NCBI GenBank assembly: GCA_020845935.1
Contig: JADLEV010000046.1
Span: forward strand, 379 to 64,378
Origin: Gammaproteobacteria bacterium
GTDB lineage: Bacteria > Pseudomonadota > Gammaproteobacteria > Ga0077536
Direction: 5' to 3'
Length of the DNA stretch: 64,000 nt
Shown here: positions 1 through 64,000 of the stretch, piece by piece
Numbering within the stretch: the first letter of the stretch is position 1
Layout of the letters: every line of letters starts with the position of its first letter
Made by a program: the position numbers and the translations under genes
Notes under the pieces: model-generated
Databases searched by the model: none
What the model was told of the DNA's origin: nothing
The model's input: only the letters and a program-made list of their open reading frames with translations

Positions 1-507
1 GGCCGAGGAGAGTGTGCCCATCGTCGCAAGCAGATCCGCAGCACCCGTGTAGGCGACCACCGTCATGTCGGTGTCTAAACTGGAGGAGGCGTCTGGCCAG
101 CCGATCGCAACCTCAGTCAGCGCAACCGCCTGGTTAAACACGAACAGGATAAATTCATGCGCCCCGTCGTTATCGATCGCATGATTCGGCGAGTAGTCTT
201 CATTTGCCGCATTCGTCGAACTAGCCGCCGTTTTCGCTTTCACACCCAGGTCATAAGCCGAATACAACTGCAGCCCGTTGTTGTATCCGGATTGCTGCTC
301 CCACAAGGCACTGGACGTACCGTCAGAGCCGTCCGTGTTGGCCCAGGCGGAGAGTGAGGACACGGTCACTGAGCCGAGACTGGTGTTGGTGTAGTTACTG
401 TCGGCGGTGTTCCATGTGAAGGAAGTCGCTGCCCCTGCGGCGCTTGAAATCGCCGCCAAGGAGACCGCCAAGACGGACTTAACAATCGATGTTTTTTTCG
501 TTTCCAT
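1..507 (-). CDS. Secreted protein, N-terminal part (gene runs off the window start); possible exosortase/PEP-CTERM-associated surface protein
   Basis: Own minus-strand translation gives METKKTSIVKSVLAVSLAAISSAAGAA..., a typical signal peptide. The frame stays open to position 1. RBS-like GGTGA lies upstream of the ATG at 505-507. It sits downstream of the PrsT-like TPR gene and behind a sigma-54-like promoter. Not in the supplied ORF track because it lacks a stop. Confidence 0.5.
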   Translation of the reverse strand, partial: METKKTSIVKSVLAVSLAAISSAAGAATSFTWNTADSNYTNTSLGSVTVSSLSAWANTDGSDGTSSALWEQQSGYNNGLQLYSAYDLGVKAKTAASSTNAANEDYSPNHAIDNDGAHEFILFVFNQAVALTEVAIGWPDASSSLDTDMTVVAYTGAADLLATMGTLSSA

Positions 508-551
508 GATTTCACCACTCATACGTTAGGTTCGGATGCTGACGATAACAA

Positions 552-567
552 GGCAAGTATCGCGCCA
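552..567 (-). promoter_or_regulatory. Candidate sigma-54 (-24/-12) promoter TGGCGC-N5-TTGC
   Basis: The minus strand reads TGGCGCgatacTTGCC about 45 nt upstream of the ATG at 507. It matches consensus TGGCAC-N5-TTGCW with one mismatch. It is embedded in an AT-rich region (approx 480-660). Confidence 0.45.
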
Positions 568-642
568 TCTATAAATTATATTTTAATATTCAATTGGTTA
601 TATACATCTACTGCAAAACCATTCGGCCTATTCAGGGTGATC

Positions 643-660
643 TGTAAAGTCGCTTGACAA
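643..660. promoter_or_regulatory. Repeated 18-nt motif TGTAAAGTCgcTTGACAA (copy 1), imperfect dyad; candidate activator or operator site
   Basis: Seen directly. A near-identical copy (16/18) occurs at 937-954. Half-sites TGTAAAG and CTTGACA are near-inverted. It lies about 80 bp upstream of the -24/-12 element. Confidence 0.4.
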
Positions 661-936
661 CATGGTCCCGAATGACCGGATTATTGTCCTGCACCTGAGG
701 GTCCGTCGACTCCGGGAGCCCATTCGGTCGTGCCCACCCACTTTCTCCACAGCGAAATCGCCCGCCACGGCGTCACCAAGGCAAAGACACTAACTTGAGA
801 GTACCGCTGTCATGCAGATCCTGGGGCGGATTTGAATCGTGAGTTGCGCAGAGATTGCTGAGGCACCTCAATCCCGCCCCGTACCCTTGAATTCAACCCG
901 TATGTATGGCTGACCCAACGTCCCTTTCTGCAAATT

Positions 937-954
937 TGTAAAGTCCTTTGACAA
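937..954. promoter_or_regulatory. Repeated 18-nt motif TGTAAAGTCctTTGACAA (copy 2)
   Basis: Second copy of the same motif, just downstream of the TPR gene stop (969). Confidence 0.4.
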
Positions 955-968
955 TCGGCGCAATCAGG

Positions 969-3827
969 TCAGCCGCCCAATTCTTCGCTCAGCCGTAAGG
1001 CATCGCCCCTGCCGTCGAAATCCTGCCCAGTTTCGAGTGCCGCTGCGAGTTCCGTGCGGGCCTCTGCACCACGGCCTTGCTTGTGCAGGGCGACCGCCAG
1101 GTGATACCGAATCTCCGGAATGGTCGCGGCGCGCGTCCGCGCTTCCCGCAAATAGCGCAGACCTTGCTCTCCTTCGCCGCGGTTCACCAGGATCCACCCG
1201 AGCGTATCGTTGACATAGGGATTGTCCGGGACGGCAGCGTAAGCTTTCTGGGCGAGCGCCAGCGCGCCATCCGGGCTTTCCAGCTTCAACAACACGTTGG
1301 CGAGATTGTTCATTGTCGGTACGTGATCCGGCTGCAATTTCAGGAATTCCTCGAACCGGGCCTTGGCGACTTGATAGCGTCCGACATGCATCGCGTGTTC
1401 ACCGAGCGCACCTTTTATCCAGGCGGCCTGCGGATATCTCTTTTGCCATTCCTCCAGCAATCCGGCGGCGGCATCATTCTCGCCCGCCGCGCGCAATGCC
1501 AAATGCCGTTTCAGCGCCAGGTCGGGCACATCCTGTTTCGCCACGGCCATCGCCTTCGCGAAATGTTGCACGCCATTGGCTGGCTGACCGCGCGCGATTT
1601 CCACGTCACCCAGCAGTGCGTGGCCGGCGAATTGGTCTGGGAAATCACGCGCCAGACCTGCCGCAAGTTCACCGGCTGCATCGAGGTGCGCCAGGTTGAG
1701 CTCCACTTCAGCCAACCCGAGTCGGGCCGCGAAACTGTCGGGCTGGCTTTGCACTGCCTTGAACAAGGTATATTGCGCATCGCTCAGCAGATTGCCACGC
1801 CGTTGCAGCGCCGCGATGCGTAACAGCCAGTCGATGTCGGACTGTGCCTGATCGGCCATGCGCTTCAACAGGGGGCGCATCTCACCGAACTTGCCTTCAG
1901 CGCCCAGGATGTTGACCTCCGCTTCCATGACATACAGGTTGTTCGGATGGAGCTTGTCCTGATTCCATGCCAGGTCGTGCGCACTCTTGGAATCCTTGTT
2001 CGCGACGTGCTGCTCGATAAGAAAAAGCGCGATTTCAAAGGATTCCGGCGCCACCTCCGCCGCACCGCGACCCAGCTTCAACGCATTCTTGAGATCACCC
2101 TTGGCGGCAAAGGTCCGGGCGAGTTCCAGCAGCAGTTGCGCATCGTTCGGCTTCTTGCCGAGCAATCGATTGAAGCGGCGCTCAGCGGCATCGAATTGAC
2201 CTTCGCGTCGATCGAGCTTGCCGAGATTGAGCTCCGCCGGCTGATAGGCGGGATCGCGTGCCAACGCCCTGTCGAACAACGCGCGCGCCTCACGAAGCTT
2301 GCCGAGACCGATGTTGGCGACCCCCAGCAGGTTCATGTAGGTCAGGTTGTCCGGGTCGTCCTGGAGAAGTTTTCCGGCAACGTCCGCGGCGGCGGCATAG
2401 TCGCCGCGGTTCATCTGCATGATCGCCAGAGGCAGCCCGGCAATCTTCTGATACTCGTCGTGCGAAAAGATCCTGGCCAGGTCGCCAAGCGCGGTATCCA
2501 TCTGTCCACGCTTGGCGCGGGAAATCGCCAGGTCGGTCGCCAGCCTCGGATCGTTCGGACGCAACGTGGCGGCGCGCTCCAATGCGGCCGTCGCCCGCGG
2601 GTGTTCCTCCGCGCCGGTATATGCTCGCGCCAGGATCACAAGCAATTCTGGCGATTCTCCAGCGAGGTCAATCACTTCCTCGATGAGCTTGGCAGCGCGT
2701 CGGTGATCGCCCTGGCGCATCAGCACGGTCGCCAGCATCTTTCTCGTCTCGATTTCGTCACCTGCCGACTTGATGTATTCCTCCAGGTAAAGCTTGGCCG
2801 CTTCCCGGTTGTCGAGCGTGTAATTGATTACGCCCGCGATCAACAGCAACTGCGTATTGCGCAACACGATTGGCCGGCCCATCGCCTCCAGAATGTTGGC
2901 CGCTTCGTTCAACGCGGCACGCGCACCGTGCTCATCGCCGGCGCGGGCCAGTTTCGTCGCGCGTAAATAGGTCAAGCGCGGATCGCTGCCGCCCTTTTCG
3001 GCGAGATATTGCATGTCCTCGTCGGTTTCCTGGTCGCGCCCAAGATCGAGCAGCAATCCGAGCCGCGCGAGTCGCGCGTCGCGGTTCGACGGATCCAGCT
3101 TGATAACCTCGGCGTAATCGGCCAGCGCCTGATCTCTGTTGTCGCGAACATGATTCAGCGAAGCCCTGGTCAACCAGACCGTCGGATTGTTGGGTGCCGT
3201 GCGCGTCGCCCGCTCGAGATATCGTTCCGCTTCATCCAGCCGTCCATCTCGCATCGCAACGGTTGCCTTGATCGACAACGCCGCGATGGCGTTCGGATCG
3301 ATCCGGTCGATCTCGTCGAGGATCTGACGCAGCGTTTGTTTGTCGTTGATTTGCAGCGCGGCTTGCGCCTTGACCTCCAGCCATTCCGCGCGCTTCATCA
3401 GGGGCAGCCGAGCCGGCAGTGCCTGGGCGACGAGTTGGTCCTGCTTGAATTGCAGCAGGTATGCCTTGGCGAGCGGTACCGCGGTCAAGGCGACGTCGGC
3501 ACCGGACTGCGCCGCCTCGTTCAGCGCGGTTTCCGCCGCTGCGCCGTTACCCAGTTCGAGGTAGGCCTCGCCCATCAGCACCATCGCGGGCAGCATCCGC
3601 GGGTCCTGTTGCAATGCGTTTTTCAGTTGAATGATGGCGCCATCGAAATCCCTGGTTGCCATGCGCGATACCGCATCCTCGTAGTAGCTACTGGCGCGGG
3701 CGCTTTCCGACTTGGGAGGATCGGCAGCGCGGACTTCGCCACCCGCCGTGACAAGGCCAAAGGCGAACAGCGTACTGAGGAGCAGCGCGCGCGCGCGACG
3801 AATCCTGGACAGCAAACGATGGATCAT
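969..3827 (-). CDS. Large TPR-repeat protein with signal peptide; resembles PEP-CTERM system TPR-repeat protein PrsT
   Basis: 952-aa ORF. N-terminal signal peptide MIHRLLSRIRRARALLLSTLFAFGLVTAGGEVRAA, followed by more than 20 recognisable TPR units (repeated AxxxxxALxxxP / YxxLGxxY patterns). Size and architecture fit the PrsT family. Confidence 0.7.
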   Translation of the reverse strand: MIHRLLSRIRRARALLLSTLFAFGLVTAGGEVRAADPPKSESARASSYYEDAVSRMATRDFDGAIIQLKNALQQDPRMLPAMVLMGEAYLELGNGAAAETALNEAAQSGADVALTAVPLAKAYLLQFKQDQLVAQALPARLPLMKRAEWLEVKAQAALQINDKQTLRQILDEIDRIDPNAIAALSIKATVAMRDGRLDEAERYLERATRTAPNNPTVWLTRASLNHVRDNRDQALADYAEVIKLDPSNRDARLARLGLLLDLGRDQETDEDMQYLAEKGGSDPRLTYLRATKLARAGDEHGARAALNEAANILEAMGRPIVLRNTQLLLIAGVINYTLDNREAAKLYLEEYIKSAGDEIETRKMLATVLMRQGDHRRAAKLIEEVIDLAGESPELLVILARAYTGAEEHPRATAALERAATLRPNDPRLATDLAISRAKRGQMDTALGDLARIFSHDEYQKIAGLPLAIMQMNRGDYAAAADVAGKLLQDDPDNLTYMNLLGVANIGLGKLREARALFDRALARDPAYQPAELNLGKLDRREGQFDAAERRFNRLLGKKPNDAQLLLELARTFAAKGDLKNALKLGRGAAEVAPESFEIALFLIEQHVANKDSKSAHDLAWNQDKLHPNNLYVMEAEVNILGAEGKFGEMRPLLKRMADQAQSDIDWLLRIAALQRRGNLLSDAQYTLFKAVQSQPDSFAARLGLAEVELNLAHLDAAGELAAGLARDFPDQFAGHALLGDVEIARGQPANGVQHFAKAMAVAKQDVPDLALKRHLALRAAGENDAAAGLLEEWQKRYPQAAWIKGALGEHAMHVGRYQVAKARFEEFLKLQPDHVPTMNNLANVLLKLESPDGALALAQKAYAAVPDNPYVNDTLGWILVNRGEGEQGLRYLREARTRAATIPEIRYHLAVALHKQGRGAEARTELAAALETGQDFDGRGDALRLSEELGG

Positions 3828-4035
3828 GACGATTCGGACTCCGATTTATCAGCGCTACGATGCTACCAATCGCCTGCCCATCGCCACCCTTTTGACAAAA
3901 ATTCATCTGCGCCGGCTCCGCCGAGCGGGCAATGACCAACCCGGCGCCCCTAGCTGCCCGGAAGCCGCCGGGCTGCTACGATGCCTGTTCCGTGTTCGCG
4001 CGGTATCGATTTCACCCAACCGACAGGCGACCGTC

Positions 4036-5547
4036 ATGGCCGAGGAAATCCTGATCAACGTTACGCCCCAGGAGACTCGCGTCGCCTACGTCGAGAATGG
4101 CGCGCTCCAGGAAATCGCCATCGAGCGCAGCAACCGACTCGGTCTCGTCGGCAATATCTACCTCGGCCGGGTCAGTCGGGTCCTGCCGGGCATGGGCGCG
4201 GCCTTTCTCGATGTCGGTCTTGATCGCACCGCGTTCCTGCATGCCAGCGACATCGTCGGCGTGCCGGCAATCGGCAACGGCACCGGTCCGGCATCGATCG
4301 ACCACCTGCTGCGCGCCGGACAGGACCTGCTGGTGCAGGTCAACAAGGAGCCCCTGGGAACCAAGGGCGCGCGGCTGACGACGCAGGTCAGCATCGCCTC
4401 GCGCTATCTGGTGTTCCTGCCGAACGTGCCGACGCTGGGTGTATCGCAGCGCATCGACAGCGAGGGAGAGCGCCAGCGCCTGCGCCAGATCGTGCAGCAA
4501 CATGCGCCGCATCTCGGTCCGGCCGAGGAACTCGACCAGGGCACCGACCCGATGCAACCAGCGCCGCCATCGCACGGTTACATCATCCGCACCGCGGCGG
4601 ACGGCGCCGACGAGACCGACCTGCGGGCGGACATGCTGTTCCTGCAGCGTCTGTGGTCCTCGATTCTCGAGCGCCGGCAGCACGCTGCCGCGCCGGCAAT
4701 CCTGTACGAGGACCTGCCGCTGGTGTTGCGTACCATTCGCGACAGCTCGACCAGCGCCGTGGAGAAGATCCGCGTCGATTCCCAGGAGACCTGCGCCCGG
4801 GTCAACCAGTTTGCCGGGGAGTTCTGCCCGGCCTTGCTGCCGAAGATCGAGCATTACCAAGGGGCCCGGCCGATCTTCGAGCTCTATGGGATCGAGGACG
4901 AGATTCAACGCGCGCTGCAACGGCGCGTTGAGCTCAAGTCCGGTGGCCATGTCGTGATCGATCAGACCGAAGCGATGACCACGGTGGACGTCAATACCGG
5001 CGGTTTCGTCGGCCACCGCAACCTGGAGGAGACGATTTTCAAGACCAATCTGGAGGCGGCCCAAGCGATCGCGCGGCAACTGCGGCTGCGCAATCTCGGC
5101 GGCATCATCATCGTCGATTTCATCGACATGCAGAATCCGGAGCACTGTCGGCAGGTGCTGCGCGCGCTGGAGAAACATCTCGAACGGGATCACTCGAAGA
5201 CCCTCATCAGCGACATGTCGGCGCTCGGTCTGGTGCAGATCACGCGCAAGCGCACCCGCGAGAGTCTTGAACACGTGCTGTGCGAGCCCTGCCCCGCCTG
5301 TCGCGGCCGCGGCACGATCAAGACTGCGGAAACGGTGTGCTTCGAGGTGTTCCGCGAAATCCTGCGCGAGGCACGCCAGTACGACGCCAAGCAGTTGCTG
5401 GTGGTCGCCGCGCCGGTGGTCGCCAACATGTTGCTGGAGGAGGAATCGTCCAGCGTCGCCGAACTGGAAGCCTTCATCGGTATTCCAATCCGGGTGCAGA
5501 CGGAAGTCAGTTATACCCAGGAGCAATATGACGTTGTCCTGGTCTAG
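4036..5547 (+). CDS. rng: Ribonuclease G (RNase E/G family)
   Basis: MAEEILINVTPQETRVAYVENGALQEIAIERSNRLGLVGNIYLGRVSRVLPGMGAAFLDVG is the canonical S1/RNase G N-terminus. ATG at 4036 inside the longer ORF 3712..5547. Followed by yhdP as in E. coli. Confidence 0.85.
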   Translation: MAEEILINVTPQETRVAYVENGALQEIAIERSNRLGLVGNIYLGRVSRVLPGMGAAFLDVGLDRTAFLHASDIVGVPAIGNGTGPASIDHLLRAGQDLLVQVNKEPLGTKGARLTTQVSIASRYLVFLPNVPTLGVSQRIDSEGERQRLRQIVQQHAPHLGPAEELDQGTDPMQPAPPSHGYIIRTAADGADETDLRADMLFLQRLWSSILERRQHAAAPAILYEDLPLVLRTIRDSSTSAVEKIRVDSQETCARVNQFAGEFCPALLPKIEHYQGARPIFELYGIEDEIQRALQRRVELKSGGHVVIDQTEAMTTVDVNTGGFVGHRNLEETIFKTNLEAAQAIARQLRLRNLGGIIIVDFIDMQNPEHCRQVLRALEKHLERDHSKTLISDMSALGLVQITRKRTRESLEHVLCEPCPACRGRGTIKTAETVCFEVFREILREARQYDAKQLLVVAAPVVANMLLEEESSSVAELEAFIGIPIRVQTEVSYTQEQYDVVLV

Positions 5548-5570
5548 CGAACGGCTGACGGTGATGCGGA

Positions 5571-8500
5571 ATGCGGCTTGACCGACTGTTGCGCCTCGCC
5601 GCTCTGGCCAGTGCCGCGCTGCTCGTCGCCGCGGCGATCCTGGTGACCGCGGCACGTGTGCTGCTGCCGCGGCTGGACGACCATCCGGAGGCCATCAGTC
5701 TTTGGGCGAGCCGGATTGCCGGCGTGCCATTGACGATCGAGAAGGTATCGGCGAGCTGGCGCGGTGCGCTGCCCCGGATCGAGTTATCCGGGATAGACAT
5801 CCACTATGCCGAAGACGCCACGCCGGTCCGGCTGGAACATGCCGGCATCCAGATCCGACCCCTGGCCTCGCTGCTGCGGCTGCAGCCGGTCCCCGCGACG
5901 CTGCTGCTCGAGGGCATCCGTCTCACCGTCGAGCGCCTCGAAGATGGCCGCTTGCACGTCACCGGGGCGGCGCTGGAAGAAACCGACCGCGATGGGGCCG
6001 GGGCGGCATTCGCGCGCTGGCTGCTGGCCCGCGACGATGTCCGCATCCAGGCGGCACGGATCACCTGGATCGATCGCCAGCGCGGCGCGACGCCACTGCT
6101 GCTGCGCGATGCCGACCTGCGGCTGCGCAACGAGGGTGGCAGGCACGCCGTGCGGATCTATTTGCGCCCCGCCAGCGCCCCCGGTGCCGAAGCGCAACTG
6201 CTGGCGAAGATCGAGGGCGATCCTCTGTCCGAGCAATGGCACGGCTGGATGCGATTGACCGGCGCCAGCCTGCCCCTGGCGGAAATCGCCCGCAGCCTTG
6301 GCCTCGAAGACGTTCGCGCCGCCGGTGCCGTGACCCTGGCCATCGACAGCTTCTGGCGGGCCGGCGCGCTGCAACAGGCGCACGGCAAGGTGAGTGGCCA
6401 GGAGTTGCAGTTCGGCACGCTGAATCTCACGACCGCACAGGGCACGCTGGCGCTGGCACGCGATGACTCCGGTCGGACCAGTATCGCGTTGCGCGATCTG
6501 ACCTGGTATCGAGACGGCCAACGCTTGCCGCCCGCGGCGATTGATTTGGCCTGGCAACAGGACGGCCCTTCGTTGCGCCATCTGCTCGGCAAAATCGATC
6601 TGCTGCCGCTGCGTGAACTGTCGGAGATGCTGGAGCCGGCGCGGTTGCCGCCCAACGCGCGCACCCTGCTCGCGGGAGGGAGCGCCGGCGGCGAGATCCG
6701 TGATCTCGAGTTTGGCTATTTCCCGGCTGCGGCAGGCGCCGCCGACTACTATGTCAGCGGCCGCTTCCATGATCTGGCGCTGCCAGGCGATGGCGCTCGC
6801 TTCCCGCGCGTCAGCGGTCTCGCCGGCACCTTTACGTTGCGGCGCGATGGAGGTGAACTGCAATTGCGTTCCGCCGCTGCGCGCTTGCACGCCAGCGGCG
6901 CTTTGCTCGCCGACATGCCGCTCACCGGAATCGATGCCGCCGTGCGCTGGCGCCGCGATGCCGACACCTGGGTGATCATGCTGCCGCTGCTGCACGTCGC
7001 TGCCGCCGGCCTGCCCGTCACTGGCGAAGGCATGCTGCGCCTTGGCGATGGTGCGCCGCACCTCGATCTCCGCGCGACGCTCGGTGCCGGCGACCTTTCG
7101 GTCCTGCCACGGCTGCTGCCAACCCGACTGTTGTCGGAACGGACCGAGCACTGGATCCGACGGGCGCTCGCCAGCGGTCGGATCACTGCTGGCAACATCA
7201 TCTGGCGCGGACCAGTCGCTCGTCAGGCGCTGGACGACCCGGCGGCCCACGTCGAGGCCCGGCTGGCGGCGGCCGATCTGACGCTGGATTTCTCGCCCCG
7301 CTGGCCGCCGCTGGAACGCAGTGCCGTGGAGGTGGCCATCGAGGGCAGACGGCTGGCGGCGAGCATTTCGACCGGACGCCTTCTCGGCGGCGAGATTCGG
7401 CAGGCGGCAATAGAAATCGCGGACTTGCTGGCAGCGGAACGTCTGCTGACGATCCAGGGGCAGGCGCAGGGCACTGCCGCCGCCGCGCTGAACATCATTC
7501 GTGCCAGTCCGCTGCGCGACGGCGCCCTCGCCCGACTCGAGGAACTGGAGCCCGCCGGCACAGTCGGGCTCGATCTCACGCTGGCGATTCCGCTGCACCC
7601 CGGCTCGCGCAGCGAGCTGCACGGTACCGCGCACCTCAGCGACATCCGGCTGCGGGTGCCCTCATCCAGAATAGCGTTAGCGGCGTTGCACGGGGCGATC
7701 GCGTTCACCCGGGACGAATGGCACGGTGAACAGCTCGCCGCGAGCTACGACGGCTTGCCGGTATCGTTGTCCGGCCGCAGCGAGCGCGACGATCCGAAGT
7801 TCTCGATGCGCGTCACGATGCGGGGAACCGGCGATGGGGACTTCCTCCGCAGCCAGCTCGCGCGGCACCTCGACCCGGTCTACCGGCGGCTGGCGCGCAC
7901 GGATCGGCTGGGCGCACTGCATGGCGAGACCACCTGGCAGGCCCGGCTGCTGGTGCCACGAAGAAATGCCACCGGCCCGCTGGGCCCCACCGAGGTGCAG
8001 ATCGAATCCGACCTGGCGGGACTCGCGATCGACCTGCCGCACCCCCTGGCCAAGGACGCAGCGATCAGCCGGCCCCTATCGCTGCGGATTCGCCTGCCGG
8101 GCAGTGATGGTCCGCGGCATGTCCAGGTTCGCTACGGCAGCGATGTCTGGGCTGAATTCGAAGCACGCGACGGCGATCCACCGGACGGCGGCCTGCGACG
8201 CGCCGCCATCCTGCTTGGCCCGGGCGAAGCACCGTTCCCGGATCGCCCGGCCGTGCTGATCCGCGGCCGCACCGAACGGTTATCGCTGGATGACTGGTGG
8301 GCGCTGCTCAGTGGCAACGGTACCGCAACGACCACCGCCACGGGACGACTGCCGGTGGATCTGGACCTCGTCGCTGGGGAAGCGACGCTGATAGGCCAGC
8401 GCTTTGGCAATCTTCACCTCGAAGGTGGCGGCACCGCCGGTGGTTGGCAAATCGAGGTTGCCAGTCCGGATTTGTCCGGGCGGTTCGCGATGACGGGTGA

Positions 8501-9419
8501 CCCCGGCGTGCTGTCGGCGGCATTGCGGCATCTGCGCGTCGTGCCACGCGAATTGCGGCAGCGATCGGCGATCGATCCCCGGCGGCTACCGGAGTTCGCG
8601 GTCACCTGCGATGACTTCAGATTCGGGGACATCAAACTCGGCGCGGCGAAATTCAGCGCGCATCCAGACGCGAACGGGCTGGTGGTCGACAGCCTGCAAT
8701 TGCAGGCGGCGGTGTTTGCCGCAAGCGCCTCCGGCCGCTGGTCGTTCGACGAACATGGCCATCGTTCCGAGGTCAGCGTCACGCTGACCGGCGATGACCT
8801 GTCCGGTCTGCTCGGCGCTTTTGGCTACCAGACCGGTGCCATCGAGGGGGGTGCCACGCGTTTCGAGCTCGCCGCCACCTGGCGCGGATCACCGGCGCAG
8901 TTCGCGCTGGCGGAACTCGACGGCGCGCTGCGTCTTGCGGTGGACCGCGGCCGTCTGCTCGATCTGGAACCGGGCGGCGGCCGCCTGTTCGGCCTGCTCA
9001 GCATCAACAATCTCGGCCGGCGCCTGCTGCTCGATTTCGGCGATCTGTTCGGCAAGGGCTATTCATTCAATGCCATGAGCGGCTCGTTCCGCCTCGAAAG
9101 CGGGCATGCCTATACCAGCGACTTCACCGTACTCGGACCGAGCGCGCGGATTGACATCGCTGGCCGAATCGGTCTGGTCGCCAGCGATTACGACCAGCGC
9201 ATCACGGTCACGCCGGAAGTCTCCGGTACCTTGCCGCTGGCCGGCGCGTTGTTCGGCCCGGCCGGGATCGGTGTCGGCGCCGCGGTCTATCTCGGGGAAA
9301 AGATCTTTCGCTCGATCCCGGAGACTTTCGACAGCCTGCTCAAGCGCGAATACGCGCTGACCGGCAGCTGGCAGGAGCCGGTACTGGAGCGCATCCAGTA
9401 CGCTCAGTCGGACAGGTGA
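5571..9419 (+). CDS. yhdP: YhdP family (AsmA-like) inner-membrane-anchored envelope lipid transport protein
   Basis: 1282 aa, a single N-terminal TM helix, then a long soluble beta-rich body. Positioned immediately downstream of rng, the conserved rng-yhdP arrangement. Confidence 0.75.
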   Translation: MRLDRLLRLAALASAALLVAAAILVTAARVLLPRLDDHPEAISLWASRIAGVPLTIEKVSASWRGALPRIELSGIDIHYAEDATPVRLEHAGIQIRPLASLLRLQPVPATLLLEGIRLTVERLEDGRLHVTGAALEETDRDGAGAAFARWLLARDDVRIQAARITWIDRQRGATPLLLRDADLRLRNEGGRHAVRIYLRPASAPGAEAQLLAKIEGDPLSEQWHGWMRLTGASLPLAEIARSLGLEDVRAAGAVTLAIDSFWRAGALQQAHGKVSGQELQFGTLNLTTAQGTLALARDDSGRTSIALRDLTWYRDGQRLPPAAIDLAWQQDGPSLRHLLGKIDLLPLRELSEMLEPARLPPNARTLLAGGSAGGEIRDLEFGYFPAAAGAADYYVSGRFHDLALPGDGARFPRVSGLAGTFTLRRDGGELQLRSAAARLHASGALLADMPLTGIDAAVRWRRDADTWVIMLPLLHVAAAGLPVTGEGMLRLGDGAPHLDLRATLGAGDLSVLPRLLPTRLLSERTEHWIRRALASGRITAGNIIWRGPVARQALDDPAAHVEARLAAADLTLDFSPRWPPLERSAVEVAIEGRRLAASISTGRLLGGEIRQAAIEIADLLAAERLLTIQGQAQGTAAAALNIIRASPLRDGALARLEELEPAGTVGLDLTLAIPLHPGSRSELHGTAHLSDIRLRVPSSRIALAALHGAIAFTRDEWHGEQLAASYDGLPVSLSGRSERDDPKFSMRVTMRGTGDGDFLRSQLARHLDPVYRRLARTDRLGALHGETTWQARLLVPRRNATGPLGPTEVQIESDLAGLAIDLPHPLAKDAAISRPLSLRIRLPGSDGPRHVQVRYGSDVWAEFEARDGDPPDGGLRRAAILLGPGEAPFPDRPAVLIRGRTERLSLDDWWALLSGNGTATTTATGRLPVDLDLVAGEATLIGQRFGNLHLEGGGTAGGWQIEVASPDLSGRFAMTGDPGVLSAALRHLRVVPRELRQRSAIDPRRLPEFAVTCDDFRFGDIKLGAAKFSAHPDANGLVVDSLQLQAAVFAASASGRWSFDEHGHRSEVSVTLTGDDLSGLLGAFGYQTGAIEGGATRFELAATWRGSPAQFALAELDGALRLAVDRGRLLDLEPGGGRLFGLLSINNLGRRLLLDFGDLFGKGYSFNAMSGSFRLESGHAYTSDFTVLGPSARIDIAGRIGLVASDYDQRITVTPEVSGTLPLAGALFGPAGIGVGAAVYLGEKIFRSIPETFDSLLKREYALTGSWQEPVLERIQYAQSDR

Positions 9420-10522
9420 GGTTGCGCCAGATACTCGTGCGACTGCATTTCGATCAGCCGGCTCACCGTACGCTGAAAGCTTGGCCGCAGGCGGGTGCCA
9501 CCATACAACGCCGCCGGCGCTACCTCCGCCGAGCAGATCAGCGTGACGTTGCGATCGTAAAACTCGTCGATCAGATTGATGAAGCGGCGCGCGGCGTCGT
9601 CATCGACCTCGCCGAAGCGGCGGACTCCGGAAAGCAGCACGGTATGGTGCCCGCGCGCTATCTCGATGTAGTCGCCGGCCGCGCGCGGACCGCCACACAG
9701 AACGTCGAACTCGAACCAGATGACGCCTTCGGTGCGCAACACCACCGGAATCGGCCGACCTTCGATTTCGATCGGCTCGGCGCTCGGCGAGCGGTCGCGC
9801 GGTGCCAGCTCGGCGAACGTTTCGAGCAGCGAATCGTGCGCGGCGGCATCGAGCGGTGCGTGATAAATCTCGGCGTGTTGCAGTGCCCGCAGCCGATAGT
9901 CGGTCGCGCTGGCAAGCTCGACGACCGCCATGTGCCGCTTGATTGCCTCGATCGCCGGCAGGAAGCGGGCACGCTGCAAACCACCCGCATACAGGTTGTC
10001 CGGCGGTTCGTTCGAGGTGGCGATGACCGTGACCCCTGCGGCGAACAGCCCTTCGAACAGACCGCCGAGTATCATCGCGTCGGCGATGTCGCCGACGTGA
10101 AACTCGTCAAGACACAGCACGCGGCACGAGGTTGCCAGTTGTGCGGCCAGCAGCAACAGCGGATCCGGTTGTTCCGGCAGGTCCCGCAGCGCCGCATGCG
10201 TTTCCCGCATGAACCGATGGAAATGAACGCGGCGCTTGTGCGGCAGTGGCAGCGTCGCGAAGAACAGATCGACCAGCATGGTCTTGCCGCGGCCAACCCC
10301 GCCCCACAGGTACAGACCAGGCACGATGCGCGTCACCGGCTGCCGCCGCAGGCGCTGCCAGAGACTGGGACGCGCAGCGGTCGCGACCAGCAATTCCTCG
10401 TGCAGACGCTGCAACCGTTCGACCGCGGCTTCCTGCGCCGGGTCGCGCAGAAAATCCGAGCCGGAGCAGAGCTCGCGATAACTTTCCCGTGGCGTCGTCA
10501 TGGCAGGCCGGTGGCGGCTCAT
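9404..10522 (-). CDS. zapE: Cell division protein ZapE (AFG1-family ATPase)
   Basis: Walker A GVGRGKTMLVD, Walker B CLDEF, and AFG1/ZapE-like blocks (VTVIATSNEPPDNLY). Start assigned to MSRHRPAM; the upstream extension is probably not real. Confidence 0.75.
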   Translation of the reverse strand: MSRHRPAMTTPRESYRELCSGSDFLRDPAQEAAVERLQRLHEELLVATAARPSLWQRLRRQPVTRIVPGLYLWGGVGRGKTMLVDLFFATLPLPHKRRVHFHRFMRETHAALRDLPEQPDPLLLLAAQLATSCRVLCLDEFHVGDIADAMILGGLFEGLFAAGVTVIATSNEPPDNLYAGGLQRARFLPAIEAIKRHMAVVELASATDYRLRALQHAEIYHAPLDAAAHDSLLETFAELAPRDRSPSAEPIEIEGRPIPVVLRTEGVIWFEFDVLCGGPRAAGDYIEIARGHHTVLLSGVRRFGEVDDDAARRFINLIDEFYDRNVTLICSAEVAPAALYGGTRLRPSFQRTVSRLIEMQSHEYLAQPHLSD

Positions 10523-10585
10523 CTTTGGTCGAAGGCGCGCATTATCGGCGATTCCGGGACACGGGCAGTGACGGCATAACAGCGG

Positions 10586-11908
10586 ATGGTGATGCTCGAA
10601 CAGATCCTGCGGGACCATTCGTCAGCGCTATGGTTGTTCCTGCTGGCGATGGCTGCCGGTGTCGTGGGCGCATTGTTGTTGCGGCAAACGCGTCTGCTGC
10701 GTCAGCAACAACGCAGTCACGACCATATGGTGCGGCTGGAGACCCGGCTCGCTGATCAGTTCGACCTAATGCGCGATCTGGATCAGCGCAGCGCCGACCT
10801 GCGTCAGTCGACCGCCGAGGAAGGACTGCGATTGCGCGAGGCGCTGCGCGCGATCCTGGCGGAACAACAGACGCGGTCGCTGCAGCAGTCCGCCCGCGTG
10901 CAGCAGGAGGCGCAAACCCAGCTGCGTGGCGGCATCGCCGAGGTGCAACGTCAGGTGCTCGATGCGCTGGAGCGCAATGCCGGCACGATTGCCCAGCAGG
11001 TCGAGGCCTTGACCCGAGTCACCGACCGCCGCCTCGCGACCATCGCTGGCCAGGTCGAGCAGCGCCTGACCGAGGGTTTCGACAAGACCGCGGCGACCTT
11101 CACCGAAGTGGTCCGGCGGCTGTCATTGATCGATGCCGCGCAACAGAAGATCGCCGAGTTGTCGGCAAACGTCGTATCGTTGCAGGACATCCTGCTCGAC
11201 AAGCGCTCCCGCGGCGTGCTCGGCGAAACGCAGCTTGCCGCGCTGATCCGGAACGTCCTGCCGGAAGCGCATTTCAGCCTGCAGCATCGTTTGTCCAACG
11301 GGCGCATCGTCGATTGCCTGCTGCTGCTGCCGGAGCCCTCCGGGCGGATCGCGGTCGACGCCAAGTTCCCGCTCGAATCCTACCGCGCGATGCATGATGC
11401 CGATGCCGACCCGTATCGTCGCAGCACGGCCCGTCGGCAATTCCGGCAGGATGTGCGCAAACACATTCAGGACATCGCCGCCAGATACCTCGTGCCAGGG
11501 GAAACAGCCGACGGCGCGATCCTGTTCATACCGGCCGAGGCGGTGTTCGCCGAGATCCAGGCCCATCACCCGGAACTGGTTGAATTCGCGCATCGTGCCC
11601 GAGTCTGGCTGGTCTCGCCGACCACGCTGTGGGCCGTGCTGAACACGGCCCGCGCAATCCTCAAGGATGTTGCACTGCGCGAACAGATCGGCGTGATCCG
11701 CGGCCACCTGGTGGAACTCGCCGCGGATTTCGACCGCTTCCGCCAACGGATGGATGCGCTGACCCGCCACATCGCCCAAGCCCACCAGGACGTCCAGGAA
11801 GTCAACACCTCCGCCCGCCGGATCAGCAGCCGGTTCGAACGCATCGAGCGCGCCGATCTGGAGCAGGAAGACCGCGCAGCCCGACAGCCTCTCGATAAAA
11901 TCGATTAA
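10586..11908 (+). CDS. rmuC: DNA recombination protein RmuC
   Basis: N-terminal TM segment and a long coiled-coil (Q/R/E-rich). C-terminal RmuC nuclease-like region (DCLLLLPEPSGRIAVDAKFPLESY...LFIPAEAVF). Confidence 0.75.
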   Translation: MVMLEQILRDHSSALWLFLLAMAAGVVGALLLRQTRLLRQQQRSHDHMVRLETRLADQFDLMRDLDQRSADLRQSTAEEGLRLREALRAILAEQQTRSLQQSARVQQEAQTQLRGGIAEVQRQVLDALERNAGTIAQQVEALTRVTDRRLATIAGQVEQRLTEGFDKTAATFTEVVRRLSLIDAAQQKIAELSANVVSLQDILLDKRSRGVLGETQLAALIRNVLPEAHFSLQHRLSNGRIVDCLLLLPEPSGRIAVDAKFPLESYRAMHDADADPYRRSTARRQFRQDVRKHIQDIAARYLVPGETADGAILFIPAEAVFAEIQAHHPELVEFAHRARVWLVSPTTLWAVLNTARAILKDVALREQIGVIRGHLVELAADFDRFRQRMDALTRHIAQAHQDVQEVNTSARRISSRFERIERADLEQEDRAARQPLDKID

Positions 11909-12015
11909 TTTTAATAAATTACATGAATTATCGGATGCATAATCGAAAAACGTCGTCTAACCTTATGGTAGAACAGGATAAGTAAATTTTCGTTTCCTAT
12001 CACACAGGTTTCAGA
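11890..12015. promoter_or_regulatory. AT-rich intergenic island upstream of the HAD hydrolase gene (probable promoter region)
   Basis: Sequence ttaattttaataaattacatgaattatcggatgcataatcgaaaaacg... contrasts sharply with the surrounding high-GC DNA. Confidence 0.35.
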
Positions 12016-12852
12016 ATGGACGGTTTTCGTAACAAACGCCTGCGGGCCCTCATCTTTGACGTCGACGGCACACTGGCGGATACCGAAGAACTCCATCGCC
12101 AGGCATTCAATCGCGCCTTTCGTGAATTCGGCCTGGATTGGTACTGGTCGCCGACCATGTACGAAAAGCTGCTGTCGATTTCCGGCGGTCTCGAGCGAAT
12201 CCGCTACTTCGGCCGGGATCTCGCGTCCCAATTCTCAGACGACACGGCCTTCCGGGTTTATGCGGCGAGGATTCAGCAAGTCAAGACGAGCATCTACGAC
12301 TCGCTGCTGGTCAACAACATGGTGCAACTGCGTCCGGGCGTGCGGCGGCTGCTCGACGCCGCGAGAGAGGCGAACATCAAACTGGCGATAGCGACCAGTA
12401 CCGCGCGTTCCAACGTCAAGACCCTGCTCGATCGCAATCTGCCGGCCGGCTGGAGCAACTGGTTTGCGGCGATCGAAACCAGCGACACCGTGGTCGAGAA
12501 GAAACCATCGCCGGCGGTCTACCGCGCCGCCCTGAGCGCCACTGGCTTCACCGCCGACGAGTGCATCGCGATCGAGGATACCGTCAACGGCCTGCGTGCC
12601 GCCCGCAATGCCGGCATCGTCACGATAATCACGACGCACTACTTCACGCGCCGCGCCCACTTTCCCGATGCCCGGCTCGTCGTCGATCAGTTGGGTGAAC
12701 CGAATCACCCATGTCAGGTGCTGGCCGGTGGGGATCTGCCCAAGGGCCATGTCGACCTCTCGGTCCTCAATGATCTGCTCGCTGCGTCGCCAGGCCTGCC
12801 GGGACCGGACTGGCGCATGCCCCCGCATACGCCGCTGCGCGCGATGGTCTGA
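12016..12852 (+). CDS. HAD-IA family hydrolase, CbbY-like sugar-phosphate phosphatase
   Basis: DVDGTLADTEELHRQAFN HAD motif I. Overall pattern resembles CbbY / xylulose-1,5-bisphosphate phosphatase-like proteins. Confidence 0.65.
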   Translation: MDGFRNKRLRALIFDVDGTLADTEELHRQAFNRAFREFGLDWYWSPTMYEKLLSISGGLERIRYFGRDLASQFSDDTAFRVYAARIQQVKTSIYDSLLVNNMVQLRPGVRRLLDAAREANIKLAIATSTARSNVKTLLDRNLPAGWSNWFAAIETSDTVVEKKPSPAVYRAALSATGFTADECIAIEDTVNGLRAARNAGIVTIITTHYFTRRAHFPDARLVVDQLGEPNHPCQVLAGGDLPKGHVDLSVLNDLLAASPGLPGPDWRMPPHTPLRAMV

Positions 12853-12930
12853 GAGACGTCTGACCAGGTCGTTCCCGGACTTGGTCAGAGAAACCATCGT
12901 TGTCAGCGGATGGATGCGCAGTAGCTCTTT

Positions 12931-14316
12931 CTAGCGAATCAAAACGAACGCCACCTCATTGCCCCGTCGCACCTGCAACAGCAATTGCCCCTGAGCCTGA
13001 TTCACCAGCACGAGAAAATCCTTGAGCGTCGCGATCGGCTGCCGATTGACCGACAGGATGATGTCGCCGGCGCGGATCCCCGCATTCCATACACCACTGC
13101 CCTGATCGACTTCATAGACATACACGCCACCCGTGCGCTGTCGCGAGGCCTGGTTCTCGGGCAGGTCGCCGAAAGTCGCGCCGCGCAGCCGGCTGTTGCG
13201 CAGTTTGCCGTCATCGCCGGCTCCGTTGGCCGACGTGGTCAGCCGATCCGCGACCTGGGCGACGACGCTTTGCCGCTTGCCGTCGCGAATGACATCCAAT
13301 CGCACGTCGTCGCCGACGCGCACCAGGCCGACCTGCGTCTTGAAATCGCTGACGCCGTGCACCGCGCGGCTGTTGACTGCGGTGACGATGTCGCCGGCCT
13401 TGAGCCCGGCGCGTTCCGCCGGGGAACCGGGCAGTACCTCGACCAGCAGCACGCCCTGTTCCGGCCGGATGCCAAACGCCTCGGCAAGCTCCGGCGTCAG
13501 ATCCTGCAGCGAGGCACCGACAAAACCACGCCGCACTTCGCCGTACGCGACGAGCTGGGACATGATCTGGTAGGCCATATTGATCGGAATGGCGAAGCCA
13601 ATACCGATGTTGCCGCCCGATTCGGACAGAATGGCATTGTTGATGCCGACCAGTTCACCGCGCAGATTCACCAGCGCACCGCCCGAGTTGCCGGGGTTGA
13701 TCGAGGCATCGGTCTGAATGAAATCCTCGTAACCGGTGATGCCGAGACCACTGCGTGCCAGCGCGCTGATGATGCCCGAGGTCACGGTCTGACCCAGACC
13801 GAACGGATTGCCGACGGCGACGACGAAATCGCCGACCCGCAGCTTCTCCGAATCGGCGCGTGGCACCTCCGTGAGGTTATCGGCCGGAATTTCGATCACG
13901 GCGATATCGGTATCGGGGTCGGTCCCCACCAGCTTCGCCTCGAAATCCCGACCGTCGCGCAGCTTCACCCGAATCAGATCGGCGTTGGCGATGACGTGGT
14001 TGTTGGTCAGAACCAGACCGCGCTTGGCATCGACGATGACTCCGGAGCCCAGACTTTGGGTCGGGCGCCGCAGCGCCTGATCCGGAATGTCGAAGAACCG
14101 CCGGAAGAACGGATCGTTCAGCAACGGATTGGTCCGTACCGTCACCGTGCCCCGCGTTGCGATGTTCACGACCGCCGGCGTGACGCGCTCCACCATCGGC
14201 GCCAGGCTCGGCAGCGGCTCGCCGTTGACTGCCGCCGGTAACGCCGCGATGGCGCTGCTGGCATAGCCGAACGTGCCACAACTGCAGATGAGCAGATAAC
14301 GCAGCATTTTCCACAT
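12931..14316 (-). CDS. Periplasmic serine endoprotease DegP/DegQ/MucD (HtrA family)
   Basis: Signal peptide, trypsin-like catalytic region (GNSGGAL), followed by two PDZ-like segments. Confidence 0.85.
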   Translation of the reverse strand: MWKMLRYLLICSCGTFGYASSAIAALPAAVNGEPLPSLAPMVERVTPAVVNIATRGTVTVRTNPLLNDPFFRRFFDIPDQALRRPTQSLGSGVIVDAKRGLVLTNNHVIANADLIRVKLRDGRDFEAKLVGTDPDTDIAVIEIPADNLTEVPRADSEKLRVGDFVVAVGNPFGLGQTVTSGIISALARSGLGITGYEDFIQTDASINPGNSGGALVNLRGELVGINNAILSESGGNIGIGFAIPINMAYQIMSQLVAYGEVRRGFVGASLQDLTPELAEAFGIRPEQGVLLVEVLPGSPAERAGLKAGDIVTAVNSRAVHGVSDFKTQVGLVRVGDDVRLDVIRDGKRQSVVAQVADRLTTSANGAGDDGKLRNSRLRGATFGDLPENQASRQRTGGVYVYEVDQGSGVWNAGIRAGDIILSVNRQPIATLKDFLVLVNQAQGQLLLQVRRGNEVAFVLIR

Positions 14317-14346
14317 ATCGATTTCCTTCGTGCCCTCAGGGTCTTG

Positions 14347-14991
14347 TCAAATCCGTGCCGCGACGCTGGTCATCACGCGCGCCGACAGCCGCATCAATTC
14401 GCGCAGCCAGCGCGGCAGTTCCGCCGCGCCGTGCGCCAGTGCGTTGGTCGCATGGCGCGCTTCGTCTTCGCGCATCGCCGCGATGATCGCGCGACTGCGC
14501 CCGTCGGCCGAAGGCAACCGGCGCAGATGTCCTTCGAGATGGTCGACGACCTGGCGCTCGGTCTCGGCGAGGAAACCGAGGCTCCAGCGATCACCGGCCA
14601 AACTCGCCAATCCACCAATGGCCAGAGACCCGGCCAGCCAGAACAGGTTCAGCCGGCTGGCCCGGGTACCGAGTTCACGCAAGCGCTGCTGACACCAATG
14701 GAGGTGATCGCTTTCCTCATCGGCCGCCTGCTGCAGCGCCGCGGCAACCCGGTCATTGCGCGCAAACGCCGCCTGCCCGACATAGAGCGCCTGGGCGCAG
14801 ATCTCACCGCTATGGTTGACCCGCATCAGCCGCGCCGAGCGTTGCCGTTGTGCCGCCGGAAGGTCCGTCGCCGCTTCCTCTCCGGCCGGGTTCGGGCGCT
14901 CCGGCGCGCTCGCGTCGAGCCGCTCCGCATGCAGCCGATCGAGGCACAGCACCAGGCGATCAAGCCGTGTCAGCCTGCGCGCGGCCGTCAC
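14347..14991 (-). CDS. coq7: Demethoxyubiquinone hydroxylase Coq7 (di-iron carboxylate)
   Basis: MRVNHSGEICAQALYVGQA and EExDHLxW motifs characteristic of COQ7. Confidence 0.8.
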   Translation of the reverse strand: MTAARRLTRLDRLVLCLDRLHAERLDASAPERPNPAGEEAATDLPAAQRQRSARLMRVNHSGEICAQALYVGQAAFARNDRVAAALQQAADEESDHLHWCQQRLRELGTRASRLNLFWLAGSLAIGGLASLAGDRWSLGFLAETERQVVDHLEGHLRRLPSADGRSRAIIAAMREDEARHATNALAHGAAELPRWLRELMRLSARVMTSVAARI

Positions 14992-15100
14992 GGCGCATTG
15001 CCTCTACTTGAAAAACCCTTTGGATTGACAGCCTTGCGGTCGATCCGTACCATTGCGCCTCCCGAAATCGGTCCCAACGCCGTCCACGTTGTCATTGAAC

Positions 15101-15529
15101 ATGAAAACCTACACTGCAACACCTTCGACTATCAAGCGAAGCTGGTTCGTCATCGACGCGAACGGCAAAGTACTCGGCCGCATGGCGACCGAAATTGCGC
15201 ACCGCCTGCGTGGCAAGCACAAGCCCGAATACACCCCTCACATCGACACCGGTGATTTCATCGTCGTCGTCAACGCGGAGAAGGTTCGGGTCACGGGCAA
15301 CAAGCTCCGCGACAAGCTCTATCACCGCCACTCCGGCTATCCCGGCGGCCTGAAGACCACCTCGCTCGGCAAGATGCTGCAAACGCATCCGGAGCGGGCG
15401 ATCGAAATTGCGGTCAAGGGCATGCTGCCGAAGGGTCCGCTCGGTCGCGCGATGTTCCGCAAACTGAAAGTCTATGCCGGCGCGACGCATCAGCATCAGG
15501 CACAGCAGCCGCAACCTCTGGAAATCTGA
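15101..15529 (+). CDS. rplM: 50S ribosomal protein L13
   Basis: [65 protein letters not shown] at 15101 within ORF 15053..15529. Confidence 0.9.
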
Positions 15530-15531
15530 TC

Positions 15532-15924
15532 ATGGCAACCGCAACCTGTTACGGTACCGGCCGGCGCAAGAGTGCAACGGCGCGGGTTTTTCTGTCTCGT
15601 GGCACCGGACAAATCAACGTCAACGGCCGCCCGCTCGATGAGTATTTCGGCCGCCAGACTGCGCGCATGGTCGTTCGCCAGCCACTGCACACGACTGCGA
15701 TGGTCGGCAACCTCGACTTCACCGTCACGGTCAAGGGCGGTGGCATCTCCGGTCAGGCCGGCGCGATCCGCCACGGCATCACGCGGGCACTGATTGCCTA
15801 CGAGGAGACGCTGCGCAAGCCGCTGCGTACCGCAGGCTTCGTAACCCGTGACGCCCGCGAGGTAGAGCGCAAGAAAGTCGGTCTGCACAAGGCGCGGAAG
15901 CGGCCGCAATACAGCAAGCGCTGA
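15532..15924 (+). CDS. rpsI: 30S ribosomal protein S9
   Basis: C-terminal [14 protein letters not shown] and overall S9 sequence. Located 3 nt after rplM. Confidence 0.9.
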
Positions 15925-15987
15925 TACCACCGGCGCGTCGGGATTCACGGCCAGGGATGGCACAAACGATTCGACACGGAGGTCGTC

Positions 15988-16338
15988 ATGAATACACTGC
16001 ATCACCTTGCCCTCTGGAGCCGCGCCTGCGACTTCACGGTCGCTTCACTCGAAGCCGTCAAACGGATTCAGGACACCGCACTGCAGCAGCAGGTTCGCCG
16101 GGCGTTGCTGGCCATCCCGGCGCAAATCGCCGCCGGCCACGAACCGACGCTGCCTGCGACCCGGCAACGACGCCATCTGCAAACTGCCTGCGGCCATTGC
16201 CTCGAGGCACGTACCCATCTGCACATCGCACAACGGCTCAACTACCTTGCCGGTGCTGACGCCGATCGGCTGATCCGGGAGTCGATCGAAATCACGGATC
16301 GCATCGTCGGGTTATTGCGCCGTTACGGTACCGGCTGA
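15988..16338 (+). CDS. Four-helix-bundle protein (former '23S rRNA intervening-sequence protein' family)
   Basis: 116 aa. Pattern W..A..L.....QLRRA..SIP.NIAEG-like (QQVRRALLAIPAQIAAGHEP) and a C-terminal helical block typical of the family. Confidence 0.55.
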   Translation: MNTLHHLALWSRACDFTVASLEAVKRIQDTALQQQVRRALLAIPAQIAAGHEPTLPATRQRRHLQTACGHCLEARTHLHIAQRLNYLAGADADRLIRESIEITDRIVGLLRRYGTG

Positions 16339-16386
16339 CCGCACGCATTGCCTTGCCGTCGCATGTCGTCACACGCGATGGATCGA

Positions 16387-16412
16387 CGCCGAAGGTGTTC
16401 GGCGTTTTTTTT
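16387..16412 (+). terminator. Rho-independent terminator
   Basis: Stem CGCCGAA / TTCGGCG with loop GGTG, followed by a run of 8 T. Confidence 0.6.
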
Positions 16413-16424
16413 CCGCCCAAGGCC

Positions 16425-16454
16425 TTAGACACAGGAGAGCGGTCCGCATACAAT
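16425..16454 (+). promoter_or_regulatory. Candidate sigma-70 promoter for tRNA-Gln (-35 TTAGAC, 18-nt spacer, -10 TACAAT)
   Basis: Seen directly, about 35 nt upstream of the mature tRNA 5' end. Confidence 0.35.
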
Positions 16455-16488
16455 GCGCGTCCGCCGTAGCGTCGACATGCGACACCTC

Positions 16489-16562
16489 TGGGGGCTCGTC
16501 TAACGGTAGGACAGCGGACTCTGACTCCGTCAGTCGAGGTTCGAATCCTCGGCCCCCAGCCA
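16489..16562 (+). tRNA. tRNA-Gln (anticodon CUG)
   Basis: Manually folded. U1-A72 acceptor pair, 7-bp acceptor stem (TGGGGGC/GCCCCCA), anticodon loop CU-CUG-AC, T-arm CGAGG-TTCGAAT-CCTCG, discriminator G and encoded CCA, all typical of bacterial tRNA-Gln. Confidence 0.85.
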
Positions 16563-16669
16563 ACCTCCCGCTCCCTGTTTGACATGTGTCAGCCGCGCTG
16601 AAACCGCGTTGCCACACGATCCTAGCCGCTGGCCAGAGCAGGCCAACATGACCTACCAGGGAGCTTGTC

Positions 16670-18886
16670 GTGACGATTTTTCGACGTGCGGCGCTTGCAG
16701 CCGCGCCGATTCTGTTCGGGCCCGCCCACGCGCTGGCAGCCGCGCCGGATCTTGGCGTTCCGGAGAACGCCATCGAAACCATCACCGTCGTCGGCGCCAA
16801 GGTCGAACGCTCGCTCGCCGAAGTCGCCAATACCATCTCGGTGATCGACGCCGAACGGATCCAGCGCGAGCTGAGCAGTGATATCAAGGACCTGGTGCGC
16901 TACGAGCCGGGCGTCTCGGTCAACAGCGATGCCGCGCGCTTCGGCGTCGGCAGTTTCAACATCCGCGGCATCGAAGGCAATCGCGTGGCGATCGAAGTGG
17001 ATGGTGTTCCGGTGCTCAAGGGCTTCGCGATTGGCCACTTCTCGAATACCGGCCGCACGCCGGTCGACCTGGCCTTGCTCAAACGGGTCGAGCTGCTGCG
17101 CGGCCCGGCGTCGGCGCTGTACGGCAGCGACGCACTCGCCGGCGTGGTGGCCTTCAGCACACGCGATCCAGCCGATTTGTTGGCCGGCACGGACTACCAC
17201 CTCGGCCTGCGCAGCGGCTACACCTCGGTCGATGATGGGTTCAACGTTGCGCTGACGGCAGCCGCGCAGTTCGGTCCGGTGGGCGGTCTGGTCGGTTATG
17301 TCCGGCGACGCGGCGATGAGCGCGACAACGCTGCCACCTCGCCCAATCCGCAGCATTACCAGAGCGACAGTATGCTGGCGAAACTGGTACACGAGACGCA
17401 GGGCGGGGTCCGCAACACGCTGCTGCTCGACGCCTCGGCCATCGACGCGACCACCGATGTCCGCTCGCTGATTCACGGACCGGATCGCTATGCGACTACC
17501 ACCAGCCTCATCGGCGACGACCGCGACCGGCGCTACCGCGCCAGCTTCGAGCAGCGGCTTGGGCGACTGGGACGCTATGCCGAGCAGCTCATCTGGCGCG
17601 GCTATTGGCAGGAGAGCAACGTGACTCAGCGTACGACGCAGCTGGTCGAGGCGACGCCGCCGCGGACGCCGCACCCAACCGAGCGCTGGCGCGAATTCGA
17701 TTATCGGCAACGGGTTGCCGGCGGCGAAATCACACTCGAATCGCTGCTCTCCCTGGGATCGTGGACCCACCGGCTCGTTTATGGTGCCGAAGCGACATAC
17801 TCGACCATCGCGGAATATCGCGACGGCCGCCTGACCAACCTGACGACCGGAGCGACCAGCAACAACATCCTCGGCGAAACCTTTCCGCGCCGCGATTTTC
17901 CCGTTTCCTCGACGCTGGAACTCGGTGTTTATGCACAGGACGAGATCGACATCGGGGAACGCTTGACGCTGCTCCCGGCCGTGCGCTACGAGCGCTATCA
18001 CCTCGAACCGGAAGCGGATCCGATTTTTCGCGCGGGGGATCCGACCACCGTGATCACGGCACTGACCCATACCAGTCTGTCGCCGAAGCTCGGCATGCTG
18101 TTCCAGCCGAACGAGCGGCATACGCTCTACGCACAGTACGCGCGCGGCTTTCGCTCGCCGCCGTTCAGTGACGTCAACATCGGCTTCACCATCCCACAGC
18201 TCGGCTACACCGCGCTGCCCAATCCGGCGCTGCGTCCGGAACAGAGTCAAGGCTACGAACTCGGCTGGCGCTGGCGCGCGGGAGGATCGGACCTCGGTAT
18301 CGCCGCCTACCACAACCGCTACCGGAATTTCATCGAGTCACGGGTCAACCTTGGCGTCGATCCGGTCACGCGTCAGACGACTTTCCAGTCGCAGAACCGG
18401 GCACGCGCGACCATCCAGGGCGTCGAGGTTCGTTCCAGCCTCTGGCTCGCCGACGTCGCGCCGCAATTCGAGGGCTGGCGGTTCAACGCCAGCGCGGCGT
18501 GGCAGCACGGGCAGGATACCGCCAGGGACCTGCCGCTCAACAGCATCGATCCGGCCAAGTTGATCCTGGGCGTCGAGTACGCGCCAACGAGCGGCCGCTG
18601 GGGCACGGAACTGATCACGACGCTGGTCGCGGCGAAATCGCCCCACCGCATCGATGCGAGCAATGGTGCGATGTTCGCGCCCAGGGGTTATGGTTCGGTC
18701 GATCTGCTCGGCCATTTCGACCTGCGGCAACGCCTGCGGATCGACTGGAGCATCCAGAACCTGCTGAATCGGACCTACTGGGAATGGGCGGACACGCGCG
18801 GCGTGCTTGCCGGCGACCCGAATATCCCGTTGCATGCCCGCCCCGGCCGCACGATTGCCGTCAGCCTGAATCTCGCCTTGCGGTAA
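16670..18886 (+). CDS. TonB-dependent outer-membrane receptor (likely haem or siderophore type)
   Basis: Signal peptide, a TonB-box-like ETITVVG, a plug region, then a long beta-barrel. The C-terminus ends ...SLNLALR rather than an aromatic residue. Confidence 0.8.
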   Translation: MTIFRRAALAAAPILFGPAHALAAAPDLGVPENAIETITVVGAKVERSLAEVANTISVIDAERIQRELSSDIKDLVRYEPGVSVNSDAARFGVGSFNIRGIEGNRVAIEVDGVPVLKGFAIGHFSNTGRTPVDLALLKRVELLRGPASALYGSDALAGVVAFSTRDPADLLAGTDYHLGLRSGYTSVDDGFNVALTAAAQFGPVGGLVGYVRRRGDERDNAATSPNPQHYQSDSMLAKLVHETQGGVRNTLLLDASAIDATTDVRSLIHGPDRYATTTSLIGDDRDRRYRASFEQRLGRLGRYAEQLIWRGYWQESNVTQRTTQLVEATPPRTPHPTERWREFDYRQRVAGGEITLESLLSLGSWTHRLVYGAEATYSTIAEYRDGRLTNLTTGATSNNILGETFPRRDFPVSSTLELGVYAQDEIDIGERLTLLPAVRYERYHLEPEADPIFRAGDPTTVITALTHTSLSPKLGMLFQPNERHTLYAQYARGFRSPPFSDVNIGFTIPQLGYTALPNPALRPEQSQGYELGWRWRAGGSDLGIAAYHNRYRNFIESRVNLGVDPVTRQTTFQSQNRARATIQGVEVRSSLWLADVAPQFEGWRFNASAAWQHGQDTARDLPLNSIDPAKLILGVEYAPTSGRWGTELITTLVAAKSPHRIDASNGAMFAPRGYGSVDLLGHFDLRQRLRIDWSIQNLLNRTYWEWADTRGVLAGDPNIPLHARPGRTIAVSLNLALR

Positions 18887-18952
18887 CTGCTCGGCACGGT
18901 CCCGCCGCCAGCCATGTAGAATGGCCGGCGCGCCCCCAGCGAAGAGACCACG

Positions 18953-20203
18953 ATGAACCTGCCGGACGCGCCGTCCAATCCCGAACCGGGCCATGCCACG
19001 GCAGCACCGCCGGTCATCATCACCACCCACCTTGGGAATGCGGAAAAGCGCCTGATTTTCAGAATATTCTTCTTCGGCGCCTTTGCCCTGCTGCTGTATC
19101 ACATCCTGCGCGTATTGGCGCTGTTCTCGGACGCAATCATCTGGTCGGCATCGCTGGCCCTGGTGTTCTTTCCGATCAACCTGTTGTTTCGCCGCCGGCT
19201 GTCGGCACGCAACGGCCTCGCCGCCGGATTCGGTACCGTGGCGGTGTTGCTGCTGGTGCTGATCCCGTTGCTGCTGATCGGCCGCATCGCGATGGAACAG
19301 GCCGCGCAGTTGTATCCGACGGTCCGCGATTGGATCACGGACCTGCGCGCGCAGGACGCGATTTCGGTGGAAACGATGCTGCCGGCCTGGCTGCGCGATC
19401 GAATCAACGCGATCGGTGATTTCCTGACCCGCGCCGACCTGATCGAGGATTTCGACCTGGACAGCCTGCTGCTGCAGAACATCGACATTGCCGGCGTTCA
19501 GCTGGCCAATTTCGGTGGCCATGCGGCGCGCAACATCCTCGCCATCGCCGGCAATCTGCTGCTCGTCGCGTTCGGCATGTTCTTCTGTTTTCGTGACGGT
19601 GATCGGTTCGTCACCAAACTCATCGAAATCACACCGATGCCGACCGAACAGGCAACCGCGATCGCGGCGCGCGTGTATCTGACGGTCACCGCCATCATTC
19701 GCGGCGCGCTGGTCACCGCCGCGGTGCAGGGCGTCTTGGCAACGATTGGCTACATGCTCGCCGGCGTACCGCTGGCGCTGTTCTTCGGCATCGTCACCGG
19801 CATCGTCGCGATGATTCCAGTCGTCGGCGCAGCGCTGATCTGGGCGCCGCTCGGCATCGTCGTGATGCAGCACAGCCCGGGCTGGGGATTGTTCGTGCTG
19901 GCGTGGGGTTTCTTCGTCGTCAGCCTGATCGACAACGTTCTCAAGCCAATCCTGATCGGTCGCGGCGCACGCCTGCCGATCCTGCTGATGTTCCTCGGCG
20001 TCATCGGCGGCATCAACGTCTATGGTTTTTCCGGCATCATCATCGGGCCGATCCTGGTCGCCTGCTTGCTTGCGTTCATTCAGATTTATCGGGAACATTA
20101 CGCCGCCACGGCGCACGGCCCCGGTTCGGTCGCGGTGACCGCCGGCGCCGAACCCGAAACCGTCGCAGCCACCTCCGAACCAGCAGCCAAGCACCACGAT
20201 TGA
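18953..20203 (+). CDS. AI-2E family transporter (PerM/YhhT, UPF0118)
   Basis: 8-TM pattern and conserved blocks typical of AI-2E/UPF0118 membrane proteins. Confidence 0.75.
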   Translation: MNLPDAPSNPEPGHATAAPPVIITTHLGNAEKRLIFRIFFFGAFALLLYHILRVLALFSDAIIWSASLALVFFPINLLFRRRLSARNGLAAGFGTVAVLLLVLIPLLLIGRIAMEQAAQLYPTVRDWITDLRAQDAISVETMLPAWLRDRINAIGDFLTRADLIEDFDLDSLLLQNIDIAGVQLANFGGHAARNILAIAGNLLLVAFGMFFCFRDGDRFVTKLIEITPMPTEQATAIAARVYLTVTAIIRGALVTAAVQGVLATIGYMLAGVPLALFFGIVTGIVAMIPVVGAALIWAPLGIVVMQHSPGWGLFVLAWGFFVVSLIDNVLKPILIGRGARLPILLMFLGVIGGINVYGFSGIIIGPILVACLLAFIQIYREHYAATAHGPGSVAVTAGAEPETVAATSEPAAKHHD

Positions 20204-20235
20204 CGCCGGGACCACCGTTCCGGCAAGGAGCCACG

Positions 20236-21633
20236 ATGAGTCGAGCTGTCAGTCAGTTGTTCCGGACCAAGCCGATCAATGCCGATCACCATGCGGTCGA
20301 TACCGGATTGCGCCGCAGCCTCGGCGCGCTGGACCTGACGCTGCTCGGCATCGGCGGCATCATCGGTGCCGGCATTTTCGTGCTGACCGGACACGCTGCC
20401 GCGACCCAGGCCGGTCCGGCGATCGTCGTCTCCTATCTCATCGCGGGACTCGCCTGCGCCATCGCCGCGCTCGCCTATGCCGAACTCGCGGCGATGATCG
20501 GCGGCTGCGGCAGCGCCTACGGCTATGCCTATGCCAGCATGGGCGAGCTGATTGCCTGGATCATCGGCTGGGATCTGATTCTCGAATACGGCGTCGCGAC
20601 CTCGGCGGTCGCGATCGGCTGGTCCGGCTATTTCAACAACATCCTCGCGGCCGCCGGCATCGAGCTGCCGGAGTTGCTGCGGCAACCACCGGGCGCGGGC
20701 GGCTTGATCAATCTGCCGGCAGCCGGGATCGTGCTGCTGCTGTCTGTGCTGCTGGCGCTCGGCGTCAAGGAAAGCGCCCGCACCAACGCGGTGATGGTGT
20801 TCGTCAAACTGCTCGCGATCGGGATCTTCGTGTTCGTCGCCTTGAACCGCGTCGAGCCGGCGAACTGGCAACCGTTCATGCCGTTCGGCTGGGCCGGCAC
20901 GATCCAGGGCGCGGCATTGATCTTTTTCGCCTACATCGGCTTCGATGCGGTCTCGACCGCTGCCGATGAGGCGCGCCAGCCGCAACGCGATCTGCCGATC
21001 GGGATCATTGGCTCGCTGCTGGTCTGCACGCTGATCTACATCCTGGTTGCCGGGTTGCTGACCGGTGTCGCGCCCTACGCGACGTTGAACACCGCTTCGC
21101 CGGTCGCGGAGGTGATGCTGAAGCTCGGCTATCCCTGGGCAGCCGGTCTCATTGCCGCCGGCGCCATCGCCGGCCTGACCAGCGTGATGCTGGTGCTGAT
21201 GTATGGCCTGTCCCGCGTGTCACTCGCGATGGCGCGGGACCGGTTGCTGCCGCCGGTATTCTCGTCGCTGCATCCGAAGACCCAGACACCCGTGCGGGTC
21301 ATCCTGGCCGCCGGCGTGCTGATGGCGTTGATCGCCGGACTGACGCCGATTGGTGACGTCGCCGAACTGGTCAACATCGGCACGCTGGCCGCGTTCGTGC
21401 TCGTCTGTGCCGGTGTCGTCGTGCTGCGCTTTACCCGGCCGGAGGTGCGGCGCCCGTTCCGCGTACCCGGTTCGCCGCTGGTGCCGCTGGTCGGGGTGCT
21501 GGCGTGTTTCTGGTTGATGGTGAGCTTGCCGCTCGTGACCTGGATCCGGTTTTTCATCTGGCTGCTGCTCGGCTGCGCCGTCTATTTCTTCTATTCCAGG
21601 AAGCGAAGCACGCTTGCAAGGTCCGGCCTTTGA
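20236..21633 (+). CDS. Amino acid permease (APC superfamily)
   Basis: ATG at 20236 preceded by AAGGAG. LTLLGIGGIIGAGIFVLTG consensus of APC transporters. The supplied ORF start at 19903 is an upstream extension overlapping the previous gene. Confidence 0.8.
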   Translation: MSRAVSQLFRTKPINADHHAVDTGLRRSLGALDLTLLGIGGIIGAGIFVLTGHAAATQAGPAIVVSYLIAGLACAIAALAYAELAAMIGGCGSAYGYAYASMGELIAWIIGWDLILEYGVATSAVAIGWSGYFNNILAAAGIELPELLRQPPGAGGLINLPAAGIVLLLSVLLALGVKESARTNAVMVFVKLLAIGIFVFVALNRVEPANWQPFMPFGWAGTIQGAALIFFAYIGFDAVSTAADEARQPQRDLPIGIIGSLLVCTLIYILVAGLLTGVAPYATLNTASPVAEVMLKLGYPWAAGLIAAGAIAGLTSVMLVLMYGLSRVSLAMARDRLLPPVFSSLHPKTQTPVRVILAAGVLMALIAGLTPIGDVAELVNIGTLAAFVLVCAGVVVLRFTRPEVRRPFRVPGSPLVPLVGVLACFWLMVSLPLVTWIRFFIWLLLGCAVYFFYSRKRSTLARSGL

Positions 21634-22031
21634 AACGAAGGTATCGGCATGCGATCACCCTCCTGTTCTGGTTGGGCGGCCCGCTCCCGATGGCTGGCTG
21701 CAGTTGGGCCGGATTCAAGGACCTCGGCTACAACGTGTTGCAAGAGCATGCCTGCAATGATCGGAACCGGCACCTCCCGACCACGCAACAAACCGCGCGT
21801 ACCGCCCGCAGCTGCTTCCCGAAGAACGATCCTCGAAGCCTGACCGCGGCGCAATATGATGCCGAACGCAAGCGCACCCTCGGCGCCCAGGCCGCGCCCG
21901 GGTCAGCCGATCGGGCAACCGCAACCGCGGCAGAACAAATCCGCGCGCAGCACGAAATCGACTCCGGCCACACCGGCCTGCCCGGTTCGCCGGGAATTTT
22001 GCCAAGACCCGTTCTTGCGGAGGGATAGACC

Positions 22032-22226
22032 ATGACGAAGCAGCTCGACCGATGTGCCGATCTCGCGGGCTTGCTCGGCATCCTCGTATGCGTGCTTGCG
22101 GGTATTGCCCGGCTGTTCGGCTCCTATGCACTCGGCGGTTTCGAGACGCTGACCCTGTTCCAAATCGGCATCGGCATGATGGTAGCCGCGTGCTTCATCA
22201 AGCTGTGGGTGCTTGGCCAACGCTGA
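22032..22226 (+). CDS. Small hydrophobic membrane protein (64 aa, two predicted TM helices), hypothetical
   Basis: Strong RBS GGAGGGA 6 nt upstream of the ATG. High-GC third positions. Two hydrophobic stretches. Confidence 0.45.
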   Translation: MTKQLDRCADLAGLLGILVCVLAGIARLFGSYALGGFETLTLFQIGIGMMVAACFIKLWVLGQR

Positions 22227-22233
22227 CGCGGCG

Positions 22234-22983
22234 TTACTGCTCCGGCGGCTCGACGTAGCTCGAATGCAGCTGCACTGGCAGCGTCTTCGCACGCACCCTC
22301 AGGTTCAATAATTCGACGAACACCGAGAACGCCATCGCAAAATAGACGTAACCCTTCGGCACATGAAAGCCGGTGCCCTCGCCGACCAGCGTCGTGCCGA
22401 TCAGCAGCAGGAAACTGAGCGCGAGGATCTTCAGCGTCGGGTGGCGTTCGACGTATTCGCTGATCGGCTTGGCCGCAAACATCATCACCGCGACCGCCAA
22501 TACCACTGCCAGGATCATCACTGGTAGATCGCGCGCCATGCCGACCGCGGTGATGACCGAATCCAGCGAGAACACGATATCGAGCAGCATGATTTGCAGC
22601 AGCACGCCGGTGAATGACGGCACGACGGTCCGCGCCACATCGCCTTCGTTGCCTTCGAGCTTGTCGTGTATCTCGTGGGTCGCCTTGGCGATCAGAAACA
22701 GGCCGCCACCAAGCAGGATCAGATCCCGTCCCGAAAAGTCGTGCCCGAGGACACCGAACAGCGGCGTGGTCAGCTTCGCGATCCACGCGATCGATACCAG
22801 CAACACGATGCGCATCCCCATCGCCAGCAACAGGCCGAGCCGCCGTGCCCGTTCGCGCTGTGCCGCGGGCAGCTTCGACGCCAGAATCGAGATGAAGATG
22901 ATGTTGTCGATGCCGAGCACGATTTCGAGCGCGGTCAACGTCACCAACGCGATCCAGGCTTCCGGACTGGTCATCCAGGTCAT
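22234..22983 (-). CDS. TerC family integral membrane protein
   Basis: ALEIVLGIDNIIFISILA TerC signature. Start assigned to [10 protein letters not shown] (RBS GAGGAG upstream). This ATG overlaps the hemW stop (ATGA). Confidence 0.75.
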   Translation of the reverse strand: MTWMTSPEAWIALVTLTALEIVLGIDNIIFISILASKLPAAQRERARRLGLLLAMGMRIVLLVSIAWIAKLTTPLFGVLGHDFSGRDLILLGGGLFLIAKATHEIHDKLEGNEGDVARTVVPSFTGVLLQIMLLDIVFSLDSVITAVGMARDLPVMILAVVLAVAVMMFAAKPISEYVERHPTLKILALSFLLLIGTTLVGEGTGFHVPKGYVYFAMAFSVFVELLNLRVRAKTLPVQLHSSYVEPPEQ

Positions 22984-24209
22984 TGCGGCATCTCCTCGAT
23001 TGGACGGAACGGGGTCGTCGTGCGGCACGGCGACGCGGGCGCAGGGGTCGGCGCCTCCGTCGGGACATCGACGAACAGCAGCAACAGATCATTCAGGTAG
23101 CGCTGGCCGAGCGTGGTTGGGCGAATCCTGGCCGCGGTGACCTCGAGCAAGCCGGCACCCTGGGCTGTTTCGAGCAGCGGCCAAAGCCGCTCGATTGGCA
23201 AGCCGGTGCGGCGCACGAACAACTCCGGAGCAAAACCATCGCACAGCCGCAGCGCATTCAGCAGGAATTCGAGCATGCGCTCGGCCGGCGTCGTGACCAG
23301 GGTTTCCGTCACGGTCTCCGGCGAACCGGCGCGGCGCAGATAGGCCGTCGGAGCATGCGACTTGACCGTGCGCACGAGCGTGCCATCGGCCAAAGTCCGC
23401 TTGCCGTGCGCGCCGGCACCGATTCCCAGGTAATCACCGAACTGCCAATAGTTGAGGTTGTGCGCCGAAGCCCGGCCCGGCCGTGCGAACGCGGAGACCT
23501 CGTAACGGCGATAGCCACGCGCGGCGAGCAGTTCGAGTCCGCGCTCGTGCAGCGCGGCGATGGCGTCCTCCGCTGGCAACGCTGGCGGCCGGCGGCCGAA
23601 TTCGGTGCCGGGTTCCAGCGTCAGCTGATACCAGGACACATGCTCCGGCGCAAAGTCGAGCACCCGCTCGAGGTCCTCGATGGCGCCAGGCCCATCATCG
23701 CCCGGCAGGCCGAACATCAGATCGACGTTGATATTGCCGAACCCGGCGGTTCGCGCGTCGTGCAGCGTCCGTTGCGCAGTCGCCGCGTCATGGATGCGGC
23801 CGATCCGCACCAACAGCGCATCACGCAGCGATTGCACGCCCAGCGACAGCCGATTGATCCCGGCGGTGCGATAACCGGCCAGTGCCGCCGGCGTCTTGGT
23901 ACCGGGATTGACCTCGATCGTGATCTCGGCGTCGGGCGCGATCGCCAAGCGTTCGCGAACACCGTCTAGCAGCCGCGCGATCGCGTCCGGCGTGAACAGG
24001 CTCGGCGTGCCGCCACCCAGATAGATCGAGCACAGATCGCGGTCACCGGCGACTTCGGCCTCGGCATCCAGGTCAGCGAGCAGCGCCGTGACGTAATCCT
24101 GCTCCGGCAGCGACTCGCGCAATGCCACCGAATTGAAATCGCAATAAGGACACTTGCGTACACACCACGGCAGATGGAGATACAGCGCCAGTGGCGGCAT
24201 CGCCATCAA
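22980..24209 (-). CDS. hemW: Radical SAM haem chaperone HemW (formerly coproporphyrinogen III oxidase-like YggW)
   Basis: N-terminus [27 protein letters not shown], the CxxxCxxC radical-SAM motif. Found downstream of rdgB as in E. coli yggV-yggW. Confidence 0.85.
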
Positions 24210-24820
24210 ATCGTGATCACCGCACGGAGTTGCTCGCGCAAGGCCGCGACCGCCTGGCCGCGATGACTGATCGCGTTCTTCACTGCGGCAGGCAACTCGG
24301 CCGACGAGCCTTTGCCGTCGGCCGGCAGGAAGATCGGGTCGTAGCCGAAACCATTGGTCCCGCGCGGCGTGGTGGCGAGCACCCCGCGCCAGCGTCCGGT
24401 GCTGATCACCGGGCAGGGATCACCGGCGTGGCGCAGGTAGACGATGACGCACATGAACTCGCACTGACGCCGGTTCATGGGCAGCGTCGCGGTGCGTTCG
24501 AGCAGCAACGCGAGGTTTTCGGCGTCGCTGGCGCCAACTCCGGCATACCGCGCCGAATGCACCCCCGGTGCGCCACCGAGGGCATCGACCGCGATGCCGG
24601 AGTCATCGGCCAGTGCCGGCAGCCCGGTGACTCGGGCGGCATGTCGCGCCTTGAGCAATGCATTCTCGATGAAGGTCGGCGCGGTCTCCTCGGCATCCGC
24701 GACGCCGAGTTCGCGTTGCGAGACGAGTTCGAGCGGCAAATCCGCGAGCAGCGCGCGCAACTCGGCGAGCTTGCCGGCGTTACCGCTGGCAAGCACGGCG
24801 CGCCACACGGCTTGGTTCAT
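24206..24820 (-). CDS. rdgB: dITP/XTP pyrophosphatase RdgB (Ham1 family)
   Basis: [12 protein letters not shown]...ADDSGI...[12 protein letters not shown] motifs. Start at MNQAVW. Confidence 0.85.
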
Positions 24821-25539
24821 TCCGCCAGAGCCCGGTGCTGGCAATTCAGCAATTGCCGAATGCCTCGATCGGCTAAGGACAGCATGTCGTGCAGTTCCTC
24901 ATGGCGGAAGGCATGACCTTCGGCGGTGCCCTGCAATTCGACGAAGTGACCGGCGTCGTTCATCACCACATTCATGTCGGTCTCCGCTTCGGCGTCCTCG
25001 GCATAATCGAGGTCGAGCACCGGTTGGCCGCCGTAGATGCCAACCGAGACCGAGGCGATGGCGCCATGGATCGGGTTGTGGCGCAGCATGTCCTGTTCCA
25101 GCAGCAGCCCGATGGCGTCGACCAGCGCAACATAGCCGCCGGTGATCGATGCGGTGCGTGTGCCGCCATCGGCCTGCATCACATCGCAGTCGATGATGAT
25201 GGTGCGCTCACCCAGCGCTTCCAGGTCGACCACCGAACGCAGGCAGCGACCAATCAAACGCTGGATTTCCATCGTGCGTCCGCCCTGCCGCCCCTGCGCC
25301 GCTTCACGCTTGTTGCGGGTATTGGTGGCGCGCGGCAGCATGCCGTATTCGGCGGTCACCCAGCCCTTGCCCGAGCCCTTCAGGAACGGCGGAACGCGCT
25401 CCTCGACGCTGGCATTGCACAGCACCTTGGTATTGCCGATCTCGATCAGCGTGGATCCCTCGGCGTAACGGGTGTAATGCCGGATCAATCGGACCGCACG
25501 CAGTTCATCCCGCGTCCGGCCACTGGGTCGTACTCGCAT
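24817..25539 (-). CDS. rph: Ribonuclease PH
   Basis: [43 protein letters not shown]...[18 protein letters not shown]. Confidence 0.9.
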
Positions 25540-25675
25540 CGTGGCTCCTCAATTAGGCCATCTCTGGATTTTCAGAGTTTCCTTAGATCCCGCTGGTGCC
25601 GCATGACGGCAATTCTGGCCAGCGTGGCGCGGCCGATTATAATTGCCGGCCACCATCCTTCACAGCGGAGATCCG

Positions 25676-26533
25676 ATGACGGTCAACAGCATGACCGCAT
25701 TCGCCAGCGATACGCTCGGCGGTGCCTTTGGCGAACTGACCTGTGAGTTGCGGACGGTCAATCACCGCTTTCTCGATCTCGGCATCCGCTTGCCGGACGA
25801 ACTGCGAGCCCTGGAATCCGACGTGCGCAGCCGCATCGGCGATCGTCTGGCGCGTGGCAAGGTCGATTGCTCGCTGCGGCTGCGGCCCAATGCCGATCCG
25901 ACCGGAGCCTTGACGGTCAATCGTCCGCTGGCGCAGAGCCTGGTGGCCGCGGCCCGTGACGTCGCACCGGACGCCGTGCTCAATGCCCTGGATTTGTTGC
26001 GCTGGCCCGGTGTGCTCGAAACCAGAACCGTTGATCCGGCCGAGCTCAGACAGGCGGCACTGACCTTGCTCGACAAGGTGCTGCGGCGCTTGCAGGACGC
26101 GCGCGAACGCGAGGGCGCGGCCCTGCGGGACGTGTGTCTGGCGCGTTGTCTCGCCGCGAACGCCCAGGTCGAGGCACTGCGCGTCAAGGTGCCGGAAATC
26201 ATTGCCAGGCTGCGCGAGCGGCTGGCGCAGCGCAGCGTCGAACTCGCGCCGGATCTCGACGAGAGCCGATTGCATCAGGAATGTGCGTTGCTTGCGCAGA
26301 AGCTCGACGTCGACGAGGAACTGGATCGCCTCGCACTGCACCTGCAGGAGGCCGAACGGGTGCTGCGCCAGGGCGGCGCGATTGGCCGGCGGCTCGACTT
26401 CTTGCTGCAGGAGATGCATCGCGAGGCAAATACCATCGGCTCGAAGTCGGCCCACGTCGATTCGACCGGGGCCTCGCTGGAACTCAAGGTCCTGGTTGAA
26501 CAGATGCGCGAACAGGTGCAGAACATCGAATGA
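25676..26533 (+). CDS. yicC: YicC/YloC family stress-induced protein
   Basis: MTAFAS...WELRSVNHRFLD-type N-terminus and C-terminal DEE..RL block. Divergent from rph as in E. coli. Confidence 0.8.
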   Translation: MTVNSMTAFASDTLGGAFGELTCELRTVNHRFLDLGIRLPDELRALESDVRSRIGDRLARGKVDCSLRLRPNADPTGALTVNRPLAQSLVAAARDVAPDAVLNALDLLRWPGVLETRTVDPAELRQAALTLLDKVLRRLQDAREREGAALRDVCLARCLAANAQVEALRVKVPEIIARLRERLAQRSVELAPDLDESRLHQECALLAQKLDVDEELDRLALHLQEAERVLRQGGAIGRRLDFLLQEMHREANTIGSKSAHVDSTGASLELKVLVEQMREQVQNIE

Positions 26534-27144
26534 GCGGTTCGCTGTTCGTGATTGCGGCACCCTCGGGCGCGGGCAAGACCAGCCTCGTCAAGGCGCTGGT
26601 CGCCACAGTGCCCGGCCTGCGCATCTCGGTGTCACACACGACCCGTGCGCCGCGCGACGGAGAGGCCGAGGGCGTCGATTACTTCTTCGTCGCGCCGCAC
26701 CAATTCCAGCGCATGGTCGAGACCGATGCGCTGCTCGAACATGCGACCGTGTTCGGCCGCAGCTATGGCACGTCACGCGCGTTCGTCGAACGCGAACTCG
26801 CCGCCGGAACCGACGTGATCCTGGAAATCGACTGGCAGGGCGCCCGGACCGTCCGCCGCCTGCACCCGGCCGCGATCAGCATCTTCATCCTGCCGCCGTC
26901 ACTGGCCAGCCTGCGCCGCCGGCTGGAGAGCCGCGGCAAGGATGACAACGGCATCATCGAACAGCGAATGGCACAGGCACAGCAGGAACTGTCCCACTAT
27001 GCCGAATTTGACTACCTCGTCGTCAACGACGACTTTACCCAAGCCATCGCCGACCTGACCGCGATCATCCATGCCAGCCGCCTCGGTCTGAGTTTCCAGC
27101 GCCTGCGTCTCCACGACCTGTTGCAGCGGCTGGGGCTGGCCTGA
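26530..27144 (+). CDS. gmk: Guanylate kinase
   Basis: LFVIAAPSGAGKTSLVKALV P-loop and the gmk consensus. Confidence 0.9.
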   Translation: MSGSLFVIAAPSGAGKTSLVKALVATVPGLRISVSHTTRAPRDGEAEGVDYFFVAPHQFQRMVETDALLEHATVFGRSYGTSRAFVERELAAGTDVILEIDWQGARTVRRLHPAAISIFILPPSLASLRRRLESRGKDDNGIIEQRMAQAQQELSHYAEFDYLVVNDDFTQAIADLTAIIHASRLGLSFQRLRLHDLLQRLGLA

Positions 27145-28212
27145 CTACAGGCGAAACAGGCGCTCGGCGTTACCCTGGAAAAAGCGTCGCTTGTCGGCGT
27201 CGTCGAGTGGCAGCGCGTCGACCATCGCGACCTCGCACGGCTGGTACTGGTAGGGGTAATCCATCGCGTACAGCACCCGATCGACGCCAAGCACCGACTG
27301 CGCCAGTGTGATTGCCGGGGCCCAGGGCACACCGCTGTTCGTCACGTAGATGTTTTCCCGCAGGTAGTCGCTGGGCAGATGTCGCAATTCCGGCATGAAT
27401 TTCGCCCGATTATGCTGCTGCATGTAATCGAGTCGATACAACCAGTAGGGCAGTCCCTCGCCGGCATGACCGATGACTATTTTCAGGCGCGGGAAGCGAT
27501 CGAATGCGCCGCTGGTGATGATGGCGAGCGTGTGCAGCGCCACCTCGACGCCAAAGCCCATCAGCGCGCGATCCATGCCGCGTTGCAGGAACGGTTGCAA
27601 CATCGCCGGCGCCGGTGTGCGGGGATGGATATAGATTGGGACATCGAGCGCTTCGGCAGCCTCGAAGATCACCCAGAAGCGCGGGTCATCCAGATATTCG
27701 CCCTTGGTGTGCGAGTTGATGACCGCACCCTTCAGACCCAGCCGGGTGACGGCGCGTTCCAGTTCACGCGCCGCCGCCACGGGATCCTGCGGGGCGATGG
27801 CGGCAAGCCCCGCCAACCGGGTGGGGTGGCGCCGGATCGCGGCGGCCAGCTGATCGTTGCTGTCCGCCGCCAGCGCGATCGCGGTGTCGGCGGCAAACAC
27901 CTGTACGCCTGGCGCCGTCAGCAGCAACAGTTGCACATCGATGCCGGCCGCATCCATGTCGGCGATCCGCATCGCGTCCACATCGAGCAGACGATCGAGC
28001 AACACGCCGCCGAGATCGATGAACCGTCCCCACATCGAGATGAATCCGGGTTCGTCGGCCGGCCGCCGCGCGAGCAGTTCCCGATAGGCATGGAACAGCT
28101 CCGGCGTCATCCACGCCTCCTCGGTGGCGATACGGCGGTACGGCGCCGGACCGGGCCTCTGCGCATATTCGTCGGTGGTGCGCGGAATCGTCGGTGGTAA
28201 GGGGTGCGCCAT
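27145..28212 (-). CDS. Amidohydrolase-2 family metal-dependent hydrolase/decarboxylase (ACMSD-like)
   Basis: TIM-barrel amidohydrolase-2 blocks (VINSHT..., IVIGHAGEGLPYW, YAMDYPY). Start at MAHPLPP, overlapping the upstream gene's stop by 4 nt. Confidence 0.65.
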   Translation of the reverse strand: MAHPLPPTIPRTTDEYAQRPGPAPYRRIATEEAWMTPELFHAYRELLARRPADEPGFISMWGRFIDLGGVLLDRLLDVDAMRIADMDAAGIDVQLLLLTAPGVQVFAADTAIALAADSNDQLAAAIRRHPTRLAGLAAIAPQDPVAAARELERAVTRLGLKGAVINSHTKGEYLDDPRFWVIFEAAEALDVPIYIHPRTPAPAMLQPFLQRGMDRALMGFGVEVALHTLAIITSGAFDRFPRLKIVIGHAGEGLPYWLYRLDYMQQHNRAKFMPELRHLPSDYLRENIYVTNSGVPWAPAITLAQSVLGVDRVLYAMDYPYQYQPCEVAMVDALPLDDADKRRFFQGNAERLFRL

Positions 28213-28214
28213 GG

Positions 28215-28970
28215 TCAGTCCTCCGCCGCCTGCAGCGCCTGGTGCCACAAATCCGATGGACAGTCGTACTCCAGCGTCGAGTCATCGGCGATGCGCTGGT
28301 AATACACGGTCGTGGTCACGGGCTGCTGATACAGATCCGGATCGGTGATCGTGAGTTCGATGGCGAGCACAGCGTCGTTCACCGGCTTCTGATTCTGCGT
28401 GTAGGCGTTCAAGGGCGCCTTGACGTCGGCGCGGCGGGTCAGCGATATCCGCTCCCGGATTCGCGTCTGTTCCGAGCGCGGCCAGGGACGCAGCAGCGAC
28501 TCCTGCAACAGCGCAGTATCGACGACCAGCGTCGCCCCCTGCCACTGGCCGATGGAATAACCCATCCGTGTCGCCGGGTAATCGGACGGATGCTTCCGGC
28601 CATCGATGAAGATGCGCCGAACCTGCATCTCCATCTCCGCGAGCATCGTCAGGCGATCCCTGGTTTGCAGTACTTCGATCGGATAGCCGACCAGCGCGGT
28701 CATCGTCGCCGGCATGCCGGGCGGGACGCAGAAGGCACCGGCTTCCGGCATGTCATCGCCGTAGGTCGCGTAGAACGCTTTGACCCGCGCCTCGCCCATC
28801 GCGGTCAGCGCCGGGCCATCGCCGCGCGAGATCAAAGGCTGCAGTGCATAGGCCTGCCAGACACCGGTGAAGTCGGGCCGACCCGCCGGCTCGGCGGCCG
28901 CAATCAATTCTCCGAACAGCAATGAAGCGACCAATACCGGTACCGCACGGACCATTCTCTGATGCACCAT
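28215..28970 (-). CDS. Secreted hypothetical protein (signal peptide, no recognisable domain)
   Basis: MVHQRMVRAVPVLVASLLFGELIAAAEP signal peptide. Codon usage matches the neighbours. Translationally coupled to the amidohydrolase gene. Confidence 0.5.
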   Translation of the reverse strand: MVHQRMVRAVPVLVASLLFGELIAAAEPAGRPDFTGVWQAYALQPLISRGDGPALTAMGEARVKAFYATYGDDMPEAGAFCVPPGMPATMTALVGYPIEVLQTRDRLTMLAEMEMQVRRIFIDGRKHPSDYPATRMGYSIGQWQGATLVVDTALLQESLLRPWPRSEQTRIRERISLTRRADVKAPLNAYTQNQKPVNDAVLAIELTITDPDLYQQPVTTTVYYQRIADDSTLEYDCPSDLWHQALQAAED

Positions 28971-29103
28971 GACGCCCCCTGATAGTCAGTTTCGGATTGC
29001 GGCCGAGTGCGCCACGCCGCCCGCTGAGCATACTAGCCCGCAGCCACCGGCTCGCGCCACCAGCCGCCGGCGACCGCATCTGCCGGGCGGTGACCGGTAC
29101 GAG

Positions 29104-29769
29104 TCAGATGACGACGTGTTCCGTCGTGACCGCAACGGCCGGTGGTGAGGCGGCAAGAGCCATCCAACCCGCGCGTACGAGCCGACCCTGGGCCGAATCG
29201 CGCGCCGCCTGAAGCGCATCGTGATCGGCGAACCAGGCGATATCGAAGCCATCGAAGCGCGGTCGGCGGCCGTCGCGGTAGGCCCCGGCGCGCGGTCGAC
29301 TTTGCAGGTAGCGGAGCAATCCCGGCAGGCGTGCGACCGCGGCGCCCTGCTGCTCGAGCCATTGCCGCTGAAACTCCGCGACCGAGCGATCCGGGTTCAG
29401 CGACAGACAGGCGATCCGCTTGATCGCACCAGGGCCGGGCCTGCCCGCCTTAAGTTCGATGTCATCGACCAGGATCAGTGCGGTTGCGGTCCTGTCGAGG
29501 AAACGCTCCTCGTCCTCGAGCACGGCGGCGTATTGCGGGCTTGCCGCAATCTCGCGAAGCGCTTCGGTATCGTCGACCCAGAGCTCGGCGAAACCGTCGA
29601 ACACCGCCTTGCCATCGATAGAGCACTCCGGTACGAGGCTCGATTGCACATAACCCCGCACGCCTGGCAGCGTGGCAATGATGCCGGCGTGACGGTCACG
29701 CCAGTGGCGCTGGAACTCCGCGACCGTGAGGTCCGGTCTGCGATACAGCAAGGTGATTGCCTTGATCAT
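29104..29769 (-). CDS. Tandem EthD-domain (Dabb-like alpha+beta barrel) protein
   Basis: Two repeats of the TxxEFQRHWR..H motif (MIKAITLLYRRPDLTVAEFQRHWRDRHAG and IACLSLNPDRSVAEFQRQWLEQQGA). Confidence 0.55.
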   Translation of the reverse strand: MIKAITLLYRRPDLTVAEFQRHWRDRHAGIIATLPGVRGYVQSSLVPECSIDGKAVFDGFAELWVDDTEALREIAASPQYAAVLEDEERFLDRTATALILVDDIELKAGRPGPGAIKRIACLSLNPDRSVAEFQRQWLEQQGAAVARLPGLLRYLQSRPRAGAYRDGRRPRFDGFDIAWFADHDALQAARDSAQGRLVRAGWMALAASPPAVAVTTEHVVI

Positions 29770-30320
29770 CGATGTGACTCCGGCAGGATCATTGAACGTT
29801 TGGTGCCACGCAGCGCGCACAGTCGCTGCACCATGGCCGGCCGCGGCAGCACGATCTCGCCTTGTTCAAAGGCAACCACGGTCAGGTGGCGCAGCAAGAC
29901 CTCGAGCAACTCGTTTGGCCGCAACAGGAAATCCGGATTGCTCGGAGCGCCGAATGACTCGTTGCCCTGCATGAAGGTCTCGTAGATCAAGATGCCGCCG
30001 TCCGCGAGTGCATCGACCAACCGCGGCAGCAGCGGCCGGTACAGGTAGTTGGTGACGACGATGCCGTCGAACCGCATCCCGGGAAATGGCCATGGCCCGT
30101 CCTCGAGGTCGCTGCAGCGGGTTGTGACGCCTGCGACTCCGGATAAGCCAGCCACAGCATCGGGATCGCGATCGACCGCGAGCACCCGCTGACCGCGCCG
30201 CGCCAGCAACCGCGCATGCCGGCCGGAACCACAGGCGAGGTCGAGCACGGGTCCACCCGGCGCGAACAGCCCGGCGAAGCGGCTCACCCAAGGTGACGGA
30301 TCTGCGGTGGCGTGGCTCAA
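29766..30320 (-). CDS. Small class I SAM-dependent methyltransferase
   Basis: VLDLACGSGRHARLLARRGQRVLAVDRDP glycine-rich SAM-binding motif and the DGIVVTNYL block. Confidence 0.65.
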   Translation of the reverse strand: MSHATADPSPWVSRFAGLFAPGGPVLDLACGSGRHARLLARRGQRVLAVDRDPDAVAGLSGVAGVTTRCSDLEDGPWPFPGMRFDGIVVTNYLYRPLLPRLVDALADGGILIYETFMQGNESFGAPSNPDFLLRPNELLEVLLRHLTVVAFEQGEIVLPRPAMVQRLCALRGTKRSMILPESHR

Positions 30321-31855
30321 TCCGTGCTCCCGAGCGCCAGGATCTGCCGCACCATGGCACGCGCTGCATCGATCGAGATGCCGGAGTGTGCGGTCATCGC
30401 GGCTTCGCCGAAGTTGCCGGAACCACCGTCGATGATCCGGCGCGCGATGGCATCGATGTCGGGCCGCGCAGCGGTGTAATGGCGTGCGATCTCGCGATAC
30501 GACGGACCGACCGTGCGCCGCTCGACTTCATGGCAAGCCGCACAGTCGTGCTGGGGAAACAATGCGGTGCTTACCGCTTGCCCCGGCGCCACTGCCGGTG
30601 TGCCGGCTGCCGGCAGGGGAGCCGGCGCCGTCGTCCCGATTTGCTCGATGCGCAGCAGCACGCCGTCGTTCTCGTCGGTCAGCAGATACAGCAGTCCGTC
30701 CGGACCCTGGCCGACATAGCGAATGCGCTGCTGCAGATCGTTGAACAACTGCTCGCGCCGCTGTTCGCCGTTGTCGTTGAACACCACGCGTTGCAGATGG
30801 CCGGTGCCGGGAATGCGGCCAGCGATCATCGCCGAGACGAACAGGTTGTTCTTCCATGCGGGGATCCGATCGCCGGTGTAGAAGCTCAGGCTCGACACCG
30901 TGATTGAAGGTATCCACGACAGCAGCGGCGGCTCCATGTCCTGCCGCCACGGCACCGAGGCCATCGGCTTGCCGTCGTAGTCGCGGCCATAGGAGACCAC
31001 CGGCCAACCGTAATTCGCGCCGGCGCGCAGCACGTTGACCTCGTCACCGCCCTGCGGTCCGTTCTCGACTTCCCACACCGCGCCTGTGTGTGGATGCACG
31101 GTGAAGCCCATCGCCGAGCGGATGCCATAGCTGTAGATCTCGGGGAGCGCCCCCGCGACGCCGGCGAACGGATTGCCGGCCGCGGGCGAGCCATCGTCAT
31201 TGAGCCGCAGGATCTTGCCGATGTGCGAATCGAGTCGTTGCGGCGCTTCCAGATCGAGCCGATGCGACAGGCTCAGCCACAGCGTGCGATCCGGCATGAA
31301 CATGATGCGCGAGGTCGCGCCGCCGAAGTTCTTGCTCCACGCCCTGGCCTCGAAGATTTCCTTCAGATCGACGATCCTTTCACCTTCGAATCGGGCACGA
31401 ACGAGTGCGGTCGTCGCGTAATAGCCATTGGTCCCGTCCGGCCGTGGCGCCTTGCGCATGTAGTTGAAATAGACGATGTGATTCGTCGCGAAGTCCGGAT
31501 GCAGCACGACATCGAACAATTGATCGAACGGCAGGATCTGCGACAGGTCGATAATCGGCTCCTCCCGCAGCGTGCCGTCGCGGAACAGACGCACCGTGCC
31601 GCGGCGTTCGGAAATCAGCGCGTCGCCAAGCGGATTCGCCGCGGTTGCGGTCCCGGGCAGCAACGCCATCGTCCACGGATGGAACAGGCCGCGCGTCACC
31701 ACCGACAGCCGAATGCGCGTGTTCTGCTCGTAGGTCGTGTACTCCCAGGGACCTTCACCCAGAGGGTAGACGGGCAGCTGCTGTGCCTGCACACCGGCCG
31801 CAAGCAACAAGCCGATTGCACTGCTGCGTTGCACGAACCGAGGCGCGGATCTCAT
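30317..31855 (-). CDS. PQQ-dependent sugar dehydrogenase (sGDH/sorbosone DH-like beta-propeller) fused to a C-terminal cytochrome c domain
   Basis: Signal peptide. Propeller blocks resembling soluble glucose/sorbosone dehydrogenases. C-terminal CAACHE (CxxCH) haem-binding motif. Confidence 0.7.
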   Translation of the reverse strand: MRSAPRFVQRSSAIGLLLAAGVQAQQLPVYPLGEGPWEYTTYEQNTRIRLSVVTRGLFHPWTMALLPGTATAANPLGDALISERRGTVRLFRDGTLREEPIIDLSQILPFDQLFDVVLHPDFATNHIVYFNYMRKAPRPDGTNGYYATTALVRARFEGERIVDLKEIFEARAWSKNFGGATSRIMFMPDRTLWLSLSHRLDLEAPQRLDSHIGKILRLNDDGSPAAGNPFAGVAGALPEIYSYGIRSAMGFTVHPHTGAVWEVENGPQGGDEVNVLRAGANYGWPVVSYGRDYDGKPMASVPWRQDMEPPLLSWIPSITVSSLSFYTGDRIPAWKNNLFVSAMIAGRIPGTGHLQRVVFNDNGEQRREQLFNDLQQRIRYVGQGPDGLLYLLTDENDGVLLRIEQIGTTAPAPLPAAGTPAVAPGQAVSTALFPQHDCAACHEVERRTVGPSYREIARHYTAARPDIDAIARRIIDGGSGNFGEAAMTAHSGISIDAARAMVRQILALGSTD

Positions 31856-32110
31856 GGCGATTTCCTCTCTGTGTTGTTGGATTCGGGTCGACCGACATGG
31901 TACCCGAGAACCTAAATTTGACTGTGTCTAAATCAATGCAAACGCTGCTATCATCGCCGCTGGGGTTCATCGCATGGTCATGCTCGCCGCTGATTCGGCG
32001 CTTCACGGTGTCAATGCAGCGTCGGCGCGGAACTGGCTTCACCTGCGCCACGGCGCGCTTGCCGTTGGGCTGAACCCGGGACAACGAACTGTCGGGGGTT
32101 ACTGATCGGT

Positions 32111-34162
32111 ATGACGAAAAATGCTTTGGATCGGCTGTTCCGGCCGCAATCGATCGCCGTCGTCGGCGCCTCGGCCACACCCGGCAAGGCCGGCTACATG
32201 GCCGTCCAGCTGGCGCAGCCATCCGGCGCGCGTATCTATCCGGTGAACCCGAACGAAACGACGATACTCGGCCACACCGCGTATCCGACGCTCACGGCGA
32301 TCGGCACCGCGGTCGATCTCGTGCTGTTCGCGGTGCCCGCACCGGCGTGTCCGGCGCTGTTGCGTGAAGCGGCCGCGATTGGTGCCGGTGCCGCGATCAT
32401 CATGGGCGGCGGATTCGGCGAGAGTGGCGCGGAAGGCCAGACGATCCAGGATGAACTCATCGCCATCTGCGCCGAGACCGGCATCCGGCTGCTTGGCCCG
32501 AACACCGGCGGCTATGCTGCGCCACCGCGCCAACTGGTCGCGAGTTTTTCCATCTCGTTCTCGAAACTGAAGCCGGGCCCGATCGCCGTTGTCTCGCAGA
32601 GCGGCGGCATGAGCCTGATCCTCTCCTGCATCGCCGAGAACGATGATTTCGGCGTCAGTCTCGCGGTCGGCCTCGGCAATGCGATCAACATCGACGCCGC
32701 CGATGTCATCGACTATCTCGCGACCGATCCCGACACCCGGGTCATCGCGCTCTATCTCGAAGGTCTGCGCGACGGCCGACGCGTGGTCGAAGCGATCCGC
32801 CGCGCTTGCGTGCACAAGCCGGTTCTCGCGCTGACCATCGGGCGCAACGAGATTTGCGCGTTCGCCAAGTCGCATACCGGCAATCTGGTCGGCTCCTATG
32901 GGTTGAAGACCGCGGCACTGCGTCAGGCCGGCGCGGTGATCGTCGATAACTCGAATGATCTGATCGATGCCGCGATGGCGCTGTCGCTGCTGCGACTGCC
33001 GCCCAATCCGAATCCTGGCGTCGGCCTGCTGGTGGGCCAGGCCGGGGCGGGGCTGCTGATGCTGGATCAATTGAAATCGCTCGGCGTCAGCGTGCCGCGC
33101 CTCAGTGATGACGGCATCGCGCGGATCGCGCGCGAACTGCCGCCGATGCACTACATCAGCAATCCGGTCGATGCCGGCCGGCCGACACCGGCGTTTCCGA
33201 AGCTGCTGGAGATCATCGACGCCGAGCCAGGCATCGATGCCGTGTTGATCTTCGTGCTCGATGAACCCACCGCGCTCGACCCGATCGCCCTGTTCACCGA
33301 GTCGTGCCCGAATCTGCGCAAGCCGGTGATCTATGGCACGGCCGGCGAGGCGGGCGACATGCGCAACGTTTGCAGCCAACTCGCGCGACTTGGCGTCGCA
33401 CCGTTTCGTTCGCCGGAACGCGCGGCACGCGCGATGCGCGCCGTGGTCGAGGACGCGAAGAATCGACATCGCCTCACCGAACACCATGCACGATCGCGCA
33501 AGCCGCCCGCATTGCCCGCGTTGCCCCCGGGCGCGCTCGATGAAGCCACGGCGAAGGATCTGCTGCGCCAGGCGGGCCTGTCGGTACCGAACTTCATTGC
33601 CTGTCGTGATCGAAGCCAGGCGCGCGCCGCCTTGGCGCGGCTCGCCAAGCCGGTCGCGGTGAAGGTGCTGGATGCCGCGATCCTGCACAAGACCGAAGTC
33701 GGCGGCGTGCATCTGAACGTGCGCGACGAGGCTCAGCTCGAAGCCGCGCTCGATCGCATCGATGCCATCGCGCCGCGAGGCCCGCGCGCCTACCTGCTCG
33801 AAGAAATGGCCACGGCCGGAGTCGATCTCATTCTCGGCGCCGTGCGCGATCCGGTATTCGGCCCGACCGTATTGCTCGGCATGGGCGGCGTCACCGCGGA
33901 AGCGCTGAAGGATGTCACGCTGCGCCTCGCGCCGCTGACCGGGGCCGATGCCCGGGAGATGCTCGGAGAAATGAAGGCGAGCGTGCTGCTGGATGGTTGG
34001 CGGGGCAGCCCGGCGGTCGCCAGGGACGCCCTCGTCGATGCGATCCTCGCCGTCGCCGAACTGCTCGACGCGCATCCGGAAATCGCGGAACTCGATATCA
34101 ACCCGCTGCGTGCCATGCCGCAGGGTGCCTTGGCGCTGGATGCGCTGATGGTGCGGTGCTGA
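32111..34162 (+). CDS. Acetate/acyl--CoA ligase, ADP-forming (CoA-binding + succinyl-CoA-synthetase-like + ATP-grasp)
   Basis: N-terminal CoA-binding Rossmann domain (SIAVVGAS...), a ligase-CoA domain, and a C-terminal ATP-grasp region. Confidence 0.7.
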   Translation: MTKNALDRLFRPQSIAVVGASATPGKAGYMAVQLAQPSGARIYPVNPNETTILGHTAYPTLTAIGTAVDLVLFAVPAPACPALLREAAAIGAGAAIIMGGGFGESGAEGQTIQDELIAICAETGIRLLGPNTGGYAAPPRQLVASFSISFSKLKPGPIAVVSQSGGMSLILSCIAENDDFGVSLAVGLGNAINIDAADVIDYLATDPDTRVIALYLEGLRDGRRVVEAIRRACVHKPVLALTIGRNEICAFAKSHTGNLVGSYGLKTAALRQAGAVIVDNSNDLIDAAMALSLLRLPPNPNPGVGLLVGQAGAGLLMLDQLKSLGVSVPRLSDDGIARIARELPPMHYISNPVDAGRPTPAFPKLLEIIDAEPGIDAVLIFVLDEPTALDPIALFTESCPNLRKPVIYGTAGEAGDMRNVCSQLARLGVAPFRSPERAARAMRAVVEDAKNRHRLTEHHARSRKPPALPALPPGALDEATAKDLLRQAGLSVPNFIACRDRSQARAALARLAKPVAVKVLDAAILHKTEVGGVHLNVRDEAQLEAALDRIDAIAPRGPRAYLLEEMATAGVDLILGAVRDPVFGPTVLLGMGGVTAEALKDVTLRLAPLTGADAREMLGEMKASVLLDGWRGSPAVARDALVDAILAVAELLDAHPEIAELDINPLRAMPQGALALDALMVRC

Positions 34163-34237
34163 TCGGACAAGCCCGACACAAGTCCTTCGTGGACTTGTGT
34201 CGAGCCGATTGAGCGGAGCCCGTGGTCGCTGGTTCGC

Positions 34238-35536
34238 TCAGTACTGCCCGTACTCGCGGGTCGCCTGGAACATCGCCAGGACGTTTTCCTCGCGCGCTTC
34301 ATCGGGAACGCCGCCGCTGCCATCGATGATCAGACCGCCGTCCTTGCCGACCACTTCAATCAGCTTGCGGACATAGGCGCGCACCTCGTCCGGGGTGCCG
34401 GAGATCAACATCGAGGACGGAACATTGCCACGCAGACAGACGGTGTTGCCCAGCACTTCCTTCGCCTTGAACAGGTTACCCTGTTCGAAGAAGTAGATCG
34501 CCTTGCCGGCCGGAATGTCGCCGATATCCTCGAGCCGCGCGGTGCAATCGCCTTCCCAGAACATGCACGGCACGAGACCGTTGTCGATCAGCGTCAGCGC
34601 CACCTGGCGCATCGTCGGCCAGTAGAACTGCCGGAACAGTTTCGGCGACATCATGTTGCCGCCCGGCCAGTGCATCGGGATGAACACGATCTTGCAGTCG
34701 CTGCGCTTGCCGGTCGCGATCGCCGCTTCCGGCAGCAGCTTCGCCGCCTTCTCCAGCGCTTCCAGCAGCTTGTCCTTGTGACGATACATGTCGGTCATGA
34801 TGCCCTTCGAGCCGCGCATGTAGTCGCCGAAATAATCGAACGGCGCAATCGCGGTCGCCGATTCGATCAGCGGAAAGCCGAGCGCGGCCATGTCATCGGA
34901 AAACTTCTTGGCCTGGGTCAGCATGCGTCCCATTTCGGCGCCCGCCTTGGCCAGTTCCTCGAACGACTTGACCATGTCCGGGATCGCGTAGGCGCGGGTG
35001 TAGTGAATGATGCGGGTGTAATACAGCGCGGCGTAGTTCGGCAGCCGTGCGAACGGCTCGAATACCTGGGCGATGCGCGGCAGATATTTGCGCAACATGA
35101 ACCCGGTCGGGTCGAAAATGTAGTCGTCGTACTCCTCTGCCTTCATGTATTCGGCATCGAGATACTGGAACGGCACGTCGTGCGATACCCCTTCCTGGCC
35201 CGGCCACTTGAGCTGACGATAGCCCATGATTTCCATGGTCGGGCCAAGCGACATCTGCGGATGCGGCAAGACATAGGCATCGGGCTGGAGGTCGAGCAAC
35301 GCCTGCCGCAGCGCGCCGCTCAGCGCCTGATAGTCGTACATCGCATCGCGGCAGCTGACACCGGCGCGGCGGGTCGGCCAGAACAGGCTGTTCAGAACGA
35401 TGGGAACGCGATCGGGTTGGCGCAACGCGATCACGTCGTCGATGCGCTTCTGGCGTGCGGCAAAAGCGGCGGTGCCGGTGGCTGATTCAGTCGTGTTGTT
35501 CATCGGGGTACTCGGATTCTTGGAACTCTGCTCCAT
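34238..35536 (-). CDS. Uroporphyrinogen decarboxylase (URO-D) superfamily protein, MtaA/CmuA-like
   Basis: Length and TIM-barrel-like block pattern match the URO-D family. No closer assignment possible. Confidence 0.5.
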   Translation of the reverse strand: MEQSSKNPSTPMNNTTESATGTAAFAARQKRIDDVIALRQPDRVPIVLNSLFWPTRRAGVSCRDAMYDYQALSGALRQALLDLQPDAYVLPHPQMSLGPTMEIMGYRQLKWPGQEGVSHDVPFQYLDAEYMKAEEYDDYIFDPTGFMLRKYLPRIAQVFEPFARLPNYAALYYTRIIHYTRAYAIPDMVKSFEELAKAGAEMGRMLTQAKKFSDDMAALGFPLIESATAIAPFDYFGDYMRGSKGIMTDMYRHKDKLLEALEKAAKLLPEAAIATGKRSDCKIVFIPMHWPGGNMMSPKLFRQFYWPTMRQVALTLIDNGLVPCMFWEGDCTARLEDIGDIPAGKAIYFFEQGNLFKAKEVLGNTVCLRGNVPSSMLISGTPDEVRAYVRKLIEVVGKDGGLIIDGSGGVPDEAREENVLAMFQATREYGQY

Positions 35537-35615
35537 GGCGATTTGCCTGGTGGTGCTACCGCCTCGCTGGCAGCAGGGCGCTGACGGCCCGTCGGGGACG
35601 TCAGCGCCTGCGGGA

Positions 35616-36866
35616 TTACACCAGGTCCGGATTCTCGATCAGCACGGCGATGCCCTGACCGCCGCCGATGCAGGCGGATGAGATGCCGTAACGCGTCTTC
35701 GAGCGCCGCAATTCGCGCGCGACCGTGATCGACAGACGCAGGCCCGAGGCTGCCAACGGATGGCCGATGGCAATGGCGCCGCCGTTGGCATTGAGCTTGG
35801 CATGGTCGATGCCGAGTTCACGTTCGACCGCGAGACACTGCGCGCCGAACGCTTCGTTGATCTCGAAGCGATCGATATCGGCCAGCTTCAGACCACGCGC
35901 GTCGAGCAGAGCGCGGATCGCGACCGCCGGGCCGATACCCATGTTGTCCGGCGGCACACCGACCACGGCTCCGCAGGTGATGCGCGCCAGCGGCGCGATC
36001 TTGTTGCCGCGACAGTATTCTCCGGAAGCGACCAGCGCCGCCGCGGCGCCATCGACGATCGCCGAGCTGTTGCCGCCGGTCTGCACGCCGCCGAACGCGG
36101 GCCGGATCTTGGCGAGCGCTTCGAGCGGTGATGGCCGCACATGCGTATCGACCGCGAGCTCCTTGACTTCGCGCGGCAACTTGATGCCACGCGGCTTGTA
36201 GCCTTCGAGTTCGAACGTCTCGTTCGAGACCGGAACGATTTCACCGGCGAGGAAACCACTCTGCTGCGCCGCGAGCGCGCGCTCGAAGCTGCTGACCGCG
36301 AAACGATCGACATCCTCACGACTCAATTTGTATTCGACCGCGAGGCGTTCCGCGGTGTCGCCCATGCTGCCGCCGAACGCGGTGTCGGTCAGCGATTCGA
36401 CCAGGAAGTCGCCGAACTCGGGCCGACCCAGCGTCATGCCGCCGCGCAGCGTGTACGACGCGATCGGATTGCGGCTCATCGATTCGGCGCCAACGCCGAG
36501 ACCGAGCTGAATCTTGCCGAGCGTAATCGCGTCGGACAGTTGCAGCAGGATTTCCATGCCGGTGCCGCAGACGCGCTGCACCAGAATCGCGGGGACGTTC
36601 AGCGGGACCCCGGCATAGATGCTGACATGCCGCGGCAGCACGTAGGAATCGAAAGACGCCTGGGCCATCGAGCCCGCGACGACCGAGCCGACTTCGGTTG
36701 GTTTGATGCCGGTGCGCGAGAACACGGCGCGGGCGGCCTTGATGCCGAGGTCGATTGGCGCGACGCGGCCGAATACGCCGTTGTAGTCGGCGAATGGCGT
36801 ACGGACGCCATCGATCAGCCAGATGTCATCGTACGAAAACACGATGCCTGATTTGCTGGACGACAT
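35616..36866 (-). CDS. Thiolase family acetyl-CoA C-acyltransferase
   Basis: Thiolase N- and C-terminal domains with active-site Cys context VCGTGMEI and a C-terminal GGGQG-like block. Confidence 0.75.
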   Translation of the reverse strand: MSSSKSGIVFSYDDIWLIDGVRTPFADYNGVFGRVAPIDLGIKAARAVFSRTGIKPTEVGSVVAGSMAQASFDSYVLPRHVSIYAGVPLNVPAILVQRVCGTGMEILLQLSDAITLGKIQLGLGVGAESMSRNPIASYTLRGGMTLGRPEFGDFLVESLTDTAFGGSMGDTAERLAVEYKLSREDVDRFAVSSFERALAAQQSGFLAGEIVPVSNETFELEGYKPRGIKLPREVKELAVDTHVRPSPLEALAKIRPAFGGVQTGGNSSAIVDGAAAALVASGEYCRGNKIAPLARITCGAVVGVPPDNMGIGPAVAIRALLDARGLKLADIDRFEINEAFGAQCLAVERELGIDHAKLNANGGAIAIGHPLAASGLRLSITVARELRRSKTRYGISSACIGGGQGIAVLIENPDLV

Positions 36867-37003
36867 GAAACCTTCTCCTATGGGAATTTCGACGAGAGTG
36901 CTGAGGGCGGCAAGGATAGGGCATGCGGCGCCGGCTGGCCAAGGACTATCGACAAAACGCTTGTGTCCGGCTGATTCGGGTCAAGGGGCAGGGATCGCGC
37001 CGA

Positions 37004-37807
37004 TCAGAATCTCGCGCCGACGATCAGCGCCGCGCCGCCCGGCCATGGCATTGGCGCGATCGTGAGCTTCGTGCGGCGATCGGTGTCCGCGATAGCGGCC
37101 ACGCTCTCGTAGCCGAGATACCAGCCGAGCATGGCTTGCGAGGAAAAATGCGAGGCATCGTTGACCCGCGACCACGCCGGCAACGCCGACAGCAGATGAA
37201 ACAACACACGGACGGCGGGCCGATCGTCGTTCATCCGAGCGATGGTCAGCAGTGGCACCGCACCACCGAAGGCATGCCCGCTGACGCCGTTGTCATCGGC
37301 GAACGGCTCCCAATGCGACGGATGCGGATCCTCGCCGGGGCGCGATGCGCCGGTCAGCCGCTGCAGGGCAAGCAATGCCGGCAGCCCCACCAGATAGGCC
37401 CGGCCGGTGCGCCGGCCGAAGCGGCCGATCGCGCCGGTGAATTCGTTGTCGGTAACGAGGGTGTCGAGTCCCGCGGCAAGCACCACCGCCGGCAACAGAT
37501 ATTTCGCTTCACCAAATTCCTTGGCGACCTCCCCCAGGTCGTCGCTGAAGTCACCGCGAAGGTCGTCCTGGTACCAGTCGTGAACCTCCTCATCGATCGA
37601 GGTATTCGCCACGATCGCGCCGATGCCGAACGCGACCCCGAGTCGCAGCAGACGCGGACCGGAATAGAACGATCGATAGTCATCGCCGATCGTGGTCCCT
37701 AGCGAGCGCGCCGGAGCCACCGGTTCCGCCGCCTGCGCCGTCAGAACCGACGCGATCCACGCCAGCAACACGGTGACAATGAATTGGGACGGTACCGTGG
37801 TCTTCAT
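37004..37807 (-). CDS. PAP2-superfamily phosphatase-like protein, secreted or membrane
   Basis: Signal/TM MKTTVPSQFIVTVLLAWIASVLTAQA. Contains an SGHA motif, one of the PAP2 motifs. Assignment is weak. Confidence 0.4.
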   Translation of the reverse strand: MKTTVPSQFIVTVLLAWIASVLTAQAAEPVAPARSLGTTIGDDYRSFYSGPRLLRLGVAFGIGAIVANTSIDEEVHDWYQDDLRGDFSDDLGEVAKEFGEAKYLLPAVVLAAGLDTLVTDNEFTGAIGRFGRRTGRAYLVGLPALLALQRLTGASRPGEDPHPSHWEPFADDNGVSGHAFGGAVPLLTIARMNDDRPAVRVLFHLLSALPAWSRVNDASHFSSQAMLGWYLGYESVAAIADTDRRTKLTIAPMPWPGGAALIVGARF

Positions 37808-37889
37808 CGGGTGTCGGATCCGTGGCTGCAAGGGCCGCGAATGATAAGGCCTCGAAGGGCATTGCAGATAGCCGTTCACGGGCCGTCGC

Positions 37890-39716
37890 TCACAACTCCT
37901 CGAACAGATAGCGCGCGAGGTCGGCGATGCCTTGCTCGTCCAGTAGATCGGGATAGAGCTTCGGCATCGGCGCCTTCGGATCCTTGATTGCGGTGATCGC
38001 GGCAGGCAAGTCCATCCGGTTCGGCAGGTCGCTCAGCGTGCGATTGGCGATGAAGTCACCATGGGCGCCATGGCAGGAGGCGCACACTTGCGTATACAAC
38101 CGGCGGCCATTGGCGAGGCCGCTGGTCGTGGGCGCGACGGTGGCATCGAGTTTTCGTGCCGGCACGGTCGGGTTCAGGGTCATGACGACGATGCTCGGCA
38201 GGCCGACGTCACCGAACGCATTGCGCGAGATGTTGCCGGCGGCGAGCGCGACATACTGCTTGCCCGCAATGTCGTAGGTCACGACGCCACCCGCCATCGC
38301 ACCGCCGACATCGACCTGATGCAGCACCCGGCCGTTCGCGCTGTCGAACACCAGGAAGTTGCCGGCGAGGTCGCCGGTAAACGTGACGCCGCCCGCAGTC
38401 GGCGTGACGCCGGCGATGACCGGCTTTTCGGCGTGATACTGCCAGCGGATTGCGCCGGTCTCGCTGTCGAGCGCAGTGACCCAGCCGGTGATGGGGCCGA
38501 CCGGTTCCACCAGGCCGCCGTAGTCGAGTTGGCCCGGCTCATAGAACGGCTTGTCCTGCAGCGTCACGAGAAAGCAGATATCGACCGCGCCGGTGATCAG
38601 ATTGCCGTTCAGGCGATCGAGTGCCGGCCCGTTCCACTCGACACCGCCGGCGAAGCCGGGGCAGATTCGCGTGCCCTCGCGCGAGGGTCGTGCCGGCATG
38701 TCGGCAATGGTCGTCACCGCGGTGCGGAACACGAGTTGTCGCGTGTCACGATCGACCACCGTGACATAACCGTCCTTGCCGGCGATCGCCACCAGGTCGC
38801 GCGCGCGCGCCGCGCGATAGAGCACCGGCGCCGCGGCGATATCCATGTCTTTCCAGTCGCCGGGCGAAACCTGGTACCACCACTTGAGCTTGCCGGTGAA
38901 GGCATCGAGCACGACGACCGAATTGGTGAACAGATTCTCTCCCGGCCGATAGCCGACATCGATGTCCGGCCACGGGTTGCCGACCGGCACGAACAGTTCG
39001 CCCGTGGTGAGGTCCACGCTCATCGAGCCCCAGATGCCGCCACCGCCGGTCTTCGCCGTCTCTGGCCTGCTCCAGGTCTCGGCACCGATTTCATCGCCGA
39101 GCGGGATGGTGTGGAACCGCCACAGCTCGTGGCCGGTGACCGCGTCGTACGCCATCACCCGGCCGCGCACGCCGAGCTCGCTGCCGGCAGTCCCCATGAA
39201 GACCAGGTTCTGCCAAGCCAGAGGTGCGGCGGAGGTCGATTCGCCGAGCACCGGCGAGGCGATGACGTTCTGCCACAGCAAGGTGCCGCTGCGCGCGTCG
39301 AGTGCGATCCGCCGGCCGTCACAGGTGCCGCGGAACAGGCGTCCGTTCAACAATGCCGCGCCGCGATTGGTGCCGCCGCACCGCGCCTCTTCCGGCGGCC
39401 AGTCGTGGGTCCATTTCACGTCGCAGGTCACGGCATCGACCGCCACGGTGCGCCGGCCGGTGGTCGCATAGATCACGCCGTCGTCAACGATGAGCCCGGC
39501 ATGAAACGCGGTCGGACCATCGATCTGCACGCGGCACACCTCACCCAGTTGCCGAGCGTTCTGCGTCGTAATTTCTCGCAACGACGAATAGCGCTGGCCA
39601 TCGAGGCCATTGTTGAAATTCAACCAGTCCAGGCCGGACACGGTTGCCTGTGCCTGAGCACCGGACCAGATCGCCGAACCGAGGATCGCGAGACTAAGCG
39701 TCAGGAGATTTTTCAT
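37890..39716 (-). CDS. PQQ-dependent dehydrogenase-like beta-propeller fused to a C-terminal cytochrome c domain (quinohaemoprotein type)
   Basis: Signal peptide. Repeated W-containing propeller blades. C-terminal CASCHGAHGD (CxxCH) mono-haem domain. Confidence 0.65.
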   Translation of the reverse strand: MKNLLTLSLAILGSAIWSGAQAQATVSGLDWLNFNNGLDGQRYSSLREITTQNARQLGEVCRVQIDGPTAFHAGLIVDDGVIYATTGRRTVAVDAVTCDVKWTHDWPPEEARCGGTNRGAALLNGRLFRGTCDGRRIALDARSGTLLWQNVIASPVLGESTSAAPLAWQNLVFMGTAGSELGVRGRVMAYDAVTGHELWRFHTIPLGDEIGAETWSRPETAKTGGGGIWGSMSVDLTTGELFVPVGNPWPDIDVGYRPGENLFTNSVVVLDAFTGKLKWWYQVSPGDWKDMDIAAAPVLYRAARARDLVAIAGKDGYVTVVDRDTRQLVFRTAVTTIADMPARPSREGTRICPGFAGGVEWNGPALDRLNGNLITGAVDICFLVTLQDKPFYEPGQLDYGGLVEPVGPITGWVTALDSETGAIRWQYHAEKPVIAGVTPTAGGVTFTGDLAGNFLVFDSANGRVLHQVDVGGAMAGGVVTYDIAGKQYVALAAGNISRNAFGDVGLPSIVVMTLNPTVPARKLDATVAPTTSGLANGRRLYTQVCASCHGAHGDFIANRTLSDLPNRMDLPAAITAIKDPKAPMPKLYPDLLDEQGIADLARYLFEEL

Positions 39717-39975
39717 CGATGAGTTCCAGTGATGGGTTGTGCAAACACGCGACCGCGCACCCGCAAACGCAAGTCATTCCACTCGCCGCCCGGCGCGTCG
39801 CCAACCAGTGCGCCATCGACGGCGTGCCAACCGGCTGGCGGCGTCTCCGATTCGAATCCGTGCCAGCCGGCCGCCACCAGCATAGCGTGTTGATCCCTGG
39901 TTCATCTCGTGTCGAGGTCAGTGATTCGTCCCCGCCAGTCTGGCGGCGTGGAATTCGATCGGGTACCGTGTCGCC

Positions 39976-40926
39976 ATGATGCTCCCTGCCCTGCTCCTTT
40001 GCGCAATGGGTCTCGTGCTACTCACGTTCGGCGCCGAATTGCTGGTGCGCGGCGGTGTCAACCTGGGTCTCAGGCTCGGGCTGTCGCCGCTCGTGGCGGG
40101 ACTCACCATCGTCGCCTTCGGCACCAGCATGCCGGAACTCGCGGTCAGTCTGAACGCGGCATTGCAGGGCAGCACCGATGTCTCCGTCGGCAACGTGGTC
40201 GGGTCGAACATCGCGAACATCGGTTTGATCCTCGGCCTCGCCGCGGTGATCCGGCCGATGCACATCAACGTCCGGCTGATCCGGGTCGATGTGCCGCTGA
40301 TGATCGCGGTATCGGTACTGTTCTGTCTGCTGATGTTCGATGGCGAACTGTCGCGGGTCGATGGCCTGCTGCTGTTTGCGGGCATCATTGCCTTCACCAC
40401 GTTCAGTGTCCTGTCGGCGCGGCGCGCCCGAGCATCGGAACAGAGCCTGCCCGAACACGAATTGCCGCAACCGACGGGCGGCGTACTCTGGAATGCCGGT
40501 CTCGTCGCCGCGGGTCTCGCAGCCTTGATCTTCGGTGCGCGTCAGCTGGTCGATGGTGCGGTGGACCTCGCCCGGCTCGCCGGGGTCAGTGAAGCGACGA
40601 TTGGTCTGACCATCGTCGCCGTCGGGACCAGCCTGCCGGAACTCGCCACCTCGGTGGTGGCCGCGCTGAAGAGGATGGGCGACATCGCCATCGGCAACAT
40701 CGTCGGCTCGAACATCTGCAACATCCTCTGCATCCTCGGTGTGAGCGCCAGCATCGTGCCGCTGCCACGCGGCGCGATCAGCTGGTTCGATCTCGGCGTC
40801 ATGGTGCTGTTCGCGCTGACGGTGCTGCCGTTCGTGCGCAGCCGCTTCACGCTGCAACGCTGGGAAGGCGGCCTGCTGCTGCTCGGTTACGGCGCCTATG
40901 TCGCACGGCTTGCAGGGAACGCGTAA
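39976..40926 (+). CDS. Ca2+/Na+ antiporter (CaCA family, YrbG-like)
   Basis: Two alpha-repeat regions (GTSMPELAVS and GTSLPELATS) characteristic of sodium/calcium exchangers. Confidence 0.8.
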   Translation: MMLPALLLCAMGLVLLTFGAELLVRGGVNLGLRLGLSPLVAGLTIVAFGTSMPELAVSLNAALQGSTDVSVGNVVGSNIANIGLILGLAAVIRPMHINVRLIRVDVPLMIAVSVLFCLLMFDGELSRVDGLLLFAGIIAFTTFSVLSARRARASEQSLPEHELPQPTGGVLWNAGLVAAGLAALIFGARQLVDGAVDLARLAGVSEATIGLTIVAVGTSLPELATSVVAALKRMGDIAIGNIVGSNICNILCILGVSASIVPLPRGAISWFDLGVMVLFALTVLPFVRSRFTLQRWEGGLLLLGYGAYVARLAGNA

Positions 40927-40929
40927 CCG

Positions 40930-42774
40930 TCAATCCCCGGAAACCCCGCGACCGCGACGCCGCGGCTCCTCGCCGCGCTCGTCACCGGAATTTTTGGCCG
41001 GCGCTTCGGCTTGCGGTACGGCTTTGGGCTGCGGCACCGGAGGCCGGTAGGCCGGCGGTGCTCCAGCCGGCGCGGCCCCACGCGTCCGCGCCGCCCCCTG
41101 ATCCGCATCGCGCCGGGTCGCGTCGCGCCAGGCGCGGTTCACCGTCCCCGGGGTGCGCTCGCCGGCCGCGGGTGCCGGAACCACGGCAGGCGCTGCTGGG
41201 ACGGGCGTGTCGCGGCGCAACTCGCGCCCACGACTGCGATCGGCATCCGGTGATGCACCGGCACCGGCCCGCTGGCGAGCGGCCGGTTCGGCCGGCGGTT
41301 GCGCACTTGGTGCCGGCTCGCGTGCCTCGAAGGTGCGGACGCTGGCCGCATTCGAGCCGGGCGCGCGACGGCGATCCGCCTCACGCTGGTCCGGCTCACG
41401 CGCGCGTTGTTCGGTGTCGCGCAGCCTGCGGGTTTCGATGCGCGTCGTCGGCAACGTCGGCTCCCGCGACTGCTCGATGGCGTTCGGCGGTGGTCGCCGT
41501 GCTCCCGCGTCATCGCGTTCATCGGAGGTGCGCCAGGCGCGGTTGAAACCGTCGCCGCCGTCACGGCCTGGGTCGGCGTTGCGACCGGCATCGGTTCCGC
41601 GGCGATCCCCGTTGCGCCGATCGTTATCGCGATCCCGATCGTCGTCGCGTCTCCAGTCCCGGCCACTGTCCCGGTCCCGATCACGATTGCCGTCGTTACG
41701 GTCGCGGTTCCAATCCCGATCGCTGTCCCGGTCCCGATCACGATTGCCGTCGTTGCGGTCCCGGTTCCAATCCCGATCGCTGTCCCGGTCCCGATCACGA
41801 CTGCCGTCGTTGCGGTCGCGGTTCCAATCCCGGTCGCGATCCCAGTCGCGATCATCCCCACGGCCGCGATCGCGGCGATCGAAGACACGGACCGTCACCG
41901 TGCGCCGCTGCACCGGATAACGGTGGGGTCGATCGAACGTCGTGTAGCGCCAGGAGGAACCGAAATACGGGTGGCCGATGTTGTCGTTGAAGATCAACCC
42001 GAGGCTGAACGTGGACCAGCCGATCGAGAAGTAGCTGCTCAACCCCCAGAAGAAATCCGTGCCGAAGGCGTAACCATCGGGATACGGGTAGTAATAGACC
42101 GGGAAGGACCGAGGGTAATAGGCCATCACCGGGCGGTTGTGCCGGACGAAAATCATGGCCGGCTCATAGCGCGGCACGTAAATTACGGCGGGGTTGACTG
42201 GCCGGATCACGATCCCGGCGCGCGTCCGTTCGACCCGCTGATAAGAGTCGCTGGCAAGATTTCCGGCGGCATAGGCGCGTGACCGCACGCGTTGGGCCGC
42301 CGCCATCACCGCGGCCTGACGTACCACCACCGCTTCCCCGAGTCGCCGTGTCCAATCGATGTCGGCGGCCAGCAAGTGCAGCACTTCGGGATAGTTGAGC
42401 AATGCCAGGATCGCATCGTCCCAGTCCGGATTGGGCGCCAGGGCAGGATCGATTTCGAGCTCTTCCAGATAGCGCGCCGCCTCCGCAAGCTGCCCCGGCG
42501 AGCGCGCCGCGGACAGTACCACCGCGAGCAGGTCATCGGGATAGAGCGCGATCGGCGCGACCAGATCATCGAGATACGAATCGGTTGCGACATAAGGAAC
42601 CGTTGCGTTGTCACCGTCGGGCCCCCTCAGCACGGTGCCGACCGCGAACGGATCCTGGGCAACAACCGCGGTCACTGAACCCAGCTGCGAGCCGAGGATT
42701 GCCGACAGCGCGAGGACAACCGTCCGCCAGCGCGATTTCCGCGGCAACCGTGGCAAGTGATTACGCTCGGTCAT
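40930..42774 (-). CDS. DUF3300-domain secreted protein with D/R-rich tandem repeats and a long disordered Pro/Ala/Arg-rich tail
   Basis: Signal peptide. IALYPDDLLA...LNYPEVL blocks typical of DUF3300. Then RDRDWNRDRNDGxRDRDRDS x3, followed by a low-complexity C-terminus. Confidence 0.65.
   Translation of the reverse strand: MTERNHLPRLPRKSRWRTVVLALSAILGSQLGSVTAVVAQDPFAVGTVLRGPDGDNATVPYVATDSYLDDLVAPIALYPDDLLAVVLSAARSPGQLAEAARYLEELEIDPALAPNPDWDDAILALLNYPEVLHLLAADIDWTRRLGEAVVVRQAAVMAAAQRVRSRAYAAGNLASDSYQRVERTRAGIVIRPVNPAVIYVPRYEPAMIFVRHNRPVMAYYPRSFPVYYYPYPDGYAFGTDFFWGLSSYFSIGWSTFSLGLIFNDNIGHPYFGSSWRYTTFDRPHRYPVQRRTVTVRVFDRRDRGRGDDRDWDRDRDWNRDRNDGSRDRDRDSDRDWNRDRNDGNRDRDRDSDRDWNRDRNDGNRDRDRDSGRDWRRDDDRDRDNDRRNGDRRGTDAGRNADPGRDGGDGFNRAWRTSDERDDAGARRPPPNAIEQSREPTLPTTRIETRRLRDTEQRAREPDQREADRRRAPGSNAASVRTFEAREPAPSAQPPAEPAARQRAGAGASPDADRSRGRELRRDTPVPAAPAVVPAPAAGERTPGTVNRAWRDATRRDADQGAARTRGAAPAGAPPAYRPPVPQPKAVPQAEAPAKNSGDERGEEPRRRGRGVSGD
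41668..41838. repeat. 3 x 57-bp perfect or near-perfect tandem repeat inside the DUF3300 gene
   Basis: Units start at 41668, 41725 and 41782 (gtcccggtcccgatcacgattgccgtcgtt[a/g]cggtc[g/c]cggttccaatcccgatcgct), with 2-4 substitutions between copies. Confidence 0.85.
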
Positions 42775-42964
42775 GCTATCTGCCTCCAGGGCGAGGCGCC
42801 TGTTGGCGCCGATTGTTTGGACCTTGAACGTGCATGGAATATCCCGTGGTCGTCAGACATTGCGAAAAATCCCGTGCGCGTCATCAGCGGACAACGCGGC
42901 ACCGCTGCCACGGAGGACAAAATCCGCGACAATACCGGCTGTTTCCCGCATTCCCTCGCCCATC

Positions 42965-44866
42965 ATGCCGCTGGTCACCCTCGACGATATTTCGCTGGAC
43001 TTCGGTGCCGTACCGATCTTGCGCCATGCGCAACTCGTGCTCGAACCGCAGGAGCGCGTCTGCCTCATCGGCCGCAATGGCGCCGGCAAGTCGACGCTGC
43101 TGAAGATCATCGCCGGCGAGCAAGCAGTCGATGCCGGTGACATCATCTATCGGCAGGACCTGAGGATCAGCGTGTTGGCACAGGCATTGCCGACCGAACT
43201 GGACTTGACCGTGCGCGATTATGTGACCGGCGGCCTCGCGCATCTGCGGCAACTGATCACCGACTACCATCACTGCGCCGCGGCGGCAGAGGGCCCGGGC
43301 GCGCTCGCGGAACTGGCGGCATTGCAGCGCCGGATCGATGCCGAAGGTGGCTGGCACCTCGCGCAGCGGGTCGAGACGGTGCTGTCGGAACTCGACCTGC
43401 CGGAGGACCGTCGGCTCGGTGAATTGTCCGGCGGCTGGCAGCGGCGCGTCGGTCTGGCGCGGGCGCTGGTGTCCAACCCCGAACTGCTGCTGCTCGATGA
43501 ACCGACCAATCATCTCGACCTCGCGACCATCGAATGGCTCGAAGCGCGGATCCGATCGTTTCCCGGCAGCGTGCTGTTCATCACCCACGATCGCGCGCTG
43601 TTGCAAGCGCTGGCAACGCGCATCGTCGAACTGGATCGCACCCGGCTGACGAGTTGGCCCGGCGATTATCGGAACTTCCTGCGCCGCAAGGCGGAATCGC
43701 TGCATGCCGAGGATCTCGATCGCGCCTTGTTCGAGAAGCGCCTCGCCGCCGAGGAGGAATGGATCCGGCAGGGCGTCAAGGCGCGGCGCACGCGCAACGA
43801 AGGCCGCGTGCGCGCACTCGAAGCGATGCGCGAGGAGCACGAGGAACGCAGCAGGCTCAAGCGGCCGCACGGCGCCAGGATCCACATCGAGGCGAGCGCC
43901 ACCGAATCGGGCCGCAAGGTAATCGATCTGCACCAGGTGTCGTACGGTTACGGCGCGACCCCGCTGATCGCCAATCTGACGCTGAAGATCCGGCGCGGCG
44001 AGCGCATCGGCCTCATAGGCAACAACGGCGTCGGCAAGAGCACCTTGCTGAATCTGATGCTCGGCTTGCTCGAACCACAGAGCGGCACGGTCAAGCTCGG
44101 CACCAATCTCGAGGTCGGTTACTTCGATCAGATGCGCCGCGATCTGGATCCGGAAAAGACCATCGCCGAGGTCGTTGGCGACGGTCGGGACTACATTCAA
44201 CTGAATGGTCGCGACCGCCATGTGATCGGCTACCTGCGCGGCTTCCTGTTCAGCGCCGAGCGTGCCAAGACGCCGATCAAGGCGTTGTCCGGTGGCGAGC
44301 GCAACCGGGTCATTCTGGCCCGGCTGTTCACCCGCGCGTCGAACCTGCTGGTGCTCGATGAGCCGACCAACGATCTGGATGTCGAAACCATGGAAGTGCT
44401 GGAGCAGAAGCTGATCGAGTATCCCGGCACCTTGCTCGTGGTCAGCCACGATCGCGCCTTTCTCGATCGCGTGATCACAAGCTCGCTGGTGTTCGAGGCG
44501 GGTGGAAAGATCGAGCGCTATCCCGGCGGCTATCACGACTGGCTGGCGCGCGGCCGCAAGCTCGCCGAAACCGACAACCCGAACAAGGTCGCACGCGCGC
44601 CGGAGCCAAAGGCGCCCGCGGGGACCGCGGCGCCCAAGAAACTCAGCTACAAGCTGCAGCGCGAACTCGACACACTGCCGACCCGCATCGGCGAACTCGA
44701 AAGCGCGATCGCGGCAGCGCAGCAGGAAAGCAGCGCCGCCGGCTTCTATCAGCGGCCATACGCCGAAGTCCAGGAGGTACTCGCCGCCCTGCACGCCGCG
44801 CAGCGCGAACTCGATGCCGCACTCGAACGCTGGGTCGAACTGGAGGCGTCGACCGCGGCGCGGTGA
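42965..44866 (+). CDS. ABC-F family ATPase (Uup/YheS-like, two ABC domains with coiled-coil C-terminus)
   Basis: MPLVTLDDISLDFGA...GRNGAGKSTLL, then a second Walker A GNNGVGKST. ATG at 42965 within the longer ORF. Confidence 0.8.
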   Translation: MPLVTLDDISLDFGAVPILRHAQLVLEPQERVCLIGRNGAGKSTLLKIIAGEQAVDAGDIIYRQDLRISVLAQALPTELDLTVRDYVTGGLAHLRQLITDYHHCAAAAEGPGALAELAALQRRIDAEGGWHLAQRVETVLSELDLPEDRRLGELSGGWQRRVGLARALVSNPELLLLDEPTNHLDLATIEWLEARIRSFPGSVLFITHDRALLQALATRIVELDRTRLTSWPGDYRNFLRRKAESLHAEDLDRALFEKRLAAEEEWIRQGVKARRTRNEGRVRALEAMREEHEERSRLKRPHGARIHIEASATESGRKVIDLHQVSYGYGATPLIANLTLKIRRGERIGLIGNNGVGKSTLLNLMLGLLEPQSGTVKLGTNLEVGYFDQMRRDLDPEKTIAEVVGDGRDYIQLNGRDRHVIGYLRGFLFSAERAKTPIKALSGGERNRVILARLFTRASNLLVLDEPTNDLDVETMEVLEQKLIEYPGTLLVVSHDRAFLDRVITSSLVFEAGGKIERYPGGYHDWLARGRKLAETDNPNKVARAPEPKAPAGTAAPKKLSYKLQRELDTLPTRIGELESAIAAAQQESSAAGFYQRPYAEVQEVLAALHAAQRELDAALERWVELEASTAAR

Positions 44867-44979
44867 CTGCGCACGAGCCGGGTCAACTGTCCCCGAAACT
44901 GTTGCCGGAGTATGCTCCGCACGACAGGGCAGACTGCCGTTCCGACCTTCCCGAGAACCCGCTCCTTCCGGAGGCAACG

Positions 44980-46785
44980 ATGATTGAAAGGCACATCGGC
45001 GGCAGCTTCGTCGCCCGCGGTCTGTACCTCTTGCTGAGCTTGCAGTTCGGTTTCGCGCACGGTGCGCATGCCGACTTCACGGTCACCGGCAGCGTTGTCG
45101 ATGGCAACGGCAACCCGATAGCGCAGGCACAGGTGGTTTACCAGCCGCCGCCCGGCAGCGCCGGTGCCAGCGCCATCACCGTATTTGCCGATGCACAGGG
45201 CGAGTTCGCGTTTCCTCAGGCGTTCTCGGGAACACCCGGCGCATCGCTGCCGCTGGTCTCGCGTGCGCTCGGGTATGAGTACCGGACACAAGCGAGGAGC
45301 GGCAGCAATCAATCGCGCCCGCAGGTCACGTTGCTGATGGATCGGGTCGTCAATCAAGCCGCGGTCGCGCCGGCATCGGCATGGCTGCGGCAACGGATCC
45401 CGGAGCGGCAGCAGCAGTCGCAGTTCGTGATGGATTGCATCGACTGCCATCAGGTGCCGGCGCCGGAAGTGCGCGATTACGCCGCGGCGATCGCCGACAT
45501 GCACGCACCCGATCCGGCGGTGGCCCGGACGCAGAGCTGGCAGATGATCGTGCAGTACATGAATCGGCTGTCGGCCTGGGAGTTCTCACGCGGCAGTCGC
45601 AAGGCGGACACGCCACCGCAACCCGATGCGGTGTATTCGGTCAACAATGAGGACGCCGTCGCCGCGCGCCTGGCCGACCGCTTCGGTGATCGCCTCGAGG
45701 CAATCGAAGGCTATGCCTGGGGCGCCCCGCTGGCGGTGACGCCGCAGACCGCCATCTACGAATATGCGGTGCCGGAACCGAACGCGGTGCGGGAAGCGGT
45801 GCTGCTCGGCGGGCGTGCGCTCTGGGTCGCGGACGTGGCGACCAATCGCATGTACGAAATCGATATCGCCAGCGGCCGCCAGAAGATCCACGAGGCGCCG
45901 GTGGACGTGCCGATCGGCCCACATTCGCTGCACCGTGCCGCCGATGGCGGGCTGTGGGTCACGCCGCTGTTCAATAACGTGCTCAGCCGCATCAATCCAG
46001 CCAGCGGCGAATGGCGCACCTGGATGGTACGCGACGAGCGCGGCCGAGGCGCCGGCATCCATGATTTGAGCTTCGGTCACGACCATGAACTATTGACCGA
46101 CGCCAGCGGCCGCATCTGGTTCTCCGACATCGGCAACAACGGCGTCGGTTACCTCGATCCGAAAACCGGGCGCACCGAGCTGTTCGCCGCGCCGCCGGTG
46201 CCCGGCCGGGAGAACGAACCGGCGATGCTGTATGGCCTCATCATGAACAAGGCGCGCAACCAGATCTGGTACAGCCAGCTCGGCATCGGTGCCATCGGTG
46301 GCTTCGACATCGACCGCCAGCAGTTCTTCGAACCGATTGCGCTGCCGGATCCGAACTCCGGACCGCGCCGCATCACCATCGACGATGCCGACGTGATGTA
46401 CGTCGCGTTGTACGGCGGCGGCCAACTGCTCGAATTCGATTTGAACACGCGGCGCATCATCGGTGCCCATGACCTGCCGGATACCGCGAGCGCGCCCTAT
46501 ACCGCGACCTGGGATCCGGTGCGCAAGGTGGTGTGGATCGGTACCGCGAACGGTGACGTGATCTATCGCTTCGATCCGAAGACGAAAGGCTTTCAGGTGC
46601 TGCCGTTGCCACGGACCCGGGCGTTCCTGCGGATGATCGACATCGATCGCGCGACCGGTGTCCTCGTGACCTCCTATGCCAACATCGTCGAACTGGTGCA
46701 GGGTCCGCGCATGGCTGTCATCATCGATCCGGGCGACAATGTCTACCCGCAACGCTTCGCACCGAACGGGGAGACACGGCAATGA
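44980..46785 (+). CDS. Secreted protein: N-terminal carboxypeptidase-regulatory-like domain, a CxxCH haem c motif, and a Vgb/SMP-30-like six-bladed beta-propeller
   Basis: GGAGG RBS. Signal peptide MIERHIGGSFVARGLYLLLSLQFGFAHGAHA. TVTGSVVDGNGNPIAQAQVV Ig-like fold. CIDCH motif. Repeated propeller blades (LWVTP, IWFSD, IWYSQ, VWIGT). Confidence 0.55.
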   Translation: MIERHIGGSFVARGLYLLLSLQFGFAHGAHADFTVTGSVVDGNGNPIAQAQVVYQPPPGSAGASAITVFADAQGEFAFPQAFSGTPGASLPLVSRALGYEYRTQARSGSNQSRPQVTLLMDRVVNQAAVAPASAWLRQRIPERQQQSQFVMDCIDCHQVPAPEVRDYAAAIADMHAPDPAVARTQSWQMIVQYMNRLSAWEFSRGSRKADTPPQPDAVYSVNNEDAVAARLADRFGDRLEAIEGYAWGAPLAVTPQTAIYEYAVPEPNAVREAVLLGGRALWVADVATNRMYEIDIASGRQKIHEAPVDVPIGPHSLHRAADGGLWVTPLFNNVLSRINPASGEWRTWMVRDERGRGAGIHDLSFGHDHELLTDASGRIWFSDIGNNGVGYLDPKTGRTELFAAPPVPGRENEPAMLYGLIMNKARNQIWYSQLGIGAIGGFDIDRQQFFEPIALPDPNSGPRRITIDDADVMYVALYGGGQLLEFDLNTRRIIGAHDLPDTASAPYTATWDPVRKVVWIGTANGDVIYRFDPKTKGFQVLPLPRTRAFLRMIDIDRATGVLVTSYANIVELVQGPRMAVIIDPGDNVYPQRFAPNGETRQ

Positions 46786-47099
46786 AACCGACCTTTCTGG
46801 AACGCACGCTGCTTGGCGCGACCCTGATGGCCGTCGCGGCCACGGCCGCCGCCGATGCCGCGCTCGCCGAGCGCAAGTTCTGTTTCTCCTGCCATCATGC
46901 GACCGAAACCGGGCTCGGGCCGTCGTTTCAGGCGATCGCGGCGCGCCACGGCGCGCGCCGCGCACAGATGGCGCCGGTGCTGGCGTACAAGATCCAGCAC
47001 GGTGGCGGCGGCAACTGGGGCGTCGTGCCGATGGTACCGAGCCAGAACGTGTCCGAGGCCGATGCCACGGCACTCGCGCGCTGGATTCTTGGTCTTTAG
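46782..47099 (+). CDS. Class I mono-haem cytochrome c (c551/c552-like)
   Basis: Signal peptide. CFSCH haem site. Distal Met region GVVPMVP. Start overlaps the upstream stop (ATGA). Confidence 0.8.
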   Translation: MKPTFLERTLLGATLMAVAATAAADAALAERKFCFSCHHATETGLGPSFQAIAARHGARRAQMAPVLAYKIQHGGGGNWGVVPMVPSQNVSEADATALARWILGL

Positions 47100-47110
47100 G
47101 GCAGCGAGCC

Positions 47111-48175
47111 ATGATGGCTCCCAAGGCGCGCCAGCCACACCGGCATCACCGCACGCCCGTGCCGTCATGGTGGCGCCTGGTGGGAGTCATTGGTGCGCTG
47201 CTGACGACTTCAGTCGTACAGGCCGAAGACGCCACGTCGTCGGCTCCGGTTGCCGGTTGCGGCACCAGCAACTCCGGGGACGCCGCCTGGCTCGATCGCA
47301 TGCGCGGGAAACTGACCGAAGCGACCTGCACTTCGGCCCGCTGGTTCGATGGTCTGTTCGGCACGCCGCACGATTACGATGCCTACCGCGGTACCTATGG
47401 CAGCTTTTCGGTCGGCACGCTGTGGGATGAGTATGACGGCTTCGATCCGAAAATCCGCTTCAAGGCGCGGCTGCGCCTGCCGCAACTGAATGGGCGCTTG
47501 AATGCCTTCATCGGCCGGGTCGACGAAGACGAGTTCGTGACCGGAACGCTGAATCAGTTCGATACGTTGCCGGATCAGTTCCGCGATCTCAATGACGCGA
47601 AATTGCTGGTCGGCCTCGGCTATTCACGGCCGGGACTGGCCGGTCAGATTGATGTCGATGCCGGCGTCCATGTCGACATTCCACTCGATCCCTACCTGCG
47701 CGCGAACTACCGTCGCGCCTGGGCGCCGGCAACCGATGTCGTGATACGGTTCCGGCAAAGTGCGTTCTGGCAGTATGTCGACGGGGTCGGCACGTCGTCA
47801 AAGGTCGATGTCGACCTGGCGCTTGCCGAGCATCTGTTGCTGCGCACCTCCGGCCTCGCCAAGGTCGCGGAAAAGGTCGATGGCGTGGAATGGAACTCGA
47901 AGCTGACGCTGTATCACGAACTCAGCGCAAAGGATGCACTCGCCTATCAACTTGCCGCTGACGGCGAGACCGGCCGCGCGGTGCCGCTGCGTGATTACGG
48001 CGTGCGCATCATCTATCGCCGCCAGTTCCTGCGCGACTGGCTGATCCTCGAACTGCGCGGCGGGATCGGCTGGCCGCGCGAATTGATCACGGACCAAAGG
48101 GAATTCAATTGGGGGCTCGGCGCGGCGCTGGAGATGCGCTTCGGCGACTGGCCGAGCCTGCGACCGATGCAGTAA
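47111..48175 (+). CDS. Secreted hypothetical protein, possibly outer-membrane beta-barrel
   Basis: ATG at 47111 inside ORF 46676..48175. Signal peptide WRLVGVIGALLTTSVVQA. Alternating hydrophobic pattern over about 330 aa. No assignable family. Confidence 0.45.
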   Translation: MMAPKARQPHRHHRTPVPSWWRLVGVIGALLTTSVVQAEDATSSAPVAGCGTSNSGDAAWLDRMRGKLTEATCTSARWFDGLFGTPHDYDAYRGTYGSFSVGTLWDEYDGFDPKIRFKARLRLPQLNGRLNAFIGRVDEDEFVTGTLNQFDTLPDQFRDLNDAKLLVGLGYSRPGLAGQIDVDAGVHVDIPLDPYLRANYRRAWAPATDVVIRFRQSAFWQYVDGVGTSSKVDVDLALAEHLLLRTSGLAKVAEKVDGVEWNSKLTLYHELSAKDALAYQLAADGETGRAVPLRDYGVRIIYRRQFLRDWLILELRGGIGWPRELITDQREFNWGLGAALEMRFGDWPSLRPMQ

Positions 48176-48187
48176 GGCGGCATCGCC

Positions 48188-50212
48188 TCACGCAATCCGC
48201 GGCGGCCCGTGGATGGGCAGTTCCACCTGGAACACCGTGCCGCGCGGCGCTACCGGGGCAAAATCGATCGCGCCTCCGTGTTTCGCGATGATCTGCCGGC
48301 AAATCGGCAGGCCAAGGCCAGTCCCGCCCGGCTTGGTCGTCTCGAACAGGCCGAAGATATTCACTCCACCGGGGATGCCGCGCCCGGCATCGGCCACCAT
48401 GACCCGCACCTTGTCGCCCTGCAGTTCGGCACCAATCCGGATCGTGCTCCCCGGCACATCACTCGCCTCGATGGCGTTCTTCACCAGATTGTCGAAAACG
48501 CGCTGCAATTGATCGGCATCGGCGCGAATCGTCAGCGCCGCTGGCGGCAGATCGAGGCGCAGCGTCAAGCCCGAAGCGGTAGCCCGGAAAGCCCAGAGAT
48601 CGCAGACCCGCCGCAGCAGGTCCGCGATGTCGACCGGCCGCAGCATCAGGCCTCGGCCCCGAACGAAGTGACTGAGGTCGAGCAGCACCCGATCCATGTG
48701 GGCGACGGCATCGACGATGCGCTGCGCCAAGGGCCGCAACGATGCAGCCCCTTCGTCGCCGGTGCGTTTGATGTCGCGCAGCAGCGTATGCGCCATCAGC
48801 GACAGGCCGCTCAGCGGATTGCCCAGGTCATGGACGATCTGCGCGGTGACCGCGCCAATCGCCGCTTGATGCTGGCGCTCCAAACCTTCCAGCTCCAGTT
48901 CGCGAATGCGCTCGGCGTTGCGCCGGCTGCGGATAAATTCACCGATCTGGTTGCCGATCGCTTCGAGCAGCAGATGCAGGTCGCGGTCCGGCATCACCGC
49001 GAAGCGGCTGAAGAACACCACGACACCGAGCACCTCGCCGCCATGCGCGATGGGGAACGCATGCAACACCCGCAGGCCTGTGCGATCGGCAACGACGCGG
49101 CGCCGGAACTCCGGCTCATGGCGCAATTCGGCGCAGAAGATCGATACACCGCGCTCCCAGACCTTCCCGGGGATGCCACTGCCACGGGAAAAAACCGTTT
49201 CGCGGCTGGTGCGTTCGAATTCCTCGAGGTCGAGCCGCGGGTCATGCCAGGCATGCGCGCGCCGCAATACCGTACCCGCGGGGTCGACCATCCACACCTC
49301 GCCCGCGGCCCAGCCGGTGCCCTCGGCGAGTCTCGGCAACAGCCCGGTCAGCGCTTCATTGACGCTGTGCGCGCCAGCCATCGCCTGGGTCACCGCATAC
49401 TGCATCGCCAGCCGCCGCTCCGCTCGGCGCTGTTCGGTGATGTCGATCGCCATGCCACCAAGCAGAGGCTCACCGTCCACTCCTGCCAGCGGAAACTTCA
49501 GCACCAGCCAATTGCACGGCATGCCGTCGGCATCCGGAACGACTTCGTGGAACTCCTGGGCCTGCTGCTGGTTCAGCACCGTCTGGTCGTGGATCTGCAA
49601 CTGCTCGGCAATCGCCTCGGGCCGCAGGTCGAAATCGGTCTGCCCGCGCAACGCGTCGAGCCGTGTACCAAAGTGCGCTTCGTAGCGACGATTGACATAG
49701 AGGTAGCGGCCACGCCGATCCTTGATGAACGCGATTGCGGGGGCGTGATCCATGAAGGCCGTGAAGCGGGCAGCGACCTCATTGGCGATTCGCGTGGTCG
49801 ATTCCAGATGAGAGATGTCGCGAATGACGACGAGATCGAGCGCTTGTTGGTTCGTGCGCGCAGCAACCGTCAGGATCTCGACCGGGTACTCGGTGCCATC
49901 GCCGCGCCAGGCACGACTGATGGACGTGCCGCTTGCTGGCCGCGCCGCAGCAGCATCGGTAGCCAGCGCGAACTCCGGCAAAAAATCGGTCAGGCGGGCG
50001 CCGACCAGTTCGTGCTCACCGCGAGCGAACAGCTGCAGCGTTGCGGGATTGCAGCTTTGGATACGGCCCTGACCATCGACCGCGAGTACGGCATCGCGGC
50101 TGGTTTCGAACAACAACCGCCAGAAAGCAGCCGCCGGTCCCCCTTCGTCAGCACTTCCAGACTCGGTCGCCCGTCCCGCCCGCCGCGGTCGCTGCTCGTG
50201 TACTTTGCGCAT
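48188..50212 (-). CDS. Multi-PAS/GAF sensor histidine kinase (no receiver domain)
   Basis: Several PAS-like segments (WRLLFETSRDAVLAVDGQGRI...), then a HisKA H-box (IVHDLGNPL) and HATPase_c blocks (NLVKNAIEAS, DAGRGIP, GTGLGL). Start at MRKVHE with GAGGT RBS. Confidence 0.75.
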   Translation of the reverse strand: MRKVHEQRPRRAGRATESGSADEGGPAAAFWRLLFETSRDAVLAVDGQGRIQSCNPATLQLFARGEHELVGARLTDFLPEFALATDAAAARPASGTSISRAWRGDGTEYPVEILTVAARTNQQALDLVVIRDISHLESTTRIANEVAARFTAFMDHAPAIAFIKDRRGRYLYVNRRYEAHFGTRLDALRGQTDFDLRPEAIAEQLQIHDQTVLNQQQAQEFHEVVPDADGMPCNWLVLKFPLAGVDGEPLLGGMAIDITEQRRAERRLAMQYAVTQAMAGAHSVNEALTGLLPRLAEGTGWAAGEVWMVDPAGTVLRRAHAWHDPRLDLEEFERTSRETVFSRGSGIPGKVWERGVSIFCAELRHEPEFRRRVVADRTGLRVLHAFPIAHGGEVLGVVVFFSRFAVMPDRDLHLLLEAIGNQIGEFIRSRRNAERIRELELEGLERQHQAAIGAVTAQIVHDLGNPLSGLSLMAHTLLRDIKRTGDEGAASLRPLAQRIVDAVAHMDRVLLDLSHFVRGRGLMLRPVDIADLLRRVCDLWAFRATASGLTLRLDLPPAALTIRADADQLQRVFDNLVKNAIEASDVPGSTIRIGAELQGDKVRVMVADAGRGIPGGVNIFGLFETTKPGGTGLGLPICRQIIAKHGGAIDFAPVAPRGTVFQVELPIHGPPRIA

Positions 50213-50348
50213 GGACCTCGGTCTTTGCCCCGGCTCTTGCAGGCGATGATGCGCGATGGCCGCGGACAGCGTCAACCAGAGGCAATGACGACACGGTTGA
50301 CGCGGTGACGGCAATCGCTGATAAAGATGGCCCCGGCTGGAATCGACC

Positions 50349-50717
50349 ATGCGCTACTGGTTGTCATTGATATCGTTGACTCTGGTCAGCCTGCCGGCCC
50401 CGGCCGCGCCGACCGGCGCGGATCTCGAACGAGCCTGCAGCGCGGCGCTGCGGGACGGTTTCAGCACCGGACCCGGTCTGGCGTGCCTTTGGTACGGTAC
50501 CCCCTGTGCGTGCGACAAGTCCGCATCCCTGACTGCACGCCCGCAGAGCTGCCCACCCCCAAACCTCGACGAGAGGATCCGCGCGCAGGTGCTCATCGAT
50601 GGCTTTGCCGCACGCCCGGAGTTACGCGAATCGCCAGTGGAAGATGCCGTGGCGACGCTTTTTGCCGAGCGCTTTCCGTGCACCGAGAGCACCGCGAAAC
50701 CGCAGCCGCCGGAATAG
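50349..50717 (+). CDS. Small secreted Cys-rich protein (7 Cys), hypothetical
   Basis: Signal peptide MRYWLSLISLTLVSLPAPAAP. CxxC-like PCAC motif. High-GC codon usage. Confidence 0.45.
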   Translation: MRYWLSLISLTLVSLPAPAAPTGADLERACSAALRDGFSTGPGLACLWYGTPCACDKSASLTARPQSCPPPNLDERIRAQVLIDGFAARPELRESPVEDAVATLFAERFPCTESTAKPQPPE

Positions 50718-50809
50718 TCCGCCTCGACGCCTGCGTGCTATTCTTCGCCCGCTTTGCAGGCTGTTGTAATGCCGTCTCGGCGAGCCCAGACAACCACAGG
50801 AGACGACCC

Positions 50810-52555
50810 GTGCCCAGCACCCTCCACACCTCGACCCTAATCTGCTGCCTTAATCTGGCAGCCCTGCCGGCCGTGTTCGCGGCCGGCTCCACCGATTCCT
50901 TTCCTCCGGTCACCCAGAAGGTACTCGAGAATCCTGCTCCGGGAGATTGGCTGATGTTCAGCCGTACCTACGATGGCCAACGCTTCAGCCCGCTGGAGCA
51001 AATCAACCGCAAGACCGTCAAGGACCTCGCGGTCGCCTGGGACCAGGAATTGCCCGCGGGTCAGATGTACGGCATCCCGTTGGCCTATCGTGGCGTGCTC
51101 TATGTCCTCGCACCCGGCGACGTGCTGCTCGCGCTGGACGGCGCAACCGGCAAACAGATCTGGCGTTACGAACACGAAGAAACCGCGGCGCAGAAACAAG
51201 GGTCGCGAGCGAAGACCATTGCGATGTACGAGGACCTGCTGTTCATGGCGACCGGTGACAACCACATCACCGCGGTCGACATGCAAACCGGCAAATTGCG
51301 CTGGAAAACCGCCGTCACCGGCGGCGGCTCGCAGACCGCCGGGGTCATCGCGGTCAAGGGCATCGTGTTGTCCGGGCGCGCCTGCCTGCAAACGCGGGAT
51401 AGTTGCTTCACCGCGGCGCACGACGCCAAGACCGGCAAAGAGCTCTGGCGCTTTCATCATGTCCCCGCCATGGGCGAGCCGGGGAGCGAGACCTGGGGCG
51501 AATCCCCGGATCACGAGAAGAACATGGCATCAACCTGGGGCCTGCCCGGATCCTACGATCCGAAACGCAACCTCGTGCTGTGGGGCATCGCCAATCCGAT
51601 GCCGAACACGCGCATGGATCGGCACGGCGGCAATTACGCCGGCACGGCGTTCACAGCACCGGCCGATCTCTACAGCAACTCGACGGTCGCGCTCGAACTG
51701 GAGACGGGCAAGGTCAAGTGGTACTACCAGCATCTGCCGGGCGACGACTGGGATGAGGATTACACCAATGATCGCACGCTGGTCCGGACCAAGATCAACC
51801 CCGATCCGAAGAAGGTGAAATGGATCAACGAGGCAGCCCGCGGCAAGGAGTTCGATGTCTCGGTGATGATTGGCGAGGGCGGCGGCGTGTTCGTGATCGA
51901 TCGCGACAGCGGCGGCTTTCTCTGGGCCCATCCGTATCCCTTCGAAACCGAGCGTTTCCTGATCTCCGATATCGATCCGAAGACCGGCAAGACGTCCATC
52001 AACCGCAAGCTGCTGCTGGAAAAGCCGGGCGACCAACGCCTCGTCTGCTACTGGAACACCCGCAGCTTCTGGCCGACCGCTTACAGCCCGCGGACCAACT
52101 CGCTGTATGCGACCTACATCGACAATTGCCTCGACATGACGGCCAAGAGCGATCAGGCGCGTGAACGGCGGGTCGGAGCGTTCCGGCCGGAAGGTGATCC
52201 GCAGAAAACCTCGGGGCTGGCGAAAATCAACCTCGAAACCGGCGACATCATGCACTTCAATCAGTCGCGCGTTCCGACGGCCGGGAGCATGTTGGCAACC
52301 GCCGGCGGCATCGTGTTCAACGGTGATGTCGGCAGCCACTTCCGGGCGTTCAATGACGAGACCGGTGAGGTGCTGTGGGATACCAAGGTCGGTGGTCCGA
52401 TTTCCGTCAGCACCATCACCTATGCCGCCGGAGGCAAACAGTACGTCGCGATCCAGACCGGTGACACGATGGCTTCCGGCAGTTTGACGCGGCAATCCGG
52501 CACCGAGGCGCCGCGCGGTTTCAACCACCTCTACGTATTCGCCCTGCCGAAGTAA
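50810..52555 (+). CDS. PQQ-dependent dehydrogenase, methanol/ethanol family (divergent clade lacking the vicinal Cys-Cys)
   Basis: GTG at 50810 with AGGAGA RBS. Signal peptide. FSPLEQINRKTVKDL matches MxaF/ExaA YSPLDQINRxNV. AHDAKTGKELWR block. DDWDEDY near the expected catalytic Asp. Confidence 0.7.
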   Translation: MPSTLHTSTLICCLNLAALPAVFAAGSTDSFPPVTQKVLENPAPGDWLMFSRTYDGQRFSPLEQINRKTVKDLAVAWDQELPAGQMYGIPLAYRGVLYVLAPGDVLLALDGATGKQIWRYEHEETAAQKQGSRAKTIAMYEDLLFMATGDNHITAVDMQTGKLRWKTAVTGGGSQTAGVIAVKGIVLSGRACLQTRDSCFTAAHDAKTGKELWRFHHVPAMGEPGSETWGESPDHEKNMASTWGLPGSYDPKRNLVLWGIANPMPNTRMDRHGGNYAGTAFTAPADLYSNSTVALELETGKVKWYYQHLPGDDWDEDYTNDRTLVRTKINPDPKKVKWINEAARGKEFDVSVMIGEGGGVFVIDRDSGGFLWAHPYPFETERFLISDIDPKTGKTSINRKLLLEKPGDQRLVCYWNTRSFWPTAYSPRTNSLYATYIDNCLDMTAKSDQARERRVGAFRPEGDPQKTSGLAKINLETGDIMHFNQSRVPTAGSMLATAGGIVFNGDVGSHFRAFNDETGEVLWDTKVGGPISVSTITYAAGGKQYVAIQTGDTMASGSLTRQSGTEAPRGFNHLYVFALPK

Positions 52556-52578
52556 CCGCAGGCGTCTGTTCGACCACT

Positions 52579-52606
52579 CCGGGGTAGCCGTTCGCGGCTG
52601 CCCCGG
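52579..52606. terminator. Strong hairpin (11-bp stem, 1 mismatch) between convergent PQQ-DH and lpxC; possible bidirectional terminator
   Basis: CCGGGGTAGCC-gttcgc-GGCTGCCCCGG. No T-run. Confidence 0.4.
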
Positions 52607-52631
52607 ATGGCGCCGGTGGCGACCCCGCCGA

Positions 52632-53555
52632 TCAGGTCGTGCCGAATCCCAGCGCTTGCAGGAACCCCGCCGGCACGTCCCGCTCGTCGACAAAGGTAAC
52701 GCGTTCCCACGCTTCCTTGTTTGCCAACAGAGTACGGATCAACCGGGTATTCAGCGTGTGGCCTGACTTGTGCCCGCTGAAGGCACCAATGACCGGGGCA
52801 CCCAGCAGGTACAGGTCACCGATGGCATCGAGGATCTTGTGCTTGACGAACTCGTCCTCGTAACGCAACCCGTCCTCGTTCAGCACACGATAATCGTCCA
52901 CCACCACAGCATTATCCAGGCTGCCGCCCAAGGCCAGATTGCGCGAGCGTAGCGCCTCGACCTCGCGCATGAAACCGAATGTCCGCGCGCGGCAGACTTC
53001 CTTGACGAATGACGTCGTCGAAAAATCCAGCATGGCACGGCGCGTGTGCGCGGCGAAGCACGGGTGATCGAACTCGATCGAGAATCCGACCTGAAAGCCA
53101 TCACACGGCTCCAGCCGTACCCATTTGTCACCATCCCGGATTTCGATCGCCTGCTTGACCCGAACGAATCGCTTAGGCTTCTCCTGCTCCTCGATGCCCG
53201 CTGACTGCAGCAGAAACACGAACGGGCCGGAACTGCCGTCCATGATCGGCACTTCATCCGAGCTGATATCGACGACCGCGTTGTCGATGCCGAGCCCGGC
53301 GAATGCAGCGAGCAGATGTTCGACGGTGGCGATGCGCACTCCGCCACGCGCCAAGGTCGTCGACAGATTGGTATCACCGACGTGTTCGATGCGGGCCGGA
53401 ATGGCAACTGGATGCCGCAGGTCGACGCGGCGAAAGACGATTCCCGCGTCTGCCGCCGCGGGCCGCAAGGTCAGCAATACCTTTTTCCCGGTGTGCAGAC
53501 CAACACCAGTGGCGCTGATGACGTTTCGCAGCGTTCGCTGTCGCAATCTATGCAT
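52632..53555 (-). CDS. lpxC: UDP-3-O-acyl-N-acetylglucosamine deacetylase
   Basis: [33 protein letters not shown]... aligns residue-for-residue with E. coli LpxC. Start at MHRL inside the longer ORF. Confidence 0.9.
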
Positions 53556-53666
53556 CGAAGCTTGTCCCTGCCGGCACCTCGGCCGATCGCTCAAGTGCCC
53601 TGTAACGATTGAATTCCGATTCCGATGACGACGCAATGACAACAAGAAACCTTAGTCGCTTGCTCC

Positions 53667-54806
53667 TCAATCCGCCTGCCTGCGCAGGAACGCCGGAATG
53701 TCGAGATAATCCGGGTTGCCAGCAGCCTCATCGTGAGCCGTCTGTGGGTGCTGATTGCGAATCACGGTCGGACGTTCCAGATCACGGTAGTTGACCTCGG
53801 CAACCGCCGCCGGTTTGACCAGCTTGACCAATTCCTCGCGGCTCTTTGGCTCGTTGCCGATGCCGGTCGCGACCACGGTCACCTTGACCGAGTCGGTCAT
53901 GTCGGGATCGATCACGGTACCAATCACGACGGTGGCATTGTCCGAAGCGAACGATTTCACGGTCGTGCCGATTTCCTCGAAGTTGCCCATGGTCAGGTCC
54001 ATGCCGGCCGTGACATTGACCAGGATGCCGCGCGCCCCGGACAAATCGATATCTTCGAGCAGTGGCGACCGAATCGCCTCTTCCGCCGCGAGCCGCGCGC
54101 AATCGCGACCCTTGGCGAAGCCGGTGCCCATCATCGCCATGCCCATCTCGGACATCACGGTACGGACGTCAGCGAAATCGACATTGATGAGGCCAGGCCG
54201 CGTGATCAGATCGGCGATGCCCTGCACCGCACCCAACAGCACGTTATTGGCCGCCTTGAACGCATCGAGCAGCGAGATGTCGCGCCCAAGTACGGTCAGC
54301 AGCTTTTCGTTCGGGATGGTAATCAGCGAATCGACAATCTGGCCGAGTTCGCGAATTCCTTCGCCGGCGACATTGGCCCGCTTCTGCCCCTCGAACGGAA
54401 ACGGTCGCGTGACCACGGCGACAGTCAGGATCCCCATCTCCTTCGCGATCTGCGCGAATACCGGCGCCGCGCCGGTGCCGGTGCCGCCGCCCATGCCCGC
54501 GGTCAGGAAGACCATGTCGGCACCGGAGAGGACGTCGCGGATCCGATCGCGATCCTCGAGCGCCGCCTGCCGGCCGATCTCCGGATTGGCTCCGGCACCA
54601 AGCCCCTTGGTGATGTCGCCACCGAGTTGCAGCGCGGTCTTCACCGCGGACTTGCGTAACACCTGGGCATCGGTGTTGGCGCAGATGAAATCGACTCCCT
54701 CGATTCCGGCTTCGAGCATGTACTGAACCGCGTTACCCCCACCGCCCCCGATACCAATGACTTTGATCACTGCCGTCTGACTGTAGCCTTCCATCAGTTC
54801 AAACAT
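53667..54806 (-). CDS. ftsZ: Cell division protein FtsZ
   Basis: VIGIGGGGGNAV and GGGTGTGAAP tubulin signature. Confidence 0.95.
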   Translation of the reverse strand: MFELMEGYSQTAVIKVIGIGGGGGNAVQYMLEAGIEGVDFICANTDAQVLRKSAVKTALQLGGDITKGLGAGANPEIGRQAALEDRDRIRDVLSGADMVFLTAGMGGGTGTGAAPVFAQIAKEMGILTVAVVTRPFPFEGQKRANVAGEGIRELGQIVDSLITIPNEKLLTVLGRDISLLDAFKAANNVLLGAVQGIADLITRPGLINVDFADVRTVMSEMGMAMMGTGFAKGRDCARLAAEEAIRSPLLEDIDLSGARGILVNVTAGMDLTMGNFEEIGTTVKSFASDNATVVIGTVIDPDMTDSVKVTVVATGIGNEPKSREELVKLVKPAAVAEVNYRDLERPTVIRNQHPQTAHDEAAGNPDYLDIPAFLRRQAD

Positions 54807-54842
54807 GTCGTTTTCTCCTCAGCGAGTTGCAGATTAGAACAA

Positions 54843-56081
54843 TTAAACCGTTTTTTGAAACCAGTTCTTCATCCGGTTCCACAAATTACCGAACCCATTG
54901 CCAACCGGCCGCGCGCGTGCCGCATCGATCCCGGTTTCCTTCAAACCGAACAACAGCAAACCAACGCCGGTCGCATATACGGGATTGCGCACGACATCGA
55001 TCAGGCCGGTCACGTACTGCGGCACCGCGACGCGCACCGGCATATGAAAGACTTCCTCGGCGAGTTCGACCACGCCCTCCATCTTCGCGCCGCCGCCGGT
55101 CAGCACGATGCCGGCGGCGACGAGTTCCTCGAAGCCGCTGCGCTTGAGTTCCGTTTGAATCAGCGTGAACAGTTCTTCGTAGCGCGGTTCGACGACCTCG
55201 GCCAGGGTCTGCCGCACCAGACGTCGCGGCGGCCGCTCGCCGACGCTCGGCACTTCGATGTTCTCATCGGCATTGGCGAGTTGCGTCAAGGCGCAGGCAT
55301 AGCGCAGTTTGATGTCCTCGGCATGGTGCTTCGGCGTGCGCAACGCGACCGCGATGTCATTGGTCACCTGATCCCCGGCAATCGGGATCACCGCAGAGTG
55401 GCGGATCGCGCCATGCACGAACACCGCGAGATCGGTCGTGCCGCCGCCGATGTCACACAGGCAGACGCCCAGCTCTTTTTCGTCCTCGGTCAATACCGCA
55501 TAGGACGAGGCCAACTGCTGCAGAATCACGTCGTCCACTTCCAGCCCGCAGCGACGCACGCACTTGATGATGTTCTGCGCGGCGCTGACGGCGCCGGTCA
55601 CCATGTGGACCTTGGCTTCCAGCCGCACGCCGGACATGCCGATCGGTTCGCGGATGTCCTCCTGGTTATCGATAATGAATTCCTGCGGCAGGATATGCAG
55701 GATCTTCTGGTCGGCCGGAATCGCGACCGCCCGCGCCGCATCGATCACGCGATCGACGTCGGCCTGGCTGACCTCGTTGTCGCGAATGGCGACGATGCCG
55801 TGCGAATTGATGCTGCGGATGTGACTGCCCGCGATCCCCGCGTAGACCGAATGGATCTCGCAGCCGGCCATCAATTCCGCTTCCTCGATCGCGCGCTGGA
55901 TCGATTGCACCGTCGATTCGATGTTGACGACGACGCCCTTCTTCAGGCCGCGGGACGGGTGCGAGCCGATGCCGATCACCTCGATCGTGCCCTCCGCCGA
56001 CACCTCACCGACGATTGCGGCGACCTTGGAAGTGCCGATATCGAGGCCCACGATCAGTTTCTTGTCCGCCCTTCTTGCCAT
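54843..56081 (-). CDS. ftsA: Cell division protein FtsA
   Basis: MARRADKKLIVGLDIGTSKV actin-like N-terminus. Start is inside the longer ORF. Coordinates from the ORF-track frame, +/-1. Confidence 0.85.
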   Translation of the reverse strand: MARRADKKLIVGLDIGTSKVAAIVGEVSAEGTIEVIGIGSHPSRGLKKGVVVNIESTVQSIQRAIEEAELMAGCEIHSVYAGIAGSHIRSINSHGIVAIRDNEVSQADVDRVIDAARAVAIPADQKILHILPQEFIIDNQEDIREPIGMSGVRLEAKVHMVTGAVSAAQNIIKCVRRCGLEVDDVILQQLASSYAVLTEDEKELGVCLCDIGGGTTDLAVFVHGAIRHSAVIPIAGDQVTNDIAVALRTPKHHAEDIKLRYACALTQLANADENIEVPSVGERPPRRLVRQTLAEVVEPRYEELFTLIQTELKRSGFEELVAAGIVLTGGGAKMEGVVELAEEVFHMPVRVAVPQYVTGLIDVVRNPVYATGVGLLLFGLKETGIDAARARPVGNGFGNLWNRMKNWFQKTV

Positions 56082-56094
56082 CAGGCGCTCCTCC

Positions 56095-56883
56095 TCATTG
56101 GATATTCGTCCGCCGGCGTACCGCAAAGCCATTGGCATAACGAAGGTCAATTGCCGCGACATTCGGCCAGTCGGCCGCCAGATCACCGCGCAGCGCCGCG
56201 AGCAAACGCTGCGCGCGCCGTTCGACTGCAGTGCGGCCCAAGACAATGCTCGTACCCTCGCCGGTCGCGGCGGTCCACGACCCGCGTTCGGAGAGGCTCA
56301 ACTCGGCAATCGTCACACCCGACTCCACCAGCAACCGCGACAACGTGCGATACATCGCCAAGACCTCACCCTCGGCACCGGAAGGTCCCGCCAGGCGCAC
56401 GCGCGGCAGGTTCACGACCTCAAGCCGGAGCGGACGAAACACCACGCCCTCGCCATTCAACAGCGCCTCGTCACCCCAGCGCGCCAGCGCGTCCTGTTCG
56501 ACGATGGTCACTTGCAGCCCGGTCGGCCAGATCCGTTGAATCGCCGCCTGTTTCACCCACGGCTCACGCAACAACCGCTGCCGGATCGCCGCGACATCAA
56601 CCGCAAAAAAGCCGCCATCGATCGCCTCCTGCACCAGCGTCCGGATCGCATCCGGCCGCAACTGCCGGAATTGCCCGGACACCTTGATCTCACGGATCGG
56701 CAGCGTTGCCGGCGCGACCAGCCAGCGTATCCCCCAGGCCGCGGCCGCCAGCAGCACCCGCGCACCAAGACCGAGCAGCAGCACCGGCAACCGCGCAGCT
56801 TCGGGCGCATCTTCCGAGACCTGGCGCACGGCATGGCTGGATGCCCGCCGCCAGGGAGGGAACAGAACGGTCGAGCTAGCCAA
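56095..56883 (-). CDS. ftsQ: Cell division protein FtsQ
   Basis: Single TM helix and a POTRA-like region. Position between ddl and ftsA. Confidence 0.8.
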   Translation of the reverse strand: MASSTVLFPPWRRASSHAVRQVSEDAPEAARLPVLLLGLGARVLLAAAAWGIRWLVAPATLPIREIKVSGQFRQLRPDAIRTLVQEAIDGGFFAVDVAAIRQRLLREPWVKQAAIQRIWPTGLQVTIVEQDALARWGDEALLNGEGVVFRPLRLEVVNLPRVRLAGPSGAEGEVLAMYRTLSRLLVESGVTIAELSLSERGSWTAATGEGTSIVLGRTAVERRAQRLLAALRGDLAADWPNVAAIDLRYANGFAVRRRTNIQ

Positions 56884-57823
56884 AGCTGGTCCCCAGGATG
56901 CGCAGCACCAGTTCGTCGAAGTCGATGCCCGCGGCGCGGGCCGACATCGGCACCAGACTGTGATCGGTCATGCCCGGCACCGTATTCAGTTCGATGAACC
57001 AGGGTTGGTTCTGCTCGTCGAGCATCAGATCGACCCGGCCCCAACCCCTGGCGCCGACCGCATCGAATGCCAGCAACGCGGTCTCCGCGATGCTCGCTTC
57101 GAGCTTCGCCTTGACGCGGCTCGGGCAGCGGTAGCGCGTGCGATTGCTGAGATACTTGGCGTCGTAATCGTAGAACGCGTGATCGGTCTCGATGCCAATC
57201 ATCGGCAGCGCCTTGCCATCCAGAATCGGGATCGAGTACTCGCGTCCCTCGATGTAGCGTTCGACGAACACCGCCGAATCATGTCGTGCCGCGAGCTTCA
57301 ACGCGGCCGGCAGTTGCTCGGCGGTCAATACCCGCGAGATGCCGACGCTCGAACCTTCATGCGCTGGCTTGACCATCAGCGGCAAACCGATGGCCTGCAG
57401 AATTTCGTTGACCTCCTGATGGCGTTGCAACAGCAGGAACGGCGGCGTCGGCACCGCCAGGCTCTGCCATAACAGTTTGGTTCGCACCTTGTCCATCGCC
57501 AGCGCGGATGCCGTCATGCCGCTGCCGGTATACGGGATACCGAGCAGATCGAGCAGCGCCTGGATCGTGCCGTCCTCGCCGCCACGGCCATGCAGTGCGA
57601 TGAATGCGCGATCGAACGGCTGGCGCCGCAGCTCGCCGATGATGTCCTCGCGCCAATCGATGGCGATGGCGTCGATGCCCTGGCGCAGCAGCGCCGCATG
57701 CACCGCGGTGCCACTTTGCAGCGAGATATCCCGCTCCGCCGAGCGGCCGCCGTACAGCACCGCGACCTTGCCGGCCTGCGCCTTGACGTCCTCGCAAGTG
57801 AAGCGGCGTTGATCAGAGGTCAT
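56876..57823 (-). CDS. ddl: D-alanine--D-alanine ligase
   Basis: KVAVLYGGRSAERDISLQSG and ATP-grasp blocks. Start at MTSDQRR. Confidence 0.9.
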   Translation of the reverse strand: MTSDQRRFTCEDVKAQAGKVAVLYGGRSAERDISLQSGTAVHAALLRQGIDAIAIDWREDIIGELRRQPFDRAFIALHGRGGEDGTIQALLDLLGIPYTGSGMTASALAMDKVRTKLLWQSLAVPTPPFLLLQRHQEVNEILQAIGLPLMVKPAHEGSSVGISRVLTAEQLPAALKLAARHDSAVFVERYIEGREYSIPILDGKALPMIGIETDHAFYDYDAKYLSNRTRYRCPSRVKAKLEASIAETALLAFDAVGARGWGRVDLMLDEQNQPWFIELNTVPGMTDHSLVPMSARAAGIDFDELVLRILGTSFG

Positions 57824-58754
57824 GGTTCCGTTCTCTCCCGGCAGGTTCCGGCCCGGGCTCACCGACGATGCGCACCTCGAGCTGCAATTCGACGCCAGCA
57901 TGCAGGCGCACCGCGTCCCGCACGCGCCAGATCAGTTGTTCGATGTCGCGCGCGGTCGCACCGCCATCGTTGATGATGAAATTGGCGTGCAGCGTCGAGA
58001 CCTGACAGCCTCCTTCGCGCGCGCCCTTCAGTCCCGCGGCCTCGATCAGCCGTCCGGCGTGATCGCCCGGCGGGTTGCGGAACACCGAGCCGCTGTTGGG
58101 CTTGCCGAGTGGCTGCGTCGCGGCGCGGTGCGTCAGCAGTTCCTGAATGCGTCGCTGGCACAGTTCGGGATCGGCCGGTTGCAGGCGCAACGTCGCGGCG
58201 ACGAACCATTCCTCGGCCGGGCCGCGGACCGTGCGATAGCCGATGGTGTATTCGGCAACGGTGCGCGTCCGCAATGCACCGCGACGATCGATGACCTCGA
58301 CATCGCCGACAGAATCCCAGATCGCGGCGCCATGGGCGCCGGCGTTCATCGCCAACGCGCCCCCCACCGTGCCCGGAATGCCGGCCAGGAATTCGATGCC
58401 GGCGAGCCCGGCGCGCGCGGCGAAGCGCGCCAGGCGCGCACTGGGCACTCCGGCCTCGGCGGTGACGGTGACGGCGTCGATCCGATCGATACCGGTCAGC
58501 GCGCCCGCGAGCAGCACGACCGTGCCGCGCAGGCCACCATCACGCACCAGCAGGTTGCTGCCGCGCCCGAGAAAGAAGATCGGTTCGTCGGCCGGCAGCG
58601 TGCCAAGGAAGGCCGCGAGGTCCGCGCGATCGACCGGCTCGTACAACCGCTCGGCCGGGCCGCCGACGCGCCAGGTGGTGTAGCGCGCGAGTGCTTGCCC
58701 GGTGCGCAGGCGACCGCGCCAGGGCGTCATCTGTCCGGCGGTCCTGGCCATCAT
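57813..58754 (-). CDS. murB: UDP-N-acetylenolpyruvoylglucosamine reductase
   Basis: FAD-binding GRGSNLL and the MurB C-terminal domain. Located between murC and ddl. Confidence 0.85.
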   Translation of the reverse strand: MMARTAGQMTPWRGRLRTGQALARYTTWRVGGPAERLYEPVDRADLAAFLGTLPADEPIFFLGRGSNLLVRDGGLRGTVVLLAGALTGIDRIDAVTVTAEAGVPSARLARFAARAGLAGIEFLAGIPGTVGGALAMNAGAHGAAIWDSVGDVEVIDRRGALRTRTVAEYTIGYRTVRGPAEEWFVAATLRLQPADPELCQRRIQELLTHRAATQPLGKPNSGSVFRNPPGDHAGRLIEAAGLKGAREGGCQVSTLHANFIINDGGATARDIEQLIWRVRDAVRLHAGVELQLEVRIVGEPGPEPAGRERNHDL

Positions 58755-60172
58755 GCCGGCGGCTCCGCGGCATAGAGTTCGGCGAGCCGCGGCGCGATCT
58801 GGCCGATGTCTCCGGCGCCAAGCAGCAGGACGATGTCACCGTCGCGAACGATCCCCGGCAGCACATCGAACACTTCGGCGGCAGCCGCCAGATAGATTGG
58901 CAGTACCTGGCCGCGGGCACGGATCGCCTGCGCCAGCGCGCGGCCATCGGCGCCGGCAATGCGATGCTCGCCGGCGGGATAGATGTCGAGCAACAGCAGT
59001 TCATCGATCTGCGACAGGCAGCGAACGAAATCGTCGAACAGATCGCGGGTCCGCGAATAGCGATGCGGCTGAAACGCGACGACCAGACGCCGCCCCGGCC
59101 AGCCGGCGCGGATGGCCTCGAGCACCGCCTGAATCTCGGTCGGATGATGGCCGTAGTCGTCGATGATCATCACCCGCGCCGCGCCGATGCGCCGCTCGCC
59201 GAACGACTGCAAACGCCGATTGATGCCGGCGAAGCCGCGCAGCGCGCGACCGAGCGCGGCATCGTCGACGCCGAGTTCGTGACCGACCGCCAGCGCCGCC
59301 AGGCTGTTGCGGACGTTGTGCCAGCCGGCGAGATTCAACGTCACTTCGAGCCACTCCTGGCCTTGCCGCCGTACCCGGAAGTGCATCGTGCCGCGCTCCT
59401 GCCGGATGTCGTAGGCATGCAGATCGGCGTGCGGATCGGTGCCATAGGTGACCACGGCGGAGCGCAGCTCCGGCAACAGCCGCGCGGCATTCGGATCATC
59501 GAGGCAGACCACGGCGAGTCCGTAGAACGGCAATCGATGCACGAAGTCGACGAAGGCACGCTGCAGACGCTCGAAGTCGCCGCCGTAGGTACTCATGTGT
59601 TCGGCGTCGATATTCGTCACGACCGCGATCATCGGTTGCAGATGCAGGAACGATGCATCGCTCTCATCCGCCTCGGCGACCAGATAATGACCCGCGCCGA
59701 GCCGGCCGTGCGACGCCGAGCTGTTGAGCCGGCCACCGATGACGTAGGTCGGATCGAGCCCGCCTTCGGCGAGCACCGCCGCGATCAGCGACGTGGTCGT
59801 GGTCTTGCCGTGGGTGCCGGCGATGGCGATGCCGTGCCGGAAACGCATCAGTTCGGCCAGCATCTCCGCGCGCGGCACGATCGGGATGCGCGCCGCGCGC
59901 GCCGCCACCAATTCCGGATTGTCGGCCGCGATGGCGCTCGACACGACCAGCACATCGCTGCCGCTGACCTGCTCGGCGAGATGACCCTGCCGCACATCGA
60001 TGCCGAGCCCGCGCAGGTGTCGCACCATCGCCCCCTCGCCGCGATCCGATCCGGTCACGGTGTAGCCGAGGTTGTGCAGCACCTCGGCGATACCGCCCAT
60101 GCCGGCACCACCGATGCCGACGAAATGCACGCGGCGACTGTTGCGCATCGGCAGGGCCACGGGATCAACCAT
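58751..60172 (-). CDS. murC: UDP-N-acetylmuramate--L-alanine ligase
   Basis: VHFVGIGGAGMGGIAEVL and GTHGKTTTTS. Start at MVDPVALP within the longer ORF. The alternative start MRNSRR lies 8 codons downstream. Confidence 0.9.
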   Translation of the reverse strand: MVDPVALPMRNSRRVHFVGIGGAGMGGIAEVLHNLGYTVTGSDRGEGAMVRHLRGLGIDVRQGHLAEQVSGSDVLVVSSAIAADNPELVAARAARIPIVPRAEMLAELMRFRHGIAIAGTHGKTTTTSLIAAVLAEGGLDPTYVIGGRLNSSASHGRLGAGHYLVAEADESDASFLHLQPMIAVVTNIDAEHMSTYGGDFERLQRAFVDFVHRLPFYGLAVVCLDDPNAARLLPELRSAVVTYGTDPHADLHAYDIRQERGTMHFRVRRQGQEWLEVTLNLAGWHNVRNSLAALAVGHELGVDDAALGRALRGFAGINRRLQSFGERRIGAARVMIIDDYGHHPTEIQAVLEAIRAGWPGRRLVVAFQPHRYSRTRDLFDDFVRCLSQIDELLLLDIYPAGEHRIAGADGRALAQAIRARGQVLPIYLAAAAEVFDVLPGIVRDGDIVLLLGAGDIGQIAPRLAELYAAEPPA

Positions 60173-61262
60173 CGAGATACTCCAGGCAGTGCCGCGCGAC
60201 GCGCTCGGCGGCATCGGGCTTTGCCGCCTGCCGCGCCCGTTCCGCCATCGCCGCGAGCCGCGGTCGATCGGCGGCGAGGTCGGCAAGGACACCGGCCAGA
60301 CGCGATTCCGACAGCTCCGCTTGCGGTAGCAGAATCGCGGCATCGCGTGCGGCGAGATAGTGTGCGTTCGCGGTCTGATGATCATCGACCGCCGGCAACG
60401 GCACCAGGATCGAGGCAATCCCCGCGGCCGCGATTTCGGTCACCGTCATCGCGCCGGCACGACCGATCACGAGATCGGCGCCGGCATAGGCCGCAGCCAT
60501 GTCATCGATGTAATCGCGCACGTCGGCAGCCACCTTGGCAGCGCGATACGCGGCGGCGACCTGTTCACGATCGGCCGCGCCGGTCTGATGCAGGACGTGC
60601 ACCGGCACGCGCGCGGCAAGCTGCGCGATGGCACCCGGCACGGCGCGATTCAGGACACCCGCACCCTGACTGCCGCCAAAGATCAGAATCCGCAACTCTG
60701 CTTGGGCGCCGATGCCACGCTGCGCCGGCGGCACCAGCCGCGCGATTTCGGTCCGCACCGGATTGCCGATGCATTCCGGCGCCGCAGCGCCATGCAAGCT
60801 GCCGGGGAAACTGCCGGGGAAGGCCTCGAACACGCGCGTTGCGAGCCGTGCCAGCACGCGGTTGGTCATGCCGGCATGCGCATTCTGTTCATGGATCAGC
60901 AGCGGCCGGCGGCAGAGCCACGCGGCAACGCCGCCGGGACCGCTGGCATAACCACCCATGCCGAGCACGACACCCGGCTTCAGCCGCAGCATCACCGCCA
61001 GCGCTTGCAGCGACGCGAACGTCAACAGCAACGGGGCCAGCACGAGCCGCCACCAGCCGCGCCGCCGCAGGCCGGAAATGCGAATGGTCGTCAACTCGAT
61101 GCCGGCCGCCGGCACCAGCCGATTTTCCAGACCATGCGGTGCGCCGAGCCAGTGCAGCGGCACGCCATGCGCCCGCAGCACATCGGCGACGGCCAGGGCC
61201 GGATAGATGTGGCCGCCGGTGCCCCCGGCCATGATCAGGACAGGCGCCCTGGCGTTACGCAC
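60165..61262 (-). CDS. murG: Undecaprenyldiphospho-muramoylpentapeptide beta-N-acetylglucosaminyltransferase
   Basis: LIMAGGTGGHIYPALAV N-terminus. Start placed at GTG (VRNARAPVLIM) with GAGGA RBS. ATG at 61232 is the alternative. Confidence 0.85.
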   Translation of the reverse strand: MRNARAPVLIMAGGTGGHIYPALAVADVLRAHGVPLHWLGAPHGLENRLVPAAGIELTTIRISGLRRRGWWRLVLAPLLLTFASLQALAVMLRLKPGVVLGMGGYASGPGGVAAWLCRRPLLIHEQNAHAGMTNRVLARLATRVFEAFPGSFPGSLHGAAAPECIGNPVRTEIARLVPPAQRGIGAQAELRILIFGGSQGAGVLNRAVPGAIAQLAARVPVHVLHQTGAADREQVAAAYRAAKVAADVRDYIDDMAAAYAGADLVIGRAGAMTVTEIAAAGIASILVPLPAVDDHQTANAHYLAARDAAILLPQAELSESRLAGVLADLAADRPRLAAMAERARQAAKPDAAERVARHCLEYLDG

Positions 61263-62445
61263 GGGACGGTCCTCGCCGCAGGCGGCGCCCCGGCGCTTCG
61301 CGGATTTCGCGCGCGACGCGGAACACCAAGCCGAGACCAAGGGAGATCGCGAGCACGCTGTTGATGCCATAACTCATCAGCGGCAGCGTCAAGCCCTTGG
61401 TCGGCAGCACGCCGAGATTGACGCCGATGTTGGTGAATGCCTGAAAACCGATCAGCATGCCGACGCCATAGGCGAGATAGGCACCGTAGTGGTGTCCCTT
61501 GCGTGCCGCCAATGCGGCAATCTGGAAGATCCGCCACAACAGCAGCGTGAAGGCGAGAATGATCGTGATCGATCCGGCCAGGCCGAGTTCCTCGCCGATG
61601 ACCGCGTAGATGAAATCGGTGTGCACCTCGGGCAGGTAGAACAGCTTCTGCACGCTGCCGCCGAGGCCGACACCGAACCACTCGCCCCGGCCGAACGCGA
61701 TCAGCGCCTGCGACAACTGGAAGCCGGTGTCGAATCGATCGGCCCAGGGATCGGTGAAGGTCATCAGGCGTTGCATCCGATAGGGCGTCAGCACCGCCAG
61801 CGTGCACAGACCGACAAACGCGGCCAGACCCCAGGCGACGAAGCGTGGCCACGGCACGCCACCGATGAACAGCATGCCGAGCGCCGTCGCGAAGATCACC
61901 ACGGCGGTGCCGTAGTCCGGTTCGAGCAACAGCAGCAAGGCCACGATCAGCAACAGCACGACCGGGACGACAAAACCGCCGAAACCGGTGCGCACCTTGT
62001 CGCCCTGACGTACCAGGTAGCCGGCGAGGTAGGCGATCGCGATGACCTTCATCGGCTCCGAGACCTGCACCGAAATCGGCCCGAGCCGAAGCCAGCGCAA
62101 GGCGCCGTTGACCTCGCGACCGAGGCCCGGCACCAGCAGCAGGATCAGCAGCACGATGCCGAGCAGCATTGCCGGCAGACTCAATTGTTCGATCCAGGCC
62201 AGCGGTACTCGCAGCAGCACCTGGATCGCGATCACGCCGGCGCCGAGCGCGGCGGCCTGCCGCCAGAAGTAATGCAGCGGCTCACCGAAGTTGCGATCGG
62301 CGATCGCGATCGATGCGGAGGTCACCATCACCAGTCCGATCGCCGCCAGCAATACCGTCGTGCCGACCAGCCAGCCGTCATAGAGTGTTGCCGGCGCGCT
62401 GGCGATGGCGGTCGGGGATCGCGGCTGGGCCTGCTGTTTTAGCAT
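61255..62445 (-). CDS. ftsW: Peptidoglycan glycosyltransferase FtsW (SEDS family)
   Basis: 396-aa, 10-TM SEDS protein starting MLKQQAQP. The 690-aa ORF in the track is an artefactual upstream extension across murD. Confidence 0.85.
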   Translation of the reverse strand: MLKQQAQPRSPTAIASAPATLYDGWLVGTTVLLAAIGLVMVTSASIAIADRNFGEPLHYFWRQAAALGAGVIAIQVLLRVPLAWIEQLSLPAMLLGIVLLILLLVPGLGREVNGALRWLRLGPISVQVSEPMKVIAIAYLAGYLVRQGDKVRTGFGGFVVPVVLLLIVALLLLLEPDYGTAVVIFATALGMLFIGGVPWPRFVAWGLAAFVGLCTLAVLTPYRMQRLMTFTDPWADRFDTGFQLSQALIAFGRGEWFGVGLGGSVQKLFYLPEVHTDFIYAVIGEELGLAGSITIILAFTLLLWRIFQIAALAARKGHHYGAYLAYGVGMLIGFQAFTNIGVNLGVLPTKGLTLPLMSYGINSVLAISLGLGLVFRVAREIREAPGRRLRRGPSRA

Positions 62446-63833
62446 CGTCGCAGCGCCCGCACCGCAGCCGCGAACGCGTCGCCACGTGCGGCATAGCTGC
62501 TGAACATGTCGAGGCTGGCACAGGCCGGTGCCAACGCCACCGCATCGCCCGGCCGGGCCAACTCGGCCGCCGCCGCGACGGCCGCCGGCATGTCGGCGAC
62601 GATCGACGCCGGAAAGCCTCGCGGCAGCGCCCGCCGGATGAGCGGCGCATCCTGACCGAGCAGCACCACCGCACGCAGGCGCCGCGCCAGCAAGGCGGCA
62701 AATTCGGTGAAGTCGGCGCCCTTGCCCTGGCCTCCAGCGATGACGACGCCGCTGCGCGCCGCGTACAGACCTTCGATCGCCGCGACGGCCGCACCGATGT
62801 TGGTCGCCTTCGAATCGTCGTACCAATCGACGCCGGCGACGCGCGCGACCCATTGGCAGCGATGCGGCAGGCCGGGAAATTCGCGCAGCACCTGGCGCAT
62901 CGGTTCGTCGCCGATCGTGCCGGCGGCGAGACCGTCGACCAGCGCGCACGCCGCCAGCGCGTTGGCAACGTTGTGCCGCCCGGCGAGCCGCAATGCCGCA
63001 ACCGGCAGCAACGGCTGTCCGGCGCGGCCGAGCCACGCGCCGTCGGCTTGCGGCAACAGCGCGTAGTCGTCCTGCGCCTGTGCCGGCTGCAAGGTGAACC
63101 AGCGCTGTTGCGGTGCCGCCGGGACCGGCGTCGACGCGCGCGGGTCGTCGCGATTCAGCACCGCGCAACCGGTGTTGCGATAAACGCCGCGCTTGATTGC
63201 GGCATAGCGTTCCAGGTCGCCATGCCGGTCGAAATGATCCGGCGAGATGTTGAGCAGGGTCGCCGCCGCCGAGCGTAGTGACGGGGTGCGTTCGAGCTGG
63301 AAGCTGGACAGTTCCAGCACGTAGCACTCGGGTTCATCGGGCCCGAGCAGATCGAGCGCCGCCGGCGCCAGATTGCCGCCGGCCCGGACCTGCCGCCCAG
63401 CCGCCGTGAGCAGGGCCGCGACCAGTGTCGTCACGGTGCTCTTGCCGTTGGCGCCGGTGATGGCGATGACCGGAGCCCGCGCCGTTTCCAGAAACAATTC
63501 GATGTCGCCGACGATCGGCACGCCGGCGGCGCGCGCCGCGGCGAGCTCCGGCAGTTCGAGCGGCAGGCCGGGACTCAGCACGATGCGTTCGGCGCGCGTC
63601 AGCAGCGCTGCCGGGAGCATGCCGGTGAACACTTCGACCGCGGCATCCTCGGCGCGCAGGGTCGGCAGCAACGGCGGTTCGGCGCGCGTATCGGCGACAA
63701 AGAACGACCAGCCGCGCCGCCGGCAGTAACGCGCGCAGGAAAGGCCGGTCAGGCCGAGGCCGATGATGGCCACCTGGTGCCGCTGCTGCGGGCGGGTCGC
63801 GGGCGGGACGGTCTTGGCCGGTGTCGTGCTCAT
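62439..63833 (-). CDS. murD: UDP-N-acetylmuramoylalanine--D-glutamate ligase
   Basis: [12 protein letters not shown] and [13 protein letters not shown] Mur ligase motifs. Confidence 0.9.
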
Positions 63834-64000
63834 CGAATCTTCAGCGTCGCCAGGCCAATCAGCACCAGGATCACGGTGATGATCCAGAAGCGGACGATCA
63901 CGCGCGGCTCGGGCCAGCCCTTGAGTTCGAAATGATGATGCAGCGGCGCCATCTGGAAGATGCGCTTGCCGGTCAGCTTGAACGAGGCGACCTGCAACAC
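63830..64000 (-). CDS. mraY: Phospho-N-acetylmuramoyl-pentapeptide transferase, C-terminal part (continues beyond the window end)
   Basis: Minus-strand translation of the last 170 nt gives ...[39 protein letters not shown], the MraY C-terminus. Stop overlaps the murD start. Confidence 0.8.

Follow-up and report, generated by a model that had tools for sequence, protein, structure and literature searches.

The 461-nt intergenic region found near the left end of the 64-kb stretch of DNA analysed here (the window), between the gene of a TPR-repeat protein and that of a predicted surface protein, raises the question of how the latter gene is switched on, and whether the repeated sequences in this region represent a regulatory element of a new kind. 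The evidence indicates that the prsT-XDP1 intergenic region (508-968) is very probably a sigma-54 promoter that requires an enhancer and belongs to the "PEP-CTERM box" type, dependent on PrsR, IHF and sigma-54 and serving an exosortase substrate. The element has been described since 2006 (Haft et al., 2006); it is real but ordinary, and the term "unrecognised", applied to its activator site in a sequence-only reading of the region, does not apply.

The identity of the two flanking genes was established by comparison with protein family models. The upstream gene, prsT (969-3827, minus strand, stop codon at 969-971), encodes a 952-aa TPR-repeat protein of the XrtA/PEP-CTERM system that scores 489.5 bits with TIGR02917 (cutoff 312.2), matches profile positions 21-898 of 899 and is 100% identical to MCC6202442.1, so that the suggestion of a PrsT-like neighbour was right. 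Downstream on the same strand, the window contains the 5' part (1-507, 169 codons) of the gene encoding XDP1, an exosortase-dependent PEP-CTERM surface protein, the frame of which runs beyond the window's left end. The partial product matches the first half of the XDP1 profile NF041927 (E=2.5e-19). A protein search retrieved the full-length product from a Gammaproteobacteria metagenome-assembled genome (MCC6202441.1, 284 aa, denoted P0121), which is 100% identical to the part encoded in the window and scores 148.6 bits with NF041927 (cutoff 125) and 22.1 bits with the PEP-CTERM model TIGR02595 (cutoff 16). Its C-terminus, GVPEPTTLGLFGLGLVGLRYAKRFRK, shows the expected order of VPEP, a hydrophobic helix and the basic stretch RYAKRFRK. 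Since the complete protein passes both the XDP1 and the PEP-CTERM cutoffs, the prediction that the downstream gene encodes an exosortase substrate whose body lies outside the window is correct, and the sorting tag that was to be sought on the extended protein is present. P0121 gave no match to PepA (NF033554) at E<=0.01, and two of its orthologues score 22-24 bits with this model (cutoff 80).

Other components of the system were searched for in the window. A scan of 19 of the larger ORFs of the window detected no PrsK (TIGR02916), PrsR (TIGR02915), exosortase, rpoN or ihfA/B; the other 18 of these ORFs are unrelated to the exosortase system and include rng, yhdP, degP, uup, lpxC, ftsZ, ftsA, some enzymes and transporters, and ORFs without an assigned family. 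The sole histidine kinase of the window (48188-50350) was considered as PrsK and rejected, as it reaches 97.8 bits against a cutoff of 300.

The most conspicuous feature of the intergenic region is a pair of 18-mers, which read TGTAAAGTCGCTTGACAA at 643-660 and TGTAAAGTCCTTTGACAA at 937-954 on the plus strand, and TTGTCAAGCGACTTTACA and TTGTCAAAGGACTTTACA on the minus (transcribed) strand. They are identical at 16 of 18 positions, as had been noticed from the sequence, and each is an imperfect inverted repeat, TGTAAA-N5-TTGACA on the plus strand with 5/6 positions complementary, which takes the form TGTCAA-N5-TTTACA in the direction of transcription. The repeated unit extends to 21 nt, giving a proximal activator site at 640-660 (minus strand, TTGTCAAGCGACTTTACAGAT) and a distal one at 934-954 (minus strand, TTGTCAAAGGACTTTACAAAT), 18/21 identical and 294 nt apart from start to start. 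These are the only two matches to the 18-mer in the 64 kb, even with 3 mismatches allowed (0.02 expected), and none of 100 shuffled sequences contained two. The distal site starts 14 nt past the prsT stop codon. Scoring of 127,960 window positions with a weight matrix built from 10 copies of the motif, all taken from other loci, placed the distal site first (32.2 bits) and the proximal site second (27.5 bits), the next best position reaching 9.9 bits; the distal site is the best match to the consensus in the window.

A candidate sigma-54 -24/-12 promoter element, TGGCGCGATACTTGCC, lies on the minus strand at 552-567 with GG at 565-566 and GC at 553-554. The minus-strand sequence TGGCGCGATACTTGC(C) (552/553-567) differs by one mismatch from TGGCAC-N5-TTGC, a G replacing the consensus A in the -24 hexamer, and the -12 element is TTGCC, compared with TTGCW. 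The element is thus present as proposed, and orthologous loci have it at a corresponding position. Taken by itself the pattern shows no enrichment, with 6 matches in the window and 5.5 expected. Since its frequency is that of chance, the weight of the assignment comes solely from the position, 75 nt (568-642) downstream of the proximal 18-mer, and from the conservation of this arrangement in the orthologues. A perfect TGGCAC-N5-TTGC at 43176-43190 was discarded as a chance occurrence, being located within the uup coding region with no such 18-mer close by. Transcription is predicted to start near 541. The minus-strand ATG at 507, read previously as the start codon, is present and lies 44 nt from the element; the NCBI start of the same protein is an ATG 5 codons earlier, at 522, which shortens this distance to 29 nt. 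A search for a sigma-70 promoter and an intrinsic terminator in positions 400-1100 gave one weak match each, equal to the shuffle expectation.

The arrangement of these elements corresponds to a module that was reported to precede 99 of 167 proteobacterial PEP-CTERM genes (Haft, Paulsen, Ward and Selengut, 2006, BMC Biol 4:29; PMC1569441). In that study motif 1 is a 17-nt sequence with TTTACA at its 3' end, sometimes repeated, and motif 2 is a 17-nt sequence with the sigma-54 pattern of GG at -24 and GC at -12; the spacer between motif 2 and the 3'-most motif 1 is 32-92 nt (mean 62.8), the start codon follows 23-221 nt later, and the upstream non-coding DNA exceeds 200 nt (PMC1569441). In the window, the 17-nt cores on the minus strand are TGTCAAGCGACTTTACA (643-659) and TGTCAAAGGACTTTACA (937-953), both with TTTACA at the 3' end, and the motif is repeated, as it is in Rru_A3095. 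The 75-nt spacer and the 44 nt to the start codon fall within the published ranges, and a GG/GC element, a 461-nt intergenic region, a PEP-CTERM gene downstream and prsT in the locus complete the likeness. The enhancer, IHF and sigma-54 architecture put forward from the sequence thus has all three of its elements at the positions given and agrees with the published module. The proposal that the 18-mer is an unrecognised PrsR-like site stands in part: in length, TTTACA terminus, repetition and spacing the sequence fits the published predicted PrsR site and it is kept in eight orthologous loci, but that site was published in 2006. The window departs from the 2006 description in two respects, namely that its motif-1 copies are 294 nt apart and separated by a unique GC-rich filler, and that an IHF-like site occupies a fixed position between enhancer and promoter.

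Conservation of the region was assessed by tracing homologs of the window PrsT (44-72% identity) to their contigs and comparing eight intergenic spacers. In every locus the gene that comes after prsT encodes an XDP1-type PEP-CTERM protein of 264-316 aa, and prsT-XDP1 behaves as a two-gene module set in housekeeping neighbourhoods that differ between loci. In the closest relative (L001) the module belongs to one gene cluster with the XrtA-associated acyl-CoA ligase (TIGR03098) and decarboxylase (TIGR03099), and follows them downstream at a distance of 4.2 kb (five genes). All eight spacers contain motif 1, with the consensus nTGTCAAtGGAnTTTACA, just after the prsT stop, where 29-45 nt (29-36 nt in 7/8) separate the end of TTTACA in the copy in distal position from the first base of the stop codon. 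They also contain, in 8/8 cases, a GG-N10-GC element with TTGC (GGC-N7-TTGC) 42-95 nt ahead of the start codon. The distance from the proximal motif 1 to the promoter is 74-76 nt in seven of the eight and 53 nt in the remaining one (L128). The sequence between these conserved elements has diverged and cannot be aligned.

The association with PEP-CTERM genes extends beyond this module. When metagenomes were scanned with a composite pattern (motif 1, 50-80 nt, GGC-N7-TTGC), 36 stretches matched, with 24 distinct complete downstream ORFs. Of these ORFs, 11/24 matched PEP-CTERM family models (TIGR02595 itself in nine cases), which is a large enrichment because PEP-CTERM proteins make up a very small fraction of all proteins. 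Motif 1 also precedes unrelated PEP-CTERM genes in these metagenomes. Most of the other composite-pattern matches, for instance those beside pdxH- and hisC-like genes, look like chance. A scan of a genome collection with motif 1 alone (TGTCAANNGANTTTACA) returned at least 120 matches, and among those listed almost all were non-proteobacterial and chance-like, with GGC-N7-TTGC within 110 nt in 2 of 120.

NCBI names PrsR the "PEP-CTERM-box response regulator". Motif 1 was predicted to be the PrsR site because its phylogenetic profile exactly matches those of PrsK, PrsR and PrsT in 13 proteobacteria (Haft et al., 2006; PMC1569441). In Zoogloea resiniphila MMB, according to the summary given in PMC9012009, PEP-CTERM genes of the pepA type depend on RpoN and on PrsK/PrsR, and a report from 2023 states that the enhancer needs more experiments (PMC9850573). 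In the searchable literature, no experiment was found that demonstrates binding of PrsR to motif 1 biochemically. It could be argued that the dyad is bound by a different sigma-54 activator or by a repressor and that the link to PrsR is merely correlative: the assignment is based on the phylogenetic co-occurrence mentioned above and on the Zoogloea genetics rather than on a footprint, and prsR was not seen in the window. Against this explanation, which is considered improbable, stand the exact match of the phylogenetic profiles, the presence of the PrsT gene directly adjoining the dyad-bearing region in this locus, and the 11-bp spacing between the half-sites of the dyad, which fits a dimer with Fis-type HTH domains. 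PrsR is kept as the predicted activator.

Between the promoter and the proximal activator site, the IHF-like sequence ATTCAA-N4-TTA seen in the earlier reading was located at 588-600 on the plus strand (ATTCAATTGGTTA, 12/13 identical to WATCAANNNNTTR); its orientation is opposite to that of transcription, and 20 nt separate it from the -24 element, upstream of which it lies. These 20 nt between the -24 element and the IHF-like core (568-587) form a tract with 90% A+T that is located 5' of the WATCAA half, as seen in the sequence and its composition profile. The AT-rich stretch that had been described does exist (34-35% GC at about 501-650, versus 65% in the window), but its place is between promoter and proximal 18-mer instead of between the two 18-mers. 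At the equivalent place, WATCAANNNNTTR is found with 0 mismatches in L125, L128 and L004, with 1 in L126 and with 2 in L127 and L002, and is absent from L001. When the 8 orthologues are combined with 13 unrelated PEP-CTERM boxes that the metagenome scan had yielded, a match to the IHF consensus (<=1 mismatch, offset 18-21, on that strand) occurs in 13/21 boxes; among 2000 shuffles of the spacers the mean was 0.10 and the maximum 2, none attaining the observed count. In a column profile anchored at GG, the block aA....tTGAt occupies the positions 21-33 nt upstream for enhancer spacers of 53, 64 and 75 nt alike; the spacers seem to fall into classes of 52-56, 62-67 and 73-77 nt. The guess of an IHF site is backed by this positional conservation, and 588-600 is a predicted site of binding and bending by IHF. 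IHF is not mentioned in the 2006 description (PMC1569441), and a literature search on PEP-CTERM plus integration host factor returned no paper with either term in its title or abstract. The fixed-position IHF-like site across 21 boxes is the sole, small addition to the literature made here, and a modest one.

The two activator sites are separated by a lineage-specific insert of 276 nt (661-936), with 56-61% GC and a 13-nt inverted repeat (823-835/868-880) lacking a T-run. Neither the window nor loci L001-L004 contain another copy of the insert, none of 125 proteins compared resembles it at the protein level, it includes no ORF of note, and the expected distance after the distal site is not occupied by a GG-N10-GC; on these grounds its interpretation as a repeat, a pseudogene or a duplicated promoter was discarded. 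A tRNA or attachment-site remnant at the inverted repeat (823-880) was likewise rejected, as ARAGORN gives only a tRNA-Gln at 16489-16562. A search for structured RNA in positions 1-4000 gave no relevant Rfam match up to E=1, and the minus strand of 660-968 folds no more stably than shuffled sequences do (z = +1.1).

As the 21-nt direct repeats flank a segment of foreign composition that carries an inverted repeat, they could be taken as duplications left by the insertion of a mobile element at 661-936 instead of regulatory sites. This interpretation is hardly credible: one or two copies of the motif are present in every orthologous spacer although the insert is missing there, which is the reason for rejecting a target-site duplication, and the motif precedes unrelated PEP-CTERM genes in metagenomes; in addition, the insert shows no second copy in the window or in the related loci, no transposase and no terminal inverted repeats.

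The comparison of spacers is more informative regarding the history of the two sites. The motif-1 copies are exactly 53 nt apart in L004, L125 and L126, 152 nt in L128, 176 nt in L127 and 294 nt in the window, and the fillers of the last three are mutually unrelated; L001 and L002 have a single copy. The distal copy is found beside the prsT stop in every locus, and the spacing between proximal copy and promoter is likewise maintained. As both copies hold their place in the 53-nt and in the split pairs, the simplest history is an insertion of about 241 nt between formerly adjacent sites. The distal copies of L127 and L128 have drifted to TGTTAAGCCTGCTTTACA, which suggests that the distal site may be dispensable. 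On this basis the functional parts could be limited to the proximal site, the IHF site and the promoter, the distal 18-mer (937-954) being the stranded remnant of a 53-nt pair split by a 241-nt insertion. The constant 53-nt pairs, the split versions with unrelated fillers, the degenerate distal copies and the single copy of L001 and L002 all speak for this possibility, which we nevertheless regard as rather doubtful. The distal copy of the window is nearer to the consensus than the proximal one, which argues for continued selection or for a very recent insertion; moreover, NtrC-type enhancer-binding proteins can act over several hundred bp by looping of the DNA. At about 370 nt from the promoter, the distal site is farther away than that of any relative.

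An extended version of the PEP-CTERM-box reading can be hypothesized in which the box has a third, undescribed component, an IHF site that keeps its position about 21-33 nt upstream of the -24 GG regardless of the distance to the enhancer, and in which this lineage tolerates a 241-nt split of the enhancer, the far predicted PrsR site (about -400) acting by long-range looping. This extension is proposed tentatively, with a likelihood somewhat short of even.

Under the PEP-CTERM-box reading, expression of the surface protein would proceed as follows. The sigma-54 RNA polymerase would bind TGGCGC-N5-TTGC (552-567, minus strand) and form a closed complex. The membrane kinase PrsK would phosphorylate PrsR, a response regulator of the NtrC family, and PrsR dimers would occupy the dyad TGTCAA-N5-TTTACA at the proximal site and at the second site adjoining the prsT stop codon. 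IHF, bound about 20-33 nt upstream of the -24 element to ATTCAATTGGTTA and the adjoining A+T tract, would bend the DNA so that the PrsR oligomer touches sigma-54, and ATP hydrolysis would then open the promoter. The transcript initiated near 541 would be translated into XDP1, which would be exported by the Sec pathway and recognised by the exosortase (XrtA) through its C-terminal tag of VPEP, transmembrane segment and basic residues.

Promoters of comparable organization are known in both PEP-CTERM and unrelated systems. In Aquincola tertiaricarbonis RN12, pepA is RpoN-dependent, and its transcription start has been mapped to a point downstream of a promoter reading TGGCAC...CTGCTT (PMC9850573). 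The window resembles the pepA promoters of Aquincola and, as far as the summarised account of the latter goes, Zoogloea in having a PEP-CTERM gene beside prsT, a -24/-12 promoter and a predicted enhancer upstream. It differs in that pepA lies upstream of prsT in Aquincola whereas the PEP-CTERM gene is downstream of prsT in the window, in that its product is XDP1 (NF041927) and not PepA (NF033554), and in that its promoter is known from sequence alone. Classical enhancer/IHF/sigma-54 promoters include nifH with the TGT-N10-ACA sites of NifA, Pu of the TOL plasmid and glnHp2. Like these, the region combines a -24/-12 promoter with dyad activator sites roughly 80-150 nt upstream of it and with an intervening IHF bend (predicted in the window); unlike them, it has a TGT-N11-ACA dyad (TGTCAA-N5-TTTACA), a predicted activator of the PrsR family and a regulon of exosortase substrates.

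Altogether, the finding opens no new biological question, and the split enhancer and the fixed IHF-like site are minor refinements. The fixed site would refine the model of the PEP-CTERM-box promoter and could guide footprinting of PrsR and IHF; if the 276-nt insert proved to have a function, as a small RNA or as a second regulatory input, this would add novelty. The use of the box lies in annotation, as it marks the XDP1 gene as a target of PrsK/PrsR/RpoN and predicts that PrsK, PrsR, RpoN and XrtA are encoded elsewhere in the same metagenome-assembled genome. The locus provides a clean and well-conserved case of the switch that turns on exosortase-sorted surface proteins, which have a role in the formation of the floc and biofilm matrix in environmental Proteobacteria.

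The prsT gene and the XDP1-type PEP-CTERM gene downstream of it behave as a portable two-gene module, found in different genomic settings in the window (1-3827) and at the loci L001-L004 and L125-L128, which carry orthologous pairs. The module neighbors rng/yhdP in the window. At L004 and L125-L128 it is flanked by soxYZ-hpcH on one side and thiL-nusB-ribH on the other, and at L002 by anmK and a gene for Fe-S biogenesis. At L001 the module comes after the cluster of XrtA-associated ligase and decarboxylase genes.

When spacers from the 8 orthologous loci were compared together with those from 13 loci of metagenomes (L133-L163), the distance between the proximal motif 1 (the predicted PrsR site) and the -24 element of the sigma-54 promoter appeared to fall into three classes, of 52-53, 63-67, and 73-77 nt. 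The classes are separated by steps of approximately one helical turn, as might be expected if enhancer and promoter must lie on a given face of the helix. The prsT-XDP1 spacer of L004 (9150-9523) contains an N run bordered on each side by an identical 55-nt sequence, evidencing an unmerged assembly overlap and not a real gap; once the overlap is merged, this spacer has the canonical 75 nt. In the window, the 276-nt insert between the two motif 1 copies harbors a 13-nt inverted repeat (GGGGCGGATTTGA / TCAATCCCGCCCC; 823-880) with a 32-nt loop, and no T-run was detected at this repeat on either strand.

A perfect TGGCAC-N5-TTGC is present at 43176-43190 (+). This element is located within the coding region of uup (ABC-F ATPase), has no activator motif nearby, and was set aside as a chance occurrence. 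A PAS-domain histidine kinase of 720 aa (48188-50350, -) is similar to AtoS/ZraS-type partners of sigma-54 activators. Its identity as PrsK was rejected (97.8 bits, below the 300-bit cutoff), and no gene next to it was recognized as encoding an activator. Four sizeable ORFs with coding-like codon composition, of 614 aa (40930-42774, -), 499 aa (46676-48175, +), 387 aa (9416-10579, +), and 303 aa (14344-15255, +), had no NCBIfam match at the thresholds applied; for some of these, the true gene may be an overlapping ORF on the opposite strand.

In two metagenome loci, L142 and L149, composite-box matches were found upstream of mutually homologous proteins that share the N-terminal motif IPGLA..DP.LVNPWG, the complete member being a PEP-CTERM protein of 401 aa. 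From its occurrence before this family, the same box is predicted to serve further PEP-CTERM families in addition to XDP1 and PepA.

Follow-up and report, generated by a model that had tools for sequence, protein, structure and literature searches.

A five-gene locus in an uncultured gammaproteobacterium: probable side-by-side placement of two translationally coupled blocks within a narrow lineage

Introduction

The ACMSD family is characterized by an N-terminal HxH metal motif. LigW and LigW2, described in Sphingobium sp. SYK-6 and Novosphingobium aromaticivorans (PDB 4QRN, 4INF and 4ICM), are 5-carboxyvanillate decarboxylases of the Amidohydro_2 fold. The Mn ligands and general acid of LigW are Glu19, His188 and Asp314 (4QRN numbering; PMC8187880), and its substrate pocket includes Arg58, Phe212, His241, Arg252 and Tyr317 (PMC6031855). 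For a fusion of a GSDH-type dehydrogenase with cytochrome c, the nearest match among the publications retrieved is an engineered one made for biosensor use (PMC12011955).

Here, we analyzed a 64,000-nt stretch of DNA, hereafter the window, from a Gammaproteobacteria bacterium (GCA_020845935.1 JADLEV010000046.1:379-64378), in which an initial annotation had proposed a tightly coupled five-gene operon at positions 27145-31855. We favor, with a probability of roughly 0.55, the interpretation that, in this uncultured gammaproteobacterium, the locus consists of two translationally coupled blocks whose adjacency is restricted to its lineage, and that it does not encode one broadly conserved pathway.

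Gene organization

The ORF coordinates bear out five co-directional genes on the minus strand, and our Pfam, NCBIfam and PDB comparisons left the proposed family labels essentially unchanged, except that of ACMSD for the amidohydrolase. The features of the locus are as follows:

32111-34162, plus strand: ADP-forming acyl-CoA synthetase-like gene (ACS; CoA_binding_2, Succ_CoA_lig, ATP-grasp_5)
31856-32110: divergent intergenic region between PQQDH and the ACS-like gene, 255 nt
30317-31855, minus strand: PQQ dehydrogenase-cytochrome c fusion (PQQDH), 512 aa
29766-30320, minus strand: small SAM methyltransferase (MT), 184 aa
29104-29769, minus strand: tandem EthD protein, 221 aa from the ATG at 29769
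28971-29103, minus strand: EthD/UNK spacer, 133 nt
28215-28970, minus strand: secreted protein without a Pfam family (UNK), 251 aa
27145-28212, minus strand: LigW-like amidohydrolase (Amidohydro_2), 355 aa from the ATG at 28212
26530-27144, plus strand: gmk (guanylate kinase; TIGR03263, 3e-70), the cluster boundary

Two of the three 4-nt overlaps first described are present: the TTG start of MT overlaps the PQQDH stop (TTGA), and the EthD ATG overlaps the MT stop (ATGA). The third, at 28212/28215, was a sign error: read along the minus strand, UNK ends with its TGA at 28217-28215, and the ATG of the amidohydrolase (28212-28210) follows after a 2-nt spacer, TGAccATG. Spacing is tight at these three junctions, but not at the 133-nt EthD/UNK gap. 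The gmk gene, previously placed head-to-tail with the cluster, is convergent with the amidohydrolase gene, and their stops abut with 0 nt between them (TGA next to CTA; cctgaCTA, 27140-27147). Shine-Dalgarno-like motifs precede all five genes, that of the amidohydrolase being GGAGG 7 nt upstream of its ATG, and their GC3 of 0.76-0.80 is similar to that of the genes alongside. The unrelated pair yicC/gmk likewise shares a 4-nt overlap (26530-26533); hence, such an overlap is nothing special in the window.

Neither a scan nor a fold test found terminator-like sites between the five genes, including a hairpin in the 133-nt spacer (fold z = -0.14, scan also empty); as all the genes are co-directional, one read-through transcript is possible. 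The 255-nt divergent region is presumed to contain the promoter of the PQQDH-MT-EthD block, and a consensus scan of it detected no sigma-70-type site. The EthD/UNK spacer would separate block A (31855-29104; PQQDH, MT and EthD) from block B behind it (28970-27145; UNK and amidohydrolase).

The PQQDH-MT-EthD block

PQQDH matches the Pfam GSDH profile over its full length (3-332/332; 9e-94), and its matches among PDB sequences include 7cdy, "glucose dehydrogenase" (7e-56), and 2g8s, "Glucose/sorbosone dehydrogenases" (1e-48). Its translation begins with a hydrophobic N-terminus carrying a signal peptide (…LLAAGVQA/QQ). At the C-terminus, the Cytochrom_C profile gives 22.3 bits (cut-off 21.3), a CAACH haem motif is present, and residues 430-508 match class I cytochromes c-551/c-552 in the PDB sequence comparison. 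The protein combines a GSDH (PF07995) propeller, an export signal and a CXXCH cytochrome c domain; by these sequence features, it is a PQQ-dependent sugar dehydrogenase of the GSDH/YliI type with a class I cytochrome c, presumably located in the periplasm. Judging from its family, the Sec-exported enzyme would act in the periplasm, oxidizing an aldose-like compound or another hydroxyl substrate, and the electrons would pass to its own haem domain and then towards the respiratory chain. The window also encodes a type II quinohaemoprotein alcohol dehydrogenase at 37893-39716.

MT is assigned by Pfam to the class I SAM-dependent methyltransferases (Methyltransf_25/11/23, best 2.5e-10), with no NCBIfam equivalog found. 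TehB (tellurite resistance) was rejected, since its 20-22 bits fall far below the cut-offs (218-303) and the match is restricted to the SAM-binding N-terminal part. The MT family is housekeeping-like, very large and highly conserved: it numbers over 7998 homologues (62-72% identity), among them those of Thauera, Pseudothauera and Rhodocyclaceae. In block A, this housekeeping-type enzyme would be coupled to PQQDH through TTGA.

The EthD protein contains two EthD stretches (PF07110; 4e-23, Pfam) and scores 85 bits against TIGR02118 (cut-off 30.5). Its AF2 model (mean pLDDT 93.5) repeats a strand-helix pattern in both halves, and on this model the protein, a member of the EthD family, is a pseudo-dimeric ferredoxin-like alpha+beta barrel. 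The EthD structure 2ftr aligns with one half of the model (TM 0.79, normalized by target), and the Foldseek neighbors in the PDB include the putative ABM monooxygenases 3f44 and 3mcs, bacterial chalcone isomerase and the anthrone-oxidase-like 5f9p (TM 0.69). In fold, the model is similar to oxygenases and isomerases that act on aromatic compounds without a cofactor. No signal peptide was found, and the protein would act in block A as a cytoplasmic barrel linked to MT through ATGA. Homologues are rare, with only 30 in 5.8 billion proteins, and the more distant ones additionally hit PF09448, the model for methylmuconolactone methyl-isomerase.

The UNK-amidohydrolase block

UNK had no match in Pfam, NCBIfam or the PDB sequences, and its homologues, at least 217, are all labelled "hypothetical". 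Their alignment has 49 invariant columns, and two Cys residues, C81 and C237, are invariant. With the AF2 model (pLDDT 76.6), Foldseek found CRABP/FABP barrels, but weakly (E about 2e-3). We predict that UNK is Sec-exported and, from this model, that it folds as a beta-rich calycin/FABP-like barrel, and in block B it would probably act as a small-ligand binder. Its usual family partner is DUF6152: the family occurs at 15 genome loci and in L017-L019 (45-57% identity), 12 of them with a DUF6152 gene just upstream and none with PQQDH, MT or EthD, and the UNK-DUF6152 pairing is also found on annotated sphingomonad plasmids. The window has no DUF6152 gene.

The amidohydrolase belongs to Amidohydro_2 (PF04909, 1.7e-41, Pfam), and its PDB matches are LigW2 (4inf/4qrn, 7e-100), LigW (4icm, 6e-81) and gamma-resorcylate decarboxylase (2e-55), with 49.6% identity to 4inf over 335 residues. 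It has both the fold of the LigW type and similarity to the characterized LigW and LigW2. The label "ACMSD-like" was imprecise, since ACMSD matches at about 5e-26, far behind LigW2, and IATEEAW stands at the N-terminus in place of HxH. Residues E31, H196 and D318 correspond to the LigW residues Glu19, His188 and Asp314 and vary little or not at all across 81 homologues, while four of the five pocket residues are kept (F220, H249, R260 and Y321 for Phe212, His241, Arg252 and Tyr317); thus, the same mechanism is expected. The Arg58 equivalent is Leu67, inside a 4-residue loop deletion; this short loop with Leu67 is common only to the homologues from two close relatives (L016 and L027), and Arg is present in 55 of the 81 homologues.

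Based on these residues, the amidohydrolase is probably a Mn-dependent, non-oxidative hydroxyaromatic-acid decarboxylase of the LigW type. Deletion of the Arg58 loop makes 5-carboxyvanillate itself an improbable substrate, and a different ortho-hydroxy aromatic acid is the more probable one. The enzyme would take CO2 off such a carboxylate in the cytoplasm: the phenolate and carboxylate of the substrate would bind the metal, and protonation of the ring carbon by Asp318 would precede cleavage of the C-C bond. The protein has no signal peptide; its nearest homologues carry Tat signal peptides, and it starts four residues before their post-signal "LPP".

Among 80 LigW-like loci (54-68% identity), MT or EthD genes were present at none, a GSDH gene at one and a UNK-like gene at two; the commonest neighbor, aldehyde-dehydrogenase-like by sequence but not domain-annotated, occurred at only 12. 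An unrelated soil contig (L088) carries consecutive genes for two c-type cytochromes, a GSDH and a LigW-like protein exported by Tat.

Conservation of the locus

Joint occurrence of the five families was confined to three close relatives (L016, L020 and L027; 62-83% identity), a small and metagenome-derived sample. In L020, the genes run URO-D-like (96%), ACS (87%), PQQDH (82%), MT (66%), EthD (70%) and UNK (76%), where its contig ends, and the divergent PQQDH/ACS arrangement is kept; L027 holds EthD, UNK and the amidohydrolase. In both, the gene order is intact as far as the contigs extend. L016 has PQQDH, MT, EthD, an opposite-strand MFS gene with a 106-aa ORF, UNK (74%) and the amidohydrolase (82%), followed by a Peptidase_M23 gene, not gmk. 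The MFS gene and the ORF form a 2.1-kb insertion at the EthD/UNK gap, and this break in synteny coincides exactly with the position of the 133-nt spacer. PQQDH is 78-82% identical to the L016 and L020 copies.

The spacer contains a TAGTAT hexamer on the minus strand (29035-29030) that is also present upstream of UNK in L020, L027 and L016; the remaining spacer sequence aligns poorly. This single conserved hexamer may be the -10 box of a promoter inside the cluster; the consensus promoter scan did not call it. The relatives share the TTGA overlap of PQQDH with MT as well as the short distance between UNK and the amidohydrolase gene, which favors co-translation of at least these two pairs. The retention of the L020 flanks, ACS and URO-D-like, indicates that the conserved order may reflect shared ancestry and not selection; on the other hand, the persistence of the cluster in three relatives despite the changed downstream flank of L016 suggests some selection for linkage.

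Our neighborhood search in distant genomes did not recover a conserved module, co-occurrence being limited to the three close relatives. Partner genes adjoined none of about 17 UNK loci outside the clade, where all other four cluster genes were absent, nor two EthD contexts or five MT contexts. The two EthD contexts (47-50% identity) have adjoining acyl-CoA dehydrogenase and nitroreductase genes. In the five MT contexts, GSDH and EthD were absent, and the homologues lie near Pat-like ACS-GNAT and selU genes, the former divergent and upstream of MT in four of the five. For the compact pathway first suggested, an aromatic flavor is plausible, given the LigW-type enzyme and the EthD model. The idea of a single five-gene module is partly refuted by the conservation check proposed along with it, since beyond the clade the families are scattered over unrelated contexts.

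Alternative interpretations

A second interpretation, which we regard as less likely, is a single five-gene operon for clade-specific catabolism of a hydroxy/methoxy aromatic acid originating from lignin or humic matter. Oxidation by the quinohaemoprotein and ligand capture by the calycin-like protein would take place in the periplasm and, after uptake, LigW-like decarboxylation would be followed in the cytoplasm by ring or side-chain modification by the tandem EthD protein and by methylation. Consistent with this operon are the co-directional genes with tight spacing and no detected terminator, the maintenance of the cluster in L016, L020 and L027 across a changed downstream flank, the LigW-type catalytic residues, the likeness of the EthD model to anthrone-oxidase-like, ABM and chalcone-isomerase folds, and the GSDH and two cytochromes c adjoining the LigW-like gene of L088; the MFS transporter inserted in L016 could belong to the same pathway. 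Nevertheless, no pairing of the families recurs outside the clade at the LigW-like, UNK, EthD and MT loci compared, and the housekeeping-like MT is 66% identical to those of its syntenic relatives L016 and L020 and equally so to those of Thauera and Pseudothauera. Moreover, the products would be split between periplasm and cytoplasm in alternation although the window contains no transporter gene, and further genes of the lig, van or pca type are absent from the vicinity of the cluster.

Less probable again is a purely historical adjacency of at least three independent functions, with the overlaps reflecting genome compaction, as the yicC/gmk overlap would agree with. The neighborhood of MT and the ACS-like gene would be ancestral synteny into which PQQDH was inserted, UNK would be a DUF6152-family partner that has lost its mate, and the LigW-like protein would once have been Tat-exported and have lost its signal peptide. 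The divergent Pat-like genes upstream of MT homologues parallel the window, where the ACS-like gene is divergent from PQQDH-MT; the widespread UNK-DUF6152 pairing and the start of the amidohydrolase just before "LPP" point the same way. However, identity between the window ACS and the Pat-like genes reaches only 29-31%, and the GNAT domain is missing from it, which makes their orthology doubtful; the conservation of the PQQDH/MT and UNK/amidohydrolase junctions in the relatives also speaks against a purely historical adjacency. A tailoring cassette, as also proposed initially, is unlikely because the neighbors are housekeeping and catabolic-type genes with no biosynthetic core genes nearby.

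Overall, the sequence data show the structure of the genes, their families, the conserved catalytic residues and how the neighbors are distributed, whereas the substrates, the compartments, the internal promoter and the independent function of the two blocks are inferred.

Comparison with known systems

Like the soluble PQQ aldose sugar dehydrogenase of the E. coli YliI/Asd type (2G8S), PQQDH has a full-length GSDH beta-propeller and a signal peptide. It shares the design of a PQQ domain joined to a c-type cytochrome with the type II quinohaemoprotein alcohol dehydrogenases, but its propeller is GSDH (PF07995) and not of the 8-bladed PQQ family (PF01011). With the EthD family (PF07110/TIGR02118), known from the Rhodococcus eth cluster protein and BH0200 (2FTR), the window protein shares a ferredoxin-like half-barrel per EthD domain; it differs in being a tandem fusion that gives an intramolecular pseudo-dimer, and no P450 or ether-cleavage genes lie near it.

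UNK is of the same secreted family as the proteins of the UNK/DUF6152 pairs of the Croceibacterium atlanticum plasmid (WYH_RS16155-16165) and Novosphingobium humi (NYQ05_RS20620-20625), sharing 29-32% identity with the copies on plasmids and 45-57% with those in gammaproteobacterial MAGs. Unlike those pairs, the window and its three close relatives lack DUF6152, and UNK is coupled to a LigW-like gene. The amidohydrolase, in turn, shares its Amidohydro_2 fold and catalytic residues with LigW and LigW2 and, in contrast to the LigW systems, stands apart from any ligX/Y/Z-type biphenyl-pathway genes.

Organization of the five-gene cluster

The region 31855-27145 holds five minus-strand ORFs, in agreement with the gene list of the initial annotation, each with a Shine-Dalgarno-like motif at its 5′ side. 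We favor, at a probability of roughly 0.55, the reading that these genes form two blocks, each translationally coupled (PQQDH-MT-EthD; UNK-decarboxylase), that came to lie together in a single lineage. The features and their junctions, read from the sequence, are the following:

30317-31855, minus strand: PQQDH, a GSDH-cytochrome c fusion; its stop codon overlaps the MT start (TTGA; the MT start codon is TTG)
29766-30320, minus strand: MT, a SAM methyltransferase; its stop codon overlaps the EthD start (ATGA)
29104-29769, minus strand: EthD, a tandem EthD protein
28971-29103, minus strand: 133-nt spacer between the EthD stop and the UNK ATG
28215-28970, minus strand: UNK, a secreted protein; its stop (28217-28215) is followed by "cc", a 2-nt spacer without overlap, and by the amidohydrolase ATG (28212-28210)
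27145-28212, minus strand: LigW-like amidohydrolase, stop codon 27145-27147
gmk, plus strand: ends at 27144, abutting the amidohydrolase stop codon, convergent

Of the three 4-nt overlaps reported previously, TTGA and ATGA were confirmed, whereas the UNK/amidohydrolase junction is a 2-nt spacer. The description of the cluster as tightly coupled throughout fails at the 133-nt spacer, which splits EthD from UNK, and gmk, said to lie head-to-tail with the cluster, is convergent with the amidohydrolase gene. The 4-nt overlaps carry little weight at this locus because the unrelated yicC/gmk pair likewise overlaps by 4 nt. GC content of the window is approximately 65% and does not shift abruptly near the cluster, and GC3 is 0.76-0.80 in all five genes and similar in their neighbors; we rejected recent horizontal transfer of the cluster, since its GC and GC3 match those of the flanks.

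By inspection, we located a TAGTAT hexamer 5′ of UNK in the window and in its three close metagenomic relatives (4/4 sequences; loci L016, L020 and L027), whose spacers align poorly outside this hexamer (MAFFT). We take TAGTAT to mark a likely internal promoter, although it was not called by the sigma-70 consensus scan of 26900-32300. That scan, together with the intrinsic-terminator scan of the same region, returned one promoter-like and one terminator-like site, and it is uninformative because both sites are intragenic and neither exceeds the shuffle expectation. No terminator between the two blocks was visible in the scan or in the RNA fold of the 133-nt spacer, which revealed no unusual structure (z = -0.14). 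Since the consensus scan did not call TAGTAT and no terminator is visible, read-through from the PQQDH-MT-EthD block is possible.

Conservation of the gene neighborhood

UNK, EthD, MT and the amidohydrolase, but not the dehydrogenase, served in turn as anchors for the neighborhood comparison, the relatives being represented by metagenomic contigs that are often short. This comparison, which had been proposed as a check on the operon, found the cluster kept only in L016, L020 and L027, one narrow clade. The complete set occurs only in L016, and L020 and L027 hold what their contigs reach. The L016 order is PQQDH (78% identity), MT (66%), EthD (62%), an opposite-strand MFS gene and a 106-aa ORF, UNK (74%) and amidohydrolase (82%), followed 3′ by an unrelated ORF and a Peptidase_M23 gene, with gmk absent there. 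Within the cluster only one rearrangement was seen, and its position coincides exactly with that of the 133-nt spacer. L027 carries EthD (71%), UNK (80%) and amidohydrolase (83%), while L020 presents a URO-D-like gene (96%), a MOSC gene, ACS (87%), PQQDH (82%), MT (66%), EthD (70%) and UNK (76%, cut by the contig end). Because the L020 flanks are also conserved (ACS 87%, URO-D-like 96%), the shared gene order is limited evidence of a functional link.

With the amidohydrolase as anchor, 80 metagenome loci at 54-68% identity contained MT in 0/80, EthD in 0/80, GSDH in 1/80 (L088) and a weak UNK-like gene in 2/80; the commonest neighbor family reached only 12/80.

The URO-D/MtaA-like gene (34238-35536, minus strand) encodes a 432-aa protein (PF01208, 5.6e-21; MtaA/CmuA models matched well below their cut-offs) and adjoins ADP-forming acyl-CoA synthetase and thiolase genes; its 96% identity in L020 is far above the 62-87% of its neighbors. 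In 3/80 LigW-like loci (L041, L045 and L092), a thiolase 63-65% identical to that of the window (35619-36866) is encoded on the strand opposite to the LigW-like gene, about 5-6 kb upstream of it, as compared with 7.4 kb between thiolase and amidohydrolase genes in the window. This proximity may be due to chance.

One pathway or two blocks

The two-block reading is based on the narrow-clade co-occurrence, the break at the spacer, the TAGTAT hexamer, the predicted compartments, which alternate along the cluster (exported, cytoplasmic, cytoplasmic, exported, cytoplasmic), and the fact that no transporter gene is encoded in the window. That the five genes constitute a single new pathway is unlikely. 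Somewhat less probable still is a purely historical arrangement of independent genes.

We consider it improbable that the five genes and the L016 MFS transporter form a new clade-specific periplasm-cytoplasm pathway acting on one substrate series of lignin- or humic-derived aromatic acids. In such a pathway, the methyltransferase and the GSDH-cytochrome c quinohaemoprotein would act together with UNK as a calycin-like ligand carrier in the periplasm, from a family not yet described; with the tandem EthD protein as a cofactor-free oxygenase or isomerase; and with a decarboxylase derived from LigW whose specificity is altered, its Arg58 loop having been deleted and its Tat signal lost. The L016 MFS protein could not be placed in an aromatic-acid transporter family, its best match (TIGR00893) scoring 98 bits against a cut-off of 395. 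A biosynthetic tailoring cassette, which the initial annotation had entertained, was rejected as unlikely because core biosynthetic genes are lacking nearby.

The arrangement is indeed undescribed, as previously stated, and the evidence does not show it to be a pathway. If the two-block reading is right, close spacing and 4-nt overlaps were by themselves no predictor of a conserved pathway at this locus, and gene-by-gene neighborhood checks dissolved an apparent module.

The proteins of the cluster

Four of the proteins can be placed as new representatives of known families, and UNK represents an unnamed family whose usual partner is DUF6152. The substrates and compartments given for all five are predictions from sequence.

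PQQDH, which bears a signal peptide as well as a CAACH motif, matches the full GSDH profile (9e-94) and a cytochrome c domain. Among proteins of solved structure it is related to soluble PQQ glucose/sorbosone-type dehydrogenases, 2G8S among them, and to c-551/c-552 cytochromes. The literature searched held nothing relevant on natural GSDH-cytochrome c fusions or on EthD together with PQQ dehydrogenases. The source organism appears to be rich in periplasmic quinoproteins, two further PQQ propeller proteins being encoded in the window: one (37893-39716, minus strand) resembles type II quinohaemoprotein alcohol dehydrogenases and has a cytochrome c at its C-terminus, and the other (50327-52552, plus strand) is 742 aa long. 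Additionally, a 499-aa ORF with no Pfam family (46676-48172, plus strand) gave a weak tblastn match to the PQQDH cytochrome c domain (46881-47096, 35% over 72 aa) and may encode an unannotated haem protein.

MT is a generic class I SAM enzyme of a very large family (more than 7998 matches), and the best matches listed all show 62-72% identity, with Thauera, Pseudothauera and Rhodocyclaceae among their sources. GSDH, EthD, UNK and the LigW-like gene were absent from all five distinct MT contexts, among them L028, L029, L115 and L117, whose MT homologues are 65-70% identical to that of the window. Four of the five contexts have, upstream and on the other strand, a Pat-like gene for an ADP-forming acyl-CoA synthetase/GNAT protein (ACS-GNAT), and selU is nearby in 4/5, mostly with selD. 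The ACS-like gene of the window (32111-34162) lacks the GNAT domain and is 29-31% identical to the Pat-like genes. Since MT homologues have a divergent Pat-like gene and the window ACS gene is divergent from PQQDH-MT, the dehydrogenase gene may have entered a pre-existing MT/ACS arrangement. This small, very highly conserved MT family tied to Pat-like and selU genes, with no function assigned, may merit follow-up.

The two domains of EthD form a pseudo-dimeric ferredoxin-like barrel in a confident AlphaFold model (pLDDT 93.5). Among solved structures, the model most resembles those of putative ABM monooxygenases, of an anthrone-oxidase-like protein (TM 0.69) and of a bacterial chalcone isomerase. 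The family is rare (30 matches), and homologues at 47-50% identity adjoin an acyl-CoA dehydrogenase, a nitroreductase and a methylmalonyl-CoA-mutase-type cluster.

Searches of Pfam, NCBIfam and PDB sequences gave no match to UNK. Its family is secreted and well conserved, with 49 invariant columns including two Cys, and its model (pLDDT 76.6) gives weak structural matches to calycin/FABP-like folds. At 45-57% identity, we found 18 loci (15 species-representative genomes and three metagenome loci), none containing PQQDH, MT or EthD; the sole amidohydrolase is a gamma-resorcylate-decarboxylase-like gene approximately 8 kb away in L003. A DUF6152 gene lies just upstream of UNK in 12/18 loci, and UNK paralogues often cluster. 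UNK/DUF6152 loci comprise L001, L003-L005, L008, L009, L012, L014, L015, L017-L019, L113 (5994-7630) and L114 (6782-8070). Annotated sphingomonad plasmids likewise carry the pair, once beside a TonB-dependent receptor; the pairing spans Gamma- and Alphaproteobacteria, and in some cases UNK paralogues or such a receptor lie close by. DUF6152 proteins have approximately 130 aa, and their signal peptide is directly followed by an AHHS motif that could be a metal-binding N-terminus. DUF6152 is absent from the window and its three close relatives, and no paper on it was found in the literature searched. This widespread, unstudied pair of secreted proteins may be worth following up.

The amidohydrolase compared with LigW

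The amidohydrolase matches N. aromaticivorans LigW2 at 7e-100 and LigW at 6e-81; ACMSD follows at only about 5e-26, so the earlier ACMSD-like label is not borne out.

Nine closer homologues at 55-65% identity (L034, L036-L039, L042, L046, L053 and L088) carry twin-arginine signal peptides (e.g., DRRSFLK), which suggests periplasmic LigW-type decarboxylases among them; we know of no description of such enzymes. The window protein begins (28128-28212) four residues before the "LPP" that follows the signal peptides of its homologues, as if it had lost that signal. In the soil metagenome locus L088 (586-4708), one strand encodes in succession a pair of cytochromes c anchored in the membrane, a GSDH with 35% identity to the window dehydrogenase, and the Tat-exported LigW-like protein. 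This LigW-type subclade, with nearest members that are Tat-exported and presumably periplasmic and a window member with a remodelled substrate loop, may deserve follow-up, given its relevance to the turnover of lignin and humic carbon and to efforts to find biocatalytic (de)carboxylases.

LigW2, whose structure has been solved (4INF), is 49.6% identical to the amidohydrolase. The LigW Mn ligands and general acid include Glu19, His188 and Asp314 (PMC8187880), all conserved here, as are Phe212, His241, Arg252 and Tyr317 of the LigW pocket, to which Arg58 also belongs (PMC6031855). Arg58, in contrast, gives way to Leu67, within a loop shortened by four residues; Leu67 and the deletion are common only to the closest relatives, L016 and L027, and Arg is kept in 55 of 81 homologues. 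The conserved metal and pocket residues, together with the loss of Arg58, point to an enzyme that very probably catalyzes the LigW-type decarboxylation of an ortho-hydroxy aromatic acid, with a substrate that is probably not the 5-carboxyvanillate of LigW.

What the first reader, a model, noticed from the sequence alone, without database searches (positions are those of the whole stretch)
44980..48175. Candidate novel periplasmic redox module: haem-c / Vgb-like propeller fusion, cytochrome c551, and a possible outer-membrane protein
The 601-aa protein combines three parts:
- a signal peptide and a carboxypeptidase-regulatory-like Ig domain;
- a single CIDCH haem-binding motif;
- a six-bladed propeller of the Vgb (streptogramin lyase)/SMP-30 type.
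That fold is not normally a haem protein.
Its stop overlaps the start of a class I cytochrome c (CFSCH), which is followed by a secreted, possibly beta-barrel protein (47111-48175).
A propeller lyase or hydrolase fold wired to c-type haems and a dedicated cytochrome partner is not a described enzyme class. It may be a new periplasmic oxidoreductase. An alternative is a sensor for an extracellular substrate.
Basis: partly seen in the sequence, partly recalled or inferred. Interest (0 to 1): 0.7.

Follow-up and report, generated by a model that had tools for sequence, protein, structure and literature searches.

The report
Haem-linked propeller protein with cytochrome partner
A secreted protein that joins a c-type haem to a seven-bladed propeller of the antibiotic-lyase (Vgb) type is almost always encoded next to, or fused to, its own small cytochrome c551 in uncultured Gammaproteobacteria. 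It is probably an uncharacterised periplasmic redox enzyme, and the outer-membrane barrel gene beside it is not part of the unit.

Summary
The sequence features are real. Gene A (44980-46785) encodes a signal peptide, an Ig-like domain, a haem c domain (CIDCH, probable Met194 ligand) and a Vgb-type propeller with seven blades, not six. Its stop overlaps the start of gene B (46782-47099), a true c551/c552-family cytochrome.

CxxCH is kept in all 120 listed homologues. B follows A in 51 of 53 related loci, about ten times as an in-frame fusion.

Gene C (47111-48175) is a predicted 14-strand outer-membrane barrel. It is absent from every related locus and sits in unrelated contexts elsewhere, so the unit is a pair, not a trio.

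The Ig + haem + propeller architecture is a large unannotated superfamily (780 clusters at E<=1e-10). It has a near-universal ring of Tyr418, Arg463/464, Tyr507 and Arg551 (plus His315) where Vgb has its catalytic residues. Vgb's own catalytic residues are not kept.

No solved structure, curated family or paper covers it. PQQ dehydrogenase genes cluster close by.

Most likely reading: a periplasmic substrate:cytochrome c oxidoreductase. Substrate, cofactor and electron direction are unknown.

The parts
44970..44974 (+). Shine-Dalgarno-like GGAGG, 5 nt before the ATG of gene A
   Evidence: Read directly from the sequence.
44980..46785 (+). Gene A: a 601-aa secreted protein made of an Ig-like domain, a haem c domain and a seven-bladed Vgb-type propeller
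   Evidence: ORF. Pfam hits. 100% match to an NCBI MAG protein of 601 aa. AlphaFold model with pLDDT 90.4 and pTM 0.91.
44980..45072 (+). Signal peptide of A (residues 1-31, ...AHGAHA|DF)
   Evidence: By inspection of the translation. Helix 10-24 in the model. No predictor was run.
45073..45345 (+). Ig-like (carboxypeptidase-regulatory-like) beta-sandwich, residues about 32-122
   Evidence: PF13620, E = 3e-6, below the gathering score. Beta strands 36-122 in the model.
45352..45729 (+). Helical mono-haem cytochrome c domain, residues about 125-250
   Evidence: Helices 132-234. A profile of this domain finds only class I cytochromes in the PDB, and only weakly: c2 at E = 0.013, SorB at E = 0.07.
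45436..45450 (+). CIDCH haem c attachment motif (C153, C156, H157)
   Evidence: Present in 120 of 120 close homologues. Present in 71 of 77 distant ones, the remaining six being alignment gaps.
45559..45561 (+). Met194, the probable sixth haem ligand
   Evidence: Invariant in A1. Kept in 65 of 77 distant members. Aligns with the 'W...M' stretch of SorB. The ligand role is inferred.
45739..46749 (+). Seven-bladed beta-propeller, residues about 254-590. A conserved ring sits at the start of each blade's inner strand: R271, H315, H361, Y418, R463/R464, Y507, R551
46782..47099 (+). Gene B: a 105-aa secreted c551/c552-family cytochrome c (CFSCH at nt 46881-46895). Its start overlaps A's stop (ATGA)
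   Evidence: Directly downstream of A or fused to it in 51 of 53 loci.
47111..48175 (+). Gene C: a 354-aa predicted 14-strand outer-membrane beta-barrel. It is a local neighbour, possibly co-transcribed, and not a conserved member of the unit
37890..39716 (-). Context: PQQ quinohaemoprotein dehydrogenase (propeller plus C-terminal cytochrome c)
   Evidence: Pfam PF01011 plus PF13442. Orthologues of 61-67% identity lie near A-B in L050, L037 and L052.
50327..52555 (+). Context: PQQ-dehydrogenase-like gene. The ORF starts at 50327; homology begins near 50840
   Evidence: PF01011 at 178.8 bits. TIGR03075 at 273.9 bits, below its cut-off of 480.

Best explanation
Genes A and B form a two-part periplasmic oxidoreductase. 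Both proteins are exported.

Proposed mechanism:
1. A small, probably anionic, ligand binds in the central top-face pocket of A's seven-bladed propeller. The pocket is lined by Arg271, His315, His361, Tyr418, Arg463, Arg464, Tyr507 and Arg551. The ligand could be the substrate alone, or the substrate plus a non-covalent cofactor such as PQQ, a tetrapyrrole or a metal.
2. Electrons pass between that pocket and A's own His/Met haem c.
3. They then pass to the c551-type cytochrome B, which connects to the respiratory chain.

The direction I favour is substrate oxidation, that is, a dehydrogenase that reduces c551. This matches the PQQ dehydrogenases that carry the same kind of cytochrome domain in this window.

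Shown: the domain architecture; conservation of the haem motif and Met; the A-B linkage and fusions; the conserved ring of residues; the loss of Vgb's catalytic residues.

Inferred: that the ring forms a pocket at the propeller axis (I had no model coordinates); that a second redox centre exists; the direction of electron flow; the substrate.

Gene C is an unrelated outer-membrane channel that merely lies downstream here. At most it is a local route for solute entry.
For: - Haem motif: CxxCH is present in 120 of 120 homologues. Cys, Cys, His and Met194 are kept down to 20-40% identity.
- Cytochrome partner: B is a real c551/c552 family member. It lies immediately downstream of A in 51 of 53 loci. 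About ten of these are in-frame A::B fusions, and many fused proteins of 685-717 aa appear in the database.
- Rigid assembly: pTM 0.91 over the whole 601-residue chain suggests fixed packing of the three domains.
- Conserved ring: the residues at the start of each blade's inner strand are the best conserved in 77 distant members: Y418 74/77, R464 74/77, R551 75/77, Y507 73/77, R463 68/77, H315 52/77. In sequence alignment, Vgb's H228 and H270 fall on these same ring positions. H270A is the catalytically inactive Vgb variant (PDB title), and Vgb's substrate and Mg2+ bind at blades 6 and 7 (PMC8916777).
- Local analogy: the window also encodes a GSDH-type PQQ dehydrogenase with a C-terminal cytochrome domain 35% identical to B, and a PQQ quinohaemoprotein.
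- PQQ dehydrogenase neighbours: such genes occur in 15 of 59 loci and concentrate near A-B. There are 10 within 2 kb, 6 at 2-4 kb, 4 at 4-8 kb and 0 at 8-10 kb. They belong to at least four subfamilies and several arrangements. One is a same-strand run of SnoaL-like gene, PQQ dehydrogenase, cytochrome, A and B.
- A TonB-dependent receptor lies directly upstream of A in L003.
Against: - No redox cofactor other than the haem can be seen from sequence. A scores against no PQQ, cd1, copper or molybdenum family.
- I could not inspect model coordinates, so the distance between the haem and the pocket is unknown.
- Three A homologues (L015, L047, L143) have no adjacent cytochrome. The few distant-clade loci examined also lack one.
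- The PQQ dehydrogenase association may partly reflect gene-rich catabolic regions and shared ancestry among loci.
- There are no experimental data and no cultured host.
Confidence: 0.55

Rival explanations
1. Same machine, opposite direction. A is a terminal periplasmic reductase or peroxidase-like enzyme. Cytochrome c551 (B) delivers electrons through A's haem c to an acceptor bound in the propeller pocket. This is how c551 feeds cytochrome cd1 nitrite reductase or di-haem peroxidases (the comparison is from general knowledge).
For: - The layout of an N-terminal haem c domain, a propeller, and a c551 gene directly downstream copies nirS-nirM (established knowledge, not tested here).
- In L018-type loci one same-strand run encodes a PQQ dehydrogenase, a 273-aa cytochrome, A and B. 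This could be a complete donor-to-acceptor chain.
- An Arg-, His- and Tyr-rich ring would suit an oxyanion or a tetrapyrrole.
Against: - There is no match to the cd1 family or any other reductase family.
- No cofactor-biosynthesis genes or anaerobic regulators were seen nearby.
- The same c551-type domain is fused to dehydrogenases in this window.
- Neighbouring genes look like aerobic catabolism.
Confidence: 0.2
2. A is not catalytic. It is an electron-transfer adaptor or docking subunit. Its propeller binds a partner protein, for example a PQQ dehydrogenase, or a ligand. Its haem merely relays electrons to c551.
For: - The haem is predicted to be His/Met six-coordinate, typical of pure electron carriers.
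- PQQ dehydrogenase genes recur close by.
- Cofactor-free propeller subunits exist in other redox complexes (general knowledge).
Against: - A ring of one or two conserved polar residues per blade around the axis points to a small-ligand site rather than a protein interface.
- The PQQ dehydrogenase neighbours belong to four or more subfamilies, many already with their own cytochrome domain.
- About three quarters of loci have no PQQ dehydrogenase within 10 kb.
Confidence: 0.1
3. A is a hydrolase or lyase like Vgb or the SMP-30 lactonases. The haem domain would be accessory (redox sensing, stability or targeting) rather than part of catalysis.
For: - Best fold and Pfam match is the Vgb lyase family.
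- Sources label homologues 'streptogramin lyase'.
- A lactonase next to PQQ sugar or alcohol dehydrogenases would make pathway sense.
Against: - Vgb's catalytic His228, Glu268 and His270 align with Arg463, Ala505 and Tyr507.
- Scores against the curated Vgb(A) and Vgb(B) models are 30-40 bits against a cut-off of 600.
- Strict conservation of CxxCH and Met, plus repeated fusion to a c551 domain, is hard to explain without electron transfer.
Confidence: 0.08
4. The trio A-B-C is an outer-membrane porin-cytochrome conduit or a sensor for an extracellular substrate, as the first reader suggested as an alternative.
For: - C is a predicted outer-membrane barrel only 11 nt downstream of B.
- A histidine kinase lies next to C on the other strand.
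Against: - C is absent from all related loci. Its homologues sit in unrelated contexts, including a different contig of a MAG that has an A-B pair.
- C has no haem motif and only 14 strands.
- A has no signalling domain.
- Only partial kinase-core matches to this histidine kinase occur, in four loci.
Confidence: 0.03

Closest known systems
Virginiamycin B (streptogramin B) lyase Vgb (PDB 2z2n, 2z2o, 2z2p, 2qc5)
   Same: - Passes the Pfam PF24684 gathering score.
- The conserved ring in A occupies the same repeat positions as Vgb's catalytic Tyr and His residues.
   Different: - Vgb is a single-domain enzyme with no haem. It is cytoplasmic, Mg2+-dependent and acts as a lyase (those three points are from general knowledge).
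- A is secreted and carries an Ig domain and a haem c domain.
- A lacks Vgb's His228, Glu268 and His270.
- A scores 30-40 bits against the curated Vgb models, whose cut-off is 600.
Cytochrome cd1 nitrite reductase NirS with its c551 donor NirM
   Same: - The logic of the architecture: an N-terminal His/Met haem c domain, a beta-propeller with a central Arg-, His- and Tyr-lined pocket, and a c551 gene immediately downstream.
- B belongs to the same c551/c552 family.
- The NirS features are from established knowledge.
   Different: - NirS has an eight-bladed haem d1 propeller (Pfam PF02239), to which A shows no similarity.
- No d1 biosynthesis or denitrification genes were seen in the locus.
- A has an extra Ig domain.
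Quinohaemoprotein dehydrogenases: PQQ alcohol dehydrogenase with a C-terminal cytochrome c, and GSDH-type sugar dehydrogenase with a C-terminal cytochrome c
   Same: - A periplasmic propeller enzyme joined to a class I cytochrome c acceptor.
- Both kinds are encoded in this window (30317-31855 and 37890-39716).
- The GSDH's cytochrome domain is 35% identical to B.
- A::B fusions place the c551 domain C-terminal to the propeller in the same way.
   Different: - A's propeller is of the Vgb type, not the eight-blade PQQ or six-blade GSDH type.
- A has no match to PF01011, PF13360 or PF07995.
- A has an additional internal haem domain before the propeller.
- PQQ binding by A is unproven.
OmpG-like monomeric 14-strand porins (for gene C only)
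   Different: - About 10% sequence identity and no Pfam or NCBIfam match.
- An extra N-terminal helix.
- Its own family of about 96 unannotated homologues.

Membership tests
Virginiamycin B lyase (Vgb) family | Seven-bladed beta-propeller fold of the Vgb type | tested here: met
   [not shown]
Virginiamycin B lyase (Vgb) family | Score above the Pfam PF24684 gathering threshold | tested here: met
   60.3 bits against a cut-off of 50, covering residues 254-478 only.
Virginiamycin B lyase (Vgb) family | Score above the curated NCBIfam Vgb(A) and Vgb(B) cut-offs (the functional streptogramin lyases) | tested here: not met
   40.3 and 30.4 bits against a cut-off of 600.
Virginiamycin B lyase (Vgb) family | Catalytic and Mg2+-site residues in blades 6-7 (His228, Glu268, His270) | tested here: not met
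   Pairwise alignment gives H228 to R463, E268 to A505 and H270 to Y507. In the register set by the N-terminal closing strand they fall on Y507, F549 and R551 (reading of the repeats). The residue roles come from PMC8916777, the 2z2p title 'inactive H270A' and my memory of Korczynska 2007. Caveat: the repeat register is ambiguous, and H315/H361 form a His pair on adjacent blades elsewhere in the ring.
Class I cytochrome c, c551/c552 (c8) group (gene B) | CxxCH plus a distal Met, about 80 mature residues, and sequence similarity to c551/c552 | tested here: met
   PF00034 at 25.4 bits against 21.3. Nitrosomonas c-552 (1a56) at E = 2e-16; Pseudomonas c551 at about 1e-11 over the whole mature protein. 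The CFSCH and 'VPMVP' motifs are read from the sequence. The narrow NCBIfam cytochro_C551 model is not reached (17.9 bits against 118).
Class I cytochrome c (the internal haem domain of A) | Significant similarity to a cytochrome c family | tested here: inconclusive
   No Pfam hit for A's haem domain at E<=0.01. A profile of the domain finds only class I cytochromes in the PDB, but at E = 0.013-0.3. CxxCH, Trp187 and Met194 are conserved.
Cytochrome cd1 nitrite reductase | Eight-bladed haem d1 propeller (Pfam PF02239) | tested here: not met
   [not shown]
PQQ-dependent dehydrogenases (quinoproteins) | PQQ propeller families PF01011, PF13360 or PF07995 | tested here: not met
   None of these hit A, while they hit three neighbouring genes strongly. 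Whether A binds PQQ cannot be tested with these tools.
Outer-membrane beta-barrel porins (gene C) | Closed antiparallel transmembrane beta-barrel plus a signal peptide | tested here: met
   [not shown]
Conserved A-B-C gene trio | Co-occurrence of C with A-B in related genomes | tested here: not met
   None of the 56 related loci searched contains a C homologue (tblastn at E<=1e-5). C homologues lie in three unrelated contexts.

The most novel reading that the evidence does not exclude
The Ig + haem c + Vgb-type propeller proteins are a previously unrecognised class of periplasmic cytochrome-c-linked oxidoreductases. Their catalytic centre sits in the Arg/Tyr/His-lined axis pocket of a propeller lineage so far known only from a cofactor-independent antibiotic lyase. 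The pocket may hold a non-covalent cofactor such as PQQ, a tetrapyrrole or a metal. In uncultured soil, sediment and marine Gammaproteobacteria the enzyme has recruited a dedicated c551 and works alongside PQQ dehydrogenases in periplasmic catabolism.
Probability: 0.4. Interest if true: 0.8.

Novelty: new variant of a known kind. Interest (0 to 1): 0.6.

Why it matters
If A-B is an enzyme, it adds a new propeller lineage to the short list of periplasmic dehydrogenases or reductases wired to c-type cytochromes: cd1 nitrite reductase, quinohaemoproteins and GSDH-cytochrome fusions.

It would also correct hundreds of database entries now labelled 'streptogramin lyase'. That label implies antibiotic resistance and is almost certainly wrong.

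The family is abundant in uncultured Gammaproteobacteria of soil, sediment and sea (labels include Steroidobacteraceae, Woeseiaceae and Pseudohongiellaceae). These organisms rely on periplasmic oxidation of organic compounds. An unassigned, respiratory-chain-linked enzyme there is a real gap in carbon-turnover annotation.

The conserved pair, the natural fusions and the well-defined ring of residues make the question directly testable.

Tried and rejected
- The Foldseek search against afdb50 could not be run because the library is not installed. I therefore have no UniProt-level names for structural neighbours.
- The original Vgb structure paper could not be read. The roles of the catalytic residues rest on PMC8916777, a PDB title and memory.
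- Literature searches found nothing relevant. The terms tried were 'streptogramin lyase' or 'virginiamycin B lyase' with cytochrome; 'carboxypeptidase regulatory-like' with cytochrome c and propeller; and DUF6152.
- An exact-sequence look-up of the window's own protein found no record.
The narrower one returned mostly proteins that share only the Ig + haem module. Only about seven loci had the propeller, too few for statistics, and none had an obvious adjacent small cytochrome.
- No cultured isolate turned up in three protein searches and one genome scan.
- Model coordinates are not exposed by the tools. Haem-to-pocket geometry and the pocket itself could not be measured.
- Rejected readings: a streptogramin resistance lyase; a cd1 or PQQ family member; a porin-cytochrome trio; a sensor. 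Reasons are given under the rival explanations and the membership tests.
- The terminator-like hairpin at 46860-46874 lies inside gene B. The region has fewer such sites than its shuffles, so I treat it as chance.
Full report
**1. What is in the window**

- Gene A occupies 44980-46785 on the + strand and encodes 601 aa. A longer GTG-started frame exists from 44863. The ATG at 44980 follows a GGAGG and matches the 601-aa NCBI protein of a Gammaproteobacteria MAG at 100% identity.
- Pfam finds a carboxypeptidase-regulatory-like Ig domain at residues 34-104 (E = 3e-6, just under the gathering score). It finds the Virginiamycin B lyase family PF24684 above threshold (60.3 bits against 50) and SGL at threshold.
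- A carries one CIDCH, at residues 153-157.
- A's stop overlaps the start of gene B (ATGA at 46782-46785).
- B (105 aa, CFSCH) is a genuine c551/c552-family cytochrome. Nitrosomonas c-552 matches at E = 2e-16 and Pseudomonas c551 at about 1e-11, over the whole mature chain.
- Gene C (47111-48175) starts 11 nt after B and has no Pfam or NCBIfam match.

**2. Structure**

- With a 64-sequence alignment, AlphaFold gives A a mean pLDDT of 90.4 and pTM of 0.91.
- The model shows a signal helix, a beta-sandwich (36-122), a helical domain (132-234) that holds the CxxCH, and a propeller (258-583).
- No solved structure covers more than the propeller part.
- A profile of the haem domain finds only class I cytochromes in the PDB, and only weakly (E = 0.013-0.3). 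It lines up the conserved Trp187...Met194 stretch with the 'W...M' stretch of SorB. I infer His157/Met194 ligation, the signature of an electron-transfer haem.

**3.

- CxxCH is present at the same place in all 120 listed homologues of 52-68% identity.
- In a scan of one genome per species, all 53 loci found were MAGs, mostly Gammaproteobacteria. Labels include Steroidobacteraceae, Woeseiaceae, Pseudohongiellaceae and Nevskiaceae.
- Of the related loci held with at least 450 nt of sequence after A (53; L001-L003 from the contig look-ups included), 51 carry a B homologue immediately downstream. About ten of these are in-frame A::B fusions. Many 685-717-aa fused proteins with a second CxxCH are in the protein database.
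- Exceptions without an adjacent cytochrome are L015, L047 and L143.
- Both refutation conditions therefore fail, and the A-B unit is real.
- Gene C has no homologue in any related locus. Its 96 relatives form their own unannotated family and lie in unrelated neighbourhoods. One is on a different contig of the very MAG that carries an A-B pair (with L050).
- The conserved unit is a pair, not a trio.

**4. How wide the family is**

- A profile search of 1.84 billion cluster representatives gives 4397 hits at E<=1e-3, 780 at E<=1e-10 and 130 at E<=1e-30.
- Nearly all full-length hits of 500-620 aa have a CxxCH at about residue 140-170. A few distant ones also carry a C-terminal cytochrome domain.
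- Ig + haem c + Vgb-type propeller is thus a large superfamily. Source names are only 'streptogramin lyase', 'virginiamycin B lyase', 'carboxypeptidase regulatory-like domain-containing protein' or 'hypothetical'.
- No isolate genome appeared.

**5. The likely active site**

- In 77 distant members (20-40% identity to A) the best-kept positions fall into two groups:
  - the haem residues: Cys, Cys, His, Trp187 (66/77) and Met194 (65/77);
  - a set in the propeller: Tyr418 (74), Arg464 (74), Arg551 (75), Tyr507 (73), Arg463 (68), Asp374 (70), Asp487 (65), Asp512 (62) and His315 (52).
- Read against the seven repeats, R271, H315, H361, Y418, R463, Y507 and R551 occupy the same repeat position, one per blade. 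That position is the residue after the 'P' that opens the inner strand.
- Vgb's Tyr18, His228 and His270 sit at that same repeat position. In a pairwise alignment, H228 and H270 fall on R463 and Y507.
- H270A is the inactive Vgb variant. Vgb binds substrate and Mg2+ at blades 6-7 (PMC8916777).
- A therefore keeps the location of the Vgb active site but has replaced its chemistry with an Arg/Tyr/His ring. Such a ring would suit an anionic ligand or a carboxylate-bearing cofactor.
- This last step is inference. I could not inspect coordinates.

**6. Genomic context**

- Beyond B, nothing is universally conserved.
- PQQ dehydrogenase genes are the commonest neighbours. There are 20 genes in 15 of 59 loci, from at least four subfamilies, in convergent, divergent and co-directional arrangements.
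- Their density falls with distance from A-B: 10 within 2 kb, 6 at 2-4 kb, 2 at 4-6 kb, 2 at 6-8 kb and none at 8-10 kb.
- In five loci one strand carries PQQ dehydrogenase, a 273-aa cytochrome, A and B. Read in full in L018, the run opens with a SnoaL-like gene and continues with a glyoxalase-family gene.
- The 64-kb window holds exactly two such PQQ dehydrogenases, both within 6 kb of A-B. It also holds a GSDH-type PQQ dehydrogenase whose C-terminal cytochrome domain is 35% identical to B.
- Other recurrent neighbours:
  - TonB-dependent receptors;
  - DUF6152 with an unannotated partner;
  - aromatic or alcohol catabolic genes.
- Caveats: the loci are phylogenetically related, and these genomes appear rich in such genes.

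**7. Interpretation**

- The best-supported reading is that A-B is a periplasmic oxidoreductase. A ligand site at the propeller axis exchanges electrons with A's His/Met haem c, which exchanges them with c551.
- I favour the dehydrogenase direction. The same cytochrome module is the built-in acceptor of PQQ dehydrogenases in this very window, and the context is oxidative catabolism.
- The reverse direction (a cd1-like reductase fed by c551) cannot be excluded.
- A His/Met haem cannot itself do inner-sphere chemistry. So either a second cofactor sits in the pocket (PQQ, a tetrapyrrole and a metal are all compatible with the residue set), or the substrate is itself a one-electron donor.
- A pure lyase or hydrolase role, a scaffold role, a sensor and a porin-cytochrome trio are all less likely, for the reasons listed with each rival.

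**8. Comparison and novelty**

- A belongs to the Pfam Vgb_lyase family in the fold sense.
- It fails the functional tests for a streptogramin lyase:
  - curated model scores of 30-40 bits against a cut-off of 600;
  - catalytic residues not kept;
  - a secreted multidomain haem protein.
- In working logic it resembles cd1 nitrite reductase with NirM, and quinohaemoproteins, but it belongs to neither family.
- I found no paper, solved structure or curated model for it.
- I rate it a new variant of a known kind (cytochrome-c-linked periplasmic propeller oxidoreductases), with interest 0.6. The pair, its conservation and its active-site ring are solid and testable. Substrate, cofactor and direction remain unknown.

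Noticed in passing
window 30317-31855 (-): A GSDH-type (soluble glucose/sorbosone dehydrogenase, PF07995, 315 bits) PQQ enzyme is fused to a C-terminal c551-like cytochrome domain. That domain is 35% identical to gene B.
   Followed up: partly
window 37890-39716 (-) and 37004-37879 (-): A PQQ quinohaemoprotein dehydrogenase (C-terminal CASCH cytochrome domain) sits next to a PAP2-like gene. Orthologues of 61-67% identity recur near A-B in L050, L037 and L052.
   Followed up: partly
window 50327-52555 (+): A PQQ-dehydrogenase-like protein scores below the methanol/ethanol-family cut-off (274 bits against 480). It scores almost equally against the 'acido-empty-quinoprotein group A' model (264 bits against 650). 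It may be a divergent or cofactor-less quinoprotein.
   Followed up: no
window 40930-42774 (-), repeat at 41644-41854: A DUF3300 protein carries a 57-nt tandem repeat (3.7 copies, 90% matches). The repeat encodes an Arg/Asp-rich 'DRDRDWNRDRNDG' low-complexity stretch.
   Followed up: partly
L001 2443-4510, L003 14068-15325, L060 11338-12862, L062 6742-8011, L144 9657-10688; window 28215-28970 (-): DUF6152 is a small secreted protein whose mature N-terminus reads 'HHS'. It is adjacent to, or fused with, an unannotated domain of 250-370 aa. The pair lies within 10 kb of A-B in about 13 loci. The window has a homologue of the partner domain beside Amidohydro_2 and EthD genes. No literature on DUF6152 was found.
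   Followed up: partly
L018 9117-9938 and homologues in L009, L020, L026, L030: A 273-aa cytochrome encoded between the PQQ dehydrogenase and A keeps an unusual CX4CH motif (CATSYCH, CTNSFCH or CSNSFCH) as well as a standard CSTCH.
   Followed up: no
L072-L142 (soil metagenome contigs): Many proteins share only the Ig + 'CTGCHQFG' haem module with the distant clade of the superfamily. They gave no hit to the profile built from A and its close homologues (A1). The N-terminal module may combine with other C-terminal domains.
   Followed up: no
window 48188-50350 (-): A PAS-PAS-GAF histidine kinase lies between gene C and the PQQ-dehydrogenase-like gene. It is not conserved with A-B: only partial kinase-core matches occur, in four loci.
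   Followed up: partly
L015, L047, L143: These A homologues have no adjacent cytochrome c gene. L143 has a TonB-dependent receptor downstream and a CBM9/DUF5916-like gene further on, and L015 has a large unannotated gene upstream. They may use a partner encoded elsewhere.
   Followed up: partly
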